DNA from: an uncultured bacterium
GTDB taxonomy: Bacteria; DRYD01
Assembly (NCBI GenBank): GCA_937139605.1
Contig: CAKZQG010000011.1
Span: 1 to 64,000 of the forward strand
Reading direction: 5' to 3'
Length of the DNA stretch: 64,000 bases
Notes under the pieces: model-generated
The model's database searches: none
Told to the model about the DNA's origin: nothing
The model's input: the letters and a program-made list of their open reading frames with translations, nothing else
Program-made: the position numbers and the translations under genes
Part shown: positions 1 through 64,000 of the stretch, one piece after another
How positions within the stretch are numbered: position 1 is the first letter of the stretch
Layout: every line of letters begins with the position of its first letter

Positions 1-336
1 GAACTCTTTTAAGAATCTCAAATTTAGGTTTAAAACCTTTTCGGTATAGCTTTAAAAAATATTGATTATTGTTTTTATCTGAAATTAAATAATAATCAGC
101 CTCTGCTCCTTTAAAATCCATTTCCATTTTAATTTTATATTGTTCTAAAAAATAAGTGAGTTTTATTAAGGTATTATCAATTAATTTTTGTTCAGATAAT
201 AAATTATCATATGAATTATTATAATCAGAATTTACTTGAGTTAATTCTATATAAGTTTTATCCACATCAGTTTTATCAATATCAGTCTTATGTATATTAT
301 TTTTATTAATATCATCTGAATTGAGATTACCCATTT
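1..336 (-). CDS. Partial Ser/Thr protein kinase paralog (N-terminal part; continues beyond window start)
   Basis: Reverse-strand translation from ATG at 336-334 gives MGNLNSDD...GAEADYYLISDKNNNQYFLKLYRKGFKP. This is closely similar to the ATP-binding N-lobe of the kinase at 33562 (GGQADIFLVKNKNQQHFVLKLYKKN). The ORF runs off the window edge. Confidence 0.4.
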
Positions 337-469
337 ATAACCTCCAAAAAATATATCCTAATTTTTTTTATACTATTCAAAAAAAAATTCCTCTTTTTTA
401 ATAAATATTAAAACAAAGGAAAAATTAGAAAATTAAATAAATAATAAAAAAGAATAAACAATAAAAATA

Positions 470-1411
470 ATGTTAAATGTAAGTTTAATAATTCCGTTTA
501 AAGATTATAATGAAATATTTTTAAATAATTTATTAGCTTTAAACTATCAGGAATATAAAAATTTTGAAGTGCTTATTATAGATAATTCCTTAAAATTAGA
601 AGAGATATTAAAAGGAAGTAATATTTTAAATAAAATAGGGTATGAATTAAAGATAATAAAAGGAGATGGCAAAAGTAGAGCATCAGCAAGAAATATAGGG
701 ATTCTAAACGCTAAAAATGATATAACCTTATTCTTAGACGCTGATATGTTAGCTCATAAAAATTTAATAAAAGAACATATAAAAATTTATAAATCATTTA
801 AAAATAAAAATATAGCAACAATCGGCTTAGAATTAAGAATAAATAACTTATCTATACTTAATAATTTTAATAATTACTTAGATTTCATTAACAATATCCA
901 CTATAACTATCCAAAAAGTAGAAGTAAATTAAAATCAAGAAAATTAAAGTGGTATAAATTCCTAACAGGGAATCTTTCATCATATAAAGAAAACTTTATA
1001 AAAGCGGGGTTATTCGATGAAGCCTTTAAAACCTATGGTTTTGAAGATTTAGAATTAGGTTATAGATTTAATAAGCTAGGAATAAATCTAATATTTAATC
1101 CATTATCAGTATGCTACCATCTACACCCACTAAACTTTAACCAAAGAACTAAAAATAAAATAGAATCAATAATAAACTTATCCTTATTTTTTAATAAATA
1201 CAAAAATAAAAACATCCTAAAAGTCTTAGGAATAAATATATTCTCAGATATACTCTATAAATCAATCCCCAAAAATATACTAACTTTAATAGAAAAAAAA
1301 CTAAAAGAATATTATAATAATAACAATATCAAAGAAAACAAAATTATTAAACTATTAGAAGATATATATGTAAATTATCATTTTTATAATTCCTTTAAAA
1401 ATCAAAAGTAA
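470..1411 (+). CDS. Family 2 glycosyltransferase
   Basis: N-terminal IIPFKDYNE...VLIIDNS plus DAD (DxD) and GFEDLELGYR motifs, typical of GT-A/GT2. Confidence 0.7.
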   Translation: MLNVSLIIPFKDYNEIFLNNLLALNYQEYKNFEVLIIDNSLKLEEILKGSNILNKIGYELKIIKGDGKSRASARNIGILNAKNDITLFLDADMLAHKNLIKEHIKIYKSFKNKNIATIGLELRINNLSILNNFNNYLDFINNIHYNYPKSRSKLKSRKLKWYKFLTGNLSSYKENFIKAGLFDEAFKTYGFEDLELGYRFNKLGINLIFNPLSVCYHLHPLNFNQRTKNKIESIINLSLFFNKYKNKNILKVLGINIFSDILYKSIPKNILTLIEKKLKEYYNNNNIKENKIIKLLEDIYVNYHFYNSFKNQK

Positions 1412-1551
1412 TTTTCATAATAAAATAGGCTTCTTATTTTTACAATTAATTAACTTTTTATTAATATTTTTTTAACATTTTTGAATTAAATTTAAAATGG
1501 ATGTGGTAAAAGAAGGTTTATATGGTAGTAGATTTACGGAGGTGAAAAATA

Positions 1552-1959
1552 ATGAGTTTTATGAATGAGTTATTTGGAGATCATTATGAGTATATGAGGA
1601 AAGCATTAGATGCAGCCTGGCAAAGACAACAAGTTATAGCAAGTAACATAGCAAATGTAGCTAACCCTAATTATGTTGCTAAAGATTTAAACTTTGAACA
1701 AGTGTTTGCAGAAATAAGAAAAGAAATAGATAATAAAAATGATCCATTTAATGTTAAATTACAAGCAGACGAAGAAGGACACATAACAAATGACGTAGAG
1801 CTAGCAAGTTATACTCCACAAGCAGAATCAATAAGCAAAAGACCCGATATAAATGAAGAAATGAATAAAATCTTAGAAAATCAAATAAAATATCAATTAC
1901 TATTAAAAGGAGCTTCATCTCCCTTAAAAAGTTTAACCGAAATATTCGAAAGAATGTAA
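1552..1959 (+). CDS. flgB: Flagellar basal-body rod protein FlgB
   Basis: SNIANVANPNYVAKDL N-terminal rod motif, 135 aa, good RBS (GGAGGTG) upstream, followed by fliE and flgC. Confidence 0.85.
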   Translation: MSFMNELFGDHYEYMRKALDAAWQRQQVIASNIANVANPNYVAKDLNFEQVFAEIRKEIDNKNDPFNVKLQADEEGHITNDVELASYTPQAESISKRPDINEEMNKILENQIKYQLLLKGASSPLKSLTEIFERM

Positions 1960-1988
1960 ATAAATAATAAAATAAAAGGGGTGATTTT

Positions 1989-2306
1989 ATGAACATAAAT
2001 GATAATTTAAACAACTTTAATATAATAAAGCCAGAAAAAATAGCTAATCCTTTTAAAACTGAAGAATCTAAAGAAACTACAGGAATGACCACTTTTGGAC
2101 AATTATTTAATAACGTTATCGGAGGAGTTAATAATAAACTATTAGAAGCAGGGGAAATGAGTAGAAAAGTAGCAAGTGGAGAAGTTAAAGACATTAATCA
2201 AGTAGTATTTGCTTGGCAAGAAGCTGGATTATTACTAAAAATGACAAGAGGGATAGCACAAAAACTAATAGAAGGAGCTAAAACTTTATTCCAAACAAAT
2301 ATCTAA
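1989..2306 (+). CDS. fliE: Flagellar hook-basal body complex protein FliE
   Basis: 105 aa. C-terminal pattern VVFAWQEAGLLLKMTRGIAQKLIEGAK matches the FliE signature (V.....A..E....Q...VRNKLV.AYQEI). RBS AAAAGGGGTG upstream. Located between flgB and flgC. Confidence 0.6.
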   Translation: MNINDNLNNFNIIKPEKIANPFKTEESKETTGMTTFGQLFNNVIGGVNNKLLEAGEMSRKVASGEVKDINQVVFAWQEAGLLLKMTRGIAQKLIEGAKTLFQTNI

Positions 2307-2343
2307 TTTTTAATTAATTTTAATTAAAAAGGAGGGGTTAAGT

Positions 2344-2790
2344 ATGTTTGATGCATTGAAAATAGCTGCAACTGGTATGAGTGCAAGTAGACAAATGATG
2401 GACGTAGTTGCAGAAAATATCGCTAACGCTAATACCACAATGACAATATCTGGAGAACCATACAAAAGAAAAGACGTAGTATTAGCTGCTAAAGATTTAA
2501 ATGAAAATGATGATATACTTACAGTCAGTTTCGAAGAAGAATACGAAAAACAAGTAGCAGGAGTTGAAGTAGTCGGTATAAAAGAAGCTAACAATGGATT
2601 CAGAAAAGTATATGATCCTACTAACCCCAATGCAGATAAAGACGGATATGTAACTCTACCTAATGTTAATGTAGTAGAAGAAATGGCTAAAATGATTCAA
2701 GCTTCCAGAATGTATGAAGCTAACACCAGTGTAGTAGAATCTATCAAAAATATGGCTACTAAAGCACTAGAATTAATTCAACAACAATAA
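2344..2790 (+). CDS. flgC: Flagellar basal-body rod protein FlgC
   Basis: ATGMSASRQMMDVVAENIANANTT N-term and YVTLPNVNVVEEMAKMIQASRMYEAN C-term are canonical FlgC. Confidence 0.9.
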   Translation: MFDALKIAATGMSASRQMMDVVAENIANANTTMTISGEPYKRKDVVLAAKDLNENDDILTVSFEEEYEKQVAGVEVVGIKEANNGFRKVYDPTNPNADKDGYVTLPNVNVVEEMAKMIQASRMYEANTSVVESIKNMATKALELIQQQ

Positions 2791-2961
2791 CTAAAACCTA
2801 AAAAAACTAAAAATAAAAAATTAAATTAATATCCTGTTAAATGGATGTGTTTTCTTTAATAAATAATAAATACTCTCATTAAACAACTAGAAACTCAAAA
2901 TTTATTATAATAAAGTTAGTTAGAAAATCTTATCGGTTTCATTTATTTTATTCATTTATAT

Positions 2962-3792
2962 TTATCTATTATTAGCTAATTTATAAAGTCTTTTTATTCT
3001 TTCTTCAATAGGTGGGTGTGTAGAAAATAAGTTTAATAAAGATTGAGGATTAACAATAAATAAATGATTAAAAGCTAAATTTTGTTTATATAATGGAATA
3101 TTAGAAGCGTAATAATGTAATTTTTCAAGAGCTTTAGCTAAGGAAATAGGGTCATTTATTATTTTAGCACCTGTTTGGTCTGCTAAGTACTCTCTAGTAC
3201 GAGAAACAGCCATCTGAATTATCAAAGCAATAATCGGCCCCAAAATTAATATCAATAAATAAGAAAATATATTAATATTATTATTTTCATCGTCTCGTCT
3301 AAAAAAGAAAGTCCATTGGAAAATATCAATAACAATGCTAATAGCCGCAGCTATACCAGCAGCAATTGTAGAAATAAGAATATCCCTATTCTTTATATGA
3401 GCAATCTCATGAGCTATAACTCCCCTTATTTCATTATAATCTAATAAATTTATCAAGCCTGTAGTAATAGCAACTGCAGAATGATGCGGATTTCTACCAG
3501 TAGCAAAAGCATTAGGCTGATCTTCTTCTATTATATAAACCTTAGGGGTGGGAATATTTGCTCTAAAAGCTACTTCTTTAACTATATCATAAATCTCTCC
3601 GCTATTAACCTCTTTAGCATTATAATAACTTAATACAATTTTATCTGAAAAATAATAACTAATAAAATTAATAATCATAGCTACACCTAAAGCTATATAC
3701 ATCCCAACTTCACCAGCTAATAACTTACCTATAAACAAAAACATAGCTGTTAATAATGTTATTAAAAATATAGTTTTAAAATAATAAAACAT
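2962..3792 (-). CDS. htpX: Zinc metalloprotease HtpX (M48 family)
   Basis: HEIAHIKNRD (HExxH) and N-terminal TM helices. Start moved to internal Met (MFYYFKT) because a GGAGGGA RBS lies 8 nt upstream (RC of 3801-3807); the track start at 3828 lacks an RBS. Confidence 0.8.
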   Translation of the reverse strand: MFYYFKTIFLITLLTAMFLFIGKLLAGEVGMYIALGVAMIINFISYYFSDKIVLSYYNAKEVNSGEIYDIVKEVAFRANIPTPKVYIIEEDQPNAFATGRNPHHSAVAITTGLINLLDYNEIRGVIAHEIAHIKNRDILISTIAAGIAAAISIVIDIFQWTFFFRRDDENNNINIFSYLLILILGPIIALIIQMAVSRTREYLADQTGAKIINDPISLAKALEKLHYYASNIPLYKQNLAFNHLFIVNPQSLLNLFSTHPPIEERIKRLYKLANNR

Positions 3793-3856
3793 AGTTAAAT
3801 CCCTCCTTCTATATATATAATTCTCCAAAAACTAAAATTTTTATACACTTTTTAAT

Positions 3857-4537
3857 TTAATTATTTTTTAGAACATAATTTCCAAAATTCAAGTAATTAC
3901 TAAATATCTTTCTATAATGATCATTAATTTTTTTAAGTAAATAAAAATATTGTATAAATCCTAAATTATTAAAAGCGAACGTTAAAAATTGAGGTAAATT
4001 TTTCAAACCATTATTAAAATTAGCTCTATCAAAATCTATAATATAAATACTACAAATTTTATTTTCTCTAATTTTAAATATAACATGTTTAAAAGGCCTA
4101 TTCCATTCATCTTTAAATATACCCTCTATATCCAAAATTATACAAATCTTTATCAAAACCTTATAAATATTAATTAATAATTTCTTTTTAAGTTTATCAT
4201 TAGATACATAATTAACAATTTTTAATAAATTCTTTAAATTAATTCCATCTATATACTCCATTATAAAATAAAGTTTATCTAAATCGTAATAAAATAATTT
4301 AGGAACAAAGGGATATCTAGAAAGCTTTTGTAATGAAAAAATCTCTTTATAAAAATTAGCTTTTAGTTCATAAGAGATAAATTGTTTTTTTATTAATTTC
4401 TTATTATCATCTACTTTAAAAAATTTATAAAGATTAAGAGAAGAACTATCACTTTGAATAAAAGATAAAACACTATGCCTTCCTTTAAATTCACATTCCT
4501 TAAACTCAAGCCTTTTTATAATATCTTTTATCTCCAT
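3857..4537 (-). CDS. Small atypical protein-kinase-like protein (Bud32/RIO/Kdo-kinase-like fold)
   Basis: 226 aa. ...MEYIDGINLKNLL... followed by IYIIDFDRANF resembles the hinge and DFG-like segment of small eukaryotic-like kinases. Weak, pattern-based. Confidence 0.3.
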   Translation of the reverse strand: MEIKDIIKRLEFKECEFKGRHSVLSFIQSDSSSLNLYKFFKVDDNKKLIKKQFISYELKANFYKEIFSLQKLSRYPFVPKLFYYDLDKLYFIMEYIDGINLKNLLKIVNYVSNDKLKKKLLINIYKVLIKICIILDIEGIFKDEWNRPFKHVIFKIRENKICSIYIIDFDRANFNNGLKNLPQFLTFAFNNLGFIQYFYLLKKINDHYRKIFSNYLNFGNYVLKNN

Positions 4538-4595
4538 AATAATCTTGTTATTGCTAACTAAAATAAAAATTTAATATAAATAGCAAAAATCCTTT

Positions 4596-5867
4596 TTGAA
4601 TATTAACAAAGGGAAAACAAAAAAAATAAAAAATAAAAATAATATGAAAGAACAAAAAAATAATATAAACTTTACAGTTTTTGTAGCATCATTAGGATAT
4701 TTTGTAGATATTTTTGATTTAACTTTATTTGGAATCCTTAGGGTTAGTAGTCTTAAAGATTTAAATTTAAATCCCGATCAAATTACAAATATAGGACTTA
4801 ATATATTAGCGCTTCAAATGTTAGGAATGCTAATAGGAGGAATAGTATGGGGGATAATTGGCGATAAAATCGGTAGAAAATTCGCAATGTTCGGCTCAAT
4901 TTTAATGTTTTCCTTAGCTAATATCCTAAATGCTTTTATAACAGATGTTAATCAATACACAATTTTAAGATTCATAGCAGGTATAGGATTAGCAGGCCAA
5001 TTAGGATCAGCTATAACATTAGTATCTGAATTAGCAGAAAAAGAAAAACGAGGATATTATAATGCAGTTATCGCATCCTTAGGATTATTAGGTGCCTTAT
5101 TCGCTTCATTATTATCATTTTTCATACACTGGAGAATAATGTATCTTATAGGTGGTATCCTAGGATTACTACTATTACTTTTAAGATATAACACATTAGA
5201 AAGTGAAATATTCAAAAAAGAACAAAAAGAAGAAGAAAATATCCCAAAAGGAAATATAATATTACTAATAAAAAATTTCAACACATTCTTTAGATATTTA
5301 AAAATACTGTTAATAGGAATCCCGATATGGTTTGTTTTTAGTATATTATTAACTTTTTCTCCAGAAGTATCTCAAGCAATAAATAAAGGATATAATGCTA
5401 ATGCTGCTATAAGTCTAATGTTAGGATATATCGGAGTATCTCTTGGAGATATCTTAGCAGGAATAATATCCCAAAAACTTAAAAGTAGAAAAAAACCTAT
5501 CTTTATTTTTCTTATCCTACTTTCTATAACAATTATACTTTATATACACATTAGTTATAATCTAATGATTTTTTATTTATTTAATTTAGTTTTAGGGATA
5601 TTAAGCGGATATTGGGTATTGTTTTTAACAATAGGGGCAGAGGAATTCGGAACTAATATAAGATCAACAGTAGTAAATACTTTACCAAACTTTGTTAGAG
5701 GCTCAGTTTATTTAATAGTATCGATATTTAAAACTATAAAAGATTATCTCGGTTTTATTAACGCTACTTTAATTATTGGGTTCTTTTTTATTATCTTAGC
5801 TTTTATATCACTTATTTTTATAAAAGAAACCTTTGCTAAAGACCTTAATTTTTACGAAAAATCTTAA
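4596..5867 (+). CDS. MFS transporter
   Basis: 12 predicted TM helices and the GDKIGRKF loop motif between TM2 and TM3. The true start may be the Met at 4644. Confidence 0.65.
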   Translation: MNINKGKTKKIKNKNNMKEQKNNINFTVFVASLGYFVDIFDLTLFGILRVSSLKDLNLNPDQITNIGLNILALQMLGMLIGGIVWGIIGDKIGRKFAMFGSILMFSLANILNAFITDVNQYTILRFIAGIGLAGQLGSAITLVSELAEKEKRGYYNAVIASLGLLGALFASLLSFFIHWRIMYLIGGILGLLLLLLRYNTLESEIFKKEQKEEENIPKGNIILLIKNFNTFFRYLKILLIGIPIWFVFSILLTFSPEVSQAINKGYNANAAISLMLGYIGVSLGDILAGIISQKLKSRKKPIFIFLILLSITIILYIHISYNLMIFYLFNLVLGILSGYWVLFLTIGAEEFGTNIRSTVVNTLPNFVRGSVYLIVSIFKTIKDYLGFINATLIIGFFFIILAFISLIFIKETFAKDLNFYEKS

Positions 5868-8800
5868 TCAAAAACAATATAACTAAACCTAAAGGTAACA
5901 AAATTAAAATATAAAACAAATTAAATACAATAAAAAACTTACTAAACGGTTGATAAAATAAATTTATAAAATACTCTCCTTTAGGAATAATAGCTCCCTT
6001 AACTAAGCCATTAACCTTTAATATAGGTACCTCAATTTTATCTCCATTTTTATCCTGTAAATACATCCTAAAACCCGGAAAATATAAACTATTTATTACA
6101 ATAAAAACATCCGAATCAGATTTTATATTCATCTTTAAATCCCCATTCCCTATACTCTCTACTTTTAAATAATTATTTTCTCTAAAATTGCTATTTAAAT
6201 CTTTATTGTTAATGGAATAAATAAATAAACTATTTACTTTTAAAAAATTATTATTAAAAATATATTTTTTAAACTGTACAGGTAATATTCCTAAAAGTTT
6301 AAAATAAGATATATACTTTTTATCATTTATGATTTTAGAAAAATCAGAAGAATAAATAAAATCTTTAGTAATTAAAACTTCCTTATATGGATTAAATCTC
6401 AAAAAATAGAAATAATACTTTAATTCATTTAAATCATTAATTAGTTTAATATTACTAACAGTATAAACCAAAGGTAAAGCCTGGTCATTAACATAAACTC
6501 TCTTTTCCATTACATCCTTTAAATAATAATAAGCTAAAGGAAAATCCAGCTTGTTTGGTTTAACTTCTAAATTCTTAAGGGAATCATTAATAAACTTGTT
6601 ATTAAGATTATTTTTAAAGTCAGGTACAAAAGCAAAAGGATATTCAATTATTTCTATTTCTTTTATATCATACTTTCTATTATAACTATAAAGAGAAAAA
6701 ATATTTAATTTAACATTACCATTAAAATCTGCTTCTTTTTTACTTTTCAAAACCAATGGAACACATATATAAGCATAATCATCATTCCTAAAATAATAAT
6801 CATTAACAAAATAATAACATAAGGAATTATCATATTGATCTTTTAATTCAATACCTAAGCCATCAGATTGATTAAAAATAAGTTTCCTATATCTTGTTTT
6901 AATATTTTCCTTAGATAATTTAGCTTTAATAGCTAGAGCTAAAACCTGACTTTCAGGCTTTATTTTAAAAGAATAACTTATAACAGAATCATAACCCAAA
7001 CCTACTGAATAATAATAATTTTTTGTATTTTTATCATAAGTGTAAGAAAAAGAGACATTTTTAGTATCAAGTTTAGTTAAATCCACTTTATAATAACTAC
7101 TTTTTTTGAGATATTCTAAATAATTTAAAGGCCGTAATAAAGTAACTGGCGTTAAATTACTATAAAGTTTATCAAATTCTTGATTGATAATTAAATACTT
7201 AACAGAAAAAGTAGTAAATATAAAATTATTAACTAAAAAGAAATAATCAGTAGGTTCTAAGAAACTCCCATTCATCCAAATACTAAATAAAAATAAGAAA
7301 TCTTTATTAATAACAGGTTCATAATAATTTAACATCTTTTTATTATTTATAGCACTAACAAGTAAAGGAAATCCAGATAAATAACACATCCTATACTCAC
7401 TCTCAACAAAATCAGTAGAATAATTATAAGCTTTAATATTCTCCGGTTTAGCCCACCATATACTTCTATAATTTGGACTTAAATTATAAAATAAATATAA
7501 ACTTTCAAATAAAAACATAAAATTAAATAAAATCAAAATAAAAATCTTAAAATCTATAAAAAATTCCCTATTTTTAAAAAACTTATAAATAATTAAAAAT
7601 ATCGTAAAAATAGCAATATAAACAAATAAAAACAACATCGGAAAAAATAACTCAACAGAATGTATAGTTAAATTACTTAAGTTTTGAGAGATCTTTTGAT
7701 TAACTAAAGAAATCACAAAAAAAATAATCACTATTAAATAAGTATAAAATGAAATTTTAATAAAATCAATAAACTTTTCAAATTGAAATTTAATAAATAA
7801 TAAATAAATTGATAGGGGGATAATAATAGCTTGAAATAAATTGAACTCCATTAAATGTCTAGCAACTACTCTAACCTTAGAATAAAATGGGATATCATAT
7901 AAAAGATAATGTAAGATATTGTATTTTCCTAAAGCAAGTAAAAAACCAATTATTCCTAAAACAGCTATAAACTTATAATTATATAATTTTTCTTTATAAA
8001 TATAAAATAAAGCAAAAATAGTTAGTGGTAATGAAATAACACTGATAAAATTAAGAAACTCAAAGGAAATAGTACCTGTTTCTGGACCATAATAACTTCT
8101 ATAAACAGATCCCCCAAAAATATACGGAATAACTTGCATAATTAAAGCATAAGGAGGATAAGACCCTTGATTATATATACTACTAGATAAAATATCTCTT
8201 ACTGAAACAGAAGCTAACTTAATCCCCTCAGATAAAACAACATAACTACCTATTAAAAATAAAATAAAACTTATAAAAAACATAAAAAAAATCCGAATAT
8301 TTTTAGAAATAATAATATAAATAATAACAGCAATAAAAGTATATAAAAATGCCTGGGGATAACCAGCTAAAAACTGATATAACAAACTTATACCTAATAA
8401 TACTATATAAAACCCATTAATAAATATATTTTTCAGTAAACTTTTAGTAAAATCATAATTATCAATAATCAAATGAATAGAAAGGATACTTAAAGCTAAA
8501 TAAGGGATAGAATTTTGTAAAGGAATAAAATCCACATGAGAAACAATAAACCCACTTAACCCAAATAATATACCAGACATAAAAGCTAATATCTTTACAA
8601 TAATTTTATTATTTTCTATTTTAGAAATTAAATAAAAAGAGTAAAGGAAAGCAAAAAACTCAGCCATTACAAAATGCAAAAATATACTTAAATTATACCC
8701 AATATATGGATCAAAGAATTTAAAAATAATTAAATTAAAGGGATAAAATGCTCCACTTTGAATTATCCCCAAAAATGGGAGCCCCAAAGCTTGATAATCA

Positions 8801-9048
8801 AACCATAATGGAATAGTTCCCTCTTTTAAATTATCTGATAAAAAAACCCTTAAAGGTAAAAATTGATTATAAGTATCAGCACTACCAATTACATACGAAG
8901 TAGATGAAAAAAAATTCTTTAAATACTGTCCAAAAACTGGGTAAAAATAAATAAAAGTAATTAAAATATATAAAGTTAAAATATCTAAATTATATTTAAA
9001 AATCAATTTCAAAAATAAGAAAAAAAAGTTAGCAATTTTTTTGATCAT
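5845..9048 (-). CDS. Large polytopic membrane protein (YfhO/GT-C-like N-terminal TM domain plus ~500-aa extracytoplasmic C-terminal domain)
   Basis: 1067 aa. More than 12 hydrophobic helices in the first ~480 aa, then a soluble Asn/Tyr-rich domain and a final TM. No catalytic motif recognised with confidence. Confidence 0.4.
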   Translation of the reverse strand: MIKKIANFFFLFLKLIFKYNLDILTLYILITFIYFYPVFGQYLKNFFSSTSYVIGSADTYNQFLPLRVFLSDNLKEGTIPLWFDYQALGLPFLGIIQSGAFYPFNLIIFKFFDPYIGYNLSIFLHFVMAEFFAFLYSFYLISKIENNKIIVKILAFMSGILFGLSGFIVSHVDFIPLQNSIPYLALSILSIHLIIDNYDFTKSLLKNIFINGFYIVLLGISLLYQFLAGYPQAFLYTFIAVIIYIIISKNIRIFFMFFISFILFLIGSYVVLSEGIKLASVSVRDILSSSIYNQGSYPPYALIMQVIPYIFGGSVYRSYYGPETGTISFEFLNFISVISLPLTIFALFYIYKEKLYNYKFIAVLGIIGFLLALGKYNILHYLLYDIPFYSKVRVVARHLMEFNLFQAIIIPLSIYLLFIKFQFEKFIDFIKISFYTYLIVIIFFVISLVNQKISQNLSNLTIHSVELFFPMLFLFVYIAIFTIFLIIYKFFKNREFFIDFKIFILILFNFMFLFESLYLFYNLSPNYRSIWWAKPENIKAYNYSTDFVESEYRMCYLSGFPLLVSAINNKKMLNYYEPVINKDFLFLFSIWMNGSFLEPTDYFFLVNNFIFTTFSVKYLIINQEFDKLYSNLTPVTLLRPLNYLEYLKKSSYYKVDLTKLDTKNVSFSYTYDKNTKNYYYSVGLGYDSVISYSFKIKPESQVLALAIKAKLSKENIKTRYRKLIFNQSDGLGIELKDQYDNSLCYYFVNDYYFRNDDYAYICVPLVLKSKKEADFNGNVKLNIFSLYSYNRKYDIKEIEIIEYPFAFVPDFKNNLNNKFINDSLKNLEVKPNKLDFPLAYYYLKDVMEKRVYVNDQALPLVYTVSNIKLINDLNELKYYFYFLRFNPYKEVLITKDFIYSSDFSKIINDKKYISYFKLLGILPVQFKKYIFNNNFLKVNSLFIYSINNKDLNSNFRENNYLKVESIGNGDLKMNIKSDSDVFIVINSLYFPGFRMYLQDKNGDKIEVPILKVNGLVKGAIIPKGEYFINLFYQPFSKFFIVFNLFYILILLPLGLVILFLIKIFRKN

Positions 9049-9075
9049 TTATATTTTAAACCAAATAGATACCAA

Positions 9076-10857
9076 TTAATCATTAACTTGTAATACTTGC
9101 CAGAAAGCTTCTTGTGGGATAGGAACTTTTCCGACAGTTTTCATTCGTTTTTTTCCTTCTTTTTGTTTTTCTAACAGTTTTCTTTTTCTTGTTACATCTC
9201 CTCCATAGCATTTAGCTAATACATCTTTTTTTAAGGGTTTAACACTTTCAGAAGCTATAACTCTTGAACCAATTGCTGCTTGAATTTTATACTCAAATAA
9301 CTGTCTCCCAATTGTTTCTCTTAATTTTTGAACAATTTTTCTAGATATATAATAAGCTTTATCTTCATGAACTATAAAAGATAACGCATCGACTTTAGTA
9401 TTATGAACTAAAATATCTACTTTAACTAAATCAGATTCCCTATAATCTAAAAATTCATAATCAAAACTAGCATATCCTTTTGAATAGGATTTCAATTTAT
9501 CGTAAAAATCTACAATTATTTCACTTAATGGAGCTTCTATTTCTAAGATAATTAAATTGCCTGCTTTTTCTGTATGAACCACTTGCCCCCTTTTATCCTG
9601 TACCAACTTTAATATCTCATTTAAAAACTCATGGGGTAATATTATTTTCCCTTTTATATAAGGTTCTAGTACTTTCTTAATTTTTTTATTATCAGGCCAT
9701 AATGAAGGAGAATCTATTTCTAATTCCTGATCATCTTGTGTTATTAATTTATATCTAACAGTAGGAGTAGTAGCTACTATATTTAAATTAAAATGTCTTT
9801 CTAATCTTTCCTGAACTATCTGCATATGCAAAACCCCTAAGAAGCCGCATCTAAATCCCAAACCCAAAGCTAATGAAGATTCCTTTTCATAATATAAAGC
9901 GCTATCATTTAATTTTAATTTAGCAATAGCTTCTTGCAAATTAAGATAATCATCTCCATCAGCCGGATAAAATCCACAAAAAACCATAGGCTTAGGGGGT
10001 CTAAATCCTTTTAAGGGCTCTATATCAATATTATAATATCCTACAGTATCTCCTACTAATGTATCTTCTAAGCTTTTAATATTAGCACAAAAATATCCAA
10101 CTTCACCCGCCTTTAATTCATTTACTTCTTTATAAAAAGGCATAAATACTCCAACTTCAGAAACTTCATAAACCTTATTATTAGATAAAAACTTTATCTT
10201 AGTACCTTTTTTTATAATTCCATCAAAAACTCTTATATAAACTATAACTCCTTTATAACTATCATAAACAGCATCAAAAATTAGCGCTCTTAAAGGACGA
10301 TTAACATCCCCCTTAGGTTCAGGAATATCACTTATTATTTTATTTAATAACAACTCTACATTATAGCCTGTTTTAGCACTAACATGAATAAAATCTTCAT
10401 AAGGTATTAACAATATATCTTCAACTTGGTGCTTTATAAAATCTAAGTTATAATTAGGTAAATCTACTTTATTAAACACAGGAATTATAGTCAAATTAGA
10501 ATTAACAGCTAATAAATAATTAGCCAAGGTTTGAGCTTGAACCCCTTGAGTTATATCTACTAATAATATAGCACCTTCACAGCTAGCTAATGCTCTAGAT
10601 ACTTCATAACTAAAATCCACATGTCCAGGAGTATCTATTAAATTCAATACATAACCATTATACTCTAATCTAACTGGATGCGATTTTATAGTAATCCCTT
10701 TTTCTCTTTCCAAATCCATTCTATCTAAAAATTGTTCTTGTAGTTTATTTTTATCAACTAAATTAGTTAATTCTAAGAATCTATCAGCTAAAGTAGATTT
10801 TCCGTGATCTATATGTGCTATTATTGAAAAATTTCTTATTTTCTTTATATAATCCAT
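9076..10857 (-). CDS. lepA: Elongation factor 4 (LepA)
   Basis: NFSIIAHIDHGKSTLADR G1 motif, DTPGHVDF, and a LepA-specific C-terminal domain. Confidence 0.9.
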   Translation of the reverse strand: MDYIKKIRNFSIIAHIDHGKSTLADRFLELTNLVDKNKLQEQFLDRMDLEREKGITIKSHPVRLEYNGYVLNLIDTPGHVDFSYEVSRALASCEGAILLVDITQGVQAQTLANYLLAVNSNLTIIPVFNKVDLPNYNLDFIKHQVEDILLIPYEDFIHVSAKTGYNVELLLNKIISDIPEPKGDVNRPLRALIFDAVYDSYKGVIVYIRVFDGIIKKGTKIKFLSNNKVYEVSEVGVFMPFYKEVNELKAGEVGYFCANIKSLEDTLVGDTVGYYNIDIEPLKGFRPPKPMVFCGFYPADGDDYLNLQEAIAKLKLNDSALYYEKESSLALGLGFRCGFLGVLHMQIVQERLERHFNLNIVATTPTVRYKLITQDDQELEIDSPSLWPDNKKIKKVLEPYIKGKIILPHEFLNEILKLVQDKRGQVVHTEKAGNLIILEIEAPLSEIIVDFYDKLKSYSKGYASFDYEFLDYRESDLVKVDILVHNTKVDALSFIVHEDKAYYISRKIVQKLRETIGRQLFEYKIQAAIGSRVIASESVKPLKKDVLAKCYGGDVTRKRKLLEKQKEGKKRMKTVGKVPIPQEAFWQVLQVND

Positions 10858-10867
10858 ATTATATTTT

Positions 10868-12098
10868 CTACTTTAAAGAACTTTGAATATAATTTTTATA
10901 TTTTTCTTCTAATTTAGTATCATTAATTAAATCTAAGATATAATCAGCAAATTCTTTAGTGGTAGCTCCATTAGGTCTGCCTGTAATAACTAATTTTCTT
11001 TCATACTGGCCAGCGATTTCCAAAGCCATATTAATTTTTTCAGCTTTTTCTTTATATCCAATATGTTCTAATAGCATAGCAGAAGCTTTAATAACGCTAG
11101 AAGGATCAGCATAGATATGGCGGCCTTCCTCAACCATTCTAGGAGCACTTCCATGAATAGCTTCAAACATAGCATATTTAGTACCAATGTTAGCACTTCC
11201 AGCAGTTCCTACTCCTCCTTGAATCTCAGCAGCTTCGTCTGTAAGAATATCCCCAAACAGATTTGGCATAACAAATACCTGAAACTCATTTCTCCTTTTC
11301 TCATCTATTAACTTAGCAGTCATAATATCAATAAACCAATCATCAGCAATAATCCCAGGATAATCTTTAGCTACTTGATAAAAAACTTTTAAAAATATTC
11401 CATCTGTAGTCTTAATAACATTAGCTTTATTAACAGCAGTAACTCTATTAAATCCATTTTTTTTAGCATACTCAAAAGCTAACTTAACTATCCTGTAAGT
11501 CCCAAAATAACTAATTAATCTAAAATCTATCCCAAATTCTTCTTTTATTTCAACTCCATAAGGTCCAAGTGCATAAAGATCTTCAGTATTTTCCCTAAAA
11601 AAAGTCCAATTAATATTTAATTTAGGGACTTTAACAGGTCTAACATTAGCAAATAGATCTAATACTTTTCTAATAGCAACATTAGCGCTCTCTATATTAG
11701 GCATATTATCTCCCGCTTTAGGGGTAGTAGTAGGCCCTTTAAGTAAGACATGGCATTTTAATATTTGCTCTAAAACATCATCAGGAATAGGCTTTAAAAA
11801 TTGAATCCTTCTTTCTATTGTTAATCCATCTATATAATTAAATTTAACTTTACCATTTTTTACTTCTTGATCTAAAAGATATTCTAATATTCTTTGAGCT
11901 TCTTTAGTAATAAAAGGGCCAATACCATCTCCACCAATAACACCTATCACAATTGTATCTAATTTAGAATAATCAATAAAATTAGAATCATTTTTAATTT
12001 TACTTATCCTTTCATATTCTCTTTTTAGTAAATTAGCAAAATGTTCTTTAGCTTCAGCAATAGCAGCATCAATATTTTCTAATTCAATAACCTTCATA
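10868..12098 (-). CDS. icd: NADP-dependent isocitrate dehydrogenase (prokaryotic dimeric type)
   Basis: GGDGIGPFIT, LLKGPTTTP, NLFGDILTDEAAEIQGGVGTAGSANIG match E. coli Icd-type motifs. Start set to MKVIELEN with GGAGA RBS (RC of 12104-12108); the track used an upstream TTG. Confidence 0.8.
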
Positions 12099-12110
12099 AT
12101 ATTCTCCTTG

Positions 12111-12235
12111 CTTAACAAAAGTGTATATTCTTATACACTTTTGGCAGACCTATTTGTATCCCGCCAATTTTTTAGCCTTATGGTCTGCAGGCGGTATTAG
12201 GCTAAAAATACCAAAACTCAATTAACAACTTCCTT
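12111..12235 (-). promoter_or_regulatory. Copy A of a conserved ~125-nt leader cassette, oriented toward icd. Extended homology with copy C runs to about 12330.
   Basis: Reverse complement reads AAGGAAGTT...TACCGCCTGCAGACCATA...GGCGGGATACAAATAGGTCTGCCAAAAGTGTATAAGAATATACACTTTTGTTAAG, ending ~12 nt before the icd RBS. It shares an 18-mer and a ~35-mer exactly with the copies at 53588 and 55483. Confidence 0.6.
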
Positions 12236-12412
12236 AGGAGTTTTTTTAAATACTATCTCTTTACACGTTCCTTTGCCACTTACCTTGATGTTAAGTATCA
12301 TTTTGCTAGTAAGATTGTGTATCTTTTAGCTATAGTTAATAATGTTTTTCTATTAATATACATTTTTTGATAGTTTTTTACAACTGTTTCAATTTTCCTT
12401 TAGTATTTATTT

Positions 12413-13513
12413 TTATTTCTTTTTAGAAGAAGCAGAAACTAATCTTTCAAATTCTTCAGGATTAAAGGCAGCAGCCATAGCGTATTCATATGAAATTAAA
12501 TTCTGTAAGTATAAATCTCTTAGGGACTGATCAAAAGAAATCATACCATCTTCTGCACCAGACTGAATAGCGTTAGTAAGCATATGAGTTTTTCCTTCTC
12601 TAATAAGGTGCCTTATAGCAGGTGTTCCAGTCATTATTTCTAAAGCTAAAACCCTACCACTACCTGTAGCCTTAGGAATTAAATTTTGAAAAACTACACC
12701 TTCTAATATCATTGATAACTGGACCCTTACTTGATGTTGCTGATGAGGAGGAAAAGTATCTATAATTCTATCTACTGCATTAGCACAACCAGTAGTATGT
12801 AAAGTACCTAAAACTAAGTGTCCAGTTTCAGCAGCAGTCAAAGCAGTTTGAACTGTTTCAAAATCCCTTAACTCACCTACTAGTATAACATCTGGGTCTT
12901 GTCTTAACGCAGATTTTAAAGCGTTAGCAAAACTATAAGTATCAGCTCCTATTTCTCTTTGAGAAATTATAGCCAATTTATCTTTATGTAAAAACTCTAT
13001 TGGATCCTCAATAGTAATTATATGACATTTTCTGTTAGAATTAATACAATCGACCATAGCAGCTAAAGTAGTAGATTTTCCAGATCCAGTAGGTCCAGTT
13101 ACAAGAACCAACCCCCTAGGCCTTAGTGCTAAATACTTAAAAATCTCAGGCAATCCTAATTCGTCTATAGTAAATGGTCTAGAAGGAATTATCCTAACGG
13201 CTAAAGCCCACGAGTTTCTTTGGAAATAAGCATTACATCTAAACCTCGCTAACCCAGGCACACTATAAGCAAAATCCAATTCCCTTTCTGCTACTAACTT
13301 AGCTTTTTGTTGCTCTGTAAGCATTCCTTCTATCATCTTTCTTATTCCATTAGGTGGAATAACTTGTGGAATAGCAGGTTGAAGTTCTCCATCAATTCTT
13401 AACATAGGTGGAGATCCTGCTTTAATATGTAAATCACTTGCATTTTTCTCAACCATCATCTTTAATAAAACATCTATTGGATTTTCTGAAGTTACACTCA
13501 TTAAAATTAACAC
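12413..13513 (-). CDS. pilT: Type IV pilus retraction ATPase PilT/PilU family
   Basis: 366 aa. Walker A GPTGSGKST, and GTPAIRHLIREGK, which is the PilT-family signature box. Confidence 0.85.
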   Translation of the reverse strand: MLILMSVTSENPIDVLLKMMVEKNASDLHIKAGSPPMLRIDGELQPAIPQVIPPNGIRKMIEGMLTEQQKAKLVAERELDFAYSVPGLARFRCNAYFQRNSWALAVRIIPSRPFTIDELGLPEIFKYLALRPRGLVLVTGPTGSGKSTTLAAMVDCINSNRKCHIITIEDPIEFLHKDKLAIISQREIGADTYSFANALKSALRQDPDVILVGELRDFETVQTALTAAETGHLVLGTLHTTGCANAVDRIIDTFPPHQQHQVRVQLSMILEGVVFQNLIPKATGSGRVLALEIMTGTPAIRHLIREGKTHMLTNAIQSGAEDGMISFDQSLRDLYLQNLISYEYAMAAAFNPEEFERLVSASSKKK

Positions 13514-13564
13514 CCCCTATTAAAAATTTATAAAATAAAAATTTATAAAATTAAAAATAAAAAT

Positions 13565-15628
13565 TTATAAAATTTCAGCAGTTAATAATGTTGAACTATT
13601 ACATAATAACAACATAAATCTTTCATTTATTTTTAAAATTGAATTAATATTTTCATAAATACCACTATTAAAATCTAAAATATCAATTAAATTATAACTA
13701 TAAAATAAAGAGCCGCTACTACCAACTATAAAATAAAAACTACCTATATAAATTATATCATTTGCTTCAATAAAACTTTTAGGCAAAGAAACTTTTTTAA
13801 AATCGTTATTTTCTATGTAACCGATAAATCCATTACTTAATGTAAATAATTTATTATTAACTATTCTAAAATTTTTAATAGCATAAAAAGAATTAGTAGA
13901 TATCTTTTTATCTATATCTAAATTAGGATTTAGATAAATAATTTCACCACTGCTATTGCTAAAAATCAGATTATTATTATAATTAATACCATTAACTATA
14001 CTAATACTTTTTTCTTGCAAAACTTTTAAATTACTATCGACTACATATACCTTACCATTAGTAACAATTAAATAATTATTATCAATAAATTTAATAATAT
14101 TATTAATATCACTATAACCGATTTTAAATAAAATAGAATTTTTATCGTTTAATTGTAAGGAATTAATTAAATTAGATAAATCAGAAATAACAACAATTTG
14201 CCCACTATTACCAAAAATAAATAATTTATTATCAATAAAGCTAACACCCCTGAATCTTAATGAAAAATAACTTATCTTGATTTCCTTTAGATTTAGATTA
14301 TCTTTATTAAAATCGTTTAAATCAAATAAAAATAACTTATTTTCACCTATAATAATTATTTTAGAATTATAAATAAAATAACTAAGAAAATTCGTATAAA
14401 AATTTAATTTGATTTTATCTATTTTTAAATTTAATTTTCGATTATCGATAGGTGTTTTAGTTTCTTTAACTTGGGATGTTTGTGAGTCTTGAGATGCCTC
14501 AGATGCTTGAGATACTTGTGGTACTTGAGATGTTTGTTGTATCTGAGATGTTTGTGGTGTCTGAGATGCTTGTATTGTTTGTGGAATCTGAGGTAATTGT
14601 GATACTTCAGATACTTCAGATACTTCAGATACTTTAAATGTTTGTTGCTGATTAGATGAAATTAAAGAATCTATTTTTTGTTCTTTTAAGCTCAATTCAT
14701 TTTGTATATTAGTTGTTTTTTCTTCTTCTTTTTGTAGCTCTTCTATTCTTACATTTATAGAGTTTTCTCTAGTTAATATAAATTTATCTATAGAAGATAC
14801 TAAAGTTATTATATCTTCTACTTCCTTTATATCTTTTATATTCAGATTATAATGATTTATTTTTTCTTTTAATACATCAATTTTATTTTTAATTTCTATT
14901 AGTTTAATTTTTTCTTGTTTAAATGGATCTTTATAAACAGAAATTAAGTACTTAATATTTTTATTTTTTAATTCTTGTTCAAAGTTTTTAACTTTTGATA
15001 TAACAATAGTTATTAATTCGTCTATATCTTTTTTTAATGAGTTAACTTCAGAAATAATTTCGTTTATATTCTTATTTAGTTCAGAAGTAGAAGAAGCTAT
15101 AGCAGCAGTAGATAAAGCAGCAGTAGAAGCAGTAGAAGACAAAGCAGAAGAATAAACATTATTATTTAACTCTTGTATATAATCCACTTTAAAAGTTTTA
15201 GGATTAAGAGAATATAATTTAATGAGTTCAAGTTCGCCTGAATCTAAGAATATTCCACAAGAGCAAACATCAACCCAGATATTACTATCCATTGAATAAT
15301 TAACCAGTTTCATAGGAGCGGAACATACTGGGCATAATCTTTTGCCACTTCCTTTAATGCTTTTACCTAAAGTAGATGGGAAAAACTTTTCTATATCTTT
15401 TAAAGAGATTTCCAAAGCTTTGGTTAATTCTCCTTTATCAAACCATAAGCCAGAACAATTAGGACATTGCTCTATTTTTAATATACTCCCATCAGGAAAT
15501 TTTATATTTAATACTTTAAACTCAACATTACATAATGGACATCTCCTAACTATATTTTCTCTTCCCTTTGATGGATTATCAATACTATTAATATCATTAA
15601 TAATATCTTTTATTAGATCTTTAAACAT
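13565..15628 (-). CDS. Protein with two N-terminal TFIIB-type zinc ribbons, coiled-coil, Ser/Gln/Pro-rich repetitive linker and C-terminal repeat (propeller-like) domain
   Basis: CPLCNVEF...CPNCSGLWFDKGEL and CPVCSAPM...CSCGIFLDSGELE match the C-x2-C...C-x2-C-G-x-W-x-D-x-x-EL zinc-ribbon pattern. A heptad-rich segment follows, then SEVSEVSEVSQLPQIPQTIQASQTPQTSQ..., then repeated NKLFIFGNSG / NGKVYVV beta-strand-like units. No TM segment seen. Confidence 0.5.
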   Translation of the reverse strand: MFKDLIKDIINDINSIDNPSKGRENIVRRCPLCNVEFKVLNIKFPDGSILKIEQCPNCSGLWFDKGELTKALEISLKDIEKFFPSTLGKSIKGSGKRLCPVCSAPMKLVNYSMDSNIWVDVCSCGIFLDSGELELIKLYSLNPKTFKVDYIQELNNNVYSSALSSTASTAALSTAAIASSTSELNKNINEIISEVNSLKKDIDELITIVISKVKNFEQELKNKNIKYLISVYKDPFKQEKIKLIEIKNKIDVLKEKINHYNLNIKDIKEVEDIITLVSSIDKFILTRENSINVRIEELQKEEEKTTNIQNELSLKEQKIDSLISSNQQQTFKVSEVSEVSEVSQLPQIPQTIQASQTPQTSQIQQTSQVPQVSQASEASQDSQTSQVKETKTPIDNRKLNLKIDKIKLNFYTNFLSYFIYNSKIIIIGENKLFLFDLNDFNKDNLNLKEIKISYFSLRFRGVSFIDNKLFIFGNSGQIVVISDLSNLINSLQLNDKNSILFKIGYSDINNIIKFIDNNYLIVTNGKVYVVDSNLKVLQEKSISIVNGINYNNNLIFSNSSGEIIYLNPNLDIDKKISTNSFYAIKNFRIVNNKLFTLSNGFIGYIENNDFKKVSLPKSFIEANDIIYIGSFYFIVGSSGSLFYSYNLIDILDFNSGIYENINSILKINERFMLLLCNSSTLLTAEIL
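14602..14632. repeat. Perfect tandem 9-bp repeat (ATACTTCAG x3.4) inside a longer degenerate repeat tract (14470-14640), encoding SEVSEVSEV...
   Basis: Direct reading: gatacttcagatacttcagatacttcagatac, flanked by ttgagatgcttgagatacttgtggtacttgagatg-type imperfect repeats. Confidence 0.8.
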
Positions 15629-15720
15629 TAAATTTTCCCTCCTTACATAATATTAAAAAAATGATTTATAAAAAGTTTTATAAAATTTAAAGAAATCATA
15701 AAATATTATATAAAAAATTA

Positions 15721-16872
15721 TCATTTAGATCCTAAGACGACATTTCTTGATAGTTTTTTATTTAATCTAATAATATCAATTTTAATGTTATCACCTGGTT
15801 TATATTTTTCAAGGATTTTTCTAAAGTAAATTGTATTTTTAACTATTTCTGAGTTAATAGCATAGATAATATCTCCTTTTTTAAGTCCTGCTTTATCAGC
15901 CGGTCCATCTGTTTCTATTTCCTTTATCATAACCCCATCAGAAATATTTATCCCTAAAAATCTAATTATTTCAGGAGTTAAATCAGCAACTTCAACTCCT
16001 AAATTAGATCTAATGACTTTACCGAAAGTCTCTAAATCTTTAATTATTTTTTGAGCTTTATTAGATGGTATAGCAAATCCGATTCCTTGAGCACCAACTG
16101 CAACTGCCGTATTAACTCCTACTACTTTTGCATTTAAATCAACCAGTGGCCCCCCTGAATTTCCGGGGTTTATTGGAGCATCTGTTTGTAATAAATCTTC
16201 TAAATGCAAATTTCCTACATCTACTGTTCTATTTTTAGCAGAAATAACCCCAACTGTAGCACTATAATCAAAGCCATATGGATTACCTACTGCGATAACC
16301 CATTCCCCAATTTTTATATTATCTGAATCATCAAATTCCAAGGCAGGTAATTTTATATTTTTATCAGTTATATCTAATTTAATAAGTGCTAAATCGGTAA
16401 AAGGATCGCTACCTACAACATTTGCTTTATATTTAACATTAGAATCTGGGAAAGTAATATAAATTTCTTTAGCTTTTTCTATAACGTGGTTATTAGTAAC
16501 AAGGTAGTATTTATTAGAATCAATAATGAAAGCTGATCCAATTCCTTGGCCTTTAAACATTTTATTCCAATCAGGGCCGAAAAAGTACTTAAAAAAATCG
16601 TCCCAATCTTTAGACCATGGGGTATCAGAAGTTATAACATCTACCCGAGCTACCGCCGGCTTAACTTCTTCTATAACTTTAACAAAAGTATTTTTATCTG
16701 CTTCTTTTAGAACCACTGTCTGTTTATATAAAACATTTGTACTAGATGTGGTTTTATTAATATTATTTTGATTTTTAACTAAATTGAAAGTAAATAAAGA
16801 ACCTATTATACCCCCAATAATTGAGCCAACTATTACTGAAATTACCACTAATAAAAATAGCCTTTTATCCAT
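15721..16872 (-). CDS. htrA: HtrA/DegP-family serine protease with C-terminal PDZ domain
   Basis: N-terminal TM anchor, trypsin-like core with GNSGGPLV active-site Ser motif and His/Asp context, PDZ-like C-terminus (GLKKGDIIYAINSEIV). Confidence 0.85.
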   Translation of the reverse strand: MDKRLFLLVVISVIVGSIIGGIIGSLFTFNLVKNQNNINKTTSSTNVLYKQTVVLKEADKNTFVKVIEEVKPAVARVDVITSDTPWSKDWDDFFKYFFGPDWNKMFKGQGIGSAFIIDSNKYYLVTNNHVIEKAKEIYITFPDSNVKYKANVVGSDPFTDLALIKLDITDKNIKLPALEFDDSDNIKIGEWVIAVGNPYGFDYSATVGVISAKNRTVDVGNLHLEDLLQTDAPINPGNSGGPLVDLNAKVVGVNTAVAVGAQGIGFAIPSNKAQKIIKDLETFGKVIRSNLGVEVADLTPEIIRFLGINISDGVMIKEIETDGPADKAGLKKGDIIYAINSEIVKNTIYFRKILEKYKPGDNIKIDIIRLNKKLSRNVVLGSK

Positions 16873-16969
16873 GATAATTTAAAAAATAAGCAAACAAAAA
16901 ATAACTTTACTTCTCTATTTATTTTAGTTCTATATTTTTTATTAATTTTCCTTTTTAATCAATCAATTT

Positions 16970-19510
16970 TTATTTATTTAATTCAAATCTAACTATATCA
17001 TAAAGAATAACCCTTTTACTACCAACAACAACGTACCAATCTGTTCTATTAACTCTAGGTATAGCAATACCCAAATCACCATTATCAGAAGCTATCATTT
17101 CTGTTTGAGAAAAACCAATTATTCTATTATTATCATTTGGATCAACAACACCTTCAACTGAAGCAAAATTGGCAAGATATCTTCCATACCATAACAATTT
17201 TTGATCACTTACAATAGAATTTTTAAAATCTTCATATTCAATATTTTTAAATCTTCCGCCATCCATTAACCATCTATAAATATCCCTATCAGGAATAGTT
17301 AAAGATCCTTTATAAGATATAATATTAGCTGATAATAAGTATTTTCTATTATCATTACTTATTCCATAGTTATTAAAATAGTCATCAGCATTTTTATAAT
17401 TTAAAATTACATAATTTTGGGAAATTATATTTAAAGGTTTAAGTGGGATTCTTAAATTAGGATTATTAGGATTAGAAGTGCTTCTTACAAAATTAGATAA
17501 CCTATTATCATTAGGATTATTATACCATTCATATCCTATAAATCCAGTTACCTCATTATTATCTTTCTTAAAATTAAAATCACTATCTCTAAAGTTCTGG
17601 ATAATTACATTTCCTTCTAACGCTCTAACTACTTGTTTTCTATTATCCCAATTAGTATCACTTTCAGAAGGTATAATATATTTTGCTTGGTTACTAGCTG
17701 TACCCAAGGATATTTGGCCATCATTTGGATTAAAACTCGATGGTATGTACCATGCACCTACTTCATTTATTGAATTTTGATCATAAAAATTTCTATTATT
17801 TAAGTTATCTGTATTACCAAACCTAGTAGCAACCACAGTTAAATCAAAAGGTCTAGGATCATTAGGATTATTATTATTTAAGTAATATAATCCGTTATTA
17901 TTAGAACCATTAGGCATAATAACAACATTTCCTCCATTAACATGTATAGCCGCTAATGAAACTCTTTCAGTTTTATCTAATTTATTTAAATCAATTATTA
18001 TTTCATTGTTTTGTGCCTTAGCTTTGTTGTTATCTACTTGATCTTGCCCAACTTTACCTGGTAAGTTTGAAATATTCTTAAGTAATTCTTTATAATTGAC
18101 TTTACTTTTACTATATCCTCCTACTGCAAAAATCCTTAATTTATCACCTTCAGGTACTATATAAACAGTAGCATATTTAGGGGGGTAAGAATTTACAATA
18201 GCCCTAGCGGTATCGTTAATAGGCATAAAATTATTATTATTATCAGTAGGCCATATCATTTCTATTAAACCACCAGTAGCTGGTGCTCTAGTAATTTCTC
18301 CATTACTATTAGAACCAACTAAAATAGCTTTTGTACTATCTATATTTATAGTAACTATATTAGCATTAGAATCAATTTCCTTTATTTTTTCTGTAATTTT
18401 TTGTATATCTAGATTTCCTTGGTTATTAGCTCCTGGTATTTTTCCATTATTATAAGCATTATTATTATTAACATCTTTTGTTTTATAGTTTTTAATAGAA
18501 AAATCATTTGCATTAGCTAAATTATTTTGATTAACAAAAACATTGACATATCCAGTAGCAGAACCTCCTGACACTAACCTATCAGGAGTAGTCCCATCCC
18601 AAACACCTGTTAGTCCTGAAGTATTAATAGCAGGACTATTACTAACGTTTCTAAAAGCACTACCTACATCATTGGGATTTAAATTAGGAGTGGATAAATC
18701 TCCTTTTATTTCATATCCGTTGGTTATACCAACTGATTTATCAATATTATTAACAGAACTAAGAGCAACAAAAGGGTCAGCAGCAAAAGGTACCCACATC
18801 ATCGGATGCTTTACAAATAAAGCCGTATTAGTAGAAATATTATAAGGGGTTCTTTGAACTACAGTAGCTATTGCCCTACCACTATACCTTATTTGATTAT
18901 AATTTAAATTACCAACAATATTATCAAACGTACCATTAGGTACATTATTTAATTGCGCTACAACTGTATTAATAATTATATCATAAGAAGGAACGGATAT
19001 TAGGAAATTATTAACACTTACAACATTATTATTATTGTCTCGAACTATACCAATATTTCTAGAGATATTTATTCTATTTAAAACCCATAATCCATTATTA
19101 CTCTCTCTGTAATATAAATTCATATCTCTACCAGTACTATCATTAAGTTGAATAATTATATTCTGATTATATCTACCAATCCAATATGGATTATGGGGAT
19201 CATTGCTAAGGGTTTTAAATCTATTATTAGGATTACCAGGCTCAAAAGGATCTAAATTAATATTAATATTATCTCTATCGGTATTATAAATATTTCCCAT
19301 AATTAAAGGGCTTATAACAATATCTAATGTAGTTCTAAGATATTGTGAATATAGAGAAGCTTGCCGTTCTTTTGTTTCAGATAATATCTGTTTTCTTGAT
19401 ACTGCATACATTAACGACATAAATACACTAACTATAACCAACGTAAATAAAACTATAATCAAAGCTGCTCCTTTATTTTTATTTTTTCTAAGAAATTTCA
19501 TATAACTCAC
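16970..19510 (-). CDS. Large GspK/PilX-like minor (pseudo)pilin or pilus-associated surface protein
   Basis: 846 aa. The N-terminus KNKGAALIIVLFTLVIVSVFMSL matches the Glu5-less GspK/PilX-type prepilin-like leader (G-A-A-L-I-x-V-L). It is followed by a large Asn-rich extracytoplasmic domain, and it lies directly downstream of two prepilin-type genes. Confidence 0.4.
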   Translation of the reverse strand: MSYMKFLRKNKNKGAALIIVLFTLVIVSVFMSLMYAVSRKQILSETKERQASLYSQYLRTTLDIVISPLIMGNIYNTDRDNININLDPFEPGNPNNRFKTLSNDPHNPYWIGRYNQNIIIQLNDSTGRDMNLYYRESNNGLWVLNRINISRNIGIVRDNNNNVVSVNNFLISVPSYDIIINTVVAQLNNVPNGTFDNIVGNLNYNQIRYSGRAIATVVQRTPYNISTNTALFVKHPMMWVPFAADPFVALSSVNNIDKSVGITNGYEIKGDLSTPNLNPNDVGSAFRNVSNSPAINTSGLTGVWDGTTPDRLVSGGSATGYVNVFVNQNNLANANDFSIKNYKTKDVNNNNAYNNGKIPGANNQGNLDIQKITEKIKEIDSNANIVTINIDSTKAILVGSNSNGEITRAPATGGLIEMIWPTDNNNNFMPINDTARAIVNSYPPKYATVYIVPEGDKLRIFAVGGYSKSKVNYKELLKNISNLPGKVGQDQVDNNKAKAQNNEIIIDLNKLDKTERVSLAAIHVNGGNVVIMPNGSNNNGLYYLNNNNPNDPRPFDLTVVATRFGNTDNLNNRNFYDQNSINEVGAWYIPSSFNPNDGQISLGTASNQAKYIIPSESDTNWDNRKQVVRALEGNVIIQNFRDSDFNFKKDNNEVTGFIGYEWYNNPNDNRLSNFVRSTSNPNNPNLRIPLKPLNIISQNYVILNYKNADDYFNNYGISNDNRKYLLSANIISYKGSLTIPDRDIYRWLMDGGRFKNIEYEDFKNSIVSDQKLLWYGRYLANFASVEGVVDPNDNNRIIGFSQTEMIASDNGDLGIAIPRVNRTDWYVVVGSKRVILYDIVRFELNK

Positions 19511-19517
19511 CCCCTAA

Positions 19518-20477
19518 TTATATTACTCTCTTATATTTCAGTGTAACTAAAAAAGTCTTTTTCAACTCTAAAATCCTCCTATTTCTTCTCGGATTATTTA
19601 TCCATATACTCACGTTAATTATTAAATTAATTGGATCAGTAAGTATAGCTCCATTAGGTAGATTATCCCAATATGTACCATGTAAAGAAGTTAGAATTTC
19701 AGTTGCTCCTCTGATAGGAATTCTTTGAATAATAATTTCAAATTGATATCTACCACTTCTATCATAAAAAGGTACCTCCCTAGATAAATCTAGTAAATCT
19801 TTTGATCTTAAAATATCTACAGCTAGGAAATTTTTTAAATTTAATAAATTATTGTACCTTTGTTCTTGAGAAATATAGGATTGTCCCCTTAAAGCAATAT
19901 TCAATTGATTATCTTTAAATACATAATACCATCTAATTCTCCTGCTATTTGGTTCTGCTTGATTAACTAAAGCTACTGGTAAAATTTCTCTCTGTGGATT
20001 TAGTGATCGATGAATAATTCTCCTCAAAATATTATTTTGCTCAATAGATAAAGCAGCTACCCTATTTATAGTTGTATTACCTTCAGTATCTGGGTAAATA
20101 TAAATTAAAGGATTTTGATTCAAATTAACTTCCCTTTGAAAAATATTAGGCTGAATAACACAAGTAGGGAAATAATGAGGATTAATAAAAGCTTTATTAT
20201 TATTATTATCTATATCAATACTTGATTCTATTGATTCCCAGGTATCTAAAGGAACTTCTAGATTAGAAGCATTCAATTCATCTTTAATTGTTTTTTCAAT
20301 TAAAGATAAATATTCATTCATTCTTGCTTTTTCAATGGATGCTTTATTTTGCTGAATAACAGAACTAAAAACTTGAATAAATATTAATATTATTACCAAA
20401 AATATAACAGCTGCAATTATAATTTCAACTAATGTAAAACCTTTTTTATTTTTTATTTTATTTTTAAATGAAATCAT
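19518..20477 (-). CDS. Prepilin-type N-terminal cleavage/methylation domain protein (minor pilin/pseudopilin, PilW/GspJ-like size)
   Basis: KKGFTLVEIIIAAVIFLVIIL: canonical G|FTLVE class III signal peptide with Glu5. Confidence 0.7.
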   Translation of the reverse strand: MISFKNKIKNKKGFTLVEIIIAAVIFLVIILIFIQVFSSVIQQNKASIEKARMNEYLSLIEKTIKDELNASNLEVPLDTWESIESSIDIDNNNNKAFINPHYFPTCVIQPNIFQREVNLNQNPLIYIYPDTEGNTTINRVAALSIEQNNILRRIIHRSLNPQREILPVALVNQAEPNSRRIRWYYVFKDNQLNIALRGQSYISQEQRYNNLLNLKNFLAVDILRSKDLLDLSREVPFYDRSGRYQFEIIIQRIPIRGATEILTSLHGTYWDNLPNGAILTDPINLIINVSIWINNPRRNRRILELKKTFLVTLKYKRVI

Positions 20478-20506
20478 ACTTATATTCCTTATTATTTTAT
20501 AATTTA

Positions 20507-21091
20507 CTAAAATGCTACTATTCTTGAAATTCTTATTTCTCGAAATCTCTGTAAATCCCTCGGATTATTTTGGTATAAAATTACAACATGTACCTGATAA
20601 ATACCGTTGCTTATTCTAGAAACTCCTATATAAGAATTTAATAATTGATTAGTTCCAAATCTAATTACTCTACCTTTATGTGTAAAATTATTATTTAAAG
20701 GGTCATTTATAGTATTAGCTAATCCAATCCTTAAGATATTTGCTCCTCTACTCAAAATATCATTAGCATTATAAATAATAAATCTACTATTAATAACATT
20801 AATCTGATTTCCAGCTACAAAATCAGAAATTGAATATATATTATTATTAGGATCTTCTCTTGAAATAGTTGGATCGGCAAATTTATCAGTAGGAGGAAAA
20901 GAACAAACATAATCTAATATCCCTTCTCCAATTTTAGAAATTTCACTTCTTATTTGGGCATTAAGTAGGAGTTTTTGACTCCCTAAAGCAGATAATCCTA
21001 AAATAGCTAAAATCAAAGCTAATAAATTAACCGCTATTACCACTTCTATCAAACTAAAACCTATAAAAACCTTTTTTATAACTTTCTTCAT
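20507..21091 (-). CDS. Prepilin-type N-terminal cleavage/methylation domain protein (minor pilin/pseudopilin, PilV/GspH-like size)
   Basis: FIGFSLIEVVIAVNLLALILAIL: G|FSLIEV prepilin motif. First gene of a tightly spaced minus-strand operon. Confidence 0.7.
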   Translation of the reverse strand: MKKVIKKVFIGFSLIEVVIAVNLLALILAILGLSALGSQKLLLNAQIRSEISKIGEGILDYVCSFPPTDKFADPTISREDPNNNIYSISDFVAGNQINVINSRFIIYNANDILSRGANILRIGLANTINDPLNNNFTHKGRVIRFGTNQLLNSYIGVSRISNGIYQVHVVILYQNNPRDLQRFREIRISRIVAF

Positions 21092-21239
21092 ATAACCAAA
21101 AACCCCTCCTATTATATTAATTATAAAAAACTTTTTTAAAATCCCTATAATCTTTTACATTTTTTAACATTTTTTTTACAAAATTTTATTAGGGATAAAA
21201 TCCTAAAAATAAGAATAAATAAAAAGGGGTGATAAAATT

Positions 21240-21641
21240 ATGGATATAAATAATATAAATAATTTTAAAGACTTCAAAATAGGGGATAATAAATTAAAAA
21301 ATAAATTATCAGAAGGTTCAAGCATAGAAAATATTATACCTAAAAATACTACAGAAAATTTCAAAGATAATTTAGAAATAAAAGATAATATAACAATTAT
21401 TCCTGAAAGCAATTTCCAAAACGAACTAAATAATAATGAAATTCAAAATAAAGATAATAAAAATTTAAATACTTTTGAAAGCGATTTACAAACAGTACCA
21501 AAAAACTTAACTTTATTTGAAATAGAAAATGAACCTAATTTCGTAAATAAAACTCCAAAAAATAATGTAATAAAAACCTTTGGGCCAACTAATTTTCCAA
21601 ATAACCCCGAAGAAATGTTCATAAACCCTAAATACCTATAA
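21240..21641 (+). CDS. Hypothetical Asn/Lys-rich protein (divergent from pilin operon)
   Basis: Strong RBS AAAAGGGGTGAT 6 nt before the ATG. Preferred over the overlapping antisense 69-aa ORF. No recognisable domain. Confidence 0.35.
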   Translation: MDINNINNFKDFKIGDNKLKNKLSEGSSIENIIPKNTTENFKDNLEIKDNITIIPESNFQNELNNNEIQNKDNKNLNTFESDLQTVPKNLTLFEIENEPNFVNKTPKNNVIKTFGPTNFPNNPEEMFINPKYL

Positions 21642-21970
21642 AAAATAAAATAGCTAAAAAATATTTCAATTTATATTTAAGTTAAGTATTAGTAATAAAT
21701 TAGTCAATATCAATAAAGGAAGCTAGGAGCTAATAAATTAATAAAAAAATTATGTATTACTTTTAATTAGTTTTCTTTTAGTCGTTGCTGTTATTATTTC
21801 TGATATTTTCATATACTCTAGACTCACCTGTCATAGACAAAATATCCACTAAGATCTAGGCTATTTACTCTACCCACAGGTTTAAAAAAATAAACAATTT
21901 AATCTAGTTACACGTTAAAATGAGAAACAAAAAATTTTATTCTTATTTTAATTCAATAATAATTAAAAAA

Positions 21971-22717
21971 TTAATAATTTATTAAATTAATGAAGTACTT
22001 TATCAAAGGTAGCTGGTTATTAATAATTTCTTTTTGTTCTGGATGATATTGAACTGCTAAAATTGGATAATTATTATGTCTTATTATTTCAATTACTCCA
22101 TCTTTAGCAAGCGCGAGGATCTCAAAGTTATCTGCTAATTTTTTTATAGCTTGATGATGCCTTGAATTAACCAATTTTAATTCATTTACATCATTGACTA
22201 TTTCTTTCAGTTCTTCAAAAAATTTACCATAGATAACATGTCGTAATTTTCTTCTTGCATTAAAATCTTGGATTTCCGGGTAAATTTTATGAGAATTATC
22301 TATTACAATCCCTTTTACATCATATGGTAAATGCTGAAACAAAGTACCTTTAAAATAAACATTTATAACCTGTATTCCTCTACAAATCCCAAAAATTGGG
22401 ACTTTTTTATGATATTTTTCTAATAATTCCAACTCAAATTCATCTCTATTCTTATCAAATTTATATAAATCTTCTTCATATAAAACATTAGAATTATAGA
22501 ATTCAGGATAAACATCAACACCCCCACTTAAAATAATAATTACACTACCTTCTAAATCATTCACATTAGATTCTTCATAAAAAAAATACTTAGTTTCAAA
22601 ATTCTTATTAAACTTTTTATTAAATTCCTCTGTTATCAAATTAGCAAATTCCAAATATTCATGAAATACAATTTCATTAACATTTTTAGCTAAAACCAAA
22701 GATATCATATAAAACAC
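21971..22717 (-). CDS. Class I glutamine amidotransferase-like / peptidase C26 (gamma-glutamyl hydrolase, PuuD-like)
   Basis: GICRGIQVINV nucleophile elbow (G-x-C-x-G) and ILAVQYHPE His-Glu motif. Confidence 0.7.
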   Translation of the reverse strand: MFYMISLVLAKNVNEIVFHEYLEFANLITEEFNKKFNKNFETKYFFYEESNVNDLEGSVIIILSGGVDVYPEFYNSNVLYEEDLYKFDKNRDEFELELLEKYHKKVPIFGICRGIQVINVYFKGTLFQHLPYDVKGIVIDNSHKIYPEIQDFNARRKLRHVIYGKFFEELKEIVNDVNELKLVNSRHHQAIKKLADNFEILALAKDGVIEIIRHNNYPILAVQYHPEQKEIINNQLPLIKYFINLINY

Positions 22718-22735
22718 CCCCCTAATAAAAATAAA

Positions 22736-23605
22736 TTAATAAATTTTAAATATTACTTTCAAAATCTTTAATCCTAAATCCTGTAGCTGCTCATTTATTT
22801 TTTTTATTAATTCTAATTCCAAATCACCTTTTATTTTATTTATTATATCTTCATAATAAATATTACTAAACTCTTTTACAAGTATTTTATCTATAAATTG
22901 AATAAGAAAAGAAGAAAGGTCAAAATTAAGATTTTTTACAAATTTTGAAATATCAATAATCTCGAGAATAAAATTAGAATCCATATTGCATTTCTTTGAA
23001 TCTAAAGTATAATATGTACTATTTATTTTTAAATTGATATTAGATAATACTTTTTCAACAATTCCTTTAGTATCTATTATATTATTGATAACAGAGTTAT
23101 CAACTATAAATCCATTTTTGCCTAATTCAGCAACAAATATTTTATTTAAAATAGATATAACTTCTTCTTTATCATATAATAATTGATTCAAAGTAGATAA
23201 AGATATAGCTTCTTGCGCACATTCTAATAAAATTTTCTCGAGAATTTCATTTATTTCTTTATCACTTTTATTTAAAAATCTTTCAGCATACTTTAAAATA
23301 TCATCACTATAACCATGTACTTTAACACTAAAAGAAAAATCACATACAACTGGAACCCCATCCTTAGTTAAAACTTCATTAGTTTTTAAATTTATCAATC
23401 TAGATTCTAATGATATTTCAAAGGCTTGTTGAAGCATTGGTAAAACAACAGTCCCACCACCCTTTATAACTTTTCTTTCCCCAAAACCAAAAACAATCAA
23501 CGCCTTATTTATAGGAACTTTTTTATACATACTTAATAGCGTATTAATCAAAATTAGCAAAATAAGGATTAATATAATTATAGCTATTAAAACAAAAGTA
23601 CTCAT
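22736..23605 (-). CDS. SPFH/band-7 (flotillin/YqiK-like) membrane protein
   Basis: N-terminal TM helix followed by KKVPINKALIVFGFGERKVIKGGGTVVLPMLQ, typical of the start of the SPFH domain. Confidence 0.55.
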   Translation of the reverse strand: MSTFVLIAIIILILILLILINTLLSMYKKVPINKALIVFGFGERKVIKGGGTVVLPMLQQAFEISLESRLINLKTNEVLTKDGVPVVCDFSFSVKVHGYSDDILKYAERFLNKSDKEINEILEKILLECAQEAISLSTLNQLLYDKEEVISILNKIFVAELGKNGFIVDNSVINNIIDTKGIVEKVLSNINLKINSTYYTLDSKKCNMDSNFILEIIDISKFVKNLNFDLSSFLIQFIDKILVKEFSNIYYEDIINKIKGDLELELIKKINEQLQDLGLKILKVIFKIY

Positions 23606-23629
23606 ATTTTTTTATTATTCTTTTAATTA

Positions 23630-23818
23630 TTATGGATTATAATAGACAATTTGCTCAATAGAGTATTTTTCGGGAGGATAAGATTCTTCTAATTGAATAA
23701 TTCTATTAGCAATTATATCTGCTAAATCTTCTAAAGTACCTACTTTTTCTAACTGATATTCTTCAGAATAAATTTCATTATTAGTTTCATTATCTATTAT
23801 AACTAATTTAACTATCAT
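23630..23818 (-). CDS. Small hypothetical protein (62 aa)
   Basis: ORF only; acidic, no domain recognised. Confidence 0.25.
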   Translation of the reverse strand: MIVKLVIIDNETNNEIYSEEYQLEKVGTLEDLADIIANRIIQLEESYPPEKYSIEQIVYYNP

Positions 23819-23839
23819 TTAGAAAATAAAAATAAAAAA

Positions 23840-24049
23840 TTATTTAGGTAGGATATTAGATAGAGTTTTATAGGCGTATTTAGGGATTTCCACGTATAGT
23901 TTTTGTCTTCGTTTAGTAGCTTTAGATTTTTTTCTTCTTAAGTGTCCGCAACCCGTATTAGTTTGTTTATGTAAGATCTTTCCAGTAGCTGTTATTTTAA
24001 ATCTTTTAACTAATGCTCTTTTAGTTTTTAATTTAGCTTTTTTAGCCAT
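23840..24049 (-). CDS. rpmI: 50S ribosomal protein L35
   Basis: 69 aa, highly basic. KTKRALVKRFKITATGKILHK...HLRRKK..KRRQKL matches the L35 pattern (K.K...KRFK.T..GK....H...L.KK....R.L). No infC or rplT adjacent. Confidence 0.65.
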   Translation of the reverse strand: MAKKAKLKTKRALVKRFKITATGKILHKQTNTGCGHLRRKKSKATKRRQKLYVEIPKYAYKTLSNILPK

Positions 24050-24084
24050 TATATTTCCCTCCAGTTTTTGTTTATTATTTATAA

Positions 24085-24627
24085 TTATTCTTTTTTAGCT
24101 ATACTAACGGCTGCTAGTATAGCTGCTAATATTAAAATCCCTGCTAATTCAAATAATAAAAAGAATTTTCCACCGTTTATAAGATTATCTTCTTTGTATA
24201 TATTAAAAAATGCGTTAGCAAAATGTGATAAAGTTAGCTTTATATTATTAACAGTAATTTTTCCAATAGAAAAGAGATCATAAAAAATGAAAAAGAATAC
24301 TGTAAAAAACGCTAATATAAGGAAAACTGCTAAAGCGGCAGCCCAAGAATAATGAGGTTTAAAATCAATAAGTGAAGCATCTTGTAAAGATTTTATCTTA
24401 GCTGGCGAATGCATTATTGCAAATAATATTAAAATCGCAATAGCTCCAGCATAAATTATTAGCTGAACTACTGCCAAAAACTCAGCACCTAAAAGTAAAT
24501 AAACTCCACCTAAGAATATAAACGCAAAAACTAACGCAGTAGCAGCCCTAAAAATATCCCTATTAAACACAGCTACTAAACTAAAAATCCCTATCAATGT
24601 TAATAACAATAAATAAATCGTCTTCAT
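24085..24627 (-). CDS. NuoJ/ND6-like membrane subunit (NADH-quinone oxidoreductase subunit J family fold), solitary
   Basis: 180 aa, 5 TM. N-terminal FNRDIFRAATALVFAFIFLGGVYLLLGAEFLAVVQLIIYAGAIAILILF resembles NuoJ. No other nuo genes in the window. Confidence 0.4.
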   Translation of the reverse strand: MKTIYLLLLTLIGIFSLVAVFNRDIFRAATALVFAFIFLGGVYLLLGAEFLAVVQLIIYAGAIAILILFAIMHSPAKIKSLQDASLIDFKPHYSWAAALAVFLILAFFTVFFFIFYDLFSIGKITVNNIKLTLSHFANAFFNIYKEDNLINGGKFFLLFELAGILILAAILAAVSIAKKE

Positions 24628-24687
24628 AATTTTATTATTATATATTTTATCTAAAAAACCTCCTAAAAAAATAAATATATTTAAAGT

Positions 24688-27060
24688 TTAAAAGATATTA
24701 AAAACAAGTAAGGAAATAGAGCTTAAAGCCATAGCAATAGAAGCTAACATCGGATTAATAAACACACCTAAACCATAAAATGCTCCCATAGCAACAGGTA
24801 TTAATAAAATATTATAAAAAAATACCCAAAACAAATTGAACCTTAACTTATTAAAAGTATTTAAACTAATTAAATAAAAATTCTTTAAAAAAGATATATC
24901 TTTTAAAATAACATCTGCTAAATTTTGACTCAAATCATTACCATATTCAAAAGAAATGCCAACATCAGCTTCCTTTATAACTAAACTATCATTAATTCCA
25001 TCTCCAATAAAAACAACAGGCCCCTCTTTTTTTAATTGAGTTAAAATATTATACTTTTTAACACTATCTACTTCATAAAAAATTTTATCTAAAGTAATAC
25101 CAATTTTCTTAGCTAAATTAATAGCAGATTCCTTAGAAGCACCAGTTAAAACATATATTTCCTTTTTATTATCTTTTAAAAACTTAATTAATTCAAAAAC
25201 TTTAGGTATTATCTCCTCTTGATAATTTATATACCCAATAAAAACTATCTCTTTTCCATTATTTAAATGACAAAAAATAATAAAATAAACTTTCAAATCT
25301 TCTAAATTATTTTTATCATTAATTTTATTATTAATATTTTCATTAATATCAAAATTCAAATTATTAATAATTTTATTTAAATTTTCATAAAAGAATTCTT
25401 TACTTCCTAAATAAACTTGATACTCAATATCTATTTTTTTATTATTTAATTCCTGATTAAAACTAACTTTAGAAAATATCCCTTTAGAAGTAATTTCTTT
25501 AAATTCTATTATTTTATGATATTTTAACAATTTATATAAACTAATTTTATACTTTTCCTTAATAAAATTATTTATAGTTTTAGATAATATATGATTAGAT
25601 TTATAAGTAGAAATAAATAAAGCTTGATTAACAAAATTGTTAATAAAATCATTATCAATAAAATCATTATTAGTATCTAAATTACCATTTTCATAATTAT
25701 AAATAGTAAAAAACTTTAAATCATTTATAATAAATTTATCGGAAGTAATAGTACCTGTTTTATCAAAAACAAATATTTTAGATTTAATAATTTTTTCGAA
25801 AGAAGAAATATCTTTAACTAATATGTTATTTTTAATAGAGTTAATAATGCCTTTATTAATAGCTAAGGGATAAGCTAACCCTATAGCACAAGGACAAGCT
25901 ACAATTAAAGTAGAAATAAAACTCTTAAAAGCCATATCATCATTATTAAAAATAAACTTCCAAACAATTAAACTCAAAACAGCTAAACTAAAAACAATAA
26001 TAACAAAATTCCCCGATATTCTATCAACTAAACTTAAATATTTTTTTTCCTTATTTGAAATATTTTTAATTAAATATTCCAATGAATTCCAAAAGGAATG
26101 CTGATAATTTTGGATAGCTTTTATTTTTATATTTCCATCATAAATTAAAGCCCCAGAAACAACTTTATCATTAACATTTACATTTATTTTATTAATTTCG
26201 CCATAAATAAAGTTCAAATCAATTAAAGCTTGGCCTTCTAAAATTATCCCATCAACAGGCACAAAATCCCCTTTCCTTAACTCTATAATATCTCCCTCTT
26301 TTATATCATAAATACTTAATTCCTTAACCTCATTATCAATAAATACTAAAACCTTTTGAGGTTTATATCTTAATAAATTAGTTATACTCCCAATTTTTTT
26401 AGATTTTAATCTATTTTCAATATATTTACCTAATAAAATAATAGAAATAATAATACTAGAAGTTTCAAAATAATAATTATGATGTTTAATAAAAAAATTG
26501 TAAACGCTATAAAAATAAGCAGAAGAAGTAGATAAAGTGATCAATACGTCCATATTAAGAATCCCATTCTTTATAGCAAAATAAGAATTCCTAAAAAATC
26601 TATACCCCCCAACTAAATATACAACACTAGAAATTAAAAATACTAAATACAAAACTTTACTATTATTTATCATAAGCTTATGAAAAAACATTGAAATTAT
26701 TAAAACAATACTAGCTAAAAAATTTATAAATAAAACAAACACAAACTCCTTATCAAAAAAAATATTATTAACTTTTTCTTGCTTAAAAGCAATATCTTTA
26801 TCACTAAAATTTTTATCTTTTTGTAATAACTCAAATTTATATCCTAAACTTTCTATATCATTTTTTATATTTTCTAAAATGTTATAATCCTTTAAAGATA
26901 TAAACAATTTAGAAGAGTTCAAATCAAGATCAAAAAAATTAATTTCATTTTCATATTTTTTTAATTTAGATTTAATAGTATTAACACAATTAACGCAATG
27001 CATTCTGTTAATATAAACTTCTAATAAATCATTTTCTAAGTTGCTTTTAGTTTTACTCAT
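24688..27060 (-). CDS. copA: Heavy-metal (Cu+-type) translocating P1B-ATPase
   Basis: N-terminal MHCVNC metal-binding motif, CPC in TM6 (ACPCAIGLAYP), DKTGTIT phosphorylation site, GDGINDS hinge. Confidence 0.85.
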   Translation of the reverse strand: MSKTKSNLENDLLEVYINRMHCVNCVNTIKSKLKKYENEINFFDLDLNSSKLFISLKDYNILENIKNDIESLGYKFELLQKDKNFSDKDIAFKQEKVNNIFFDKEFVFVLFINFLASIVLIISMFFHKLMINNSKVLYLVFLISSVVYLVGGYRFFRNSYFAIKNGILNMDVLITLSTSSAYFYSVYNFFIKHHNYYFETSSIIISIILLGKYIENRLKSKKIGSITNLLRYKPQKVLVFIDNEVKELSIYDIKEGDIIELRKGDFVPVDGIILEGQALIDLNFIYGEINKINVNVNDKVVSGALIYDGNIKIKAIQNYQHSFWNSLEYLIKNISNKEKKYLSLVDRISGNFVIIVFSLAVLSLIVWKFIFNNDDMAFKSFISTLIVACPCAIGLAYPLAINKGIINSIKNNILVKDISSFEKIIKSKIFVFDKTGTITSDKFIINDLKFFTIYNYENGNLDTNNDFIDNDFINNFVNQALFISTYKSNHILSKTINNFIKEKYKISLYKLLKYHKIIEFKEITSKGIFSKVSFNQELNNKKIDIEYQVYLGSKEFFYENLNKIINNLNFDINENINNKINDKNNLEDLKVYFIIFCHLNNGKEIVFIGYINYQEEIIPKVFELIKFLKDNKKEIYVLTGASKESAINLAKKIGITLDKIFYEVDSVKKYNILTQLKKEGPVVFIGDGINDSLVIKEADVGISFEYGNDLSQNLADVILKDISFLKNFYLISLNTFNKLRFNLFWVFFYNILLIPVAMGAFYGLGVFINPMLASIAMALSSISLLVFNIF

Positions 27061-27305
27061 TAATTATACCCCTCCCTTACTATTATTCTTTCTATTAATA
27101 TTATTCTTTTTATATTGCATTACCTCCTTTAATTAATAAAATTTAGCACAAAATGTAAAACTAAAATATTAATTAGACAAAAATTTACTTTTTTAACATT
27201 ATCTTCCTTATTTTTTTTTATTTTTTATTAATATTTATTAATGTAAATCCCAAGAATAAAAAGCATAATAAAAAACAAAAATATAATACAGGAGGTATAA
27301 ATGTA

Positions 27306-28174
27306 ATGATAAATTCAACACCTATAAATAATTCATTATCCAACGCAAATTCCTCTAAAGTTCAAAATCCAGAAAATAATGACAACAAAGTAGAGGATAT
27401 TTCAATATTAACAGCTGGTAAAAGCGTTTTAGCGGCTTTAACAGATTCCTTAATTATGGGTACTGGTAATACTCTTGTAACTTTAAAAAACTTACCAAAA
27501 ATATCTATCAATACTTTTAAAGCTATAAAAATACGGAACTTATTGGTCCCAACTTAAAAGCTTTATTATTTTCAGTTTTACCTTTAGGTATAATTATAGC
27601 ACCGGTATTAACTGCATTAGCTTGTTTCCTATTTGGTTTATTTAAAGGAGTTGATAATATCCTCGATAATAAAAAAACTTTAGCAGAATCAATATCAGAT
27701 ACTATAAATACTGTATCAAAATTTGATAACAAAATACTTAAAGAAGAACTACAAAATATAATTAAAGATTTTGAAAATGTAAAATTAGAAGATGGAGAAA
27801 AGCCAGTAGATATAAAAGTATACGAAACTTTTAGAGGAATAGTAGCTTCTCTTATAAATGGGGCAATAGGAACAGCTGTATTTCCTACAGTAACCTTAGC
27901 TAACTTACCTAGTATTTTAATCAATTTTTATAAAGAAGTATTAAAAAACCAAGAAATAGGTCCAGTTTATAAATCAACTATAATTATTTTATCACTCTTA
28001 GCTTTGCCACTTATCCCCCCACTTAGCACAGTAGGAGGAACTATTTATGGGTTATACAAAGGATTAACTGAAGGATATAAAGAAGGAATATCTAAAAGTA
28101 TATCAGAATTACTTAAAGACGTTAAAGAATACAACAAATTCCTAAAAACATTAAATAAAAATGAAGAGCTATAA
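27306..28174 (+). pseudogene. Membrane protein gene interrupted by a -1 frame transition (83-aa N-terminal ORF in frame 0 at 27306-27557, ~218-codon ATG-less continuation in frame 2 from 27521 to 28174)
   Basis: Frame-2 reading from 27521 is open to the TAA at 28172-28174 without any in-frame ATG and encodes several TM helices. The two ORFs overlap at an A5 run (27527-27531); a 1-nt insertion there would fuse them. Confidence 0.45.
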
Positions 28175-28228
28175 AATAAAAAATTTACTTATAACATATT
28201 AATTTAAAAAACTAAAACAAAATATTAT

Positions 28229-28264
28229 AAGGGGAACATTTAAAAAGTTCCCCTTATTTATTTT
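28229..28264 (+). terminator. Rho-independent terminator (perfect 9-bp GC-rich stem)
   Basis: AAGGGGAAC-atttaaaaa-GTTCCCCTT followed by ATTTATTTT. Sits 55 nt downstream of the stop at 28174. Confidence 0.6.
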
Positions 28265-28454
28265 AGAGATAAATCTTCTATAATTTTTATTATATTAAAA
28301 TATAATAAAAAAGCAAACAACTATTTTTTTAATTACTTTTAAGCTAAATCTCTTCTTTTTCATAATGAAAGTAATAAATAATTAAAAATTATAATAAAAG
28401 ATACCAAAACAAAAAAATCTATAAGAATTTTTAAAATCTAATAAGCTTTTTTAA

Positions 28455-30110
28455 TTATTTAATAACATATTTACCTAGATAAGGTTTAACTTTTCCTTGA
28501 TCTAAAATATATTCTTTAAAACAGTACTGACATTTAGAATAATTATTATCATCAAAGATCAACTTATTTCCACATTGGCAAACCCAACCTATCTGCTTAG
28601 CAGGTACTCCAACAACAAGTGCATAATCAGGTACATCCCTATTAACAACAGCACCAGCACCAACAAACGCATACTCCCCAATAGTTACCCCACAAACAAT
28701 AGTAGCATTAGCACCAATAGTAGCACCTTTCTTTACTAACGTATTCCTAAATTCATGTTTTCTTTCAATAAAAGCTCTAGGGTTATATACATTAGTAAAA
28801 ACACAAGAAGGACCACAAAAAACATCATCTTCTAATATAACCCCCTTGTATATTGAAACATTATTCTGTATCTTACAATTATTACCAATAACAACATCAG
28901 GCCCTATCATAACATTCTGCCCTATAATAACATTAGCGCCAATTTTAGTGTTTTTTAAAATATGAGAAAAATGCCAAATCTTAGTATTAGAACCTATTTC
29001 CACATTTTCATCTACATAACTACTCTCATGTACAAAAACATCCTTTAATTCACTTTTTATCTTGCTGTTTTTAATATAAATCTCAGAATAGCTATTTTGA
29101 GATTCTATTTTTTGTTGGGATTCTAATTGTTTTTGTGCAATTTCTAAAACCCTTAAAACTCTCAAAGATTCATAAGAATCAGTTAATGGTTTTTTATTAT
29201 TTAAAATACAATCAATAAAATGAATCAGTTCATTTTTAAGGGGCTCAGATTTATCAATTTCTATTATTTCATATTCAGCTTTATTAGCAACAGGAATCTT
29301 CCCATCTATCCAAGTAGTTTTATGGGGGTATAAAAATAGCTTTTCTTTAGTTAAATCATCAAAAACAATCATCCCTTCACTACCGACAAAAACCATCTTT
29401 TGCTCCTTATAAGGATGTAACCAACTAACAAAAATATGCCCCTTAACATTATTATCAAACTCTAAAATAGTAGTAGTAGCATCAAAAATCCCTTTATTAA
29501 GATAATCTCCACCAAATGAAAAAACCTTAATAGGTTCTTTACCAAGTATATATAAAATTACCGAAATATCATGAGGAGCAAAAGACCACAAAATATTCTC
29601 TTCTACCCTTATCTTCCCTATATTCAATCTATTAGAATAAAAATAAAATAACTTTCCAATTACTCCTTTATTAATTAACTCTTTTATTTTAGGGATAGCA
29701 GGATGATAAAGCAATATATGCCCAACCATAAGCACTTTATTTTTAGCCGTAGCTAAATTATGTAATTCTAAAGCTTGATTATAATTTAAAGCTAAAGGTT
29801 TTTCTACAAATACGTGTTTATCATTAAACAAAGCAAGCCTAACTAATTCGTAATGAGTAGCAGCAGGCGTAGAAATAATAACCCCATCTAAATCCTTATC
29901 CTCTATTATTTCATTTAAATCATTTTTTATAATCACTTCTTTTAATATTTCTTTATTAGATAATTCATTATTAATAAAGTTAATAATATTTTGAGTATTT
30001 TTATCAACAATATATTTTAATTTAAAGTTTTTAAATGTTTGTTCAAGATTTATTAGGTTTTTTAGGATATTTTTCCCCCAGTAGCCAACCCCAACATGAG
30101 CTAAATTCAT
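28455..30110 (-). CDS. Bifunctional Gfo/Idh/MocA sugar-nucleotide dehydrogenase (WbpB-like) fused to left-handed beta-helix N-acetyltransferase (WbpD/PglD-like) with C-terminal Cys4 ribbon
   Basis: N-term [13 protein letters not shown] Rossmann motif and EKPLALN motif. C-term hexapeptide repeats ([32 protein letters not shown]...), then CQCGNK...CQYC. Start set at MNLAHV after a GGGGG RBS. Confidence 0.7.
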
Positions 30111-30145
30111 AAAAAATCCCCCTTTATTTTTTATATCTTTTACTT

Positions 30146-30910
30146 TTAGCACATTTTTTTTATAAATATCTTTTGTAATTCCTTAATTTTTTTAGAATTA
30201 ATAATTTTAGGTTTATTTAGCATTAGAGAATAATAATAAATTTTAGCAGCATGCTCAATAGTTTTAGTAATATCAATTAATTTATCTAAATCATTACCAA
30301 AAACTACTAAACCATGATTAAACATAATAACAGGAAAATACCCTTCTTTCTTTATTTTATTAACTACTTTATTAGCTAATTTTAAAGTAGAAGGAGTTTC
30401 ATAACGAACATATATAATCTTGGGAATTTTTAAATAAGATTCCGGCATTATTTTAGTTTCTATCTTCTTATTTAAAACAGCAAAAACAGTACAATAAAAC
30501 GGATGTGTATGAATTATAAAGTTAATATTATTTAATTCTTTATAGATAGCTAAATGTAAATTAATTTCAGAAGTTTGTTTTAATCCATGAATTAAATTAT
30601 TATCTAAATCAATTAAACTTAGTTCATCCTTAGTTAATCTGTTTTTAGGTTTTAAAGAACTTATAGAACTAGGAGTAGATAAAACGTATTTGGTTTGCTT
30701 ATACTCTATTAAAGTACTAACATTACCAGAAGTATTAGGAAAATAATTTTCATCTAACTCCTGCAAAACTTTTAAAATATATTGAGAATAATTATTATAA
30801 ATAAAATCTATATCTTCTTTAGTAAGATTATTATTATTTTGTTTATTATTTTTAGTTTTTAACATACAAAAAGAATAAAAATCTTTAAGTAAAAAGATAA
30901 AATCTCCCAC
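30146..30910 (-). CDS. Class II aldolase/adducin-family protein (fuculose-1-P aldolase / ribulose-5-P 4-epimerase-like)
   Basis: GNVSTLIEY and [12 protein letters not shown] (metal-binding His cluster) motifs. Immediately upstream of the dehydrogenase-acetyltransferase gene and co-oriented with it. Confidence 0.65.
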
Positions 30911-30976
30911 GTATATAAAATATTAATACGTGGGAGATTTTTAATCTTATTTTAATTTTATTTTAATTTAATATTT

Positions 30977-33358
30977 TTATACTTTAGCTTCATCAGTTAG
31001 TTTAGATTGGTTTTGATGTTTAGAAGCCAATTTTTGTAGTTCAATTTTAGCTTCTTCAGTATCAAGTAATGATCCCTTATTAGATACATATACAGCAATT
31101 AACAATAGAATTAGGCTTATTAAAACAGCAAATATTTTAACAGGTAAAGACACTTCAGCACCAACAGCAATTAATGGAGCAATTAGTAAAGCTACCAAGT
31201 TTATTACTTTAATTAATGGGTTAATAGCAGGTCCGGTAGTATCTTTTAAAGGATCTCCAACAGTATCCCCAACAACAGCCGCTTTATGATATTCTGTACC
31301 TTTTCCTCCTAAGAATCCTTCTTCTATCTTCTTTTTAGCGTTATCCCATAATCCCCCAGCATTAGCCATATAAACTGCTAATAATTGTCCTACTAATATA
31401 ACTCCACCTAAGAAAGCTCCTAAAGCTTCAGCATTAAATAAAAATCCAACTAAAATAGGAGAAAATACCCCTAAGATTCCAGGACCTATTAATTCTTTTT
31501 GGGCAGCAGTAGTCGCTATACTTACACATTTCCCATATTCTGGTTTAGCTTGACCTTCTTTTAAACCAGGGATTTCCCTAAATTGTCTTCTAACTTCTTC
31601 TACTATTTTAAAAGCGCTTCTACCAACAGCATTTATAGTAAAACTAGCAAAAAAGAAAGGAATGGCTCCCCCAAAAAGCAAGCCTAAAAACACTAATGGC
31701 TGATCTATTCTTATACCGGTAGTTAAATTAGCGGAGCTAACATAAGATACAAACAAAGATACTGCAGCAAAAACAGCAGTAGCTATAGCTAATCCTTTAG
31801 TTAATGCCTTAGTAGTATTACCTACAGCATCTAATTTAGCTATAATCTCTTGTGGTCTTTTATTATCGAGCTTATTAGCGATACCTGACATTTCAAAGAC
31901 TCCATTAGCATTATCACTAATAGGCCCATAAGTATCCATAGCAAGGATATATCCAGTAGTAGTAAGCAATCCAACTCCTGCTAACGAGATAGCATACATC
32001 TGTAGATATAAGTTATTATCAGGTAAGAAAAGTAAATAAGATAAAGCGATAACAAAGATGATAGCTAATATAGCCCAAGCACTACTTTGATACCCATGAG
32101 CCATACCACTTAATATCAAAGTAGCAGTTCCAGTTTTAGAAGAATAGGAAGTTTCAGTTACCGGTAGTTTATCAATATGAGTATAATAATCAGTAATATA
32201 TAAAGTAATAGCAGCTAAAACAACTCCTAAGGAAGTAGCTAAAAAGAATCTAAAGTCATGCCCAAACCAGTTAGCCCAAGAAGGGGTAGTAGGAAGGATA
32301 GGAATTAAAAAATTAATAAAGAAAGCTCCAATTAATGTAGTAAATAAAGAAATCCAGAAACCGAAATTGATTGGTCTCATTGGATTAGTATCGTCTTCTT
32401 TAGGATTTAGTGATATTACTCCAATGATAGCAGTAATAGCACCTAAGGCTCTTATTAGTAATGGATAAAATACTAAAAGTAGTACCCAGTTATTTATATT
32501 ATAATTATTTTGTAGTAAAAGGTTTTTAAAGTTTTGATCTAAGAATACAACGACTCCAAGGACAATAGAAGCGACTAAAGTGACTGCATAGCTTTCAAAT
32601 ACGTCAGCAACCATACCAGCACAATCTCCTACGTTATCACCGACATTATCTGCAATAACAGCAGGGTTCCTAGGGTCATCTTCAGGAATCCCTGCTTCAA
32701 CTTTACCCACTATATCGGCTCCAACATCAGCGGCTTTAGTATAAATTCCTCCACCAACCCGCATAAACAATGCTCCCAATGATCCCCCAAACCCAAATCC
32801 AATAAATACTTTAACAGCTTCTTCTTTATAAATAAAAAACAATAAGACAGCACCTAAGAGAGCTAACCCAACAGTAGCCATCCCAGCTACGCTACCAGCT
32901 CTAAAAGCTATTTTCATAGCATTAACATAACTATTAATAGCAGCATAAGCAGTTCTTTGGTTAGCTCTTACTGCCAAATACATTCCTAAGAAACCAGCAG
33001 TATAAGAAAACCCTACTCCTAATAAGAAAGCAAAACTAACCCCTAATGCTAAAAAAGAATTATTAAATATGGAATTATATAAAAAGAACAATGCAATAGC
33101 TAAGATAATAACAAATAGGGACATAGTATTAAGTTGTTTATTAAGGTAAGCTTGGGCTCCTTCTTGGATAGCAGCTGCTACTTGTTGCATCTCTGGAGTT
33201 CCTGGATCTTTTTTCATTATATTAAAAAATGTTCCTAAACCAAAAGCTATACTAATTAATGCAGAAACTAATATTATTAATAAATAAAAATATTCATTAG
33301 AGCTTAAAGTAGGTAAAGTTATTGTAGTTTCTGAAGCTAAAAGCATTATACTAAACAT
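30977..33358 (-). CDS. hppA: Membrane-bound H+-translocating pyrophosphatase, K+-independent type
   Basis: [19 protein letters not shown] and [21 protein letters not shown] signature motifs. GNTTKA has Lys at the position that distinguishes K+-independent enzymes (Ala in K+-dependent ones). Confidence 0.9.
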
Positions 33359-33561
33359 ATTTTTTTATTTATTCCCTATATTTAGGGGCAAGGATAATTT
33401 ATATTCCGCCATCCTTGCTTAGCGGTTTTTTTACTAACTTATTATAAATATTCTTTAAAATAATACTCAACCCTTTATTTAAAAAAATAATCAAAAAACA
33501 TTAATAAAAAAATATTAAATTAAATAAGAGGAAATATAATATAATATCTAAATAATAAAAT

Positions 33562-35895
33562 ATGGAAGAGAAAACTCAAAGTGACATTACAATAAGAATT
33601 CAAAAAGAATCTGATTTAAAAGATTATTCTGAAAACTTTTTTATAGATTTAAAAAATATAAAAAATATAGGGAACTATGAAATAATAACGGAATTGGAAA
33701 CGCAAGGGGGACAAGCTGATATATTTCTTGTTAAAAATAAAAATCAACAACATTTTGTTTTAAAATTATATAAAAAAAATGTAGATATAAATAATTTAGC
33801 TATAAATAAAGTAATAGAATTATCTAGAATTTATCCCCAATATTTTCTTAAAATTTATGAATTAAACTATGAACCTGAATTACAAAGATATTATGAAGTT
33901 CAAGAATACATAGAATATGGAAACTTAGAAGAATTTCATAAAAAAATTCTATATAAAGATCTTAATTATTCATTAATTGATAAAATAATTTATAAAATAA
34001 ATGAAGCATTAAATATTTTACATTCCAATGGGATTATTCATAGAGATCTTAAGCCTTCAAATATTTTAATTAGAAATATAATAAAATCAAATAATAAAAT
34101 AACGGATTTAGAGCTAGTATTATCTGATTTTAATATATCTGCTTTAATAGATATAAGTATAACAAAAAAAATGACCCAAGACATAAAGGGAACAATTCTT
34201 TACTTAGCTCCTGAAAGCTTTAGTAATATTGTAAAAAAAGAATCAGATTACTGGGCTTTAGGGATAATCCTTTATGAACTTCTTACTAATTGTAATCCAT
34301 TTCAAAACATAAACGTAAATTTAATAATTTATACTTTACTAACAAAAGGAATAGAAATTCCAAATAATCTACCATTAAAGTATCAACTTTTACTAAAAGG
34401 TTTATTACAAACTAACCCAGATAAAAGATTCACTTATAATCAAGTAAAAGAAATCCTAAATGCTAAAACAGACCAAGAACTAACAAAAATCTATGAAAAA
34501 TATTTTAAAGATACACAAAATAATACTAATAATTTAAAAACAATAATAAAATACAATAATAAAGAATATTATTCTATAGAGAATTTATTAGTTGAATTTA
34601 TAAGGGATTATGAATCATTTTTAAGTGGTTTAGAATTCTTTAAAACTAAAGATTTTGAAAACTTATTATCTCAAACAGATAAAGAAATAATAAAAAAAAT
34701 ATATTCATATGGTGTTATTGATGATATTGCTTTTAGTTTATTTCTTTCTTATAAACTCAATCTTCCTTTTTCTCTTTATAATATTCAAATTAATTCCCAA
34801 AATATAACTTCTATAATTGATAAGTATTTGGATAAAATAGAGTTAAGTCCTAGTGAACATAAAATTCTAAACCTTATAAAAAACATATTTTCAAATAATT
34901 CTCAAAATTTAGAAAAATATTACAACATATATGCTAATATAACTAATAAAATAGATCCCAAGTTAGAAACTTTTTTTAATAATTTATCTAAGATAAATTT
35001 TTATAATCAAAAAAATATAAGTATAGATAATATTTTGAGATTTGTTTTAATATTGAGTTTAACTGATAAAAAAAAATATATACTTCCTAAAGGTTTAAAT
35101 AATTTTAATATATTTGAGTATAACTTATCTTATAATATTCCAGTAATAAGCTATATAATAGAAAGAAGTGAAATAGATTATTTAAATAGGATTTACATTT
35201 TACCTTATGAAGTTAAAAATTTAGCAAATGCTTCTATAAGAGATTACATTCAGATAGTATCTTGGCTAAAGAATAACAAAGATGATTTAATATTAAAAAA
35301 AGATATAACTATTTCAAGAGATATATCAATAAAGGAATATGAAGTATTAAAGAAAAAGGTCTTACAACAAAAGATAAAAACTCCAACTTCCTCACAAAGA
35401 GTTATTAATATAAATCCCATAGAATTTAATAAACTAGTTATAATAAATAGATTGTTAATGGAGAATAATTTAAGAGATAATGAGTTAAATTATTATTTAA
35501 ATAATCCTCAAAATTTAAACTGGCAGATATATGATAGAATATATAAAAGGAACATAAAAAAGTTAGTAGATGTAATATATTCAAAGAATAGGCGGTTTAG
35601 AATTCCTTCTAGTTTAATTGTTTTATTTTTTTTATCTATATTTTCTTGTTTATTTTTGGGGATAGGTTTTTTTGTATGTAGAAATCCTTTCACTTTTTTA
35701 TATATGTTTGGTTGGAATTATGAATATTTATATTCATGTTTATTTGGGGGAATATTTTTAGTATTTTTAATTCCTTTAATAGTTTCCCCTTTTATAATAA
35801 GTGATTTATTATTTTATAGAAATATAAGTAAAGAAAAAATACAGATAGAACTAGAGAATAGAATTGATATGGAAGCTAAAAGGAATTTAAGATAA
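33562..35895 (+). CDS. Hanks-type Ser/Thr protein kinase with long C-terminal extension ending in transmembrane helices
   Basis: Gly-rich loop region, VLKLYKK (Lys), HRDLKPSNIL catalytic loop, DFNIS (DFG variant), APE (LAPESF). Then ~400 aa of unknown domain and 3-4 TM helices (LIVLFFLSIFSCLFLGIGFFVC...). Confidence 0.8.
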   Translation: MEEKTQSDITIRIQKESDLKDYSENFFIDLKNIKNIGNYEIITELETQGGQADIFLVKNKNQQHFVLKLYKKNVDINNLAINKVIELSRIYPQYFLKIYELNYEPELQRYYEVQEYIEYGNLEEFHKKILYKDLNYSLIDKIIYKINEALNILHSNGIIHRDLKPSNILIRNIIKSNNKITDLELVLSDFNISALIDISITKKMTQDIKGTILYLAPESFSNIVKKESDYWALGIILYELLTNCNPFQNINVNLIIYTLLTKGIEIPNNLPLKYQLLLKGLLQTNPDKRFTYNQVKEILNAKTDQELTKIYEKYFKDTQNNTNNLKTIIKYNNKEYYSIENLLVEFIRDYESFLSGLEFFKTKDFENLLSQTDKEIIKKIYSYGVIDDIAFSLFLSYKLNLPFSLYNIQINSQNITSIIDKYLDKIELSPSEHKILNLIKNIFSNNSQNLEKYYNIYANITNKIDPKLETFFNNLSKINFYNQKNISIDNILRFVLILSLTDKKKYILPKGLNNFNIFEYNLSYNIPVISYIIERSEIDYLNRIYILPYEVKNLANASIRDYIQIVSWLKNNKDDLILKKDITISRDISIKEYEVLKKKVLQQKIKTPTSSQRVININPIEFNKLVIINRLLMENNLRDNELNYYLNNPQNLNWQIYDRIYKRNIKKLVDVIYSKNRRFRIPSSLIVLFFLSIFSCLFLGIGFFVCRNPFTFLYMFGWNYEYLYSCLFGGIFLVFLIPLIVSPFIISDLLFYRNISKEKIQIELENRIDMEAKRNLR

Positions 35896-35953
35896 TTAAA
35901 AAATGAAATAAAAGGAGGAAATTTAAAAGGGTTGGATAATAATAAAAATAGGG

Positions 35954-36026
35954 AGCGGTAGTAGCTCAGTTGGTAGAGCTCTAGCCTTCCAAGCTAGATG
36001 TCGCGGGTTCGAGTCCCGTCTACCGC
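35954..36026 (+). tRNA. tRNA-Gly (anticodon UCC)
   Basis: Cloverleaf folds by hand: acceptor GCGGTAG/CTACCGC, D-arm GCTC-AGTTGGTA-GAGC, anticodon stem CTAGC/GCTAG with loop CTTCCAA, T-arm GCGGG-TTCGAGT-CCCGT, discriminator T. Followed by T7 run. Coordinates +/-1. Confidence 0.85.
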
Positions 36027-36041
36027 TTTTTTTAATCTCAT

Positions 36042-38150
36042 ATGACCCCCTACCAACTCCTTTATAAAATTTTTAAAGATTATATAAAAACTAAAAACCT
36101 ACAATTCTTTTCATTTGAAAACCAAGAATCACTTAACATCTTTATTAATATCTTCAAAAAAAATATCCAAAATCTAAACATTATATCTATTAACGATTTA
36201 TTTTATAATTTTTTAAACTATACTAAAAATTTAGATAATACTAAAAATTTAGATAACACTAAAGAATTTAAAAACCAATTTTCTAATTTAATTTCCGAAA
36301 ACTATAATAACACACCTTTAATAATACTAGTTAATTTTAATGATTTTATAAGTAATATTGAACAATTATCAATTTTTTTCAAAAATATTATTGATAATTC
36401 AATTCAAAATAATTTTCAAAATGATTTTTTTTTTATTATAGATAAACGGAGTTTAAATTTAATTAGTTTATCCAAAGAAATTCTAAATATAGATGAATTA
36501 GATTTCAACTTATTTTTAAATCTTATTAATAACATAGTATTTTTAGGATATAACTTAAAAGAAAGCTTTTCTAATAACTTTTTCTTAAAGTTATTTAAAT
36601 ATTGTAATAACTCAATTTTAGATGTTTTTATAATATATCAAATAGTTGACAAATTTTTTAAAGAAAATCATAAAACCAAACTTTCATTTAACAAAACCTT
36701 CTTAAAAGAAATAATATATTATTTAGAAGAAAATTTCAATATAAATAAAAATTACTCTAATTTAATTAATAAAGATAACTATATAAAAATATTTTATTTT
36801 GTTTTAAACAATATAATAGAGAACATAGAAGAAAACTCATTTTTATACGATTTTAACATTAAAGAAAAGATATTTTATAAATATTATATTTTAAATCAGT
36901 ATTATCATGATTTAGAAAAAACTTTTGCTAAAAATTTGATAGATATCCAAATTAACACAAATAAATTCTTAAATATAATAAATACAATAGAAAATTCAGT
37001 AAAATTATTAAAAAAGAATGTATTATTAAATCCTATTTTATATATATCAAAATCAAATGATACAAACAACCTAAAAGAATTAAACAAATTAGAAGAAATC
37101 TTACAAATAATAATTAGCATATCAAAAAATCCACCTAAGGAATTAGAAAATATCTTATTATACTTAAGAGAAACTCTATACAATCAAAATGCTAAAAATA
37201 ATAACGATAAAAATAATAATGATAAAAACAACATAGAAGATAGCATAGTTTTATTATTTACTTTACTTTCAATTTTGATAGGAAATAATTTTTTATTACT
37301 AAAAATACAAGAAAAAGATTATAATCTACTATTATTATTTAATACAAATAATATTAACTTAAATGTAACTAATTTAAAAGAGACACTAATAAATAAATTA
37401 AGATTTTTACCAAACCTTAATATTATAGATTTAAAAACAATAGAATTACAAAATACAGAGCAACTGTATGAAATTTTTATAGATTTTATAATATCTACTA
37501 TCCAAAATGCTACAAAAACTACTAATGCCCAAAAACTAAAAATAATAGAATTAATATTAAATTCTAACTTATTAGCAAAAGATACAAATTTTTTAAATAA
37601 TAAAGCATTTTATTATATTATGATTAATAATAATAATTTAGCTAAGGAATACTTAGACCTCTTTTTTGAGGTTAATCCTAACTCAAACGATGATAATGGT
37701 ATAGTTATTTATAATTTAGCATATATAAATTATGTTAAAGGAGATTATAAAAAAGCTCTTAAAATTCTGGAAGATTTTATAAATAACATAAAAAAAGAAT
37801 CATTTTTTAGTGTTATTAAAACTATCCTACCTATTCCATTTAAAAATATACTGAAAAAAATCAAGGATAATAATTTAAATCCTAATTTAGAATTCTTTTT
37901 TAATATAGAATTTAATATCTCAGTTTATGTTTTGTTTTTACTATCAATTGCCAATTTATATTATCTTTTAGATGATAAAGAAAAAGCGCTAAAAATAATT
38001 GAACAAATCAAAAGTTTTGATTATGAGATTAACTTAGTAAGATTAAACGATATAAAGTTCTATAAAAAATCTACTGCTATTATATACAAAGATACAACAA
38101 TCTTACCAAAAGATAACACTTTTGAACTATTTATTAAATTAATAAAATAG
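36042..38150 (+). CDS. Hypothetical Asn/Ile/Lys-rich protein (702 aa)
   Basis: ORF begins 15 nt after tRNA-Gly with no RBS (true start uncertain). Contains tandem 18-bp DNA repeats (36223-36258, TKNLDN x2) and NNNDK repeats (~37195-37230). No domain recognised. Confidence 0.35.
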   Translation: MTPYQLLYKIFKDYIKTKNLQFFSFENQESLNIFINIFKKNIQNLNIISINDLFYNFLNYTKNLDNTKNLDNTKEFKNQFSNLISENYNNTPLIILVNFNDFISNIEQLSIFFKNIIDNSIQNNFQNDFFFIIDKRSLNLISLSKEILNIDELDFNLFLNLINNIVFLGYNLKESFSNNFFLKLFKYCNNSILDVFIIYQIVDKFFKENHKTKLSFNKTFLKEIIYYLEENFNINKNYSNLINKDNYIKIFYFVLNNIIENIEENSFLYDFNIKEKIFYKYYILNQYYHDLEKTFAKNLIDIQINTNKFLNIINTIENSVKLLKKNVLLNPILYISKSNDTNNLKELNKLEEILQIIISISKNPPKELENILLYLRETLYNQNAKNNNDKNNNDKNNIEDSIVLLFTLLSILIGNNFLLLKIQEKDYNLLLLFNTNNINLNVTNLKETLINKLRFLPNLNIIDLKTIELQNTEQLYEIFIDFIISTIQNATKTTNAQKLKIIELILNSNLLAKDTNFLNNKAFYYIMINNNNLAKEYLDLFFEVNPNSNDDNGIVIYNLAYINYVKGDYKKALKILEDFINNIKKESFFSVIKTILPIPFKNILKKIKDNNLNPNLEFFFNIEFNISVYVLFLLSIANLYYLLDDKEKALKIIEQIKSFDYEINLVRLNDIKFYKKSTAIIYKDTTILPKDNTFELFIKLIK

Positions 38151-38151
38151 C

Positions 38152-39186
38152 TTATAATTTAAAAGAAAAGGAATTGATAATATTATCAATAGCGTTAGTA
38201 TAAGTTATTTTCCCTTCTTTTATATCTTTTTCTAATTCAAAGAACTTATTAATTAGGCTAATAAAAAACTTAGAATATTTTTGGGATATATAATTAATTT
38301 CTTTTATATAAGGCATCAATTTTATTATCCTATATTTATTAGCTTTTAAATTAGAAGCAATTAGATTAATATTTTCTCCAACTTTTGTATATTCATTATA
38401 AGCTTTTATAAGAAATAACACCTGACTATAAATTAATCCCCAAACTTCCTCTATAGTTAAATCTTTAAAATATCCTTTTTCTATCTGATTTAACAACCCC
38501 ATTAAAGATCTATATTTTCCATAAGAATTCCTAAATAATATATCAAATAAATCCTGGATTATAATAAAAACATTTACAGAAGTTAAATCAAATAACTGAA
38601 ATTCATTTATATAATCTAATATCTCATCTTGGCTAACATCAGAAATAACTAAGGATAAATTTTTCAAAATCACTTCTGCTTGAATTATATCAACTCTATT
38701 AACTATTGTCTCGATTATATTATAAGGGATATTTGGATAATTTTTAGCTAAAATTTTTATCTTATCATCTTTTTTTTCAATATACTCTTTAAAATTATCC
38801 TTTAAAACTTTATAAATCTCTTGATCTATTTTGGATATTTCTTCTAATTTTAGATCTTCTAAATCTATTATTATATTTATATTATTTTGGATTATATTAA
38901 AAATAATTAGTTTTAATTGATTTAATAAGTTTTGTTTTTCTTTTTTATCTTTTAAACTATCTAAAATTAAAGTAGAAAAAGAATAAATAATAAATAACTT
39001 TTTCGTATTAAAGAGATCTTTCTGAAATAAAATTTCCTTTATTATTTTTAATCTCTCTTTAATTGTCGATAAAGTTTTTAAATCAATTGTTTGTATAGTT
39101 ATATCTTTGGAATTAGATTTTATAAAAGATATTAAAATATCTATTGCTTGCTTGTTATTATTTGTAGTATTTACTATATATCTCAT
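38152..39186 (-). CDS. Hypothetical protein, possibly DNA polymerase III delta subunit (HolA)-like
   Basis: Size (344 aa) and helical C-terminal region (FQLFDLTSVNVFIIIQDLFDILFRNSYGKYRSLMGLLNQIEKG) loosely resemble HolA. Low confidence. Confidence 0.25.
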   Translation of the reverse strand: MRYIVNTTNNNKQAIDILISFIKSNSKDITIQTIDLKTLSTIKERLKIIKEILFQKDLFNTKKLFIIYSFSTLILDSLKDKKEKQNLLNQLKLIIFNIIQNNINIIIDLEDLKLEEISKIDQEIYKVLKDNFKEYIEKKDDKIKILAKNYPNIPYNIIETIVNRVDIIQAEVILKNLSLVISDVSQDEILDYINEFQLFDLTSVNVFIIIQDLFDILFRNSYGKYRSLMGLLNQIEKGYFKDLTIEEVWGLIYSQVLFLIKAYNEYTKVGENINLIASNLKANKYRIIKLMPYIKEINYISQKYSKFFISLINKFFELEKDIKEGKITYTNAIDNIINSFSFKL

Positions 39187-40397
39187 TATTTAACTGTTAA
39201 TTTAAAGTTATCTAATTCTTGTTTAAAATCGAGATTATATATATCATTCTCAATTGCTTTCTTTAAAAATAAAGTTGCATTAGTTTTATTAAAATTAGAT
39301 AAAACTTTATAAATTAAAAAATAAGCATATGATTTATTAGGAAATTTAGATATACTATTAAATAATATTTTTAAAGCTTGTTCATAAGAGATATTATCTT
39401 TTTTTAATATTAATTCTAAGGCTTGTGATATCTCATTATAATACTCATCTGAATTATATTTTTTATTTTGGTTTATAAAATAACATAAATCTTGCTCATT
39501 TTTTAGATATTTTGAATAAAACCTATACTTTATCCACATAGTATTAAAATAAACTTCATTTATAATATCCTTACTAGATTTTAAAAATGAAGGTAATAAA
39601 TAAATATTGTCTAACATTTTAAAAGATTCATCAAAATTATATAATTGATAATAAAAATTAGCTAACATTAAATAAACTTTAATATCTTTTATATTTTTTA
39701 AATTACTAATTGCTTCATTGTATTTTCCTAATTTCCAATAAAGATTAGATTTAGCTATATATCCTTCATTAAATTTTCTATTAAGTTTTATAGAATAATC
39801 ATAATTAAATAAAGCATTAGGAATATCATTTAATCTCTCATAATTTTTAGCTAAAACATAATGATAATAATAAAATCCTTTCATTTTTTTTTGTAAATCT
39901 AAAAGAATATCTAATGATTCTTTGTAGTATTGTTTTTTAATTTCCGGAGTTAAAGAGTAATTATTATCAGTTTTTGTAATAATTATAATAGCTTTAGCAA
40001 AAAGAGCATCCGGATTCAATTTATCCTCATTTAGCACATCATATACTAACTTCTCTGCATTATAAATATCACCCTTACTTAAATAATAATATATTTCCTT
40101 TGTATCTACCTTAGAAAATACTTTTAAATTTGATATCATAAAAAAATAAACAGAAATAATGAAAATAATAAAAATAATTTTTACCAACTTATTTTTAGAT
40201 TTAATTCCTTTTAATATTTCTATATTTGACTTAGAAATACTAAAATAAGAAGCCAAAAGTTGTACTAATTCCTGATTAGCTTTATTATCTACAGGTAAAG
40301 ATTTTAAAAACACTTCATAATTATTTTCATCTATTTTTATAATCTTACTTACTTTAGAATTGGGTTTTACTTTTATGTTTATAAGCTTTTCATTCAT
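39186..40397 (-). CDS. YggU/DUF167-domain fused to TM helix and TPR-repeat domain
   Basis: N-terminal 75 aa (VKPNSKVSKI...LPVDNKANQELVQLLASYFSISKSNIEILKGIKSKNKLVKI) matches the YggU/UPF0235 pattern. Followed by hydrophobic IIFIIFIISVYFFMISNL and multiple TPR-like Tyr/Asn-rich helical repeats. Confidence 0.5.
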   Translation of the reverse strand: MNEKLINIKVKPNSKVSKIIKIDENNYEVFLKSLPVDNKANQELVQLLASYFSISKSNIEILKGIKSKNKLVKIIFIIFIISVYFFMISNLKVFSKVDTKEIYYYLSKGDIYNAEKLVYDVLNEDKLNPDALFAKAIIIITKTDNNYSLTPEIKKQYYKESLDILLDLQKKMKGFYYYHYVLAKNYERLNDIPNALFNYDYSIKLNRKFNEGYIAKSNLYWKLGKYNEAISNLKNIKDIKVYLMLANFYYQLYNFDESFKMLDNIYLLPSFLKSSKDIINEVYFNTMWIKYRFYSKYLKNEQDLCYFINQNKKYNSDEYYNEISQALELILKKDNISYEQALKILFNSISKFPNKSYAYFLIYKVLSNFNKTNATLFLKKAIENDIYNLDFKQELDNFKLTVK

Positions 40398-40407
40398 ATT
40401 TTATTTT

Positions 40408-41424
40408 TTATAATTCAATAGTAGTAATTAAGCCGGAATTATTTATCTTAAAAGGTAATTCCATTAGGTTAAATTCTTTCATAATATTAAGGACTTTTTC
40501 TTTTTGATTAGTAATGATAAAGATAGTTCCTCCACCTGCAGCTCCACACAATTTATACCCAAATGCATACTTATCAACTTCATTTAAAAAATTTTCGATA
40601 ATAGTATTAGTATGTTCCTTAGTTAGAGTTTTTCTTATATTCCATTCTTGTTTAACTAATAGTCCAATTTTTTCTATGTCATTAGTAGATATAAGCTCAT
40701 ATAGATCTTCAGATATTTCTTGGATTTTTTTTAATTTATTTATAGTTTCTACTTCTTTATCTAATACATTTTTAACTACTTTCCAGTTTAGGTTCCCTGA
40801 TTCATGTTCAAAACCAGAGTATGCTAAAACCATATGATTTTCTAAATTTTTTATCAATTCTTGTTGATTTATTTTTTCTATAACATATTGATTTTTATCA
40901 AAGAAGATAACATTAATCCCACCGTTAATAGCAGCAATATAATCTTGTTTTCCCGTTAAAGTATGTAATACTTTAGCTTCTATAAATGATGCTGTATCTA
41001 TTATATCATAATCATTGTAATTAGTATATAAGCTTTTGTTTATTTTTAATAGATTTTTAATAATAGTAATAAGTAATGAAGAAGATGCCCCTAACCCTGA
41101 TTTTAACGGTGCTTCATTATATGTTAATATCTTATATCCTTTTAATACATCAATATTCAAAGTTTTAAAAGATTCATATACCAATTTAGTTTCAGCTAAA
41201 TCTTTTATCTGATTTAAATCCTTTATCTTATATATTCTATTTAAGTCTTTTATTTGTATTTCCATATATTCGTTATCCGTTATAGTTTCTATTATACAAT
41301 TACTAAAGATATTAATAGCTACATTTATTGTGATACTTGTTCCTAAGAGTATATATAAAGGGAATATATCTAACGTTCCTCCGCATAAATCTATCCTATT
41401 TGGAGCAATACTTCTTATTTTCAT
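40408..41424 (-). CDS. GHMP-family sugar kinase (HddA / heptose-7-phosphate-kinase-like)
   Basis: SIAPNRIDLCGGTLD N-terminal motif and PLKSGLGASSSLLITII (GHMP ATP-binding motif PxGSGLGSSAA). Confidence 0.55.
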   Translation of the reverse strand: MKIRSIAPNRIDLCGGTLDIFPLYILLGTSITINVAINIFSNCIIETITDNEYMEIQIKDLNRIYKIKDLNQIKDLAETKLVYESFKTLNIDVLKGYKILTYNEAPLKSGLGASSSLLITIIKNLLKINKSLYTNYNDYDIIDTASFIEAKVLHTLTGKQDYIAAINGGINVIFFDKNQYVIEKINQQELIKNLENHMVLAYSGFEHESGNLNWKVVKNVLDKEVETINKLKKIQEISEDLYELISTNDIEKIGLLVKQEWNIRKTLTKEHTNTIIENFLNEVDKYAFGYKLCGAAGGGTIFIITNQKEKVLNIMKEFNLMELPFKINNSGLITTIEL

Positions 41425-41447
41425 AAATAAGTCTCTCCTTTTTATAT

Positions 41448-42050
41448 TTATAATATTTTTTTTCTTTCTTTTAAAGCGTTAATTATAGTGATTTTATCGG
41501 CATAGTCTAATTCACTACCTGCAGGTAATCCTATAGCTAATTTTGTTAAAATAATATTATCATCTATTTTTTTTATTTTTTTAGCAATATAATTTATAGT
41601 TGTTTCTCCTTCTAAGTTAGTAGGTAATGCAAATATTACTTCTTTTACATTTTCCATTTCTATTCTTTTTATTAATTTTTCTATAGTTAATTTATCTGGA
41701 GTCATATTTTCTAATGGATTTATTAATCCCTTTAGTACATGATATTTTCCATGATATGAATTAGTTTCTTCTATATGTATTACATCTTTTACATTTGATA
41801 CTACACATATTTTATTTTCTCGTTCCTTGCTTATACAAAATTTACACGGGTTTTGAAATTTTATAGTTATTGAATAACAATTAGAGCATTCAATTATATT
41901 TTCTTTTAGTTTAGATATAGCATTAATTATTTCGTTTGATAAATTAGATTCATCTGTAATTAAAAAGAAAGTAATTTTTTCAGCAGTTTTTGGACCTATA
42001 GTTGGTAATTTTTGTAAAACCTCTATTAACTCTTTTACTTCTTCAAACAT
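41448..42050 (-). CDS. recR: Recombination protein RecR
   Basis: N-terminal HhH (LQKLPTIGPKTAEKITFFL), C4 zinc finger (CSNCYS...CKFC), Toprim domain, 200 aa. Confidence 0.85.
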   Translation of the reverse strand: MFEEVKELIEVLQKLPTIGPKTAEKITFFLITDESNLSNEIINAISKLKENIIECSNCYSITIKFQNPCKFCISKERENKICVVSNVKDVIHIEETNSYHGKYHVLKGLINPLENMTPDKLTIEKLIKRIEMENVKEVIFALPTNLEGETTINYIAKKIKKIDDNIILTKLAIGLPAGSELDYADKITIINALKERKKIL

Positions 42051-42060
42051 ATGTATATTA

Positions 42061-42543
42061 TTATGATACTTTCTCTAACTTCCAATAAGAATATATAAAA
42101 ATAGCTACTCCTATACTAATATAACTATCTGCAAAATTAAATACCGGAAAATTCCATATAGATATCCAATCTACTACTTTAGAATACTTTAATCTATCTA
42201 TTAAATTCCCTATTGTACCAGATAATATCAATAAAACCGAAAAATTAAATAAATAAACTATTGATTTATTTTGTAATTTATTTATTAGATTGTTTAATTT
42301 TTTGTTATATATAATCATAAAATATATTAAAAAAAGAGCTACAATAGATCCTATGAGTAAATAAGTTTCGTTATTAAATAATTTTATTCCAAAAGCACTT
42401 CCTTCATTATATACTAATATGAATTTAATATATTCATTTAATTTTAAAGTATATCCTTTTACAAATAAAGTTTTGGTATATTGATCTAAAAATACTAAAA
42501 ATAAAACAACTATTAAATAAAGAAGTACATAATATATTTTCAT
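42061..42543 (-). CDS. lspA: Lipoprotein signal peptidase II
   Basis: NEGSAFGI and VFNFADSYISIG conserved LspA motifs, 4 TM, 160 aa. Confidence 0.8.
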   Translation of the reverse strand: MKIYYVLLYLIVVLFLVFLDQYTKTLFVKGYTLKLNEYIKFILVYNEGSAFGIKLFNNETYLLIGSIVALFLIYFMIIYNKKLNNLINKLQNKSIVYLFNFSVLLILSGTIGNLIDRLKYSKVVDWISIWNFPVFNFADSYISIGVAIFIYSYWKLEKVS

Positions 42544-42554
42544 AAAATAAAGAA

Positions 42555-43460
42555 TTAATCCGAATTATCTAAGTCTTCATCGTTTTGGTTATATAATTCT
42601 TTATGATTTTTATAGTCTTGAGAATAAAAATGTATTATTAACATTCCCCATAAACTTAAAAATAAGAAAATGATATTAGATAGATCTCTTAATTTCTTTT
42701 GTTTTTCATATGTTTTAGCTAATCCCCAGGTTATTGAAGCTGTCCATAATCCATTTGAAAGATGATATGCTACCGATAATGTAAATAGTTTATATATTAT
42801 TAATCCTATGGGTCTTAGTGGTGGTTTAAACCATATATTAACTTTTTCAAAAGTAAGATCTCTTTTAGCTGGAATATTTAGAGCATCTCTTATAAACTTA
42901 GGTAGATATTCATTAAACCTTACTGTTCTTAAATGAAACAATAAAGTAAATAAAATAATATAAGCTGTTATTCTTTGAAGTATAAACCTATAATTAGTTT
43001 CATATTTTAGGTTATAATTTATTTTGCTTGTTTTTAATAAAATTAAACCAATAATTATATGGATAGTTAGGGGTAGGTATATCCCAAATATTTCTATTAG
43101 TGGTAGCAAAGGGAATTTATGCATTTTTTTAGTAAATTTATTAAGGGTTTTTGGATCTTTTGCTAAAGAATTATTAATATAATGAAATATTAAAAAACCT
43201 CCTATAAATATTGTTCCAGTTAATGAGTGGATTCTTTTAAAAACTACATATGGAATAGAATCTATGATGTTAGTTAATTTATTTAATACAATTTTGCCAT
43301 TACCAACAAAATTGTTTAAGCTACTATCTACCTTTTGAATATAATTAAAGTTATTAGTATCATCGTTTGATTTTATTTTTTCTTTTTTATATTTTTTAAG
43401 TTTTTTATATAAGATAAAACCTGTTAATGTACTTGCACCTAAAATAACTGGTATTAACAT
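42555..43460 (-). CDS. Hypothetical integral membrane protein (301 aa)
   Basis: 6-7 hydrophobic helices, acidic C-terminal tail. No motif recognised. Confidence 0.35.
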   Translation of the reverse strand: MLIPVILGASTLTGFILYKKLKKYKKEKIKSNDDTNNFNYIQKVDSSLNNFVGNGKIVLNKLTNIIDSIPYVVFKRIHSLTGTIFIGGFLIFHYINNSLAKDPKTLNKFTKKMHKFPLLPLIEIFGIYLPLTIHIIIGLILLKTSKINYNLKYETNYRFILQRITAYIILFTLLFHLRTVRFNEYLPKFIRDALNIPAKRDLTFEKVNIWFKPPLRPIGLIIYKLFTLSVAYHLSNGLWTASITWGLAKTYEKQKKLRDLSNIIFLFLSLWGMLIIHFYSQDYKNHKELYNQNDEDLDNSD

Positions 43461-43664
43461 ATATTTTTTTTCTCTCCTTCTTTTTTAAGTATCTTATATC
43501 TTTTATTTTTTTATTATACCTTTATTTTTATTATCCTTTAGAAAAAAAAATAAAAAAAATAAAAGAGTTCCTATAATAGTTTATTAATAACTACTTATCA
43601 ATAAGAATTAAAAGCTTTTAACTCTAAAAAAACTCTCATTTATATTTAAAATTATTTTCTTTAT

Positions 43665-43871
43665 TTATTTGTTTTTTTTTATCATGTCGGATTTCTGTCT
43701 GATTAATGGCGGATTAGTTATCCTACCCTTTTCCTTGACAAAAATTACTGCTTTAATTTGCCTTTCATTTATCCCTATTAATAATTTTCCTCCATTAGTA
43801 TTAGCTGCTATAACCTTAAGATATTCATCTTTCCATTTTTCTTTAAACTCAATGTTTTGATTTTCTTTCAT
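43665..43871 (-). pseudogene. Remnant of an AlbA_2 / Schlafen-like putative DNA-binding-domain gene (N-terminal ~65 aa only)
   Basis: ENQNIEFKEKWKDEYLKVIAANTNGGKLLIGINE matches the start of the AlbA_2 domain (E..n.EFK..w......k.i.AFaNt.GG.l.iGv.d). Full-length proteins are 400+ aa; here the ORF ends after 68 aa. Confidence 0.4.
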
Positions 43872-43972
43872 AGAATTTTTAAACCATAACCTTTTTAAAT
43901 TTTAATGTTATTTTAATTATTTTAAATTAAAATTGTTATAAGGGAATTAAATTGCTTAATAATTTATTTTAT

Positions 43973-46900
43973 TCACTCTTTAAGCCCATATAATTCTAAT
44001 ACTAATTCATCTAATTCTTTTTGGATATCATCTAATTTTTTCTGTGCTTCTTGATTAGTTAATACCCCGTTAAATTTCTGCTTTTGGATAGCTATAGCTC
44101 TATCACATAAGCTCTCAAATACCCTTAACTGCTCTAATGTTGGAATAATAATCGGTAACTGACGAGCATCATTAATCTGGAAATGAACAGTTGTATTTAC
44201 AAAAGCATTCAAATAAGTAGAGATAAAACCAGAATTTAATATACTCACAATAAATTTAGCACTTACCATACTTGTATTAGGAAATAGAGACATACTAAGC
44301 ACATCATGTATACTTTTTTCCTTTATTCTACAGCGCACATCATAGCTAACATCTGTCCAGCAAAATCCTTCACGAAAGTAAAATTGCGGATTACGAACAA
44401 CAGGCATTCCTTCCCCCTTTTTACCCGAATTTTCTTTCAAAAATTTCACATTTTCTCTGCTCCAGTCAATATAGTAAGGAGTAGGAGCATACCATCTATT
44501 TCCATCCTTGTCTCCTTTATCATATGGCACAAAGGTTTTATCCCCTCTAATTCCGTTAAGTTTTTCATCATCAGTAAGATAATCTACATCAACTATTTCT
44601 TCATAACTTACAATGCGATATATCCATCCTTGCCCAAAAACATCTCGCCCATATTTTTCTTTAAGCTCATCAAAAAGCTGGCGTATCTCTTTTTCTTTTA
44701 AATTATTTAAATACGCCTGTGCATCAGCTTTGCTTTTTATATTTTCCTTTTTACAAAATTGTTCTACAAGCAAAAGCTTTTCAGGCCGTTCATTACGCAC
44801 CTTATCCGCCCACTTAGTTCCCTCTAAAACTCCTATATACTTACCATTATTAGCTGTTGCTAAACCCTGCCCTCCCTCTGTAATCAAACCAAGCAATGTA
44901 ATATCACCAGGTTTTAAAGATTTACGATAAATTTCAAGCTCTTTTTTATATTTTTCAATATTTTTACTTGTAGAAATTTTATCCCACCATTTGATAAGTA
45001 ATTCATTTACTTTTTTAGCAAGCTTTTGGTAAATTTTTTTATTAAAATCAGTAGGTATAAAAATAACTTTATTAGGAACATTGGTATAATCATTTTGCTG
45101 TATAGTGTATTTTTCTGGTTGTGTGATGTTATTTTTACCATCTAAAAAGGTTATCTGATGCCCAGGTTCTGGTTGTGATTTTTTTACAATAATTACACTG
45201 GTATCTACCATAGCGCTCTCAAAAGGATTAGCTGTATCAAAAATTTGAAGTATTGTGTTTTCTAATAAAAGATCCCGAAGATTCTTTTTAGTTTGAATAG
45301 TCCAATAAGTTTTAGAAGTAATATAAGTAAGTATCCCATTATTTTTTAATATCTGAAATCCTTTAAAAAAGAAATGATTATAAAGATCATCAGCAAAACC
45401 ATAGTATTTTTTTAATGATATTTTTAATTCTTCATTAACCCCTTTTGTAGAAACATATGGCGGATTAGAAATTACGATATCAAACCCACCCTTCTCTCTA
45501 AATACCTTTGGAAAAAATAATTTAAAATCAAAATTAATCTTATATCCAAAATTTTCCTGTGATTTTTCCAAGCGCCATTTTATTTTCTCATCTATTTTTT
45601 GCTTTAATTCCAATTTTTTTAAAGGATTAGTTTCAGAAAAATATTTATCCATTAATTCTTGAATCTCTTTTCCAATAGGAGAGTTCCAATTTTCAGGAAA
45701 TCCTAAAAGAGAATCACCACAAACAACCTTATAATCCAGATTCGGAAGGGGTTTTATATTATGAAAATCATCTTCATCAACAATCATAGAAAGCCAAAAC
45801 CTTAACTTACATATTTCAACAGCACCCGCATCTATATCAACCCCATAAAGAGAATTCTCTATACAATGTCGCTTCAAATCATAAGAATTAATCTCCTTAT
45901 TAAGATAAATAGCAAGAAGCTGCCTTAATTTTACAATCTGATGCATCATTCCAATAGGAAAAGCCCCTGACCCAACAGCAGGATCACAAATAGCTATATC
46001 TGAAAGAATCTTATCAATTTCTTTAGCATTTTCAATAATACTTTGTGAAATCTTATATTCATACTTTGTTTGCTTTTGTTCTCCAATGCTAATTTTTTCG
46101 TTCTTTTTAATAGCAATCCTTTCATTCTCTAAAATAAAATCCACATGTCTTACAAATTCCTCAATCTCTTTTTTATTTACTTTATCTTTAATTTCTGTTT
46201 CAAGGTAATTTATTAAACTTTCCTGGCACATATAATGTACAATTTCTGGGGGAGTATAATAAACCCCATATTCTTTATTAAACTTAGCTTCTTCTCCCTT
46301 TTTGCCAGAATTTAAGACCTTTACATATTGATCAAAATTATCTTGCCTTATTGCATTTAATTTTTCATAGATTTTTCCAAGTAATTCCGGATCAAGTGCT
46401 ACCTCTTTTTCAAGCGGTTCCTCTTCATTCACAGTAAAATTATACCTATCAAAAACATCAAGGATACCATCTCCAACATCCCCTTCCTTAGTTTTATTCC
46501 TATTAGAAAAAAGTTCATTAGGTAAAAGCACATCAACATTTACCCAATCAAAACCATTAGGCGGATCAAAAAGCCCACCATTTAAAAACGGAATCTTACA
46601 ATTAAATCTATTATAATAATGCTCATTATCACTTCTATCTATTCTTAATGCCTCATAAAATAAAGGCTCAAGGATATCATTATAAAAATTCTTATAATCT
46701 ACAAACTCTTTGTTAAATAATTTCCTAATAAAGTCTTTTGGACCTGTTGTCCAAGGTTTCCCTTTTTCAACTCCAAACCAACCCTTCTTCTGAAGGAAAT
46801 ATAAAAATGTAATCTGTCCCAGCAACTTCTTAGCAAAATCAACAGTACTAATATTTTTTATTTTAAACTCTTTACTCACCTTTAAATCCCTTTGAACAAG

Positions 46901-47563
46901 TTTATCAAGTTCAAGTTTAGTTTTTATAAATAAATCTCTATATTTTTCAAAGAATTCTTTTGTAACTACCTCAACATCAAAAGCTTTTTCTAAATCACTT
47001 AATGTAGGCTTAAAATAATCATTTTCAAGCAAAGGTAAGAATCTACTTTGTGCAGTATGACTTTTCTCATTTTTTCCAACAAGGAATGACCATCTTTTTG
47101 CAGGCGTTAATTCCTTTTCGACTTTAATTTTTCCTAAAGGATTTTCTTGAAAAGTATAATCCAATTTAACAAGAGAAAACCGCCAATCTTCATCATTAGG
47201 TGCTACAAAAGCTACAAGCGCGGCATCTTTAATAGTATTTGTTCCAAGTTTTCCACTTAAATATTCAGCAACAAAGTTTCTTTGAGCAGACCGAGCATGA
47301 TATAAAGAAAACTCCCTCCTTAGCTTTACAACCAAAATATCTATCTTCTTACCACCTTCATCTACATATCTTCCAATTCTTTCCCAAGAGCCAATAAACT
47401 CAAGGTATTTTTCAGTTATCCCTTGGATCCCAATCCTTGGCTCAAGTGCTTTAGTTATGTCATATTTTTTTAATAAATTAGCTATAAATTTAACAAAATT
47501 ATCTTTATTAAAAGGTTCTTCAAAAGTTAGCTTTATCAACCCTATTGCTTGCCCTCTGTTCAT
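43973..47563 (-). CDS. Large gamma-class N6-adenine DNA methyltransferase with N-terminal domain and C-terminal specificity (TRD-like) domain (PglX / type IIG-IIL-like)
   Basis: 1196 aa. Motif I CDPAVGSGAFPIG precedes motif IV ISNPPYVS (gamma-class order). ~500 aa N-terminal and ~450 aa C-terminal domains. Locally higher GC than flanks. Confidence 0.8.
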   Translation of the reverse strand: MNRGQAIGLIKLTFEEPFNKDNFVKFIANLLKKYDITKALEPRIGIQGITEKYLEFIGSWERIGRYVDEGGKKIDILVVKLRREFSLYHARSAQRNFVAEYLSGKLGTNTIKDAALVAFVAPNDEDWRFSLVKLDYTFQENPLGKIKVEKELTPAKRWSFLVGKNEKSHTAQSRFLPLLENDYFKPTLSDLEKAFDVEVVTKEFFEKYRDLFIKTKLELDKLVQRDLKVSKEFKIKNISTVDFAKKLLGQITFLYFLQKKGWFGVEKGKPWTTGPKDFIRKLFNKEFVDYKNFYNDILEPLFYEALRIDRSDNEHYYNRFNCKIPFLNGGLFDPPNGFDWVNVDVLLPNELFSNRNKTKEGDVGDGILDVFDRYNFTVNEEEPLEKEVALDPELLGKIYEKLNAIRQDNFDQYVKVLNSGKKGEEAKFNKEYGVYYTPPEIVHYMCQESLINYLETEIKDKVNKKEIEEFVRHVDFILENERIAIKKNEKISIGEQKQTKYEYKISQSIIENAKEIDKILSDIAICDPAVGSGAFPIGMMHQIVKLRQLLAIYLNKEINSYDLKRHCIENSLYGVDIDAGAVEICKLRFWLSMIVDEDDFHNIKPLPNLDYKVVCGDSLLGFPENWNSPIGKEIQELMDKYFSETNPLKKLELKQKIDEKIKWRLEKSQENFGYKINFDFKLFFPKVFREKGGFDIVISNPPYVSTKGVNEELKISLKKYYGFADDLYNHFFFKGFQILKNNGILTYITSKTYWTIQTKKNLRDLLLENTILQIFDTANPFESAMVDTSVIIVKKSQPEPGHQITFLDGKNNITQPEKYTIQQNDYTNVPNKVIFIPTDFNKKIYQKLAKKVNELLIKWWDKISTSKNIEKYKKELEIYRKSLKPGDITLLGLITEGGQGLATANNGKYIGVLEGTKWADKVRNERPEKLLLVEQFCKKENIKSKADAQAYLNNLKEKEIRQLFDELKEKYGRDVFGQGWIYRIVSYEEIVDVDYLTDDEKLNGIRGDKTFVPYDKGDKDGNRWYAPTPYYIDWSRENVKFLKENSGKKGEGMPVVRNPQFYFREGFCWTDVSYDVRCRIKEKSIHDVLSMSLFPNTSMVSAKFIVSILNSGFISTYLNAFVNTTVHFQINDARQLPIIIPTLEQLRVFESLCDRAIAIQKQKFNGVLTNQEAQKKLDDIQKELDELVLELYGLKE

Positions 47564-47594
47564 TTTAACTCACTTCCTTAAATATATTATTTTC

Positions 47595-48185
47595 TTAATA
47601 TTTATCACACTCTAAATAAAGAGATAAAATAACTTCTCTTTTCTCTGATGCCATATTTGATATTATATCTGAATTTATTATATCTGAGTTTATAGGAGAA
47701 TTTTCTGAATAATAGTTTTTCAAAAAAGCAGGAGAGATTTCCCTTTGTAAAACTTTAATAACACTTAATGGTTTTAGAATATCTTTTCCTAAGTTATTTA
47801 ATGATTTGAGAACATTTTTAACTGTTTTTTTGGGTAAAGCCATTTCTTCTAAACGGTTTATTACTTTTTCAAGATATTTTTGTTGATCTTCATTTAGCTG
47901 GTTAGCTCCTTTTTGTATTACTTTTAAAATTCTTAAAAGCTCATTATAACTACTTTTTCCTCCTTGTTTTCCAGATTCAACTATTTCATAAGTAGTTGAA
48001 TTATAAAAAGCAGTTTTATTTTTATCAAGTAATTCATAATAACTCTCAATATTTATGGTTGCTTTGGTTTCATTAGGTAAAGATTCAAAAATCTTTACAG
48101 CAGTTAAAAAATCAAGTTCAATTGTTTTTTCTTTATTTGATAAAAAGAATTTTAATAGTTTTCCTTTTCTAAAAAATGTTAGCAA
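47595..48185 (-). CDS. Hypothetical protein (196 aa) between helicase-nuclease and methyltransferase genes
   Basis: 31-nt gap to the MTase start and same strand as both neighbours, probably co-transcribed. No domain recognised. Confidence 0.4.
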   Translation of the reverse strand: MLTFFRKGKLLKFFLSNKEKTIELDFLTAVKIFESLPNETKATINIESYYELLDKNKTAFYNSTTYEIVESGKQGGKSSYNELLRILKVIQKGANQLNEDQQKYLEKVINRLEEMALPKKTVKNVLKSLNNLGKDILKPLSVIKVLQREISPAFLKNYYSENSPINSDIINSDIISNMASEKREVILSLYLECDKY

Positions 48186-48284
48186 TGAATTACAAGGATT
48201 AAAAGAATTAAAATGTTGTTTAAATAATTGATTTATAAGTGATGTTGTAGGGAGTATTTTAGCGGAGCGAGCTTTCTTTGGAAT

Positions 48285-50903
48285 CTACTTTATTTTTTCA
48301 AATAGTTCTGGATTGTTATTACGAATATCCTGGATAATTTTAAAATATTTTAACTCACTTTCTTCTTGCTCTTGTTCTTCTTGGGTAAGAATTTTTTTTG
48401 AAAGAAGTTTATCAAAAAGTTCATAAGAATGAACCGGTTCGCCTTCCATTAAAATAGCAGAATCACCACCAAGCAACGTTAAAAACGCTTCTATTTTAGA
48501 ACGTGCGATATTTGTAAGATCAATTTCATTATCAGCTTGCTTAGCAGGAAAAAAATTGAATATATAAATTTTATCAAATTTAGTATCTATACGATTAACC
48601 CTTCCTATTCTTTGCATCAATTTTGTAGGATTCCAAGGGATATCATAATTTATCACAATATTTGATCTATGAAGATTAACACCTTCTGAAAGGACTTCTG
48701 TTGAAACCAGTATTTTATAATTATCTTTTTTATTTTTGGCTCTTGCATCAAAGTTTTCTATTACTTTATCACGAGCATTCTCTAAGGAACCCCCATGAAA
48801 AAGTAAAGCTATTTCTCCAAAGTCTTTATTTATATTTTTTACTAAATACTCTGCGGTTTCTTTTGATTCTGTAAAAATAATTATTTTTTCACTATTTTTC
48901 AAAACTGAGTGTTCTTTTAAATTTGTCAAAAGAGTTTCAAGTTTTGGATCCCTGTTAATTTCATCCCACATTGATTTTATTTTTTTCAAAATCTCCAGAT
49001 CATTGTTTAAATCTTTTTCAAAATCTTTTCTAAAGTCATTACTTTGATATTTTTCAGCTTTCCCTTGTTCTATTAATTTTTGGATTTCTTCATCATCCCC
49101 TTGCTCTAATAATTCAAAAATTTTATTTATATGCTTCCTACTAACATAAACATTTCCCCGTTGGTATTCTTTAATAAACATTTCATAGGATTTAATAAAT
49201 CTATCGATACTATTTTTAAAAGCATAAAAGCTACTTTCAAGGCGCTTTACAAGTAAAATTTTCATAAATTTTCCCATATTTATCTGTGATTGCTTTTCAA
49301 GAGCTGTTATCTCTTTAGTAAGATATAATAACGGAGTATAACGAGAATATTTAAAATCCTTAGTTATCATTTCAATAGTTTCCATAAAAATCTGGTCTTC
49401 TTTATCATTAAGTTGGTAGTAAAATGGTTTTGGATCTTGAATATCCGGAAACTTTATATTATTTTTTTGTAAGTCCTGGGAAAAATAATTTTGAATTTCA
49501 GTTCTTGTGCGCCTAACCATAATATATTTTAAAATCTTATCCCTGATTTCTTTTGCAATCCTTTTATTCATTTCGATGTATTTATCGTAATCTTTATGTC
49601 TATCTATTTTTTTTAATTTTTCGTCAAGGCTAACAATAAATCTTTCAATATCTGGAATACCTGGTATAGTACTTTTTTTAGGGTTCTGGAATAGCTTAAC
49701 CTGAGCGAGTATATCTCTTGGTGAATTATTATAAGGAGTAGCGGAAACCAATATAACTTTTTTCCCACGACAAATTTCAGAGATATCTTCATAACTAATG
49801 GTTTCTTCATTTCTAAAACGATGAGATTCATCGATAATTATATTCGCATACTCTCTATTTTGAACTTCTTCTTTAGCTTTATCAAGCTCACCAATAGATA
49901 TAAATTTAGCAGGGATATTAAAATCATAAAACACATTAATCCAAGAGCCTGGATTATTTCTATTAAGAAGAGCAGGGGGAGCAATAACAAGTGTCCTACC
50001 TTCAAGCTGCTTAACAAGCATAGCTGTAATATAAGTCTTTCCAAGGCCAACTACATCAGAAATAAAAACCCCACCATGCTCCTGTAATATTTTCTTTGCA
50101 TTTAAAACCGCTTGCTCCTGATATTCCAATACTTTAAAATTTTCCGGCAAGTATTCAAAAAAAACTTTATCATCTAATGATAACTCATCCTTAAAATATT
50201 CATATAAAAATTTTAGATAAATTTCATAAGGAGTAATGTTTTGATTAAGATATGTTCTTTCATTTAAAGTTTGGACATATTTTTCACTAACATCAACCGA
50301 ATTTTCCCATAATTGTTCAAATTTTTCTTTAGCAAATTCATAATCATTTCTATTTTTTAGCTCAACATTAAATTCTAAGTTATCTTCAAGCCCAGATTGA
50401 GTGAAATTACTTGATCCAGTAATAACTCTTCCTATATCTCTATCACCTTCTTTAAAGGTTATAATATATAGTTTTGCGTGAATCTTTTGATATGGATAAA
50501 CTCTTATCTGAAGTTTTCCTTGTTTTATCCATTCTATAAACTTTCTTACTCCTTCTTCAACATCTAATTTATCTTCAGAATCCGACATCTCCTCTTCTAT
50601 TTCTTTTTCAATAATTTCCTTTGCTTGATAATGAGAAAACATTAATTTATATACTTCTCTATTTATACCAATCCCAACAAGGATTCTTATTCTTTCGGCT
50701 GTTTCAAGAGAATTATACAACTTATAAAATCCACTTATGTAAAAATAAGCGACTAAACAATCAAAAAATCTACAATCCTTTATTAGTTGTTTAAATCTAT
50801 CTTTAAGTGTTTTATTTTGCTCATTTATTATAAATGTTAAATCCAAGTGATTCTTAAGGATTTCTTTATTTATATTTTTATCTTCTTTTTTAAAAAAACT
50901 CAT
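48285..50903 (-). CDS. PLD-family nuclease domain fused to SNF2-family (SF2) helicase
   Basis: N-terminal HKD motif IHAKLYIITFKEGDRDIGRVITGSSNFTQSG (H-x-K-x4-D-x6-GSxN). Helicase motif I DVVGLGKT, motif II IIDESHRFRN, motif VI QRIGRVNRI. 872 aa. Confidence 0.8.
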   Translation of the reverse strand: MSFFKKEDKNINKEILKNHLDLTFIINEQNKTLKDRFKQLIKDCRFFDCLVAYFYISGFYKLYNSLETAERIRILVGIGINREVYKLMFSHYQAKEIIEKEIEEEMSDSEDKLDVEEGVRKFIEWIKQGKLQIRVYPYQKIHAKLYIITFKEGDRDIGRVITGSSNFTQSGLEDNLEFNVELKNRNDYEFAKEKFEQLWENSVDVSEKYVQTLNERTYLNQNITPYEIYLKFLYEYFKDELSLDDKVFFEYLPENFKVLEYQEQAVLNAKKILQEHGGVFISDVVGLGKTYITAMLVKQLEGRTLVIAPPALLNRNNPGSWINVFYDFNIPAKFISIGELDKAKEEVQNREYANIIIDESHRFRNEETISYEDISEICRGKKVILVSATPYNNSPRDILAQVKLFQNPKKSTIPGIPDIERFIVSLDEKLKKIDRHKDYDKYIEMNKRIAKEIRDKILKYIMVRRTRTEIQNYFSQDLQKNNIKFPDIQDPKPFYYQLNDKEDQIFMETIEMITKDFKYSRYTPLLYLTKEITALEKQSQINMGKFMKILLVKRLESSFYAFKNSIDRFIKSYEMFIKEYQRGNVYVSRKHINKIFELLEQGDDEEIQKLIEQGKAEKYQSNDFRKDFEKDLNNDLEILKKIKSMWDEINRDPKLETLLTNLKEHSVLKNSEKIIIFTESKETAEYLVKNINKDFGEIALLFHGGSLENARDKVIENFDARAKNKKDNYKILVSTEVLSEGVNLHRSNIVINYDIPWNPTKLMQRIGRVNRIDTKFDKIYIFNFFPAKQADNEIDLTNIARSKIEAFLTLLGGDSAILMEGEPVHSYELFDKLLSKKILTQEEQEQEESELKYFKIIQDIRNNNPELFEKIK

Positions 50904-50992
50904 CTTCTTTAATTTTATAATTAAATTACTATTTTAATTTTTCATTTTCTTTTTATTTTCCCCTTTTTAAATTTAATAAAAAGTTCCATATA

Positions 50993-51045
50993 TTTAACAT
51001 TTTTTTAAAAATAATTTAACATCTTGTTAATATTTTTAATTTAAG
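50993..51045 (+). repeat. 53-bp direct repeat, copy 1 (promoter-like; identical to copy 2 at 51782)
   Basis: TTTAACATttttttaaaaataaTTTAACATcttgttaatatttttaatttaag. Contains candidate -35 TTGTTA and a -10-like TATATA/TATAAA just downstream. Lies 30 nt before the DUF2283 gene. Confidence 0.8.
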
Positions 51046-51074
51046 GGTATATAAAGAAGCGTAGTAAATAATTT

Positions 51075-51368
51075 ATGGGAAACAAAGTTAATGCCAAAAA
51101 AAATAATAAAGAAAATAAAAGCAAAGATAACAAGATAAATTATTTACATTACTTATTAAGAAATACGAGAGTATGGATTGATCCAGAAACTGACATTTTT
51201 TATTTATCATTAAAAAAAGGCCCATCATTTGATTCGCAAGAAATAAATAATAACATTATAATAGAGTTTGACAATGAAAATAAAATAATAGGATTAGAAA
51301 TTAGGAACCTATCTAAAATAGATTTTAATAAAATTATTGAATACACAAAAAAAGTACTTACAGATTAA
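51075..51368 (+). CDS. DUF2283-family small protein (putative antitoxin-like partner)
   Basis: WIDPETDIFYLSLKKGPSFDSQEINNNIIIEFDNENKIIGLEI matches the DUF2283 pattern (YD.E.D.LYi.l......e....i.D.d..G.ivGIEI). Confidence 0.55.
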   Translation: MGNKVNAKKNNKENKSKDNKINYLHYLLRNTRVWIDPETDIFYLSLKKGPSFDSQEINNNIIIEFDNENKIIGLEIRNLSKIDFNKIIEYTKKVLTD

Positions 51369-51406
51369 TATAAACTGCTAAAAACCAAAGCACATAAACC
51401 TAATAA

Positions 51407-51772
51407 ATGAAGGTAGAGAATATTGTTTTATTTTTTACAAGGAATTCATACCTTTTTATTTTTTCAAAGAAATATTTATATTTAAAAGAAATTATATTCA
51501 CAAGACACTGTGAATTACGAATAAAAGAAAGACAATTAGACAAAAATAAAATCATAAAAATATTCTATAAATTTAATTTTTCACTATATGATATAGATAA
51601 CAAAAACTTTATTATAATTTCCAACAAAACAATTGATAATTACCACTTTATAATAATTTTCAATATTAAAAACAATACAGCAAAAATTATAACTATTTAT
51701 CCATGTAAAGATATAAAAAATGAGTTAAAAAAAAAGCTGGGAAAAAGATGGTTTTACTATTTTAATTTTTAA
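51407..51772 (+). CDS. DUF4258-family small protein (putative toxin-like partner)
   Basis: IIFTRHCELRIKERQLDKNKIIKIF ... KIITIYPC matches DUF4258 (fs.HA.eRm.eRgi....v..vl ... viTvy). 38-nt gap after the DUF2283 gene. Confidence 0.55.
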   Translation: MKVENIVLFFTRNSYLFIFSKKYLYLKEIIFTRHCELRIKERQLDKNKIIKIFYKFNFSLYDIDNKNFIIISNKTIDNYHFIIIFNIKNNTAKIITIYPCKDIKNELKKKLGKRWFYYFNF

Positions 51773-51781
51773 ATCCATAAG

Positions 51782-51834
51782 TTTAACATTTTTTTAAAAA
51801 TAATTTAACATCTTGTTAATATTTTTAATTTAAG
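51782..51834 (+). repeat. 53-bp direct repeat, copy 2 (putative native flgF promoter region)
   Basis: Identical 53-mer to 50993-51045, directly upstream of the flgF RBS AAAAGGGGGTG. Confidence 0.8.
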
Positions 51835-51861
51835 AATATAGAAAAGGGGGTGTTAGAGAAT

Positions 51862-52626
51862 ATGTTTTATGAAGGAATGCAAAAAGCAGTAGAAAGCATG
51901 AGCTATTTAGTTAAAATGCAAGAGGTTATAACAAATAACTTAGCAAACGCCTCTACAAGTGGATATAAACAAGATACCACTGTTGTAGCTAATTTCGGAG
52001 ATTTATTAAAAGAAAACGTTAATAAAATCGAACTAACAGGGATGGATAACAGCGCAGAGGTAGTAGTTTCTGAAAACCCATCATTACTTGTAAAACAAAA
52101 AACAAGTTTTGCAAAAGGGAATATTGCTAAAACTGATATAGATTTTGATTTCGCGTTAGACGGTAATGGCTTTTTTGTTGTAGATACCCCATACGGACTA
52201 AGATACACTCGAAACGGTTCATTTACTGTAGATGCTGATGGAATACTTAGAACTAAAGATGGAGGAATAGTCTTAGGAGAAAATGGACCAATTAAAATAA
52301 CAGGAAAAAAATTCGAAGTTAAAGAAGATGGAAGTATATATGTTGATAACAAAAAAATAGATAAATTACAATTAGTTGATTTTAATGATTATGGTGCATT
52401 AGTAAAAGAAGGCGCAAGTTATTTCAAATTATCTCGAGATGTCCAAAGATTACCTGCAAATACTAGAGTTTTACAAGGATATGTAGAAACTTCTAATGTT
52501 AATGCAGTTAAAGAAATGGTTAATATGGTTAATATATTAAGAAGTTTTGAAATGTCTCAAAAAGTTTTACAATCCCAAGATGAAGCACTTAAAAAACATA
52601 TAGAACAAATATCTAGAATGAGATAA
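51862..52626 (+). CDS. flgF: Flagellar basal-body rod protein FlgF (FlgF/FlgG family)
   Basis: N-terminal rod motif ITNNLANASTSGYK and a C-terminal FlgE/F/G domain. Start set at ATG 51862 (MFYEGMQ), 9 nt after the GGGGGTG RBS. Confidence 0.75.
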   Translation: MFYEGMQKAVESMSYLVKMQEVITNNLANASTSGYKQDTTVVANFGDLLKENVNKIELTGMDNSAEVVVSENPSLLVKQKTSFAKGNIAKTDIDFDFALDGNGFFVVDTPYGLRYTRNGSFTVDADGILRTKDGGIVLGENGPIKITGKKFEVKEDGSIYVDNKKIDKLQLVDFNDYGALVKEGASYFKLSRDVQRLPANTRVLQGYVETSNVNAVKEMVNMVNILRSFEMSQKVLQSQDEALKKHIEQISRMR

Positions 52627-52661
52627 AAAATATTTTCTTAAATTAAAGGAGGTGTTAAGAT

Positions 52662-53396
52662 ATGTTTAGTTCATTTTATACAGCAGCAAGTGGAATGGAT
52701 GCTCAACTTAAAAAAGTAGAAATTTTATCCCAAAACTTAGCTAACGCTAATACTATAACTTACAAACAACAAAGAATTAATTTCCAAGAACTTATGTATC
52801 AAAAGCTAGGGGATATTCAAGAAGGTACTGGTGTAAAATTAGGACAAACTGAAAGAGTCTTTAAAACAGGTGCAATGCAAAGAACTGATAACCCCTTAGA
52901 CGTAGCTATCCAAGGAAATGGATTCTTTAAAGTAGAAACCCCAGAAGGGAAAATATTATATACACGTGATGGAAGATTAGCTGTAGAAAACGGAGAATTA
53001 GTCGTTAAAGATCTAGGGAAACTTAACATAAAAGTACCTTCCGATGTTAGCAATGTAACAGTTGAAGAAGATGGAACAGTTATAGCCTATAAAGGGAAAG
53101 ATAAAGTTGAATTAGGAAAAATAAAACTATATGATTTTATAAATCCTAATGGTTTGAAAATAGCTGGTAAGAATGCTTTTGAAGCTACTAGCGAAGCAGG
53201 AAAACCCTTTGAAATAGAACCCAAAAAAGATGGAAATGCAATAATCCTAGCAGGTTTCATTGAAAAAAGTAATGTAAATATTATTAACCAAATGATGGAA
53301 ATAGTAGCTTCCCAAAGGAATTATGAATTAGTATCAAAATCAGTAGAATCTGCGGATCAAATTGCAAGAATGGCTTCCCAAATGAAAAAACAATAA
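52662..53396 (+). CDS. flgG: Flagellar distal rod protein FlgG
   Basis: MFSSFYTAASGMDAQLKKVEILSQNLANANTITYKQQRINFQELMYQ is canonical FlgG N-terminus. Conserved C-terminal IINQMMEIVASQRNYEL. RBS AAAGGAGGTG. Confidence 0.85.
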   Translation: MFSSFYTAASGMDAQLKKVEILSQNLANANTITYKQQRINFQELMYQKLGDIQEGTGVKLGQTERVFKTGAMQRTDNPLDVAIQGNGFFKVETPEGKILYTRDGRLAVENGELVVKDLGKLNIKVPSDVSNVTVEEDGTVIAYKGKDKVELGKIKLYDFINPNGLKIAGKNAFEATSEAGKPFEIEPKKDGNAIILAGFIEKSNVNIINQMMEIVASQRNYELVSKSVESADQIARMASQMKKQ

Positions 53397-53587
53397 TAAT
53401 AAGGTAGGATTGAAGTAGTTTCTAAAAACTATTAAAAAACATATATTACCAGAAAGAAAACTATCAACTATAAAAATCATTTTTTAAAGAGATATATAAA
53501 ATAAGCGGACTAACATTGATAAGCTACATCTTCTAAAGGGGGGAGGGGGGAAACAAGGAAAATCTAAGAGGATTGGGATAGGAAAGC

Positions 53588-53706
53588 AAGGAGGTTAGGT
53601 TTTGTGCTTAATGTAAGGCATATAATTAGTACCGCCTGCAGACCATAATATGGCGGAATACAAATAGGTCTGCCAAAAGTGTATATTCTTATACACTTTT
53701 GTTAAG
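53588..53706 (+). promoter_or_regulatory. Copy B of conserved leader cassette (TATAAT at 53621-53626, crossing helices, terminator-like hairpin) immediately 5' of flgJ-like gene
   Basis: AAGGAGGTTAGG...GCATATAATTAGTACCGCCTGCAGACCATAATATGGCGGAATACAAATAGGTCTGCCAAAAGTGTATATTCTTATACACTTTTGTTAAG. The hairpin AAAAGTGTATA-ttct-TATACACTTTT ends 16 nt before the ATG at 53722. Confidence 0.6.
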
Positions 53707-53721
53707 TATGGGAATTAAATT

Positions 53722-54021
53722 ATGGACTTTAATAAAATAGAATTAAATAATGTTAAAAGCTATCAAGATTATGTTAATTATAATGAAGCACAAAAAAGTG
53801 CTAAAGAATTTGAAGCAATATTTTTAAATATGATGTTATCTGAAATGTTTAAAACTGCTACTAAAAATCCATTTCTATCAGACGAATCCTCAGGAGTTAA
53901 TAATACTCAAAAAGAAATGATGTTTAGTTTATTAACTCAACAACTATCTCAACAATGGGCTCAAAATAATTCCTTACTATCTGATCAAATACTACAACAA
54001 TTACAAAATGATCAATTCTAA
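53722..54021 (+). CDS. Flagellar rod-binding-domain protein (FlgJ N-terminal domain only)
   Basis: SAKEFEAIFLNMMLSEMFKT matches the FlgJ rod-binding-domain signature (A..EFEA.FL..MLKSMR). 99 aa, no hydrolase domain. Confidence 0.6.
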   Translation: MDFNKIELNNVKSYQDYVNYNEAQKSAKEFEAIFLNMMLSEMFKTATKNPFLSDESSGVNNTQKEMMFSLLTQQLSQQWAQNNSLLSDQILQQLQNDQF

Positions 54022-54045
54022 AATTATCTATATATAAAAATAACA

Positions 54046-55245
54046 ATGAATTTTAAAGAGATAAACTTTAATAATAAAAATATACAAATTATTAATTTTG
54101 ATTCTTTTTTCATTAAAGATTTAAAAATTATTGATAATTTAAATAATAATAGTGAATCTCATAATTTAAGTAATTCAAGTAATTTAGATAAAGTTATCAT
54201 AAATTTTAATAAAGAAAATTTAAACGATTCTAATTTAATTGAGTTTTTTAAAAGTATATATAATTTTTGTAAAGATAATAATTTAGACTTTGATTTTAAA
54301 CCTTTTATTGAAGGTTATAATAATTATATCTTTAAACCTAAAATAGCAATTCTTTATATACTTAAAGAATTACTTTCTTTTAATGGAAAAATAAATAATT
54401 ATCTTATTTCAATAAGAAATAAAATAGAAGAAAGAAATTTTTTAATAAATTCTTTACCTTTTGATAATCAAGGAAAATTTATTATATATTTTAAAAAACA
54501 AAAAGAATTAGAAATTTTTTTATCTTTCTTTAAAACTTTTTTATCTAAAAACTACGTAATAAATGAAGAAAATAAAGTTGATATTATTAAAAATAAAATA
54601 ATAGATGAGCTAAGTAAAAAATATTTCCTTACTCATAAATTTTATAAAATAACTGATATAACTAAAAAAGCAGAAATTATAGCCAATATTATTAAAAGTG
54701 GTGGTTTGTTATCAAAGCAACTTAGAAAAGAATTACTAAACAATGCTGACCAAGGGATTGGAAAACTTGACGAATTAACAGGAGGAAGTAATTACGTATT
54801 TTTTAGATTATCAAAATATCCTGATGAAGATGATCTTGTTTTTGATTTAAAAATATTAAAAGAAAACGAACACATAATTCATGATGCTGATAAATGGGGA
54901 GATACTATAAATGATAAAAAAAATAGGGTACCCATAGATAAAATAAATTCTACATATATTGGGGAAGTATTACTTAAAAACATAGCTGATATTAAATATT
55001 TAAAATATATTAACGTTAAAAGTAATGAAGAAAAAAATAAATTAATAGAAGAATTAAAAAAATTAGGAATAAATGAAATAAATGGAAAAGATCTAAATGA
55101 GGTTATTCAAGTTTCTTCAAGAAATGATTCTATAAAAAAGAAATTAATGCTATGGACTTTTAAATTATATAATGTAGTTGAATCATTTGATCCTTTTAGA
55201 ATTACTCCTAAGATTATGAAATTAATTTATGATAGATTATATTAA
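54046..55245 (+). CDS. Hypothetical Asn/Lys-rich protein (399 aa) downstream of flgJ-like gene
   Basis: Open frame with 24-nt gap after the FlgJ-like gene. No domain recognised. Confidence 0.4.
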   Translation: MNFKEINFNNKNIQIINFDSFFIKDLKIIDNLNNNSESHNLSNSSNLDKVIINFNKENLNDSNLIEFFKSIYNFCKDNNLDFDFKPFIEGYNNYIFKPKIAILYILKELLSFNGKINNYLISIRNKIEERNFLINSLPFDNQGKFIIYFKKQKELEIFLSFFKTFLSKNYVINEENKVDIIKNKIIDELSKKYFLTHKFYKITDITKKAEIIANIIKSGGLLSKQLRKELLNNADQGIGKLDELTGGSNYVFFRLSKYPDEDDLVFDLKILKENEHIIHDADKWGDTINDKKNRVPIDKINSTYIGEVLLKNIADIKYLKYINVKSNEEKNKLIEELKKLGINEINGKDLNEVIQVSSRNDSIKKKLMLWTFKLYNVVESFDPFRITPKIMKLIYDRLY

Positions 55246-55482
55246 AATTATTAAAATAAAGTAAAATAAAAAATGTTATACTATGAGGGGGAGGGGTAAA
55301 AAGGTTGCCAAGAACTATTAAAAATGTTTACTCCAACCTAAACCTTAACAGCAAACCAAAGCTAAAATCTCAAAGCAACCAGTGAAAAGAATTTGTAAAG
55401 AGTATTTAAGAGAGTTTTTAAGGAAACGTGGGGTATTTTCAACAGGGGCTTACCTTTGATAAAGAAAATCTAATAGGAAAGT

Positions 55483-55608
55483 AAAGAAGTTAGGAATTGT
55501 ACTTGGCGCAAAGCATATAATTAGTACCGCCTGCAGACCATAGGGCTAACGTGGCGGAATACAAATAGGTCTGCCAAAAGTGTATAAGAATGTACACTTT
55601 TGCTTAAC
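55483..55608 (+). promoter_or_regulatory. Copy C of conserved leader cassette (TATAAT at 55516-55521) immediately 5' of membrane-protein gene. Extended homology with copy A reaches back to about 55380.
   Basis: AAAGAAGTTAGG...GCATATAATTAGTACCGCCTGCAGACCATAGGGCTAACGTGGCGGAATACAAATAGGTCTGCCAAAAGTGTATAAGAATGTACACTTTTGCTTAAC. Ends 15 nt before the ATG at 55624. Confidence 0.6.
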
Positions 55609-55623
55609 AAAGGCTAAGTAAAT

Positions 55624-56256
55624 ATGAATCTAATAGATATAATTTTTATTATTTGTTTTGCTATTGTGTTATCTGCTTTAACAGGACTAAGGACTTTCTT
55701 ACCCATTACTACTTTTAGTATATTAGCTAAATTTAATCTAATTAAACTTAATATTTATAATACTTCTTTTTATAATTTTATAACAGATGACAGAGTATTA
55801 TTAGTTTTTATTATTGCTACTATCTTAGAAGTACTAAGTGATAAAATCCCTGCTATAGATAATTTTTTGGATAATGTTCTAATATTTATAAAACCAATTT
55901 TTTCCTTTATATTGAATTATAATTTATTAAACAGTCTAAATTTAAGTGAGTGGCAATTATTTTTAATTAGTTTTAGTTTATCTTTATTTTTAACAAGTTC
56001 AATAACTACATCAAAAAATGTAATAAGATTAACTTCTACTACCACCACTTTAGGGACTTTTAATATTTTTATAAGTTTTTTAGAAGACTTACTTGTTATC
56101 ATTAAAACAGTATTATCTGCTTTATTTGTTGGTTTTGTTATTATTTTTTCTATAGTATTTATAGTAATATCAGCATTTATAGGATATAAGTTTTTTACAA
56201 AAATGATAGGATTTTTTAAGAATGTAAAGGGAATTAAGGAAAAAGGGATAATATAA
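55624..56256 (+). CDS. Hypothetical integral membrane protein (210 aa, ~6 TM)
   Basis: Hydrophobic helices throughout. No motif recognised. Confidence 0.45.
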   Translation: MNLIDIIFIICFAIVLSALTGLRTFLPITTFSILAKFNLIKLNIYNTSFYNFITDDRVLLVFIIATILEVLSDKIPAIDNFLDNVLIFIKPIFSFILNYNLLNSLNLSEWQLFLISFSLSLFLTSSITTSKNVIRLTSTTTTLGTFNIFISFLEDLLVIIKTVLSALFVGFVIIFSIVFIVISAFIGYKFFTKMIGFFKNVKGIKEKGII

Positions 56257-56262
56257 TAATAT

Positions 56263-56336
56263 CGGGGTGTAGCTCAGCTTGGCAGAGCGCAGGCATGGGG
56301 GGCCTGAGGTCGCCGGTTCAAGTCCGGCCACCTCGA
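56263..56336 (+). tRNA. tRNA-Pro (anticodon GGG)
   Basis: Acceptor CGGGGTG/CACCTCG (one G-U), D-arm GCTC-AGCTTGGCA-GAGC, anticodon stem CAGGC/GCCTG with loop ATGGGGG (U33, GGG, G37), T-arm GCCGG-TTCAAGT-CCGGC, discriminator A. 74 nt. Confidence 0.8.
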
Positions 56337-56353
56337 TAATTTAAAACAATAAA

Positions 56354-58912
56354 ATGATTACTAAAACTTCTAAAATTACTATCTCTAAAATATATAATCT
56401 AAACTCTATTGATAACATAATTGATGTTTTCATTACCGATTATTTCTTATTTATTATATCCAAAGACTTAATTATTCACATAATTAATAGAATAAATAAT
56501 TATGTTTTTTCTTTTAAAGTTATCATTTTTGAAAAGGAAGACAATATACTATTTGAATTTCTTAAAATAATTGATATAAAAAAGCTAAACAAAGACACAT
56601 TCGAAGCATCTTTACTAATTAAAAATATCCTAAAAGGAATATATTTCTTAAATATTTACATAATAACTAAGGATAATGAATTCAAAATATTACTAAATGA
56701 TTCTTATTATTTAGATTCCCGATTTATAAATTTCATAAATCATAATAGCTCACTAAATATTAATGATTCTCTTAACGATATATTAATTTTAGTAGATAAC
56801 GGAATATACAACATAAATTCAAAGTCTTTTTTTTATAAAATAGAAGATATTTTAAAATCTACTTATATAGATATAAAAGATATAATTTATTCATTTTTTA
56901 TTAATCAGAATCTATTTTTTGTTGATAAAAAAGGATTTATATTTATCTTCGAAATTGATAAAGATAAGGAATTAAAATTTATAAATTCATTTTTCTTAGA
57001 TAGTTTTTATCATAAAAATCTTAAAAATATTAAACATTTTTATATCTCAGATAATATTGTTATTTTTGTTGATAATTTAATATATGCTATATCCAATTTA
57101 GATAATATATTAGACAATATAAATGAAATTAAAATAAAAAAATACTCTACTTGGGAGTTATTTAAAGATTTTTATTTATTAACAAAAAATTCTAATGAGA
57201 TTTTTAAGGATATTATATTTTATAATAATAATTATTATTTAGTTTTTGAAAATTATTTAGTGCTTTTAAAAGTGGAAGCTAATAATTTTAAATTTACAAA
57301 GTTAAAAAATTTTGAATGGGAAAAAGAAAATAATTTAATTAAATTAAAAATTATAAATAATCAAGAACTTTGGGTTTTCTATAACCAAAAAATATGGGTT
57401 TTCCAAAATATCCTAGAAAACTCCTTATATAAAGAATTAACTTTATCATTTGAATCTAATCAAGAATTACTATCAATTAAAGATAAATATAACAAAAATG
57501 ATTTAGAAAATACTTTAAAAGAAAAAGAAATCTTAAAGGATAAAGATATATTTGAAATACTAGATTCTAATAATGATAATATTTTGTATAATAATTTTAA
57601 AGTAGTTTCTATAAAAAAATATAATGAATTTTATTTAATTTTTTTAAATGTTCCATTTTTTGGTATATTGGATAACAAAAATGTTTTCTTTTATCCGTTT
57701 TTATTTGATAATTTTACCGAAAATTATAATTATAAAAAAATTAATATTATTTCTATTTTAGATAATTTGTTATTTTTTAAATTAGAAGATAATTATTATT
57801 TTGGAGAATTAGAATTTACTTTTGAACCTTATGTAAAAACTACTGTTAAAAATATTAATAAAATTAATACATTAGTAAACGAAGATAAAATATTAAGTAA
57901 TCCTATTAGATTCTTAAACAATAATGTCTTATTTTCATATCAAAATGAATTATTTATTTTGAATTTAGGTAAAGAATCTAAAGACTATACTCTAAAAAAA
58001 TTTGACCTGAGAAACGTTTCTTTATCAAATATAAATTATTTTAATGATAACTTTGTTTATTCATTTTATATTAAAGACAGTAATATTATTTTAAAAATAT
58101 ATGAACTAGATACTATAAATTTCAAAATAAACATACTTAAAGAATTTATTTTGGAAAATATATCTGATTTCTACAAAAATTTACTGATTAATAGCATTTT
58201 ATTAGATTTAAAAATTATAGATAATAATAAACTTTATCTTTCTATTTTAAAAAATAATCAAATCTATGATTTAGAAATTACTAATAATATTCAATTTAAA
58301 TTATTGAAAAATTTTAAATTGAATGTAGAAAATATTTTAAACGTTTTCAAAATAAATGAAACTATCTTCTTTATTGATTATGATAAAATATATTATTTTA
58401 ATATATCATTAAATTCTTTAAACTTCATTAAATTATTTGAAACACTTAATAAAGTTAATCTGCAAAATAATTTAGATGTTTTTATATTTAATAATCTAAT
58501 TGTCATAGGAAAAATAGAAGATTTCTCAAAATGGGAAAAAATAGTATTCACTTATACCAATGAAAATATATTAGATATATTATTTTATAAAGATAAATTG
58601 CTAATAATATTAGAAAATTCTATAGCTACTGATATACCTAATAAAATTTTAGATATAGAAAAAAATAATTTTATCGAGTTATTAAAACTAGATAATGTCA
58701 TTTACTTAAAGAAATATTTTAAAAATAAGCTTTTAAAAGAAAATAAATTATTTTTATTAGATGATATTGGAGATTTCTGGATAGTTGATATTCAAAATAA
58801 AGATTTAATTAAATCCTATTTGGGTTTTTTAAATGAAGGAGAATTTTATTTAATTGATAATAATATATATATAATAACTAAAGAAGGGTATTCTATAAAA
58901 ATAGAAGTATAA
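56354..58912 (+). CDS. Hypothetical Asn/Ile/Lys/Phe-rich repetitive protein (852 aa)
   Basis: Begins 18 nt after tRNA-Pro. Many short beta-strand-like repeats (YYF, IFF, NNN). No domain recognised. Confidence 0.35.
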   Translation: MITKTSKITISKIYNLNSIDNIIDVFITDYFLFIISKDLIIHIINRINNYVFSFKVIIFEKEDNILFEFLKIIDIKKLNKDTFEASLLIKNILKGIYFLNIYIITKDNEFKILLNDSYYLDSRFINFINHNSSLNINDSLNDILILVDNGIYNINSKSFFYKIEDILKSTYIDIKDIIYSFFINQNLFFVDKKGFIFIFEIDKDKELKFINSFFLDSFYHKNLKNIKHFYISDNIVIFVDNLIYAISNLDNILDNINEIKIKKYSTWELFKDFYLLTKNSNEIFKDIIFYNNNYYLVFENYLVLLKVEANNFKFTKLKNFEWEKENNLIKLKIINNQELWVFYNQKIWVFQNILENSLYKELTLSFESNQELLSIKDKYNKNDLENTLKEKEILKDKDIFEILDSNNDNILYNNFKVVSIKKYNEFYLIFLNVPFFGILDNKNVFFYPFLFDNFTENYNYKKINIISILDNLLFFKLEDNYYFGELEFTFEPYVKTTVKNINKINTLVNEDKILSNPIRFLNNNVLFSYQNELFILNLGKESKDYTLKKFDLRNVSLSNINYFNDNFVYSFYIKDSNIILKIYELDTINFKINILKEFILENISDFYKNLLINSILLDLKIIDNNKLYLSILKNNQIYDLEITNNIQFKLLKNFKLNVENILNVFKINETIFFIDYDKIYYFNISLNSLNFIKLFETLNKVNLQNNLDVFIFNNLIVIGKIEDFSKWEKIVFTYTNENILDILFYKDKLLIILENSIATDIPNKILDIEKNNFIELLKLDNVIYLKKYFKNKLLKENKLFLLDDIGDFWIVDIQNKDLIKSYLGFLNEGEFYLIDNNIYIITKEGYSIKIEV

Positions 58913-58974
58913 TTGTTAATCTAAAATTGCTAAAGTCAATATAAAGTCTTTAAAAATAAAATTAAAAGGAGGGA

Positions 58975-59277
58975 GTGAAAAAAATGGCAAGAGTTATAAC
59001 TGAAGCTTGTATAGGTACTAAAGATAGATCATGTGTTAGTGTTTGCCCTGTAGATTGTATCCATCCAACAGAAAGCGAAGATAAAGGTGAAATGCATTTA
59101 TATATTGATCCAGATGTATGTATAGATTGCGGTGCTTGCGAAAGTGTTTGCCCAGTTAGTGCTATATATCCAGAAGAAGATGTCCCCGAAAACCTTAAAA
59201 AATATATAGAAATAAATAAAGATTATTATAAATTATCTCCAGAAGAATTTGAAGCTAAATGGGGAAGAAAACCATAA
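58975..59277 (+). CDS. Ferredoxin (7Fe-type, [3Fe-4S][4Fe-4S] cysteine pattern)
   Basis: CIGTKDRSCVSVCPVDCI (C-x7-C-x3-CP) plus CIDCGACESVCPVSAI (C-x2-C-x2-C-x3-CP). RBS AGGAGGGAG. Confidence 0.75.
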   Translation: MKKMARVITEACIGTKDRSCVSVCPVDCIHPTESEDKGEMHLYIDPDVCIDCGACESVCPVSAIYPEEDVPENLKKYIEINKDYYKLSPEEFEAKWGRKP

Positions 59278-59345
59278 AAAGCTATTCATAATCAATTTTA
59301 TTTGATTATTATTTACTTATTTAAACATAGGGAGGATTTTTTAAA

Positions 59346-59999
59346 GTGTTTAATAGAGTTATATTAATAGGAAGATTGACAGGGGATCCTGTTTTAAAAT
59401 ACAGTCCTCAAGGAAAAGCAGTTGTCTCTTTTACTTTAGCTGTTGACAGAATATCAGAAGGAACAGATTATTTCGATATCGTTGGATTTGAAAAATTAGC
59501 AGAAATATCTAATAAATATCTTAAAAAAGGTAGATTAATAATGGTAGAAGGAAGATTACAAACTAGAGTTTTTGAAAGAAATGACGGCACTAAATCTAAA
59601 AGCTTCGAAATAATCATGGAAAATATGAAAATGTTAGATAAAAAACCAGAAACAGATGAATACAAAACAGAATACAAAGCAGAGTATAAACCAGATAAAT
59701 CAGAATTTAAAGAATCTAAAACTGACTCCAAAACAGATTACAAAGAACCATCTAGCTATAAAACCAAAAAACCATATGATGAAGAATTAGATTTTGAACA
59801 AGATTTAAATTTTGATGAATTTGAAGAAGAAGATTCCTTTTCTATTAATCCTAAATCTCCAATAAGAGAACAACCTAAAGAATTTAAAAAAACTACAATT
59901 GATTACAAAAATACACAATCAAAGGAAAACTATTCTAAAAAAATCTCGAAACCGTTTGAAGATGATGATTTTGATGAACTCTTCTTTAACGATAAATAA
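59346..59999 (+). CDS. ssb: Single-stranded DNA-binding protein
   Basis: OB-fold N-term MFNRVILIGRLTGDPVLKYSPQGKAVVSFTLAV...RLIMVEGRLQTR, repetitive Tyr/Lys linker, acidic C-terminal tail DDDFDELFF. GTG start after GGGAGGA RBS. Confidence 0.8.
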   Translation: MFNRVILIGRLTGDPVLKYSPQGKAVVSFTLAVDRISEGTDYFDIVGFEKLAEISNKYLKKGRLIMVEGRLQTRVFERNDGTKSKSFEIIMENMKMLDKKPETDEYKTEYKAEYKPDKSEFKESKTDSKTDYKEPSSYKTKKPYDEELDFEQDLNFDEFEEEDSFSINPKSPIREQPKEFKKTTIDYKNTQSKENYSKKISKPFEDDDFDELFFNDK

Positions 60000-60231
60000 A
60001 TACCTCCTATAAATGGATAGAAAGCCTATAACTTAAGCATACACAAAGCTGAGAAAATATGCAAAATTTATTATAAAAATTATGATATAGTATAAAAAGG
60101 TATTAAGCAATAAAGAACAAAATCTATCTCTTATAAGTTGGGAGAGCTAGCTAAAATATTGTAATAATTAAATCAAATGTGAGGAGCTTTTAATAATTTT
60201 ATGATAATTTAATTTATTTTTTTATTTTTTT

Positions 60232-61385
60232 ATGTATGTTAGTTTTATAGAATTAATTAATTACAGGTTATTTAAAGAAAAAAGTATAAAATTAGAAAAA
60301 GGGATTAATATTATCTTTGGTTTTAATTCAACAGGAAAAACTACAATCTTAGAAGCTATTAATCTAATACTAACTGGCATAACTATAAATAATGAAAATA
60401 TTATAAATTTTAATTCAAATTACTCTAATATTTTTGCTAATATCATAAAAGATAGCATTAATCATAATTTAAAAGTTATTATTAAAAAATTAGAAAATCA
60501 AAAAATAAGTAAGTTTTTTTTTTGAATGATAAAAAAATAAAGAACTATGAAGAATTAAGAAAAAATTTTGCTATAATTTTTTTAACTCTAAAAGATATAT
60601 TACTAGTTAGCAATGAACCATCTATAAAGAGGGATTTCTTAGATAGATTCCTAATTGTATTTTTCAAAGACTACGAACATTACATTATTAATTATAAAAA
60701 ATCGCTGTTTAATAAAAATAAACTACTATATAATCTTAAAATTAATAACAATATAGACTATGAAATGTTAGAAATTTTAAATGAAAATATAATAAATTAT
60801 TCTACTTTTATTTCTTTAAAAAGAATTGAAATACTTTTAAAAATAAAAGAATATATTTACAATTATTTAGATTATCTTTTACCTAATTTTAAGTTTTATT
60901 TTTCTTATTATATAAGTGGAATCTATAAATTAGACTTAGAACACATCAATTTTAATTTAAATGAATTACAAAAATTAGTAAAAGATTTTTATATTCAAGC
61001 TATTGAAAAAAATAAGAAAAAGGAATTAGCTTTTTATAAATCATTAATTGGAGCTTCTAAGGATAATTTTGAAATATTTATTAAGAATTCAGATATCTTA
61101 TTAAATATAAAATATGTATTTTCATTAAGTCAGATAAATTTACTATCGCTTGCTATGTTTTTTGTCTTAAAAAAAATAATGACTAAATTTTTAAATTACG
61201 ATCCTATTTTAATTTTAGATGAACCATTTGTTTATTTAGATAAAAACAACGTAAAAAAAATATTAACTGTCTTAAAAGAAAATACCCAAACTATTTTTAC
61301 TACCAATAACATTGATTTACTACATTTTATTTTTGATAGCTTTGATAATACCAATGTAATTAAACTAAAATCAGAACCAGAATAA
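60232..61385 (+). pseudogene. recF: RecF-like SMC/ABC ATPase split into two ORFs (60232-60525 and 60522-61385) at a T10 homopolymer
   Basis: ORF1 carries Walker A GFNSTGKTTILEAI. ORF2 carries Walker B/D-loop ILILDEPFVYLDKNN. The frames differ by -1 exactly at tttttttttt (60514-60523). Confidence 0.5.
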
Positions 61386-61927
61386 TGAAAAACTTAAATA
61401 TAATTTTTAATATAAAAATATCCAAAATAAATTTCAAAGAATTCCAAAATAATATTTATAACTCTTTTTTCGAAAAAGATAAAAACAGAGATTATTTTCT
61501 AAATACCCTTTGGTACTTAGAAGAATTAATAGAATTACTTTTAGAATTATATAATTTACTTAATTTAAATATTCTAAAAGAAAATAATTTTAAAGAAAAT
61601 AATTTTAAAAATTTAATAATAGAACTTTCAGATACCTTAGCCTGGATATTTAGTATATTAAATTTAAATAAAATTAAAATAAATGAAATTTATATTTTCG
61701 ATAGTAGTCTTGATAATTTAAAGTTTTTCATATATAATTTACTTTATTCTAATTTATACTTAATAAAAGCAATTAAAAAAAAAGATTTAAAAAATATCAA
61801 AAACCAAGCATATTTAATTATATTTTATATAATAAAAATAAGCCATTTTTCAAAAATAGAAGTAGAATTGCTATTTAACAGATACAAAGTCTGCCCTAAA
61901 TGTAATAACAATAAATGTATATGCTAA
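61385..61927 (+). CDS. Hypothetical protein (180 aa) with C-terminal CPKCNNNKCIC cysteine cluster
   Basis: Start overlaps the recF-like stop (ATGA). No domain recognised. Confidence 0.3.
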   Translation: MKNLNIIFNIKISKINFKEFQNNIYNSFFEKDKNRDYFLNTLWYLEELIELLLELYNLLNLNILKENNFKENNFKNLIIELSDTLAWIFSILNLNKIKINEIYIFDSSLDNLKFFIYNLLYSNLYLIKAIKKKDLKNIKNQAYLIIFYIIKISHFSKIEVELLFNRYKVCPKCNNNKCIC

Positions 61928-62153
61928 TAAAAACTTTTAAAATTATATTTATCCTAAAATAATATCATAATCTTCTAAAATCTTTATATATTTTTTATAA
62001 AAATCAACTCTAAAATCACATCCTTTTATTTTAATACTGAACATTGTAAGATTACATAGAGGATTTTTCATTAGTTTTTTTTAATTAAATAATAGAGAAA
62101 ATTAAATAATAGAGAAAGTAATATTTTGCATTTAACAAAAAAGAAATTTATTT

Positions 62154-62776
62154 ATGAAAGAAGAAAAAAATCCCAAAAATAAGAAAAATGGTATGACTAT
62201 AATAGAAGTGGTTATATCTTTTACAATTGCATTAATATTAGTAATGGCATTATACAGTATAGTATATTGGGGATCAACTGGGTTTAGTGATTTAAATCAA
62301 AAACTAATAGATATAGCAAATTCTTCAATATTTATAAAAACAGAGCTAACTCAAAATGCAGGAAAATATTTCTATTTAGAACCAATAGCAGGTACTGAAG
62401 GACAATATATTTTAAAAATGAATGCTAATACACCTATTTATATAAAGTAGAAGTAGAAATCGAATATGAACATAAGAATATAATAAGAAAAAATGCTTTT
62501 GAAATATATTTAACAGCAAATTCCTTTAAAGTAGCACCTATAGGATTTAACACAATAGAGAGTATAAATGTCGGAACCTTTACAGTAGTTAGCCTTACAA
62601 ATACTATGAGCACAACAACTACATCGGGAGTCCCAATAACAGTAGGAACAGTATCAACAGATTTAACTTCAACTATAACAACTACTACTACTTCATATCA
62701 ACCCTGCGGTTATGTCTTACCAGGAGGATATACATGTGCACGTCCTAAAGGACATAAAGGACCTCATGCTTTCTAA
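62154..62776 (+). pseudogene. Prepilin-type (class III signal peptide) pilin/pseudopilin gene interrupted by -1 frame transition (frame 0 at 62154-62450, frame 2 at 62429-62776)
   Basis: N-term KKNGMTIIEVVISFTIALILVMAL (G|MTIIEV prepilin motif). The frame-2 continuation is open with no start codon and encodes a Thr-rich C-terminal part (TTTTSGVPITVGTVSTDLTSTITTTTTSYQPCGYVLPGGYTCARPKGHKGPHAF). Combined length ~205 aa. Confidence 0.45.
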
Positions 62777-62821
62777 TAACTAAAATACTTCATTAATAAA
62801 ACTACTAAAAATTATAAAAAA

Positions 62822-63736
62822 TCAGAATTCAATTTTAAAATTTATATTCTTTTTAAACAGTAAATCCTTAATTTCATTAGGATTATATTTTTTAGGGATA
62901 AAAAACATAAAAGTAGAACCACTACCAGATAATAAAAACTTATACTCATTTATACCTATCTCTTTTAAAATTTTTTCAACTTGTTCTTTTAAATGATTTA
63001 ACTGAGGATAATTATTTAAAACCACATCCTCAAATTCATTATAAAAAAAATCATAATTTAATACATTACTTTTAATCAAATTTAAAATAAAATTTTTAGT
63101 TTTTATTCCTATAAAATTTGAAAAAATTTCATTTGAAGTTAAAACTTTTTTATTTAGTAATAAGAAAGCTTCCTTAGTTAAAACTTTTATAGCAGGAAAA
63201 ATAAACAAAATATAATAAGGATTAATAAAATGGATATTTAAAGGAATAAGGATATCCTGCTTCCCAAAATTTAAAACTAAAATATCCTTTTTATATAAAA
63301 ATTTAAATAAATAAAGTACAAAAATAGGAAAAATATCAGAACCTAGTTTTAAAGATAAATTCTTTGCAATTTCAAAATTAATGATATTTTTAACAAAAAG
63401 GAAGAATAAAAAAGAAGCGGCATTAGCACTACCACCACCTAACCCCCCACCCACTGGTATCTTTTTAACTAATTTAATCTCTACTAAAAATTTCCCTATT
63501 TGTTTGTAATTATTTAATTCATTAACCAACTTAAATAAAATATTATCTTTTTTAAGTTCTTGATTATCTACATCTAAAACTATTTCCCATTTACTGTGTT
63601 TTTTAAAATTAATATAAATATCATCATAAATATTAACCAAAGTAAAAATAGAAGAAATATTATGATAATTGTCGTTCCTTTTTGAAAGAACTTCTAAAAC
63701 TAAATTAATTTTAGCATAAGATTTCAAATGTTCCAT
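62822..63736 (-). CDS. ispE: 4-diphosphocytidyl-2-C-methyl-D-erythritol kinase
   Basis: YAKINLVLEV N-term and KKIPVGGGLGGGSANAASFL GHMP motif characteristic of IspE. 304 aa. Confidence 0.8.
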   Translation of the reverse strand: MEHLKSYAKINLVLEVLSKRNDNYHNISSIFTLVNIYDDIYINFKKHSKWEIVLDVDNQELKKDNILFKLVNELNNYKQIGKFLVEIKLVKKIPVGGGLGGGSANAASFLFFLFVKNIINFEIAKNLSLKLGSDIFPIFVLYLFKFLYKKDILVLNFGKQDILIPLNIHFINPYYILFIFPAIKVLTKEAFLLLNKKVLTSNEIFSNFIGIKTKNFILNLIKSNVLNYDFFYNEFEDVVLNNYPQLNHLKEQVEKILKEIGINEYKFLLSGSGSTFMFFIPKKYNPNEIKDLLFKKNINFKIEF

Positions 63737-64000
63737 CCTATTAAATACTATTTAATGTTGGTTTTCCAATTCATTGCAAAGATACCACATACATTTGCTT
63801 ACAATCTATTAGTCTTATAGTGCCAGCTTTAAAATTTTTAGTTCCAAAATGCTTTATCAATAGTCTTTATCATATACTGATTTTTATCTAAATCATTTTA
63901 GCTTTTATAAAATACTTATCCAGATATCATAGAATATTGAGATTACTTTCTAATATCTGTTAAAAAATAAAACTTAAAGCTAATTTAGAAAATACAGCTA

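What the first reader, a model, noticed from the sequence alone, without database searches (positions are those of the whole stretch)
12413..21091. Type IV pilus-like operon with embedded HtrA protease and a cytoplasmic Zn-ribbon/coiled-coil/propeller-like protein next to PilT
On the minus strand, with gaps of 7-97 nt: two Glu5-containing prepilin-type genes (G|FSLIEV, G|FTLVE), an 846-aa GspK/PilX-like Glu5-less prepilin-like protein with a huge Asn-rich domain, an HtrA/DegP protease, a 687-aa protein with two TFIIB-type zinc ribbons plus coiled-coil plus Ser/Gln/Pro linker plus C-terminal repeat domain (no TM, so cytoplasmic), and PilT. No major pilin, PilB, PilC, PilD or secretin is in the window, so this is a minor-pilin/retraction sub-cluster. 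The Zn-ribbon protein and HtrA are not standard T4P components. A cytoplasmic Zn-ribbon/coiled-coil protein adjacent to the retraction ATPase is a candidate new regulator or adaptor of PilT. A periplasmic protease co-transcribed with pseudopilins suggests pilin processing or quality control.
Basis: partly seen in the sequence, partly recalled or inferred. Interest (0 to 1): 0.65.

Follow-up and report, generated by a model that had tools for sequence, protein, structure and literature searches.

The report
Pilus tip genes, HtrA, scaffold-pilT pair
Six same-strand genes in a very AT-rich hot-spring-type bacterium are really three separable units: a pilus-tip gene trio, an ordinary HtrA protease, and an uncharacterised zinc-ribbon/helical/beta-propeller protein that always sits just upstream of the pilus-retraction motor gene pilT in two related lineages but not in a third, so it is a plausible, unproven PilT partner.

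Summary

Comparison of 22 related loci splits the "operon" into three modules:
- **Pseudopilin trio:** it occurs without HtrA/ZnR/pilT in L095.
- **HtrA:** it lies upstream of ZnR in only part of the window's own clade. It is absent there in L101 and in all Calescibacterium-like loci.
- **ZnR-pilT:** adjacent and co-directional, with called gaps of 16-51 nt, in 17/17 loci of two clades (ZnR 30-100% identical).

Full-length ZnR homologues in a third, more distant clade are not next to pilT (0/3 informative loci). The tandem zinc-ribbon module alone is widespread and never pilT-adjacent (0/77).

HtrA as a pilin-processing enzyme is not supported. ZnR as a PilT adaptor remains a lineage-restricted hypothesis, about 0.3 likely. 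Interest is modest.

The parts
20507..21091 (-). 194-aa prepilin-type protein (GspI/PilV-like position), first gene of the trio
   Evidence: N-terminus 'KKVFIG|FSLIEVVIAV' has Gly-1, Phe+1 and Glu+5. PF07963 and TIGR02532 score below cut-off (12.7 and 14.0 bits). It is conserved as the first trio gene in L001, L016, L097 and L095.
19518..20477 (-). 319-aa prepilin-type protein (GspJ/ComGF-like N-terminus)
   Evidence: 'NKKG|FTLVEIIIAAV'. PF07963 27.5 bits (cut-off 21.2) and TIGR02532 20.4 bits (cut-off 16.3). N-terminal-only matches to ComGE, ComGF and GspJ.
16970..19510 (-). 846-aa Glu5-less pilin-like protein (GspK/PilX-like position) with a large uncharacterised, Asn-rich body
   Evidence: 'KNKG|AALIIVLFTLV'. 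Weak GspK N-terminal match (E 0.005). Only 19 homologues among 5.8 billion clusters, none annotated. The AlphaFold2 model is unusable (mean pLDDT 36.8) apart from a long N-terminal helix (13-70) and a beta-sheet (110-220) at pLDDT 50-77.
15721..16872 (-). HtrA-family serine protease, N-terminal membrane anchor, one PDZ domain
   Evidence: Trypsin_2 99.7 bits and PDZ_2 47.8 bits. TIGR02037 scores 327 bits, below its cut-off of 416. Motifs NNHV127, DLAL160 and GNSGGP237 are present. Its position upstream of ZnR is not conserved in L101 or the far clade.
13565..15628 (-). 687-aa cytoplasmic zinc-ribbon/helical/beta-propeller protein (ZnR)
   Evidence: PF13453 matched twice. AlphaFold2 mean pLDDT 71.5. 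No TM segment. The family is small: 24 clusters among 5.8 billion, and 4 representatives at E<=1e-30 among 1.84 billion.
15200..15547 (-). ZnR residues 28-143: tandem C4 zinc ribbons with the conserved inter-ribbon linker 'DIxKFFPS' and the trailing 'GELELIKLYS' helix
   Evidence: Invariant C30, C33, C55, C58, C99, C102, C122 and C124. This is the most conserved part of the protein: linker 63% and second ribbon 72% identity to the far clade, against 20-28% for the rest. Profile match to PDB 8yoz.
14630..15100 (-). ZnR residues 177-333: long helical (coiled-coil-like) region flanked by disordered low-complexity linkers (134-180, 326-396)
   Evidence: AlphaFold2 helices 177-221, 237-259 and 268-333 at pLDDT about 80-88. 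The linkers are below 50. Weak profile matches to coiled-coil chains. The heptad-periodicity test was not convincing.
13568..14437 (-). ZnR residues 398-687: 7-bladed beta-propeller
12413..13513 (-). PilT retraction ATPase (probable true start ATG 13501)
   Evidence: TIGR01420 475.6 bits. Full-length match to solved PilTs. Walker A, Walker B, His box and AIRHLIRE present. 85-97% identical across all related loci.
21111..21140 (-). Promoter-like -35/-10 pair just upstream of the first prepilin gene (consensus match only)
   Evidence: TTTAAA-18-TATAAT, 10 of 12 matches. No minus-strand terminator-like site anywhere in 11800-22000. Promoter-like sites are barely enriched over shuffles (92 against 74 +/- 8), so this is weak evidence.

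Best explanation
The cluster is a lineage-specific juxtaposition of three evolutionarily separable modules, not one dedicated pilus operon.

(1) Pseudopilin trio (194 aa, 319 aa, 846 aa). Two are Glu5 prepilins and the third is a giant Glu5-less GspK/PilX-like protein. Most likely they form the tip or priming complex of a type IV filament, with the large body of the 846-aa protein exposed as the tip or adhesive module. This is inferred from gene order and N-termini only.

(2) HtrA. It is an ordinary membrane-anchored periplasmic quality-control protease whose position here is incidental.

(3) ZnR-pilT, a conserved two-gene unit. ZnR is a soluble cytoplasmic scaffold. In order, it has an N-terminal helix, two C4 zinc ribbons, a disordered linker, a helical region of about 150 aa, a second disordered linker, and a 7-bladed beta-propeller.

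Shown: the architecture, and the invariant co-directional adjacency to pilT in two clades, with called gaps of 16-51 nt.

Inferred (about 0.3 likely): ZnR is co-transcribed with pilT. It would act as an adaptor that tethers or positions the PilT hexamer, or gates its access to the pilus base. One end (propeller or zinc-ribbon module) would bind PilT and the other a cellular landmark, with the flexible linkers and helical rod as spacers.
For: - Module separability. L095 keeps the trio (181/267/801 aa with the same N-terminal motifs) but is followed by a convergent C26 peptidase gene, with no HtrA, ZnR or pilT. L101 keeps ZnR-pilT-IDH but has no HtrA in the 313 nt upstream. The ten far-clade loci have a divergent PGM gene upstream of ZnR and recJ downstream of pilT.
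- ZnR-pilT pairing. The pair is adjacent on the same strand in 17/17 loci of the two clades. These are L001-L017 (three far-clade contigs were fetched twice) plus L101. Called gaps range from 16 nt (L005) to 51 nt (window). The genes on both sides of the pair differ between clades: HtrA against PGM upstream, IDH against recJ downstream.
- No minus-strand terminator-like site lies within the cluster.
- Architecture.
- No hit to defence-system models.
- No paper in the held library links a zinc ribbon or propeller protein to PilT.
Against: - Full-length homologues in a third clade (hhalign E 7e-41) are not next to pilT. L098 reads DnaJ-ZnR-CLC-TIM, with no T2SSE ATPase within 8-10 kb. L099 and L100 read PGM-HAD-ZnR followed by a convergent acidic ORF.
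- In the far clade, ZnR-pilT lies inside a same-strand string of housekeeping genes (recJ, lepA, yidC, jag, radA). Conserved adjacency there may be inherited synteny rather than functional coupling.
- All PilT-linked loci come from one narrow group of related MAGs.
- The most conserved part of ZnR, the zinc-ribbon module, is equally conserved in the clade that lacks the pilT neighbour. Elsewhere it occurs fused to kinase, rhomboid and M48 protease domains.
- No interaction, expression or phenotype data exist.
- Whether these genomes encode a complete pilus machine was not testable here.
Confidence: 0.55

Rival explanations
1. ZnR has nothing to do with pili. It is a general cytoplasmic scaffold of unknown role, perhaps in protein quality control or envelope biogenesis. 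Its place upstream of pilT is inherited synteny within a conserved housekeeping gene string.
For: - Third-clade homologues sit next to dnaJ (13-nt gap, L098) or PGM/HAD genes with ftsH nearby (L099), not next to pilT.
- PGM is also ZnR's upstream neighbour in the far clade, which suggests an older PGM-ZnR neighbourhood.
- The tandem zinc-ribbon module is fused in other bacteria to rhomboid, M48 peptidase and Ser/Thr kinase domains.
- It shows no T2SSE ATPase adjacent in 77 loci, 37 of them at least 5 kb long.
- In the window's own clade the other neighbour is HtrA.
Against: - The ZnR-pilT junction is the only one kept in all 17 loci of two clades, while both flanking junctions changed.
- Short gaps and the shared strand fit co-transcription.
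- The proteostasis theme rests on a handful of neighbours and could itself be chance.
Confidence: 0.4
2. One reading: one co-transcribed type IV pilus operon in which HtrA processes or quality-controls the pseudopilins and ZnR regulates PilT.
For: - Six same-strand genes with gaps of 7-97 nt.
- No terminator-like site inside the cluster, and a promoter-like site upstream of the first gene.
- The whole block is kept in the window's own clade at 56-100% identity of the 846-aa protein (L001, L016, L097; partial L007, L015, L017).
Against: - The trio occurs without HtrA in L095.
- ZnR-pilT occurs without HtrA in L101 and in the ten far-clade loci.
- HtrA is far more conserved (87-88%) than the pilins (46-63%) and has the domain set of a general HtrA.
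- The 92-97 nt AT-rich gaps could hold promoters.
Confidence: 0.1
3. The PilT-like ATPase and ZnR belong to a non-pilus machine, for example a defence or DNA-handling system, and the pseudopilin genes are merely nearby.
For: pilT is followed by recJ in the far clade. PilT-family ATPases occur in other contexts. No pilB, pilC, pilD or secretin gene is in the window.
Against: - The ATPase is a full-length, very high-scoring canonical PilT with the AIRNLIRE-type motif.
- PADLOC gives only weak P-loop hits.
- Three prepilin-type genes in the window imply a type IV filament system in this genome.
Confidence: 0.05

Closest known systems
Minor-pilin tip/priming complexes: T2SS GspI-GspJ-GspK, and T4aP PilV-PilW-PilX with PilY1 (M. 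xanthus complex, PMC7541494)
   Same: Consecutive genes encode class III signal-peptide proteins. The last one lacks Glu5 and is the largest, as in GspK/PilX. A large tip-exposed module is likely.
   Different: No GspH/FimU-like fourth gene and no separate PilY1. The 846-aa protein shows no detectable similarity to GspK, PilX or PilY1 beyond its N-terminal segment. Its fold could not be predicted.
PilT retraction ATPases (PDB 5zfq, 6ojx, 5fl3, 2ewv, 3jvv)
   Same: Full-length homology at 350-388 bits, with all the nucleotide-binding motifs checked (Walker A, Walker B, His box) and the AIRNLIRE-type motif.
   Different: Nothing notable, apart from unusually strong conservation across these lineages: 85-97%, higher than LepA.
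HtrA/DegP/DegS family (S1C proteases with PDZ domains)
   Same: Trypsin_2 plus PDZ domains, the His, Asp and Ser triad motifs, and an N-terminal anchor.
   Different: It has a single PDZ, so it scores below the Do-subfamily cut-off (327 against 416 bits). Nothing ties it specifically to pilins.
Caulobacter ZitP, a zinc-finger protein that binds the polar hub PopZ and controls pilus biogenesis and motility (PMC5182063, PMC5182065)
   Same: A cytoplasmic N-terminal zinc-binding module in a multi-domain protein linked to a type IV filament system. This is a precedent for the proposed scaffold or adaptor role.
   Different: The zinc-finger family differs: only PF13453 is detected here. From my own knowledge, ZitP is bitopic, with a TM segment and a DUF3426 domain. 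ZnR is soluble, with helical and propeller domains. ZitP acts on Tad pilus assembly, not on PilT.
Myxococcus polar regulators of T4aP: MglA, SgmX, FrzS, SopA (PMC11580455)
   Same: Cytoplasmic, partly coiled-coil scaffold proteins that decide where and when the pilus ATPases act. Functionally this is what ZnR is proposed to do.
   Different: There is no sequence or domain relationship. Those proteins act mainly on the extension side, and none has zinc ribbons or a propeller.
[not shown]
   Different: Analogy only, at 6-10% identity. All 7-bladed propellers score alike, so no homology is implied.
Stand-alone or fused tandem PF13453 'zf-TFIIB' proteins (PDB 8yoz; about 130-aa proteins in many metagenomes)
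   Same: The same CPxC...CxxCxGxWxDxGEL ribbon, duplicated, at 26-38% identity.
   Different: They lack the helical and propeller domains and are not near pilT. Their function is unknown, and no paper on them was found in the library.

Membership tests
PilT/PilU type IVa pilus ATPase (TIGR01420) | Whole-protein score above the curated cut-off | tested here: met
   475.6 bits against a cut-off of 319.1, covering profile positions 3-343 of 343.
PilT/PilU type IVa pilus ATPase (TIGR01420) | Walker A, Walker B, His box, and the PilT-specific AIRNLIRE motif | tested here: met
   GPTGSGKST at 140, DPDVILVGE at 206, HLVLGTLHT at 232, AIRHLIRE at 299 with one substitution. That these motifs define PilT rests on my own knowledge.
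PilT/PilU type IVa pilus ATPase (TIGR01420) | Drives pilus retraction | not testable with these tools
   Needs genetics or microscopy.
Type IV prepilins (class III signal peptide, PF07963 / TIGR02532) | N-terminal methylation/cleavage motif above cut-off, with Gly-1 and Glu+5 | tested here: met
   The 319-aa protein scores PF07963 27.5 against 21.2 and TIGR02532 20.4 against 16.3. The 98-aa ORF at 62154-62450 scores PF07963 25.7 against 21.2.
Type IV prepilins (class III signal peptide, PF07963 / TIGR02532) | The same motif in the 194-aa protein | tested here: inconclusive
   The motif 'IG|FSLIEV' is visible, but PF07963 scores 12.7 and TIGR02532 14.0, both below cut-off.
Type IV prepilins (class III signal peptide, PF07963 / TIGR02532) | Cleavage by a prepilin peptidase (PilD) and assembly by PilB/PilC | not testable with these tools
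   None of these genes is in the window. Whole genomes could not be scanned.
GspK / PilX minor pseudopilin | Family HMM above cut-off | tested here: not met
   NF037980 scores 16.3 bits against a cut-off of 130, over residues 13-66 only. No PilX_N or GspK Pfam hit.
GspK / PilX minor pseudopilin | Glu5-less hydrophobic N-terminal helix, encoded last in a minor-pilin gene set | tested here: met
   'KNKG|AALIIVLFTLVIVSVF' with position +5 = Ile. It is the third gene of the trio in the window, L001, L016, L095 and L097.
GspK / PilX minor pseudopilin | Pilin-type fold with an inserted domain | tested here: inconclusive
   AlphaFold2 mean pLDDT 36.8. Only helix 13-70 and a sheet at 110-220 are moderately confident.
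HtrA (S1C) protease | Trypsin-like domain with the His/Asp/Ser triad, plus at least one PDZ | tested here: met
   PF13365 99.7 bits and PF13180 47.8 bits. Motifs at 127, 160 and 237.
HtrA (S1C) protease | Do/DegP subfamily (TIGR02037) cut-off | tested here: not met
   327.4 bits against 416.2. It has one PDZ instead of two.
PF13453 Zn_ribbon_TFIIB | C4 zinc ribbon above the gathering score | tested here: met
   56.3 bits against 22, over two stretches. Eight Cys are invariant in 22 homologues.
WD40 / Ycf48-like beta-propellers | 7-bladed propeller fold | tested here: met
   [not shown]
WD40 / Ycf48-like beta-propellers | Sequence-family membership (a WD40 or Ycf48 HMM) | tested here: not met
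   No Pfam or NCBIfam hit for the window protein. There is only a weak precomputed PF17005 hit in two far-clade homologues. Identity to Ycf48 is 15-16%.
ZitP-type polar zinc-finger pilus regulators | ZitP-type zinc finger, TM segment and DUF3426 domain (features from my own knowledge and PMC5182063) | tested here: not met
   A Pfam scan at E<=0.1 gives PF13453 only. No TM segment.
PilZ / FimX-type c-di-GMP regulators of pilus ATPases | PilZ, GGDEF or EAL domain | tested here: not met
   None detected in ZnR at E<=0.1.

The most novel reading that the evidence does not exclude
ZnR is a previously unrecognised class of PilT partner, restricted to Calescibacterium-like thermophile lineages. It would be a soluble scaffold whose 7-bladed propeller (or zinc-ribbon module) docks on the PilT hexamer, while the other end binds a cellular landmark. 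That would localise or gate pilus retraction, a Lis1-like logic applied to a bacterial secretion-family ATPase.
Probability: 0.25. Interest if true: 0.6.

Novelty: new variant of a known kind. Interest (0 to 1): 0.35.

Why it matters
Dedicated protein regulators of the retraction motor PilT are far less well described than regulators of the extension motor PilB (my own knowledge; the library searches turned up none). A conserved, co-transcribed scaffold next to pilT in a deep-branching thermophile group would be a concrete, testable candidate.

The pseudopilin trio, with its giant Glu5-less pilin, would also be an unusual tip complex that merges the GspK/PilX and adhesin roles in one protein.

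The evidence is purely genomic and comes from one narrow group of uncultivated bacteria. It is contradicted by the most distant homologues, and the HtrA part of the story turns out to be ordinary. The practical value is a ranked hypothesis plus a clean dissection of what is and is not conserved.

Tried and rejected
- AlphaFold2 of the 846-aa protein with a 17-sequence alignment failed (mean pLDDT 36.8), so no fold search was run on it.
- The afdb50 fold library was unavailable.
- PDB sequence search with the ZnR profile gave only 8yoz (an 82-aa zinc-ribbon protein) and weak coiled-coil matches. No paper mentions 8YOZ, zf-TFIIB or PF13453.
- PADLOC gave no meaningful defence-system match, so that reading was dropped.
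- Rfam found only two tRNAs in the window and nothing upstream of ZnR in L101.
- A Fourier test for heptad periodicity in ZnR 177-333 was unconvincing. I therefore call the region helical or coiled-coil-like, not a proven coiled coil.
- Promoter scanning is nearly uninformative at 24% GC (92 sites against 74 +/- 8 in shuffles).
- The propeller-only profile search of 1.84 billion representatives found no annotated or functionally informative relatives, only the same family, the third clade and weak blade-repeat matches.
- Asn-richness of the 846-aa protein was considered as a functional feature and largely rejected as compositional bias.

Full report
**Observation**

The window is very AT-rich, about 24% GC around the locus.

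- **PilT (12413-13513).** It scores 475.6 bits on TIGR01420 against a cut-off of 319.1. It aligns end to end with solved PilT structures (388 bits to 5zfq). It carries Walker A, Walker B, the His box and AIRHLIRE. A GGGGGTG Shine-Dalgarno eight bases upstream of ATG 13501 suggests that codon is the real start.
- **HtrA (15721-16872).** It has Trypsin_2 plus one PDZ, the triad motifs and a hydrophobic N-terminal anchor.
- **319-aa protein.** It passes both prepilin-motif models.
- **194-aa protein.** It shows 'IG|FSLIEV' but scores below both cut-offs.
- **846-aa protein.** It begins 'KNKG|AALIIVLF', without Glu5. Its only family signal is a weak N-terminal GspK match.
- **Other pilus genes.** No PilB, PilC, PilD or secretin domain was found in any scanned window ORF of at least 100 aa.

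'No major pilin in the window' is therefore not safe.

**The 687-aa protein (ZnR)**

Pfam finds only two PF13453 zinc ribbons. An alignment of 22 homologues shows eight invariant cysteines. It also shows a strongly conserved inter-ribbon linker ('DIxKFFPS') and a 'GELELIKLYS' helix.

AlphaFold2 (mean pLDDT 71.5) gives this layout:

| Residues | Feature | Confidence |
|---|---|---|
| N-terminus | helix | - |
| 28-75 | zinc ribbon 1 | - |
| 97-143 | zinc ribbon 2 | - |
| 134-180 | disordered stretch | pLDDT < 50 |
| 177-333 | long helices | pLDDT about 80-88 |
| 326-396 | disordered Q/S/T/V/E-rich linker | pLDDT < 50 |
| 401-687 | 28-strand all-beta domain | pLDDT 85-92 |

**How big is the ZnR family?**

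- A search of 5.8 billion protein clusters returned only 24 proteins. Those with names come from Candidatus Calescibacterium MAGs.
- A propeller-only profile search of 1.84 billion representatives found four at E<=1e-30, all the same family.
- It also found two weaker full-architecture relatives, P0046 and P0047. These define a third, higher-GC clade; hhalign against the main family gives probability 100 and E 7e-41 over 548 columns.
- The tandem zinc-ribbon module on its own is widespread. A metagenome scan gave at least 297 relatives, and 77 of the best 80 carry only this module. It occurs as roughly 130-aa proteins, or fused to a Ser/Thr kinase, a rhomboid, an M48 peptidase or a C-terminal TM segment.

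**Gene neighbourhoods**

I collected 22 distinct loci with full-length ZnR homologues or 846-aa homologues.

| Group | Arrangement |
|---|---|
| Window's own clade (ZnR 56-100% identical; L001, L007, L015-L017, L097) | block trio-HtrA-ZnR-pilT-IDH-lepA is kept |
| L101 (ZnR 56% identical) | ZnR-pilT-IDH kept, but the 313 nt upstream of ZnR hold no HtrA |
| L095 (846-aa homologue 40% identical) | trio kept with the same N-terminal motifs, then a convergent C26 peptidase gene; no HtrA, ZnR or pilT |
| Ten Calescibacterium-like loci (ZnR 30-33% identical) | ZnR preceded by a divergent PGM gene; pilT followed by a recJ-like gene, a permease and usually lepA; no HtrA or pseudopilin within 10 kb |
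| Third clade, L098 | DnaJ-ZnR-CLC-TIM |
| Third clade, L099 and L100 | PGM-HAD-ZnR, then a convergent acidic ORF |
| Third clade, L102 and L103 | HAD upstream of ZnR in L102 (the upstream gene in L103 was not scanned) |

ZnR-pilT is therefore adjacent and co-directional in 17/17 loci of two clades, with called gaps of 16-51 nt. No T2SSE ATPase is seen near any third-clade ZnR (0/3 informative loci).

Among the 77 loci that carry only the tandem zinc-ribbon module, none has a PilT-like gene adjacent. One has a fragment 9.8 kb away. Thirty-seven of these loci are at least 5 kb long.

**Interpretation**

The 'operon' is three modules that happen to be contiguous in one lineage.

- **The trio.** It behaves as a unit, with the gene order and N-terminal logic of GspI-J-K or PilV-W-X tip complexes. 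I infer that it primes and caps a type IV filament, with the large body of the 846-aa protein as the exposed module. This rests on N-termini and order only. The protein fails GspK membership by HMM, and its structure could not be predicted. Its Asn-richness (16%) is largely compositional.
- **HtrA.** It is 87-88% identical across the window clade, against 46-63% for the pilins and about 60% for ZnR. It has the standard domain set, and its position is not conserved. The pilin-processing idea has no support.
- **ZnR-pilT.** This is the only junction that survives in both clades while the junctions on either side changed. The short gaps and the absence of terminator-like sites fit co-transcription.

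This is real but moderate evidence for a functional link. Four points weigh against it:

- The far-clade pair is embedded in a same-strand string of housekeeping genes.
- All PilT-linked loci come from one narrow group of related MAGs.
- Third-clade homologues, which keep the whole architecture including the highly conserved zinc-ribbon module, have unrelated neighbours.
- The neighbours seen there (DnaJ, FtsH, PGM/HAD), together with fusions of the zinc-ribbon module to membrane proteases, allow a rival in which ZnR is a general scaffold unrelated to pili.

I put the PilT-adaptor reading at about 0.3 and the unrelated-scaffold reading at about 0.4. The three-module dissection itself is well supported.

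**Comparison with known systems**

- PilT is a plain family member.
- HtrA is a plain single-PDZ HtrA.
- The trio works like a minor-pilin tip complex (PMC7541494), but its large member is not demonstrably a GspK, PilX or PilY1 protein.
- ZnR belongs to no described family beyond its PF13453 ribbons and propeller fold.
- Functional precedents for a cytoplasmic scaffold controlling a type IV filament machine are Caulobacter ZitP (PMC5182063, PMC5182065) and the Myxococcus MglA/SgmX/FrzS/SopA set (PMC11580455). ZnR shares none of their defining domains.
- Lis1, a helical dimeriser plus propeller that docks on a ring ATPase, appears among the fold matches. It is an analogy only.
- Library searches found no report of a zinc-ribbon or propeller partner of PilT.

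**Verdict**

The cluster is a new variant of a known kind: a minor-pilin set and pilT, joined in this lineage by an ordinary HtrA and by a lineage-restricted, uncharacterised scaffold protein. That protein's conserved pairing with pilT is suggestive but not decisive. Interest is 0.35. If the ZnR-PilT partnership were shown, probability about 0.25, it would merit about 0.6.

Noticed in passing
window 62154-62450 (+): A 98-aa prepilin-type ORF, 'MKEEKNPKNKKNG|MTIIEVVISF...', with Gly-1 and Glu+5. It passes PF07963 at 25.7 against 21.2 bits.
   Followed up: partly
window 62606-62776 (+): A 56-aa Thr-rich ORF just downstream of the small pilin ORF. It ends in a Cys/His-containing tail ('...SYQPCGYVLPGGYTCARPKGHKGPHAF'). 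It may be spurious or a small peptide gene.
   Followed up: no
window 1552-2790 (+) and 51850-53396 (+): Flagellar rod genes: FlgB (TIGR01396, 70.5 bits), FlgC (TIGR01395, 150 bits), and two FlgF/FlgG-type genes. The organism therefore encodes at least part of a flagellum as well as type IV filament genes.
   Followed up: partly
window 43973-50903 (-): A likely defence island with locally higher GC (about 29-31%). It holds a 1196-aa Eco57I/MmeI-like fused restriction-methylase and an 872-aa PLD-nuclease/SNF2-helicase protein, with a 196-aa ORF without domain hits between them.
   Followed up: no
window 12119-12412 (-): An unusually long 294-nt spacer between pilT and the isocitrate dehydrogenase gene; the same spacer is about 113 nt in L001. 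The 3' part is GC-richer and forms several hairpins (MFE -52.5 kcal/mol, z = -2.06). No Rfam family matched.
   Followed up: partly
L101 1-313: The region upstream of ZnR holds no ORF and no HtrA. It does hold a roughly 130-nt stretch that looks GC-richer than the 27.6% GC contig (by eye, not measured). No Rfam match at E<=0.01.
   Followed up: partly
window 56354-58912 (+) and 5845-9048 (-): Two large proteins without any Pfam hit. One is an 852-aa Asn/Ile/Lys-rich soluble protein. The other is a 1067-aa protein whose sequence looks multi-TM by eye (not tested), conserved next to lepA in L001.
   Followed up: no
L001-L017, L101 (pilT genes): PilT is 85-97% identical across lineages whose LepA is 76-94% and IDH 71-88% identical. 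That is unusually strong purifying selection on the retraction ATPase.
   Followed up: partly
L026, L032, L088, L059, L091; P0069-P0071: The tandem PF13453 zinc-ribbon module occurs as the cytoplasmic part of a Ser/Thr kinase, a rhomboid protease, M48 peptidases and small C-terminally anchored proteins. This suggests a general, uncharacterised interaction or sensing module.
   Followed up: partly

Follow-up and report, generated by a model that had tools for sequence, protein, structure and literature searches.

Does the minus-strand gene cluster at positions 43665-50903 of the window (the whole stretch of DNA that was analysed, 64,000 nucleotides) encode a restriction system, and if so, is it one of a described kind? 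The sequence-only reading of this DNA had seen three genes in it, encoding a PLD nuclease fused to an SNF2 helicase, a 196-aa protein and a 1196-aa adenine methyltransferase (MTase). It had proposed an ATP-dependent, methylation-guarded restriction module that cannot be assigned to a described system.

Gene structure and domains of the locus

The three minus-strand ORFs were found where they had been placed, the 872-aa ORF at 48285-50903 and the 196-aa ORF at 47595-48185, separated by 99 nt, followed after 31 nt by the 1196-aa ORF. The count of three genes, in contrast, did not hold. The 196-aa ORF shares the reading frame of the 872-aa ORF, the 99-nt gap being 33 codons long, and the only internal stop in 47595..50903 is at codon 873. 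The TTG at which the 196-aa ORF was taken to start is simply the first possible start codon past this TAG, and inspection of the upstream sequence by eye showed no Shine-Dalgarno-like stretch ahead of it. The locus has two near-identical relatives (98.6% and 99.7% nucleotide identity). At the site of the stop, L001 and L018 carry CGG (Arg) in an intact gene, which differs from TAG by two transitions within one codon. The homologous protein P0001 (98% identity) is uninterrupted over 1102 aa, as is the gene in L018, and helicase homologs of 1046-1114 aa read straight through the junction. A reassignment of TAG in an alternative genetic code was ruled out, as TAG terminates other long ORFs of the window (TAA 28, TAG 3, TGA 3, i.e. 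the standard code) and close relatives have CGG. A separate third component was likewise rejected, since the small ORF shares the frame of the helicase and the homologs run on without a break. Judged from reading frames and relatives, the locus is thus two genes, a methylase gene and a gene for a motor-driven nuclease cut by a premature stop, and what was taken for an unknown 196-aa protein is the C-terminal domain (CTD) that the stop has cut off from the helicase-nuclease. The features of the interrupted gene are:

47595..50903, minus strand: PLD nuclease, SNF2 helicase and CTD in one gene of 1102 codons, frame continuous, interrupted by an in-frame TAG
50307..50627, minus strand: PLD (HKD) nuclease domain, aa 93-199 of the 872-aa ORF (Pfam PLDc_2, E 6.7e-12)
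50463-50480, minus strand: single HKD motif, H142-A-K144
50400-50417, minus strand: GSSN, G163-S-S-N166
48588..50138, minus strand: SNF2/SF2 helicase core (Pfam SNF2-rel_dom and ResIII at aa 256-497, Helicase_C at aa 662-772, E 8.6e-24)
50034-50048, minus strand: helicase motif I, GLGKT, aa 286
49821-49832, minus strand: helicase motif II, DESH, aa 358
48591-48614, minus strand: helicase motif VI, QRIGRVNR, aa 764
48285..48287, minus strand: premature stop TAG (Arg873, CGG in relatives; comparison with the codons of L001 and L018)
47598..48284, minus strand: family-specific CTD, aa 874-1102, now severed from the helicase (the earlier "196-aa protein")

Pfam matches and motif positions confirm the fusion of an HKD-type PLD nuclease to a full SNF2/SF2 core. 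Each polypeptide has only one HxK...GSxN signature, in which HAK and GSSN hardly vary among 30 homologs. The CTD is kept in nearly all full-length helicase homologs, and no similarity to an SRA domain or an SRA/DUF3427-type reader was detected in it.

The second gene is intact, with the motif order of the gamma class (DPAVGSGAF before NPPY) as previously reported for it:

43973..47563, minus strand: Eco57I-family gamma-class N6-adenine MTase with N-terminal domain (NTD) and C-terminal specificity region, 1196-aa ORF (Pfam Eco57I at aa 570-777, E 1.1e-33)
46919..47563, minus strand: MTase NTD, aa 1-215, a domain specific to MTases that are linked to a helicase; no nuclease is demonstrable in it
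45959-45985, minus strand: MTase motif I, DPAVGSGAF, aa 527
45455-45466, minus strand: MTase motif NPPY, aa 700
44144..44363, minus strand: recombination tract in the specificity region, aa ~1068-1140 (comparison with L018)

TaqI_C matches weakly at aa 1030-1138, and no nuclease domain was detectable in the 1196-aa chain. Across 30 helicase homologs and 31 MTase homologs the catalytic motifs are near-invariant. In MTase motif I, the allele of GCA_026417355.1 has Trp531 where the window and L001 have Gly, and the L001 sequence stops short of the MTase 3' end. The earlier domain calls (PLD, SNF2, adenine methylase) were correct. The recombination tract stands out by 98 nucleotide differences from L018 in its 220-nt segment, against 5 in the remainder of the gene. 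Programmed inversion (a shufflon) of the specificity region, for which there is a precedent (PMC9881135), was considered and rejected: a search of 43400-51100 turned up no inverted repeats of significance, and the variant segment occurs only once in the window.

Conservation of the gene pair and its surroundings

The helicase-nuclease gene lies directly upstream of an Eco57I-family MTase/specificity gene in many bacterial phyla and in one archaeal MAG. Of the 13 loci with enough downstream DNA, 12 have an MTase homolog 3' of the helicase on the same strand; the helicase of L006 has no MTase downstream, which counts against a two-gene restriction-modification (R-M) reading. Conversely, all six MTase look-ups, including the isolate Thermoflavifilum thermophilum (L028) and a Nitrososphaerota MAG, showed a PLD-SNF2 gene upstream on the same strand, directly adjacent in five. 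A single AlbA_2 gene separates the two genes in L019, and in L020 and L022 the helicase stop overlaps the MTase start. The arrangement also extends to distant homologs: in Parabacteroides, the gene after a 30%-identical helicase encodes an MTase with 25% identity, alignable from residue 12 onwards. In a plasmid collection, the MTase NTD had three matches, and each lies next to a PLD-SNF2 gene or what remains of one. A phage collection yielded only distant SNF2 matches. The window pair itself consists of a CTD-bearing helicase-nuclease directly upstream of an NTD-bearing MTase, 31 nt apart, as the family is defined.

Protein identity between phyla is 70-75%, and the divergence of helicase and MTase is roughly parallel across loci. 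No third or fourth conserved gene was found beside the pair. Among the solved structures of the PDB, searched by sequence and by profile, the only matches were generic ones to Helicase_C and to the PglX methylase core. The pair is a strongly conserved operon across phyla, and horizontal transfer has carried it as a unit into many phyla of bacteria and into at least one archaeon, represented by a MAG.

The flanking genes lie outside the module:

43665..43871, minus strand: AlbA_2/HTH gene remnant (Pfam SLFN_AlbA_2, E 1.1e-5)
51075..51772, plus strand: DUF2283/DUF4258-like gene pair on the other flank (Pfam)

Both flanks had been named correctly, although of the pair only DUF2283 is a clear match (E 4.5e-15), DUF4258 being weak (E 1.1e-3, under the Pfam cutoff). 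Both of these ORFs are present in L018, and L001 shows the DUF2283 gene. The AlbA_2 gene of L018 is a 118-aa version with an internal deletion, whereas full-length AlbA_2+HATPase_c_4 genes adjoin the helicase-MTase pair in L019 and L027. As the DUF2283/DUF4258-like pair and the AlbA_2 remnant are the sole neighbours of this kind, the case for a "defence island" is weak. The locus is GC-richer than its surroundings (0.26-0.33 versus 0.16-0.24), as had been noted, but the flg genes also reach ~0.30. Its proposed position between lspA-proximal genes and the flgF operon agrees with a syntenic relative, where the locus is likewise flanked by lspA, recR and flgF/G genes. Three related strains have it at the identical chromosomal site, however, and it is therefore no recent insertion private to this strain. 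A promoter/terminator scan gave fewer promoter-like sites than shuffled sequences and was uninformative in this AT-rich DNA.

Relation to described systems

By membership tests, the locus falls outside DISARM, BREX, MANTIS, Hma, Type ISP, SauUSI and CglI/NgoAVII. Class 1 DISARM has the same three domain families (SNF2 in DrmD, PLD in DrmC, an Eco57I-like adenine methylase in DrmMI), but here PLD and SNF2 are fused and neither DrmA (a YprA-type helicase) nor DrmB (DUF1998) is present. The DISARM equivalogs (NCBIfam NF038317, NF038319) score far below their cutoffs, DrmD at 154 bits versus 610 and DrmC at 23 versus 133. PglZ and BrxC of BREX types 1-6, together with BrxL or type-specific genes, are absent from the tested window ORFs and the related loci. 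The PglX equivalog NF033452 reaches 156 bits versus a cutoff of 500, other PglX models score lower, and the name "BREX-1 PglX" that NCBI gives to P0121 thus has no backing from this score. The earlier statement that DrmA/DrmB, PglZ, BrxC and BrxL are missing was upheld by PADLOC, which matched none of them in ten other window ORFs (344-1067 aa, including all of at least 687 aa), and by their absence from the seven gene-annotated related loci (L018-L022, L028 and L029).

MANTIS (formerly Gao_RL; BREX-related type 2) consists of MtsA-MtsB-MtsC-MtsD, in which the DUF499 AAA+ ATPase MtsA and the small DUF protein MtsB load the methylase and are required for methylation, and in which MtsD, similar to SauUSI, has a single PLD active site for each dimer; in vitro reconstitution of the nuclease step is still lacking (bioRxiv 10.64898/2026.09.23.753747). 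Common to MANTIS and the present pair are a methylase that sets specificity and an SF2 helicase-like HKD/PLD nuclease, the dimeric MtsD, which is predicted to act after recognition of an unmodified site. MtsA and MtsB are missing here, however, and the helicase carries its own CTD. The helicase scores 147 bits against NF042964 (cutoff 1100), a model of a PLD-like anti-phage protein that is not established as the MtsD family. Among PADLOC's models, PLD_Helicase gives 83 bits and the best helicase model is C3a139, which was derived in a survey of accessory genes of type III CRISPR systems.

Type ISP enzymes (LlaGI, LlaBIII) combine the same activities, i.e. nuclease, dsDNA translocase motor, gamma N6-adenine methylase and target recognition domain (TRD), and by analogy the logic of an asymmetric site, ATP-driven translocation and cleavage by two enzyme molecules is likely shared. 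They are single polypeptides with an Mrr-like PD-(Q/E)xK nuclease, whereas here there are two proteins and a PLD/HKD nuclease. In Hma (HmaA-HmaB-HmaC), the SNF2 helicase has a C-terminal PD-(D/E)xK nuclease and works with a methylase and an ATPase, while the PLD domain here is N-terminal and HmaC is absent; the HmaA model gives 86 bits, over the helicase part only. CglI/NgoAVII systems, similar in that they restrict DNA in an ATP-dependent manner with a PLD-family nuclease plus an SF2 helicase, keep these as separate proteins; their nuclease (PLD plus a B3-like DNA-binding domain) reads the site and their methylase is a C5-cytosine enzyme, in contrast to the fused PLD-SNF2 protein and the N6-adenine methylase found here.

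Still, to call the locus unassignable was too strong. The PADLOC model REase_MTase_IIG (PDLC03596) scores 934 bits on the MTase, and a 2023 paper tabulates "Cj0031-like Type II RM + upstream PLD/SNF CDS", noting the pairing in passing (PMC9881135). Full-text literature searches found neither an experimental study of the helicase-MTase pair nor experimental evidence of restriction or methylation by any family member. In the output of annotation tools the methylase goes under "Type IIG RM", at times even under "BREX PglX", and its partner under plain "helicase-related protein"; labelled in this way, the pair is invisible as a system.

A proposed two-gene restriction-modification module and its probable state in this strain

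The reading that we favour, at a probability of about 0.65, is that the locus encodes an ATP-dependent R-M module of two proteins, the PLD-helicase serving for restriction and the MTase for modification and recognition, and that the helicase subunit is probably inactive here. The proposed restriction module gains from a conserved operon outside the named systems, but loses its third component, and this copy is probably restriction-defective. Gene 1, restored to 1102 codons, would encode the restriction subunit with its N-terminal single-HKD PLD nuclease, SNF2-type SF2 motor and family-specific CTD. Gene 2 would encode the modification and recognition subunit, made up of the family-specific NTD, a helical region, the gamma-class N6-adenine MTase and the C-terminal specificity region. 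The MTase/TRD would recognise a short, probably asymmetric site and mark self DNA by methylating an adenine in it. At unmodified sites, the MTase may load or license the PLD-SNF2 protein, which would move along DNA powered by ATP. Since one HKD motif is half an active site, we infer that cleavage requires the pairing of two PLD domains, by analogy with the dimeric PLD-helicase nucleases SauUSI and MANTIS MtsD. The MTase NTD and the helicase CTD are candidate docking surfaces.

A self-contained Type IIG enzyme, with the PLD-SNF2 protein as an accessory or back-up effector, is an unlikely alternative. The 1196-aa protein joins a gamma N6-adenine methylase and a TRD in one chain and shares a homologous methylase-TRD core and helical region (Eco57I, MmeI_Mtase) with Type IIG/IIL enzymes such as Cj0031, MmeI, DrdV and Eco57I. 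The solitary enzyme Cj0031 restricts phage on its own, and the PLD/SNF-linked Type II RM genes have been called homologous to it (PMC9881135). Those enzymes, however, have their own PD-(D/E)xK nuclease and need no helicase, whereas a helicase-nuclease gene was found here in every MTase context examined.

We consider it quite improbable that the stop is tolerated or bypassed, be it by readthrough, by an 872-aa protein that works without its CTD or as an assembly error, so that the module is still active in the strain. The truncated product does retain the PLD domain and all helicase motifs, and breaks recur near this point: the metagenomic copy L023, unrelated to this one, is interrupted only 4 codons away by a duplication of 5 nt, beside a G AAA AAA TAA context that would permit a -1 slip into the CTD frame, and another copy ends early, at aa 890. 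Against this stand the conservation of the CTD, the use of TAG as a normal stop in the window, the lack of a visible ribosome-binding site ahead of the CTD fragment and the decay of the adjoining AlbA_2 gene.

An autonomous Type IV nuclease-helicase of the SauUSI kind (modification-dependent, or otherwise independent), travelling with an unrelated methylase, is very unlikely. The order of PLD nuclease, SF2 ATPase and C-terminal domain is that of the S. aureus enzyme SauUSI, a dimer with ATP-dependent cleavage, and the helicase of L006 stands without an adjacent MTase. SauUSI, though, has no partner methylase and recognises 5mC through a C-terminal domain of the SRA type. No such reader was detected in the CTD here, the linkage to the methylase is tight, often with overlapping stop and start codons, the two proteins diverge roughly in parallel, and a nuclease that requires methylation would, with a methylase encoded next to it, turn on the cell's own DNA. 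That the locus is a fragment of DISARM, BREX or MANTIS with the remaining genes elsewhere in the genome is scarcely tenable, as the partial profile matches that suggest it (DrmD, PglX, NF042964 and DrmMI, the last with 99 bits) all lie far under curated cutoffs (610, 500, 1100), DUF1998/YprA, PglZ, BrxC, BrxL and DUF499 are absent from the seven annotated related loci and the ten other window ORFs, and the two genes move together as a unit across phyla.

For the two-protein R-M module, the CGG to TAG nonsense codon means that the restriction subunit of this strain would lack its CTD and is probably disabled. We infer this loss of function rather than observe it, because the 872-aa product retains the nuclease and the whole motor. 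With its restriction gene broken, this genome probably retains the methylase alone, which would persist as an intact orphan beside a decaying, restriction-defective copy.

More tentatively, and at slightly less than even odds, the pair may represent a distinct minimal class of ATP-dependent R-M systems, in which a methylase-specificity protein of the MmeI/Eco57I kind directly licenses a PLD motor nuclease similar to SauUSI and MtsD, the two docking via MTase NTD and helicase CTD without a loader ATPase. If so, the independent breaks that cluster where the helicase meets the CTD would point to the CTD as the coupling element, the part that cells lose to disarm restriction. The pair would then be the simplest experimental model for the switching-on of PLD-helicase effectors that are guided by a methylase in systems like MANTIS and DISARM. 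Should it work as proposed, it would be a two-protein analogue of the four-protein MANTIS and a tractable model for methylase-licensed PLD-helicase restriction.

Gene structure and the premature stop

The sequence-only reading described a three-gene defence locus with GC content above its surroundings. An ORF scan of the window recovered its three minus-strand ORFs at exactly the same coordinates, with gaps of 99 and 31 nt. Pfam matches and motifs agreed with its domain calls (PLD nuclease, SNF2 helicase, N6-adenine methylase), and both flanking features that it named were found by Pfam, the DUF4258 match being weak and below the Pfam cutoff.

Features of the locus (ORFs from the ORF scan, domains and flanks from Pfam)
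48285-50903, minus strand: 872-aa ORF with PLDc_2 (aa 93-199), SNF2/ResIII (aa 256-497) and Helicase_C (aa 662-772)
47595-48185, minus strand: 196-aa ORF
43973-47563, minus strand: 1196-aa ORF with an Eco57I methylase domain
43665-43871, minus strand: AlbA_2 remnant, 68 aa
51075-51772, divergent from the helicase gene: DUF2283/DUF4258-like pair

The count of three genes was not upheld: there are two, one of them broken. The 872-aa and 196-aa ORFs share one frame, interrupted by one TAG (48285-48287) and separated by a further 33 sense codons. Homologs of the 872-aa ORF are 1046-1114 aa long (query coverage 98-100%), and the nearest of them, the 1102-aa P0001 (98% identity), reads ...ELFEKIK-R-IPKKARSAK... 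and on through the entire “196-aa protein”. In two syntenic loci, L001 (a Logan contig, 98.6% nucleotide identity) and L018 (NCBI GCA_026417355.1, 99.7%), the TAG codon is CGG (Arg) and the 1102-codon gene is unbroken; the two codons differ by two transitions. Long ORFs elsewhere in the window follow the standard code, ending in TAA (28), TAG (3) or TGA (3). The shared frame, the continuous homologs, the CGG in both relatives and the standard code thus identify the 196-aa ORF as the C-terminal domain (CTD, aa 874-1102) of the helicase-nuclease, severed by a nonsense mutation. The TTG that opens this ORF is simply the first possible start codon past the TAG, and no ribosome-binding site was seen ahead of the fragment in the window sequence inspected. 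As helicase homologs run on through the CTD, the small protein proposed as a separate component does not exist.

The 872-aa ORF contains helicase motifs I, II (DESH) and VI (QRIGRVNR) and a single HKD motif (H142-A-K144 ... G163-S-S-N166). Conservation of the helicase family is unusually high: members from different phyla share 70-75% identity, and HAK, GSSN, GLGKT, DE(A/S)H and QR.GR.NR are near-invariant among the homologs. The CTD is confined to this family and C-terminal in all full-length proteins (234 representatives at 50% identity). The TAG removes the CTD and leaves nuclease and motor in place; judging from the sequence, the window most likely holds a copy with a disabled restriction subunit and an intact methylase.

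Conserved pairing of helicase and methylase

A scan for the helicase (one genome per species) gave 16 loci from many phyla, 13 of which extend more than 1 kb past the helicase gene. In 12 of these 13, a methylase homolog follows the helicase on the same strand, 10-640 nt away. Identities of these methylases were 35-74%, and 98.7% in the near-identical L001. One larger gap that was inspected, in L009, contains a small nucleotidyltransferase gene. In the exception, L006, the helicase gene begins 150 nt away from the contig end and is followed by polysaccharide genes. Conversely, all six methylase homologs looked up (47-96% identity), including those of a Calditrichota chromosome, cultured Thermoflavifilum thermophilum and a Nitrososphaerota archaeon MAG, have a PLD-SNF2 gene of 1066-1102 aa upstream on the same strand. 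It adjoins the methylase directly in five; in L019 one AlbA_2 gene intervenes. Helicase stop and methylase start overlap in L020 and L022.

The gene order also holds for a far more divergent pair on a Parabacteroides distasonis plasmid (helicase 30%, methylase 25% identical, the methylase alignment starting at residue 12). A search of a plasmid collection with the methylase N-terminal domain (NTD, aa 1-215) returned three records, each with an adjoining PLD-SNF2 gene, one a decayed remnant. This remnant of the module, L030 (3027-4700) on Sulfitobacter dubius plasmid pDSM109990_e, has been annotated as three separate hypothetical proteins; in it, helicase aa 21-116 are fused to aa 774-1067, directly followed by methylase NTD aa 1-139. 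A variant on Thermus oshimai pTHEOS02 (L025, 3578-10363) and Allomeiothermus silvanus pMESIL02 (L026, 2876-10417) has three genes. They encode an Eco57I-family methylase that is shorter (744-787 aa), a PLD-SNF2 protein (1123-1125 aa) and, between the two, a hypothetical protein of 327-412 aa without a Pfam family, which may carry specificity.

The methylase, possible decay in relatives, and surroundings

In the 1196-aa ORF, DPAVGSGAF (aa 527) precedes NPPY (aa 700), and there is a weak match to a TaqI_C-like specificity domain. The NTD is highly conserved among helicase-linked methylases. Since it matches no Pfam family even at E<=10 and shows no conserved D...(D/E)xK triad, no nuclease is demonstrable in this protein; it may contain a degenerate or atypical one. 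Between the window and L018, the methylase genes differ at 103 nucleotides, 98 of them within a sharp-edged 220-nt tract (44144-44363; aa ~1068-1140, inside the TaqI_C-like region) and 5 outside. The tract resembles a patch of recombination within the specificity region; the window has no further copy of the alternative version.

The L018 helicase gene is intact. At codon 531 of its methylase (10001-13597), GGG has become TGG, which turns Gly to Trp in SAM-binding motif I (DPAVWSGAF); the change may reflect inactivation by another, separate route or a consensus error in the MAG. In L023, an unrelated metagenomic copy (8560-8760), a 5-nt duplication (TTTGA) breaks the helicase gene 4 codons from the window's TAG position, in a G AAA AAA TAA context where a -1 slip would restore the CTD frame. 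The Thermodesulfovibrio copy L024 (6001-8673) has a helicase truncated at aa 890 and no methylase beside it. Breaks at the helicase/CTD junction in three copies may mark a preferred place of disarming or be a coincidence. Together, the specificity tract, the L018 motif I change and the L023 and L024 breaks are consistent with a module that is decaying or under conflict in this lineage.

An AlbA_2 + HATPase_c_4 (+HTH) gene recurs beside the pair in several loci: between the two genes in L019 (5388-6794, Calditrichota genome) and just upstream in L027 (5430-6974, Parabacteroides plasmid). The window and L018 retain only remnants, just downstream; that of L018 (13699-14055) is internally deleted at 118 aa, and that of the window is more truncated. 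The gene may serve the pair in an accessory or regulatory role. The DUF2283/DUF4258-like ORFs, which we take to be a toxin-antitoxin-type pair, both have counterparts at this position in L018; L001 has the DUF2283 gene as well. GC content is 0.26-0.33 in the locus versus 0.16-0.24 for most surroundings (window 24%), in line with the sequence-only reading. Elsewhere in the window, ORFs 5845-9048 (1067 aa), 16970-19510 (846 aa) and 56354-58912 (852 aa) had no Pfam, NCBIfam or PADLOC match at the thresholds used. A 777-aa Ser/Thr protein kinase (33562-35895) matched PADLOC models mad6 (142 bits), PD-T4-6 and the MkoA N-terminus; as the partner genes of those systems were not seen, the hits most likely reflect a kinase domain in general.

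Relation to known systems and proposed mechanism

In ten other window ORFs of 344-1067 aa and in seven related loci with annotated genes, no DrmA/DrmB was found, against DISARM (DrmD model 154 bits, cutoff 610), and no PglZ/BrxC, against BREX (PglX model 156 bits, cutoff 500). MANTIS (formerly Gao_RL) and other BREX-related systems were rejected because neither a DUF499 ATPase nor MtsB is present. Unlike this locus, Hma has a C-terminal PD-(D/E)xK nuclease and Type ISP consists of one polypeptide with an Mrr nuclease; compared with SauUSI, the locus lacks an SRA reader and has a methylase partner. PADLOC would call the methylase “RM type IIG” (934 bits), and its best model for the helicase is C3a139 “HKD+Snf2”, which stems from a survey of genes accessory to type III CRISPR systems. 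The pairing is already on record: PMC9881135 lists Cj0031-like Type II RM genes with adjacent PLD and SNF CDS. The searchable literature yielded neither an experimental nor a dedicated comparative study of the pair. The original interpretation is partly supported: the pair is a real, conserved restriction-modification-like module outside the named multi-gene systems, but it lacks a third protein, had been noticed before, and is probably defective in this copy.

We class the module as ATP-dependent restriction-modification with a PLD-helicase effector. The methylase would recognise a site through its TRD and methylate adenine, and at unmodified sites it would recruit or license the PLD-SNF2 protein, which would use ATP on DNA. 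The family-specific NTD and CTD are obvious candidates for the coupling surfaces. One HKD motif is half a PLD active site, as established for Nuc and BfiI, so that cleavage would require a pair of nuclease domains to come together, whether in a standing dimer or by collision. This logic is common to Type ISP and Type III enzymes and the MANTIS working model; MtsD, the PLD-helicase nuclease of MANTIS, was shown to form one PLD site per dimer (bioRxiv 10.64898/2026.09.23.753747). The pair would gain in interest should it turn out to be a minimal working model of how methylases license PLD-helicase nucleases.

Follow-up and report, generated by a model that had tools for sequence, protein, structure and literature searches.

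Toxin–antitoxin (TA) pairs are known to move as small cassettes, but outside integrons little is understood of how a cassette without a promoter reaches its site and comes to be expressed. The family table of Gerdes (2025; PMC11980606) includes DUF4258 among the TA toxins, where it stands without an experimental reference and with antitoxin then toxin as the usual gene order, and it has been assigned to the colicin-like BECR branch (bioRxiv 10.64898/2026.08.28.747851). A paper linking DUF2283 with FseA/QseM (PMC4755241) was set aside, the family number there being suspected to denote a different DUF. Here we analysed a 64,000-nucleotide stretch of DNA (the window), in which a DUF2283/DUF4258-like pair lies upstream of a flgF-like gene, and compared the same site in related genomes. 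The source organism is an uncultured Calescibacterium relative.

Results

A 53-nt repeat encloses two small genes upstream of flgF

An exact 53-mer, TTTAACATTTTTTTAAAAATAATTTAACATCTTGTTAATATTTTTAATTTAAG (R), occurs twice in the window, both times on the + strand, at 50993–51045 (copy 1, c1) and 51782–51834 (copy 2, c2). The first-pass annotation had reported this repeat around the gene pair, and it was confirmed: the copies agree at 53 of 53 positions, and 100 dinucleotide shuffles of the window yielded no match to R, for a chance expectation of 0. With up to 3 mismatches allowed, no third copy was found in the window. c1, an exact copy of the putative flgF promoter/operator region, does sit before the DUF2283 gene as annotated, 29 nt upstream of its start codon, and c2 ends 27 nt before the flgF ATG. 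The similarity said to continue outward from the 53-mer extends to 101 nt at 81% identity (50972–51072 on the + strand, compared with 51761–51861), which in both places takes it about as far as the next start codon. On each side of the exact core, 17 of the 30 flanking bases match, against a mean of 11.2 (sd 2.6) for low-GC 30-mers of the window (P(≥ 17) = 0.022 per flank); the GC content around the repeat is only ~21%. Thus, the repeat enclosing the DUF2283/DUF4258-like genes upstream of flgF is real.

A 17-mer, TTACTATTTTAATTTTT, present at 50926 and 51754, was considered as an extra piece of the duplication and rejected, as it was not significant in a broad search (score 34 vs 30.7 ± 4.5). 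It reached nominal significance (p 0.002) only with the search confined to the two flanks, and is left as a possibility.

The enclosed genes resemble a type II TA module

The first gene (51075–51368, + strand) encodes a putative antitoxin of 97 aa with a match to DUF2283 (PF10049) above the Pfam gathering score (56 bits vs a cutoff of 23, E 4.5e-15). The match covers residues 33–79 and profile positions 2–48 of 49, and is preceded by a Lys/Asn-rich N-terminal extension. The second gene (51407–51772, + strand) encodes a DUF4258-like protein of 121 aa, a putative BECR-fold RNase toxin, whose match to PF14076 lies below the gathering score (19.6 bits vs a cutoff of 25) yet spans profile positions 1–70 of 71. 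A full HMMER search with this protein returned 12 homologues at E ≤ 1e-3, which align to residues 28–116 and leave residues 1–27 without a counterpart. PF14076 was the best family in all 10 homologues scanned, six of them above the cutoff, and residues H34, R42, D62, T96, R114 and W115 are conserved with the homologues. Furthermore, an AlphaFold model (pLDDT 83.6) gave a Foldseek top list composed mostly of RelE, MqsR, YafQ, ParE and colicin-type RNase structures, none of them individually significant (E 0.07–1, TM 0.4–0.55). PDB sequence searches with both small proteins gave chance-level matches only.

The two genes are co-directional and separated by 38 nt. The gene order had been described as the reverse of the commoner one. 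This agrees with the closest DUF4258 homologue (44% identity), in which DUF4258 comes first and an overlapping DUF2283 gene second (L149, L150), but not with the antitoxin-then-toxin order tabulated by Gerdes (2025; PMC11980606). Judged from their sequences, the two genes plausibly form a type II toxin–antitoxin module, in keeping with the TA-like function first proposed for them. A word-indexed homologue search with the DUF2283 protein returned only the protein itself, and so neither another location of the cassette nor a donor with an R-DUF2283-DUF4258-R arrangement elsewhere.

R contains operator-like dyads and promoter-like elements

R carries two operator-like dyads of the form TTAACA-N3-TGTTAA, located in c1 at 50994–51008 (TTAACATTTTTTTAA) and 51016–51030 (TTAACATCTTGTTAA), with centres 22 nt apart and no strand assigned; the corresponding pair in c2 (51783–51797 and 51805–51819) matches them in sequence. 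A scan for the dyad pattern with up to 1 mismatch gave five matches against 1.16 expected, and four of the five were the dyads of R. The half-sites are identical across all three lineages compared, the 3-nt spacer is variable, and the dyad forms a hairpin when R is folded as DNA. In addition, c1 contains a putative sigma-70-type promoter (51005–51033, + strand), with a −35 element TTAAAA (51005–51010), a 17-nt spacer and an extended −10 element TGtTAATAT (51025–51033); the same putative elements lie in c2 at 51794–51799 (−35) and 51814–51822 (extended −10) on the + strand. An alternative promoter-like pair read from the sequence, TTGTTA-18 nt-TATAGA/TATATA, straddles the right end of R. A promoter consensus scan of the region listed other weak candidates and found no excess of promoter-like sites over shuffles, and no terminator-like site was detected in the slot region. 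R is a plausible core promoter/operator region of flgF-flgG, with two dimer-type operator-like dyads that overlap the putative sigma-70 elements.

The slot lies between flagellar rod genes and a defence island

Downstream of c2 lies a flgF-like flagellar basal-body rod gene (51862–52626, + strand; ATG at 51862, with the ORF also readable from a GTG at 51850), followed in the operon by a flgG-like rod gene (52662–53396, + strand). To the left of c1 is a defence island (43558–50992, − strand) that comprises an AlbA_2 fragment (43680–43871), a type IIG restriction-modification enzyme (43973–47563) and an HKD+SNF2 helicase (47595–50903) with an in-frame stop at 48285–48287. This island is not in L001, a relative with an empty site, so that the window differs from L001 by 8.2 kb of additional DNA (43558–51782) including the island, and not by 0.79 kb. 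A long gapped alignment between the L001 intergenic region and window positions 43461–43670 suggested insertion of the island precisely at the left boundary of R. This is not claimed, because BLAST homology ends at 43557 (L001 position 9800) and the distal part of that alignment is weak.

Among the window ORFs scanned, none showed an integrase, transposase or serine recombinase domain; no Rfam family matched within 43000–54500, and no tRNA adjoins the slot. A replication origin or terminus at the repeat was also considered and rejected. Near 51 kb the cumulative GC skew has a minimum, where a terminus (dif) would give a maximum, and this turn mostly tracks gene orientation; in clade B the gene upstream of the slot is co-directional.

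Relatives carry empty, vapBC-filled and decaying alleles of the same site

The DUF2283 protein was found, 100% identical, on at least 23 contigs. Of 23 such contigs examined, which came from NCBI, ENA, Logan and other assemblies, the five distinct places shown (L133–L137) share one layout, with c1 and c2 identical at 53/53 in four of the five; the repeat is fixed among the sampled contigs of this species. For relatives without the pair, the first-pass annotation had predicted a single 53-mer at flgF, and this is what both sister clades contain: the slot is empty in L001 and L113, with one R before flgF. These single copies, together with the partial conservation of R upstream of flgF in the more distant L005 and in L004 and L007, also support its view that c2 is the native flgF upstream region. 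L113 is no farther from the filled clade-B genomes than those are from each other, and the one R in L001 matches c1 of a filled relative, L147, at every position.

The sister lineages also fill the slot differently. At least 10 loci in clades B and C1 (L002, L032, L129, L130 and L143–L148) have an R-pair-R-flgF arrangement in which the pair is vapBC-like and non-homologous to DUF2283/DUF4258, and the ends of their repeats match those in the window to within 1–2 nt. Some of these loci have an intact pair, others a decaying one. The toxin of the pair has a PIN domain (44.8 bits in L147 and 29.7 bits in L002, cutoff 23.6), as in VapBC modules; the PIN protein has 718 homologues, several of them named VapC by their sources. 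An ORF of 56–63 aa lies immediately upstream of the PIN gene, and these vapB-like ORFs match no Pfam family. No vapBC remnant was found in the DUF2283/DUF4258 cassette, and scans of viral contigs for R, the DUF4258 protein and the PIN protein gave no matches. A metagenome scan with the pattern TTTAACNNNTTRTTAATATTTTT was too loose, true relatives making up 3 of 118 loci.

The cassettes are minimal, with 21–29 nt from the end of R to the first start codon and 0–12 nt from the toxin stop codon to c2. The vapBC-filled slots have at least four different left neighbours, and defence islands and rearrangements are clustered directly left of c1. The last 6–9 nt at the 3′ end of the cassette recur in the left flank of c1 in L143 and L146 and, less clearly, in the window. 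Taken together, these alleles indicate that the site is a reusable TA slot and not the scar of a single insertion.

The vapBC pair diverged with flgF, and c1 and c2 evolved in concert

Between L147 and L144, third codon positions agree at 74% in flgF and at 72.8% in the PIN gene. Since vapBC diverged at the same synonymous rate as flgF, it was inherited vertically, and the slot is therefore ancestral to clades C1 and B. Within one genome, c1 and c2 differ by 0–3 nt when the cassette is intact and by 4–6 nt when it has decayed, c1 gaining mismatches only in relatives with a decayed cassette; copies of R from different lineages differ by 5–8 nt. These distances are a sign that c1 and c2 evolve in concert. 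Gene conversion would account for them, though they cover only 53 nt, and a single regulator acting on both copies could produce a comparable pattern through co-selection. With the slot being old in clades B and C1, the window copies owe their 53/53 identity to homogenisation or selection and not to recency.

Discussion

An inherited slot is the favoured reading

We lean, with little better than even confidence, towards an inherited slot whose TA cassette lacks a promoter and is driven by a duplicated host promoter, with recombination between the R copies homogenising them, deleting the cassette or letting it be replaced. In an ancestor of a Calescibacterium subclade, R would have been duplicated around a two-gene TA module without its own promoter; c1 would then drive the module and c2 would go on driving flgF. 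Transcripts from c1 would probably also run on into flgF, because no terminator lies between the c1-driven module and flgF. The resulting R-TA-R-flgF slot would have been passed on by inheritance, while recombination between the 53-nt direct repeats kept the two copies in each genome nearly identical by gene conversion. Occasional R × R recombination would delete the cassette precisely and leave one R, as seen in L001 and L113, and would also permit exchange of the resident cassette. The slot holds a vapBC-like pair in most lineages and, in the species of the window, the non-homologous pair of DUF2283 as putative antitoxin and DUF4258 as putative BECR-fold RNase-like toxin. That homogenisation, loss and exchange all come from R × R recombination is our inference. 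A precise illegitimate replacement of vapBC by DUF2283/DUF4258 between the same repeat ends is improbable, and independent capture of the latter pair would imply a site-specific process.

Such a process is supplied by an alternative that we regard as unlikely, in which R doubles as promoter and att-like recombination site, a recombinase encoded at another place in the genome inserts, excises and swaps TA cassettes that have no promoter, and the window and vapBC pairs are independent captures. Its parallels would be integron cassettes at attI/attC or integrase-less elements mobilised in trans. The shared repeat ends of two non-homologous cassettes fit this alternative, as do the empty alleles, which resemble precise excisions, and the composition of R from dyads; the dyad spacer, however, is 3 nt, against the 6–8-nt central regions of tyrosine-recombinase core sites, and R lacks the attC R′ box (GTTRRRY). 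The repetition of the cassette 3′ end in the left flank of c1 looks like a trace of a former tandem array, but a third copy or an array was seen in no locus. The gathering of islands and rearrangements immediately left of c1 also speaks for it, whereas no integrase, transposase or serine recombinase domain turned up in the window ORFs scanned and the viral contigs yielded neither R copies nor cassette relatives. R copies are more similar within genomes than between lineages, as expected here too; the co-divergence of vapBC with flgF, in turn, implies little turnover over a long time. Similarly doubtful, in our estimation, is a dual-purpose R, a flagellar promoter at which a minimal, integron-like exchanger with room for one cassette would also have its boundary and its site of recombination, with the recombinase absent from the cassette or acting in trans. 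If true, unrelated promoter-less TA (defence) cassettes would be captured, expressed, swapped and shed at one site, which could link TA activity to flagellar rod expression.

Some antitoxins, MqsA among them, also act on promoters other than their own where these carry copies of the antitoxin's palindrome. The dyads might likewise be operators for a cassette-encoded or shared repressor; the duplication would then serve to place flgF and the TA genes under the same control and make flagellar rod synthesis depend on the state of the TA module. This regulatory coupling is compatible with the inherited slot, but we give it a rather low probability. Two dyads 22 nt apart, with constant half-sites and a variable spacer in three lineages, are present in both copies, and c1 and c2 co-evolve within lineages. 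Nevertheless, the use of the same R by two unrelated cassettes makes a cassette-encoded binding protein unlikely, the small vapB-like ORFs have no Pfam match, and both dyads are intact in empty-slot genomes. For DUF2283, no role in DNA binding is known to us.

A single recent insertion of the DUF2283/DUF4258 pair, which either made a 53-bp target-site duplication or brought in one promoter copy, is very unlikely. The proposal of a one-insertion footprint in the first-pass annotation accounts for two identical copies in the window and for one copy in L001, where the pair is missing; it fails on the sister clades, in which the same duplication brackets another TA pair that is old and has co-diverged with flgF. 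The weaker similarity that continues ~30 nt past the exact core on both sides is likewise not expected from a clean target-site duplication. A transposon or insertion sequence was rejected, as the cassette has no transposase and no terminal inverted repeats pairing its ends, and the duplication is at least 53 nt long; we know of no transposase with a staggered cut near 53 nt, a length far beyond any known to us. Finally, an assembly artefact or a chance repeat has a negligible probability: the ~21% GC around the repeat does inflate short matches such as the 17-mer at 50926/51754, but not one 53-mer match arose in 100 shuffles, the structure recurs in independent assemblies from different sources, and typical short reads exceed the repeat in length.

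The uncultured hyperthermophile relatives offer a natural allelic series at one site (empty, intact vapBC-like, decaying vapBC-like and DUF2283/DUF4258), in which every filled allele lies between two concertedly evolving copies of the putative host promoter. With this series it becomes testable whether a duplicated host promoter serves as a landing pad for cassettes, whether 53-nt repeats suffice for cassette loss and exchange, and whether the resident TA module has a hold on flagellar rod expression. Should none of this be so, the locus would be an ordinary TA pair in a defence-island hotspot.

Comparison with known systems

Like other DUF4258/DUF2283 TA modules, the window pair consists of two small, adjacent, co-directional genes; its putative toxin keeps the invariant residues of the homologues and may have a RelE/ParE-type RNase toxin fold, and the closest homologue likewise has DUF4258 and DUF2283 side by side. 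It differs in its order, with DUF2283 before DUF4258 and a 38-nt gap, whereas the nearest homologue is reversed and overlapping. Both window proteins, moreover, have N-terminal extensions of ~27–32 aa, and the pair has no recognisable promoter of its own and sits behind what appears to be a copy of a host promoter.

Homologous recombination between short direct repeats resembles the slot in the precise loss to one repeat, in the homogenised copies and in the possible trace of a former tandem unit. It accounts for slot maintenance and loss, but not for unrelated cassettes between the same ends. Integrase-less att-flanked (cis-mobilisable) and Xer/dif elements share with the slot a small recombinase-free insert, direct repeats of a chromosomal target and empty sites with one repeat. 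R, in contrast, is not at a tRNA or the 3′ end of a gene, and no integrative element or recombinase that would go with it was identified. Despite the similarity of the half-site TGTTAA to a XerD arm, a dif/Xer site was rejected on its spacing: R has dyads with 6-nt arms and a 3-nt spacer and not the 11-6-11 layout of the 28-nt dif site.

Integron cassettes and CALINs, including the TA cassettes of chromosomal integrons, are likewise short, mostly promoter-less cassettes between similar direct repeats, with different cassettes at the same position, TA cassettes as common cargo, and repeats more similar within a genome than between species. An attC or integron identity of R was nonetheless rejected. 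The ATTTAAC of R fits R″ (RYYYAAC), but its sole GTT motif, GTTAATA, does not fit R′ (GTTRRRY), the R dyad is a 6-3-6 palindrome, and the window ORFs scanned have no IntI or Phage_integrase domain. In contrast to integrons, each locus here holds one cassette and not an array, the repeat is the putative promoter of a housekeeping operon, and the resident vapBC cassette has been inherited vertically over long periods.

A repeated putative flgF promoter region encloses a probable toxin-antitoxin pair

A window-wide search bore out the first-pass annotation of a 53-mer (hereafter R, the putative flgF promoter/operator region) present in exactly two copies, copy 1 at 50993-51045 and copy 2 at 51782-51834. 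Allowing ≤3 mismatches turned up no further copy in the window, and shuffled sequence gave no match. As also annotated, two small genes fill the interval; they are co-directional ORFs at 51075-51368 and 51407-51772. Copy 2 directly precedes flgF (ATG at 51862), with flgG downstream. Beyond the exact core the two copies still resemble each other: a 101-nt alignment is 81% identical, and the similarity spans about 110 nt overall, as far as the two start codons. The 30-nt flanks match at 17/30 positions on either side, whereas low-GC 30-mers from the window average 11.2 (sd 2.6; P ~0.02 per flank). This hints that the duplication in the window, or else a subsequent conversion tract, extended past the core. 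No terminator-like site was found in 50600-52000. An assembly artefact was ruled out by independent assemblies sharing the structure.

R contains two TTAACA-N3-TGTTAA dyads with a centre spacing of 22 nt. With ≤1 mismatch, the motif occurs five times in the 64-kb window (1.16 expected), and four of the five lie within R. Across the three lineages the half-sites do not change but the 3-nt spacer does, the usual signature of a dimeric-protein binding site. A sigma-70 promoter inside R is plausible (-35 TTAAAA, 17-nt spacer, extended -10 TGtTAATAT) and would place the transcription start a few nt inside R's right end; alternatively, -35 TTGTTA could work with a -10 just outside R. A generic promoter scan gave no excess of promoter-like sites. 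The fifth dyad match, TTAATATCCTGTTAA (2826-2840, one mismatch), lies 49 kb away, just downstream of another flagellar rod gene (flgC-like, 148 aa, 2344-2790, +), upstream of which no R-like sequence was found.

The first enclosed gene (51075-51368), the putative antitoxin, is a clear DUF2283 match (56 bits). The 121-aa product of the second (51407-51772), the putative toxin, matches DUF4258 across the whole profile at 19.6 bits, below the cutoff of 25. A full HMMER search returned 12 homologues of about 92-98 aa, aligning to residues 28-116; DUF4258 was the best family in all 10 homologues scanned, 6 of them above the cutoff, and all positions invariant in the alignment are retained in the window protein (H34, R42, D62, T96, R114 and W115). 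An AlphaFold model built on the homologue alignment was confident (pLDDT 83.6; residues 1-19 disordered), and its best PDB neighbours were RelE, MqsR, YafQ, ParE and a colicin-type RNase, each individually non-significant (E 0.07-1). DUF4258 has been listed, without experimental work, among the BECR-fold type II toxin families (PMC11980606) and was assigned to the colicin-like branch in a 2026 preprint (bioRxiv 10.64898/2026.08.28.747851). In the closest DUF4258 homologue (44% identity), an overlapping DUF2283 gene comes after; thus, the two families do pair elsewhere, there in the opposite order. The gene-order remark of the first pass is borne out only in part, as PMC11980606 gives antitoxin before toxin as usual for DUF4258. 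The window pair is a probable TA module with an unusual gene order and N-terminal extensions on both proteins; its TA family is known but unstudied, and the pair adds a new, rearranged member to it.

An empty site in a close relative

Judged by its FlgF relatives, the source of the window is an uncultured Calescibacterium-like hot-spring bacterium. A single repeat had been predicted for relatives lacking the pair, and this was found in L001, whose FlgF is 98% identical to the window's: a GHMP kinase, recR, lspA and a Sdh_cyt-like gene, the window's left-hand genes, run straight to flgF, which is preceded by one R-like copy without the small genes. BLAST aligned window 38016-43557 with L001 4165-9800 and window 51783-53402 with L001 9930-11561. 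The window therefore has 8.2 kb absent from L001, made up of a minus-strand defence island (an AlbA_2 fragment, a type IIG restriction-modification enzyme and an HKD+SNF2 helicase), copy 1 and the gene pair.

The AlbA_2/Schlafen-type DNA-binding domain remnant at the left end of the island (64 aa, 43680-43871, -) is probably a truncated gene. The helicase gene (47595-50903, -) carries an in-frame nonsense codon (48285-48287, Arg873 to stop), which splits the 1102-aa protein into 872-aa and 196-aa ORFs; among contigs of the window's own species, the stop also occurs in L134, and L133, L135 and L136 have Arg and an uninterrupted gene. Between a 99-aa gene after flgG and a DUF4126 gene lies a 1.6-kb stretch of very low GC (54004-55635, ~18%), whose 399-aa ORF (54046-55245, +) matches nothing in Pfam or PADLOC; other contigs of the window's species (L133-L136) also have the stretch, and in L002 the corresponding position holds only ~275 nt. 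A tRNA-Pro (56262-56337) is followed by an 852-aa ORF (56354-58912, GC 15-17%) without a family match, which may be another inserted element. At 60232-61927 (+), an AAA_23/SMC_N-type ATPase, apparently split into 97-aa and 287-aa ORFs with a 4-nt overlap and followed by a 180-aa ORF without a family match, may be a disrupted defence ATPase.

The same slot holds other cargo in sister lineages

In clade B (L002, L032, L129, L130 and L143-L146), R occurs twice before flgF and encloses a 56-63-aa ORF and a PIN-domain (VapC-like) gene, and the same arrangement was found in L147/L148, the closest relatives of the empty L001 (together clade C1). In all these loci, as in the window, the repeat starts with (A/T)TTAACA and ends with TTTAAG(A). 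No sequence common to the window cassette and these vapBC cassettes was found. A cassette has just 21-29 nt ahead of its first start codon and 0-12 nt past the toxin stop codon, and so contributes virtually no regulatory DNA. In L143-L148 the PIN cassette is undamaged (139-141 aa); in L002, L032, L129, L130 and L132 it carries differing internal deletions or frameshifts. L113, in a secA context, has one R only and lacks the cassette. L130 and L131, from one metagenome (JGI 3300033894), have identical flgF sequences and differing cassettes, one with a 127-aa PIN gene and the other with a frameshifted antitoxin and a large internal deletion in the PIN gene, indicating that cassette decay is polymorphic within one population. 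In more distant species (L003-L008, L138-L142), both cassette and duplication are absent, and der/EngA, a protein kinase or other genes stand directly before flgF.

What lies to the left of the slot varies (secA, a PCNA-like gene, and two type IIG enzymes sharing only ~28% identity with that of the window, among others), and defence genes appear to have landed repeatedly in the region upstream of copy 1. The type IIG (Eco57I-type) genes adjoining the slot in three lineages (L143 1-2720, L146 1-2825, window 43973-47563) are mutually only ~28% identical and differ in orientation. The PCNA-like sliding-clamp gene (PF00705; L147 201-941), directly upstream of the slot, is unusual in bacteria and could be a sign of mobile or viral DNA.

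Vertical inheritance of vapBC and concerted evolution of the repeats

A tree from flgF distances gave (window, ((L001, L147/148), clade B)). At third codon positions, L147 and L144 share 74% identity in flgF and 72.8% in the PIN gene, which argues that vapBC has been inherited vertically with flgF since the C1-B split. As read from these sequences, the R-TA-R-flgF layout is ancestral to clades C1 and B, and loss is the best reading of the empty sites of L001 and L113: the distance of L113 from filled clade-B genomes does not exceed the distances among these, and L001's one R matches copy 1 of L147 exactly. The single insertion with target-site duplication proposed in the first pass is largely excluded by these sister-clade data.

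Where the cassette is intact, copies 1 and 2 differ by 0-3 nt (window 0, L143 0, L147 2, L144 2, L146 3). They differ by 3 nt in L002, whose PIN gene has an internal deletion, and by 4-6 nt at the other decayed cassettes (L032, L129, L130); R copies of the three lineages are 5-8 nt apart. Both copies of a genome thus have lineage-specific states in common. Copy 2 remains conserved and copy 1 degrades alongside its cassette; this is already visible within the window's species, in strain L137 (98% identical), where copy 1 is altered and gene calling no longer reports the toxin gene.

Proposed mechanism and alternatives

We consider it most likely that copy 1, an upstream copy of a putative host promoter/operator, drives a promoter-less TA module while copy 2 preserves flgF expression, with read-through from copy 1 into flgF likely. 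Recombination between the 53-nt repeats would homogenise the copies and precisely remove the cassette; it may also have produced a former tandem unit, since in L143/L146 the final 9 nt of the cassette recur in the left flank of copy 1. The unrelated pair at the same ends in the window lineage could have come from an unsampled donor by replacement through the R copies; a site-specific process or an independent duplication could also account for it. Regulatory coupling of flgF to the TA module is a candidate reading that is compatible with this main model. The main alternative, a trans-acting site-specific cassette exchanger, would account for unrelated cassettes with identical ends, for the clean empty sites and for the clustering of islands at the left edge; we consider it unlikely, however, given the long vertical inheritance, the lack of attC-like or dif-like architecture, and that neither a recombinase among the window ORFs scanned nor arrays at any locus were found.

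In this architecture a single cassette sits between two copies of a housekeeping promoter that evolve in concert, and both alternative cargo and empty alleles occur. Our literature search found no description of such a slot. While the defining features of integron cassettes and of integrase-less att-flanked elements failed wherever they were checked, the slot is similar to both in outcome.

What the first reader, a model, noticed from the sequence alone, without database searches (positions are those of the whole stretch)
53588..53706. Thrice-repeated ~125-nt promoter/leader cassette with two crossing helices and a terminator-like hairpin, always immediately 5' of a start codon
Three copies are present: 12111-12235 (minus orientation), 53588-53706 and 55483-55608. 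They share exact blocks: TACCGCCTGCAGACCATA, GGCGG(A/G)ATACAAATAGGTCTGCCAAAAGTGTATA and TACACTTTTG(C)TTAA. Copies B and C also share GCATATAATTAG, a perfect -10 hexamer about 90 nt before the ATG. Inside each copy, CCGCC...GGCGG and GCAGACC...GGTCTGC are arranged 5'-a-b-a'-b'-3', so the two helices cannot nest. They form either an H-type pseudoknot or two mutually exclusive hairpins, which is the logic of a riboswitch or attenuator. The segment between b and a' varies in length (7, 13, 16 nt) while the flanks are invariant, consistent with a loop. Each copy ends in an 11-bp palindromic stem (AAAAGTGTATA/TATACACTTTT) with a U-tract, 12-16 nt before the RBS of the downstream gene (icd, FlgJ-like, 210-aa membrane protein). 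All three copies are co-oriented with that gene. Copies A and C share additional blocks further upstream (AAGGAACGTG, TGTAAAGAG.TAGTATTTAA), so the unit may be about 250 nt. I do not recognise it as any Rfam family I know. Alternatives are a MITE/REP-like element carrying an outward promoter, or a small RNA gene with read-through.
Basis: seen in the sequence. Interest (0 to 1): 0.8.

Follow-up and report, generated by a model that had tools for sequence, protein, structure and literature searches.

The report
Mobile pseudoknot leader cassette before genes
A short GC-rich module that probably folds into an RNA pseudoknot has been copied to at least five places in the genome of an uncultured hot-spring bacterium, each time directly in front of a different gene and pointing the same way as that gene. 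It therefore looks like a movable piece of gene-control sequence, and it matches no catalogued RNA family.

Summary
The three copies exist (A 12098-12412 minus, B 53397-53721, C 55300-55618). Walking about 30 kb beyond the window found a short fourth copy (D) and a divergent fifth copy (E).

All five copies lie in sense orientation 16-21 nt upstream of a start codon. The five genes are unrelated: icd, flgJ-like, DUF4126, hinT-like and an aminotransferase.

B and C are derived insertions. Sister species have spacers of 26-40 nt at those sites, and one conspecific strain lacks exactly the 319 nt of C. There the Shine-Dalgarno sequence sits 8 nt from the ATG.

In A-D, 61 core positions are 98-100% identical, while the sequence just upstream is 40-67% identical. 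Variation is confined to the predicted loops.

Copy E keeps the crossing a-b-a'-b' topology. Four of the seven b/b' pairs are changed on both sides and still pair. E lacks the 12-bp hairpin.

Rfam gives no match. The element has no terminal inverted repeats. The hairpin has no U-tract beyond its stem. The TATAAT is present in only two copies.

Best reading: a mobile 5'-leader cassette carrying a new H-type pseudoknot RNA motif. Its function is inferred, not shown.

The parts
12098..12412 (-). Copy A. It fills the whole spacer between a PilT-like ATPase gene (upstream) and icd (ATG at 12097-12095).
   Evidence: Present in all 10 strain contigs examined.
12116..12196 (-). Copy A invariant core. 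S1 arms 12190-12194 and 12161-12165. Loop 1 is the U at 12189. S2 arms 12182-12188 and 12144-12150. Junction loop of 16 nt. Loop 3 is GAUACAAAUA. 12-bp hairpin at 12116-12143.
12355..12383 (-). Promoter-like site TTGTAA-17-TATATT in the 5' block. This block is shared by A and B only.
   Evidence: 9 of 12 matches; AT-rich genome, so weak evidence; A-B 5' block homology 54 bits
53397..53721 (+). Copy B. It fills the spacer between flgG and the flgJ-like gene (ATG at 53722). It is an insertion relative to sister species, whose spacers are 26-40 nt.
53621..53626 (+). TATAAT hexamer of copy B, 3 nt before the start of the invariant core.
   Evidence: Not called as a promoter because it lacks a -35.
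53630..53701 (+). Copy B invariant core. S1 arms 53632-53636 and 53652-53656. Loop 1 is the U at 53637. S2 arms 53638-53644 and 53667-53673. Junction loop of 7 nt. Loop 3 at 53657-53666. Hairpin at 53674-53701, with loop UUCU, which is inverted relative to A, C and D.
55300..55618 (+). Copy C. A 319-nt insertion between the native Shine-Dalgarno sequence (GGGGGAGGGG, 55287-55296) and the ATG of the DUF4126 gene (55624). Strain L001 lacks exactly this stretch.
   Evidence: The closest sister species has SD, then 8 nt, then ATG at this site.
55516..55521 (+). TATAAT hexamer of copy C.
   Evidence: not called as a promoter
55525..55602 (+). Copy C invariant core. S1 arms 55527-55531 and 55553-55557. 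S2 arms 55533-55539 and 55568-55574. Junction loop of 13 nt. Hairpin at 55575-55602 with one U-A to U-G change.

Best explanation
What it is. This is a small family of inserted 5'-leader cassettes, 170-330 nt long, in an uncultured, very AT-rich Calescibacterota bacterium (about 24% G+C). Each cassette landed in the short spacer in front of a gene, in that gene's orientation. Where an allele without the insertion is available for comparison, it landed between the native Shine-Dalgarno sequence and the ATG.

What it carries. Each cassette has a conserved core of 60-95 nt and, after the core, a replacement purine-rich ribosome-binding site.

How it would work. The core is transcribed as part of the downstream gene's mRNA leader, possibly from a promoter inside the cassette. 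It folds into an H-type pseudoknot:
- S1: CCGCC/GGCGG.
- Loop 1: a single U.
- S2: 7-8 bp.
- A bulged junction loop of 7-16 nt.
- Loop 3: a conserved A-rich stretch of 10-12 nt.
In four of the five copies a 12-bp hairpin flanked by A and U runs follows directly. The folded leader then sets the output of the downstream gene after transcription starts. My preferred mechanism is protection of the 5' end combined with control of ribosome access or read-through. A shared protein or small ligand that binds the S1/loop 3 region is possible.

Shown: the repetition, the insertions, orientation and position, the sharp conservation of the core, compensatory change in S2, and the absence from Rfam.

Inferred: transcription, formation of both helices at once, and any effect on expression.
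For: 1. Repeat family. There are five copies in about 100 kb of contiguous genome. Every one is in sense orientation with its last conserved helix 16-21 nt upstream of a start codon.

2. Insertion.
- Strain L001 lacks exactly the 319 nt of C and has GGAGGGG, then 8 nt, then ATG.
- The closest sister species has GGGGGAGG, then 8 nt, then ATG at the C site, and a 27-nt flgG-flgJ spacer at the B site.
- Three further relatives have spacers of 26-40 nt at the B site.

3. Selection on the core.
- 60-61 of 61 core positions are identical in all six pairs of A-D. The roughly 85 nt just upstream are 40-67% identical with many gaps.
- Third codon positions are 64-69% identical to sister species, so there has been time for neutral decay.
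- The differences inside the core fall in the junction loop (7, 13, 13 and 16 nt) and the hairpin loop (AGAA versus UUCU). One stem change keeps a U-G pair on the sense strand.

4. Structure.
- Copy E keeps S1, the 1-nt loop 1 and a loop 3 that matches at 8 of 10 positions.
- In E, S2 changes from GCAGACC/GGUCUGC to GCUAAGGG/CCCUUAGC. Four pairs changed on both sides and all still pair.
- A sequence-free descriptor of the crossing topology finds only these five sites in about 330 kb of AT-rich DNA on both strands.
- The spacing between helix arms varies by 9 nt, which argues for intramolecular pairing rather than a double-stranded DNA operator.

5. Transcription context. E lies between a divergent gene pair, directly before one ATG, so it is almost certainly in a 5' UTR.

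6. Fold energies. The core folds better than shuffles (z -2.4 to -3.1). The hairpin is the most stable perfect hairpin in the window (-12.7 kcal/mol). S1 would add about -8 kcal/mol as a duplex, including initiation.

7. Novelty. No Rfam family matches at gathering score or at E<=10.
Against: - There are no transcript data of any kind.
- Only one divergent copy exists, so S2 covariation rests on a single lineage.
- S1 never varies, so it is neither supported nor refuted.
- Without the pseudoknot term, predicted stability at 75-85 C is marginal, from -5 to -7 down to about -1 kcal/mol.
- Promoter-like hexamers differ between copies, and none passes the scan near the core.
- The hairpin is absent from E, so it is not essential to the module.
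- The five downstream genes share no obvious function.
- The motif was found in one species only: no exact match to a 20-mer of the core in 185,579 reference genomes, none in viral contigs, and none in about 190 kb of sister-species DNA.
- The identity of the A-D cores could partly reflect recent spread from unseen master copies or gene conversion.
Confidence: 0.5

Rival explanations
1. A purely selfish non-autonomous mobile element with asymmetric ends (MITE-like, rolling-circle or IS200/IS605-like). The invariant core with its hairpins is the DNA end that a transposase or recombinase recognises in single-stranded DNA. The host gains nothing. Orientation and position reflect only which insertions are tolerated.
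For: - Presence/absence polymorphism and absence from sister species.
- Variable 5' extent (170-330 nt) with a conserved 3' end.
- One assembly contig breaks inside D's hairpin, as happens at repeats.
- The loop of the main hairpin and the 11-mer after it are flipped between copies (AGAA/TTCT; TTGTTAAGCAA/TTGCTTAACAA). These are DNA-level events.
- Native spacers are short, so any intergenic insertion ends up near a start codon.
Against: - There are no terminal inverted repeats at the defined ends of C. The best match is 3 nt, against a random mean of 5.8.
- There is no clear target duplication.
- The left end has no hairpin like the right-end one.
- No open reading frame overlaps the core anywhere among 5.8 billion proteins, and no transposase is seen in about 100 kb.
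- Copy E has lost the terminal hairpin but keeps S1, loop 1, loop 3 and a compensated S2. This is hard to explain for a dead transposon end.
- 5 of 5 copies are in sense orientation.
- The U-G change is tolerated only in sense-strand RNA.
Confidence: 0.2
2. A ligand-sensing riboswitch or transcription attenuator. The pseudoknot is an aptamer, or a pair of alternative hairpins. The 12-bp hairpin is a conditional terminator that gates read-through into the downstream gene.
For: - Sequence-specific conservation of S1, loop 1 and loop 3, with a freely covarying S2, is the pattern seen in small pseudoknot aptamers.
- The hairpin is flanked by an A run and a U run and abuts S2.
- In A-D there is no room for a promoter between the hairpin and the start codon, so expression must pass through it.
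Against: - The downstream genes are unrelated: icd, flgJ-like, DUF4126, hinT-like and an aminotransferase.
- No U-tract follows the stem, and the hairpin does not pass the terminator scan.
- No segment competes with the terminator arms.
- E has no hairpin at all.
- No Rfam riboswitch matches.
- The 5-codon mini-ORF seen in A-D is not kept in E.
Confidence: 0.12
3. A multi-copy small RNA gene. A 75-85-nt transcript would start just after the TATAAT or TAGCCT hexamer and end at the hairpin, and it would act in trans. Its position next to start codons would be incidental.
For: - The conserved block begins 3-4 nt after a TAnnnT hexamer in A-D and ends at a stable hairpin followed by UUUUGUU.
- It forms a GC-rich island in a 24% G+C genome.
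Against: - An efficient terminator 18-21 nt before the ATG, inserted inside former operon spacers such as flgG-flgJ, would silence needed genes.
- E has neither the hexamer nor the hairpin.
- Strict sense orientation and strict distance to the ATG are not expected for a trans-acting RNA.
Confidence: 0.1
4. Double-stranded DNA operator sites for one or two dimeric regulators. The palindrome AAAAGTGTATA-N4-TATACACTTTT and the interleaved inverted repeats would form a regulon of unrelated genes.
For: - A perfect 12-bp palindrome with a free centre.
- An invariant sequence in A-D.
Against: - The spacing between the arms of a/a' and b/b' varies by 9 nt.
- E changes the sequence of b/b' but keeps its complementarity, and it lacks the palindrome.
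Confidence: 0.03

Closest known systems
Putative mobile promoters (Matus-Garcia, Nijveen and van Passel 2012, PMC3488235)
   Same: Homologous sequence of more than 50 nt at 80% identity or better lies within 150 nt upstream of the start codons of non-homologous genes, and the flanking genes are unrelated. The operational definition is met.
   Different: That class is defined by similarity alone. Here there is also direct insertion evidence, strict sense orientation, a replacement ribosome-binding site, and a structured core supported by compensatory change. A promoter function is not demonstrated.
Correia repeat enclosed elements of Neisseria, and other MITEs that act in mRNA leaders (PMC2649163, PMC10969869, PMC2229807)
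   Same: These are small non-autonomous insertions next to genes. They are co-transcribed, fold into stable RNA structures, and can bring promoters and alter expression of the neighbouring gene.
   Different: CREE and classical MITEs have terminal inverted repeats and a TA or other target duplication, and they occur in both orientations. This element has no inverted termini, no clear duplication and one orientation only. Its structure is an interleaved (pseudoknot-type) pair of helices rather than one long hairpin.
[quoted passage not shown]
   Same: A dispersed intergenic repeat whose conserved part looks like a terminator hairpin.
   Different: Here the hairpin has no U-tract after the stem. 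It always sits just before a start codon rather than after genes. It is dispensable in copy E.
Small H-type pseudoknot leader RNAs such as the SAM-II, preQ1-II, fluoride and guanidine-III riboswitches, and protein-binding leader pseudoknots (named from my own knowledge, not tested beyond the Rfam scan)
   Same: A 50-65-nt module in a 5' leader close to the start codon. A short loop 1 and an A-rich loop 3. Sequence-specific conservation around one stem, with a covarying second stem.
   Different: No sequence or covariance-model match to any of them. A long and variable junction loop (7-16 nt). Downstream genes without a common pathway. Dispersed by insertion. Confined, as far as sampled, to one species.
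IS200/IS605-derived palindrome-associated elements and IS91/Helitron-type one-ended elements (from my own knowledge)
   Same: No inverted termini, no target duplication, a subterminal hairpin near the 3' end, orientation bias, and a variable 5' extent.
   Different: There is no matching left-end hairpin and no conserved target tetranucleotide or pentanucleotide beyond a loose TAA. No TnpA, TnpB or Rep gene was seen. Orientation follows the gene: minus, plus, plus, minus, minus along 75 kb.

Membership tests
MITE (classical) | Length below about 500 bp, non-coding, multi-copy, intergenic | tested here: met
   170-330 nt. Five copies in about 100 kb. No open reading frame.
MITE (classical) | Terminal inverted repeats of about 4-30 bp | tested here: not met
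   At the ends of C, which are defined by the allele that lacks it, the best inverted match is 3 nt. The random mean is 5.8.
MITE (classical) | Target-site duplication flanking young copies | tested here: inconclusive
   At C a TAA is possible on both sides, but the allele without the insertion differs by one base at the junction. Nothing consistent is seen at A, B or D.
MITE (classical) | A related autonomous IS element in the genome | not testable with these tools
   Only about 100 kb of the genome could be reached. No transposase is seen there. The six-frame translation of the core matches no protein.
Putative mobile promoter (PMC3488235) | More than 50 nt at 80% identity or better within 150 nt upstream of start codons, with non-homologous upstream and downstream genes | tested here: met
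Putative mobile promoter (PMC3488235) | Actual promoter activity | not testable with these tools
   TATAAT is present in B and C only. The consensus scan calls nothing at the core.
Any Rfam 15 family (riboswitches, ribozymes, small RNAs, transposon-associated guide RNAs such as HEARO and the IS605-orfB motifs) | Covariance-model score at or above the gathering threshold | tested here: not met
   Only two tRNAs in the window. Nothing overlaps the core even at E<=10.
Intrinsic (rho-independent) terminator | A G+C-rich stem-loop followed directly by a U-tract | tested here: not met
   The 12-bp stem has 3 G-C pairs. The Us lie inside the stem, and the tail is UUAAG or CUUAAC. No site is called. 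The hairpin is absent from copy E.
H-type RNA pseudoknot | Two helices in the order 5'-S1-S2-S1'-S2'-3', with loop lengths that can span the grooves | tested here: met
   S1 5-6 bp, loop 1 of 1 nt, S2 7-8 bp, loop 3 of 10-12 nt in all five copies. The 7-16-nt junction loop is atypical.
H-type RNA pseudoknot | Evolutionary support (compensatory changes) for both helices | tested here: inconclusive
   S2 has 4 pairs changed on both sides in copy E. S1 is invariant in all copies and so uninformative. Only one divergent sequence exists.
H-type RNA pseudoknot | Both helices form at the same time in the RNA | not testable with these tools
   The folding tools do not allow pseudoknots. The helix energies are only additive estimates.
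IS200/IS605-type palindrome-associated element | Similar subterminal hairpins at both ends and insertion 3' of a fixed 4-5-nt target | tested here: not met
   The left ends have no counterpart of the right hairpin. The left flanks share only TAA.

The most novel reading that the evidence does not exclude
A self-propagating riboregulator. A compact pseudoknot sensor or operator travels as a cassette and inserts, in sense orientation, into the spacer between the Shine-Dalgarno sequence and the start codon. It replaces the native translation start region. In this way it would wire unrelated genes (icd, an aminotransferase, hinT-ribF, flgJ, a DUF4126 membrane protein) into one post-transcriptional regulon in a deep-branching thermophile. 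This would be a mobile cis-regulatory RNA with targeted integration at translation start sites.
Probability: 0.15. Interest if true: 0.85.

Novelty: new variant of a known kind. Interest (0 to 1): 0.6.

Why it matters
How families of cis-regulatory RNAs spread within a genome is poorly understood. Dispersed bacterial repeats are usually treated as junk, or as simple hairpins.

Here one species of an uncultured thermophilic phylum shows a structured, pseudoknot-capable leader module caught in the act of spreading. There is an allele without the insertion, sister species without it, near-identical copies, and one old copy with compensated stem changes. All copies sit at translation start regions.

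If the RNA is functional, it is a new motif class and an example of regulatory rewiring by a mobile leader. If it is only a transposon end, it defines an unusual orientation-specific element without inverted termini. Either outcome can be tested with existing hot-spring metatranscriptomes and a 60-nt RNA.

Tried and rejected
Searches that led nowhere:
- The metagenome scan was wasted on a mis-specified pattern (7 N then CC, where it should have been 7 N then C).
- A genome-contig scan with a 20-mer of the core gave 0 hits. The species itself is not in that collection; the best FlgG match there is 97% identical.
- Two viral-contig scans gave 0 hits. Searches of phages and plasmids in distant mode gave no match.
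- A six-frame translation of the core searched against 5.8 billion proteins, to catch spurious or transposase reading frames, gave no hit.
- A concatenated three-protein query, meant to allow walking along the genome, failed because the candidate list was swamped.
- Two look-ups failed because of start-codon choice.

What did work for walking: protein ids returned by the listing of cluster members are accepted by the look-up of encoding contigs. That route led to copies D and E.

Ideas rejected:
- HDV-like, twister, pistol and other ribozyme topologies: the order of the helices does not fit and Rfam is silent.
- An integron attC site: GTTAAGC follows the hairpin, but no complementary R'' lies upstream.
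- A Xer/dif-like 11-6-11 site as an attachment site: there is no second hybrid site at the left end.
- Sigma-54 and sigma-28 promoters: the required GG/GC and TAAA/GCCGATAA elements are absent.
- A leader-peptide attenuator (NTG-GCG-GRA-TAC-AAA-TAG in A-D): it is not kept in E, and the start codon is not statistically surprising.
- A 5' half that is a decayed older copy of the same element: no significant self-similarity.
- The 5' part of C as a captured gene fragment: no match.
- The 399-aa protein between B and C as a transposase: no Pfam, NCBIfam or PDB match.

Full report
**Observation**

The 18-mer TACCGCCTGCAGACCATA and the 24-mer ATACAAATAGGTCTGCCAAAAGTG each occur exactly three times without mismatch. 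Shuffles expect 0.00-0.01. The composite a-b-a'-b' pattern matches 3 times against 0 expected.

The downstream genes are as stated: Iso_dh; a 99-aa protein with weak FlgJ N-terminal (rod-binding) matches; and DUF4126.

Corrections:
- The hairpin stem is 12 bp and its U run lies inside the stem.
- No terminator-like site and no promoter-like site is called at the core.
- The TATAAT exists in B and C only.
- The repeated unit is larger than reported and modular (see "Conservation pattern").

**Organism**

The window has about 24% G+C, with G+C-rich tRNAs. Relatives retrieved through FlgG are hot-spring metagenome-assembled genomes, among them Candidatus Calescibacterium. That lineage is flagellated and thermophilic (PMC4791363).

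The species itself is not in the reference-genome collection; the best FlgG match is 97%. Identical proteins occur in many NCBI, ENA, JGI and Logan assemblies.

**The copies are insertions**

- Copy C. Strain L001 (GCA_026417355.1) is otherwise 99.0-99.7% identical but lacks exactly 319 nt (55300-55618). It reads GGAGGGGTAATTAAATATG, that is, Shine-Dalgarno, then 8 nt, then ATG.
- Ancestral state at the C site. The closest sister species (FlgJ 95% identical) has GGGGGAGG, then 8 nt, then ATG at the same site, so the allele without C is ancestral.
- Copy B. The flgG-flgJ spacer is 325 nt here and 26-40 nt in the sister lineages examined (L012, L017, L069/L072, L075).
- Copy A is present in all ten strain contigs seen.
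- SNP density in L001 rises immediately to the right of the C site, with 8 SNPs in 250 nt after 1 kb without any. The polymorphism therefore travels with a recombination tract.
- C was inserted between the native ribosome-binding site and the start codon. It carries its own purine-rich stretch (AAAGGC) 10 nt before the ATG.

**More copies**

A profile of the whole element found nothing else in the window, in about 10 kb to the left of it, or in sister-species loci. Walking about 30 kb to the right along contig ERZ27245459:k141_84327 gave two more copies.

- Copy D (L086 15060-15230, minus strand, about 23 kb beyond the window) lies between rsmI and a hinT-like gene. Its spacer is only 171 nt long, and D has the same core and hairpin, with the ATG 19 nt after the hairpin. 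One assembly contig (L087) ends inside D's hairpin.
- Copy E was found with a covariance model built from A-D (26.4 bits). It is L086 7443-7516, minus strand, in a 198-nt divergent spacer. Its last helix ends 16 nt before the ATG of an aminotransferase gene.

Along the chromosome the order and strands are A(-), B(+), C(+), E(-), D(-). Orientation follows the downstream gene in 5 of 5 copies.

**Conservation pattern**

- In A-D, 60-61 of 61 core positions are identical in every pair. The aligned roughly 85 nt just upstream are 40-67% identical with many gaps.
- Upstream homology beyond the background of AT-rich intergenic DNA exists only for the 5' block of A and B (54 bits, against a background of 37 bits or less) and for the sequence next to the core within the pairs B/C and A/D.
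- Third codon positions against sister species are 64-69% identical. The non-core divergence is therefore what neutral decay since the insertions would give, while the core has not changed.
- Inside the core, the differences sit in the junction loop (7, 13, 13 and 16 nt), in the hairpin loop (AGAA in A, C and D; UUCU, its reverse complement, in B), and in one stem position of C that turns U-A into U-G on the sense strand.
- Gene conversion across the core would have homogenised these loops. Purifying selection on a structure explains the pattern better.

**Structure**

All five copies have the order S1(5') - U - S2(5') - junction loop - S1(3') - A-rich loop - S2(3').

- In A-D, S1 is CCGCC/GGCGG, S2 is GCAGACC/GGUCUGC and loop 3 is (A/G)AUACAAAUA.
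- In E, S1 is kept and can be extended by an A-U pair. Loop 1 is still a single U. Loop 3 is UAUAUAAAUACC.
- In E, S2 is GCUAAGGG/CCCUUAGC. Pairs 3, 4, 6 and 7 changed on both sides and all remain Watson-Crick.
- A descriptor that fixes only the topology and a minimum G+C content finds these five sites and nothing else in about 330 kb of AT-rich Calescibacterota DNA on both strands.
- S1 never varies and is therefore untested.
- A 1-nt loop 1 across a 7-bp stem, and a 10-12-nt A-rich loop 3 along a 5-bp stem, are sterically right for an H-type pseudoknot. This rests on established pseudoknot geometry and is my inference. The long junction loop is unusual and would have to bulge out.
- Nested folding gives S2 plus the hairpin, with z-scores from -2.4 to -3.1. 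At 75 C these nested folds retain only -5 to -7 kcal/mol, so the extra S1 helix would matter.
- The spacing between helix arms varies by 9 nt, and E keeps complementarity rather than sequence. This argues against double-stranded DNA operators.
- The U-G pair, the strict sense orientation and E's position in a 5' UTR favour RNA over single-stranded DNA.

**What it is not**

- No Rfam family matches.
- There are no terminal inverted repeats, and no protein-coding potential or overlap with any known reading frame.
- It does not occur in phage, plasmid or viral collections.
- The hairpin is the most stable perfect hairpin in the window. It fails the terminator criteria and is missing from E.

**Mechanism**

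The best-supported reading is a mobile leader cassette. It is a piece of DNA that inserts in sense orientation directly upstream of start codons. It brings a structured RNA module and a replacement ribosome-binding site. It is kept because the folded leader matters for the expression of the gene behind it.

The kind of effect is inferred only. It could be 5'-end protection, control of ribosome access or read-through, or binding of a common factor at S1/loop 3. A selfish element without host function is the main rival. A classical metabolite riboswitch is unlikely because the gene set is heterogeneous. A trans-acting small RNA fits poorly with the position inside former operon spacers.

**Comparison with known systems**

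- The element meets the operational definition of a putative mobile promoter (PMC3488235).
- It resembles Correia-type elements that act in mRNA leaders (PMC2649163; PMC10969869).
- It fails the structural definition of a MITE, because it lacks inverted termini.
- Its core is a pseudoknot-type motif that is not in Rfam.

I file it as a new variant of a known kind. The RNA motif is a candidate new family. It rests on five copies from one species, only one of them divergent.

Noticed in passing
window 50972-51072 and 51761-51861: A second duplicated upstream region: 101 nt, 81% identical, TTTAACATTTTTTTAAAAATAATTTAACATCTTGTTAATATTTTTAATTTAAG... It ends just before the start codons of a DUF2283 gene and of flgF. 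It looks like another reused promoter or leader in the same genome.
   Followed up: partly
window 12120-12139 / 53678-53697 / 55579-55598, and the 11-mers that follow the hairpins: The hairpin loop is AGAA in A, C and D but TTCT, its reverse complement, in B. The 11-mer after the hairpin is TTGTTAAGCAA in A and TTGCTTAACAA, its exact reverse complement, in C. These are small inversions of the kind caused by strand switching at inverted repeats.
   Followed up: partly
window 55619-56540 compared with L001: SNP density between the window strain and strain L001 jumps from 0 per kb left of copy C to about 3% in the 250 nt to its right, with a second cluster at 56196-56536. A recombination tract appears to begin at the insertion site.
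   Followed up: partly
window 12161-12166, 53650-53667, 55551-55568; L086 copy D: A 5-codon mini-ORF, NTG-GCG-GRA-TAC-AAA-TAG, starts with TTG, ATG, GTG and GTG in A-D. A, C and D have an A(A/G)GG 5-8 nt upstream of it. It is not conserved in copy E, so it is probably not meaningful.
   Followed up: yes
window 33386-33425, 28002-28041, 62706-62745, 43695-43734: Other G+C-rich islands lie in long AT-rich spacers. One example is GGGCAAGGAT...ATCCTTGC upstream of a Ser/Thr kinase gene. They may be further unannotated structured RNAs. None reaches an Rfam gathering score.
   Followed up: no
window about 43973-50903: A defence-like island with an Eco57I-type methyltransferase/restriction protein (1196 aa) and a PLD-helicase (SNF2/ResIII). 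The helicase gene is split (196 + 872 aa) in the window strain and in L002, but intact (1102 aa) in other strains.
   Followed up: no
window about 50000-52000: Cumulative GC skew reaches its minimum here, and gene orientation switches from mostly minus to mostly plus. This may be the replication origin region. No dnaA gene was looked for.
   Followed up: no
L075 10298-10497; L012 11056-11184; L076 10120-10476: Sister species have their own long, unrelated spacers at neighbouring sites, for example 200 nt between flgJ and the next gene. L012 has a G+C-rich nested hairpin (CCGCTCTCT...AGAGAGC) just before that gene. Insertions into operon spacers may be common in this clade.
   Followed up: partly
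window 54046-55245 and 56354-58912: Two large proteins next to copies B and C, of 399 and 852 aa, have no Pfam, NCBIfam or PDB match. The 399-aa gene is present in some sister lineages and absent from others.
   Followed up: partly
L087 (Logan SRR5580903_3093), end of contig at 15104: An independent assembly breaks exactly inside the hairpin of copy D. This is what a multi-copy repeat does to an assembly graph, and it hints at more copies elsewhere in the genome.
   Followed up: no
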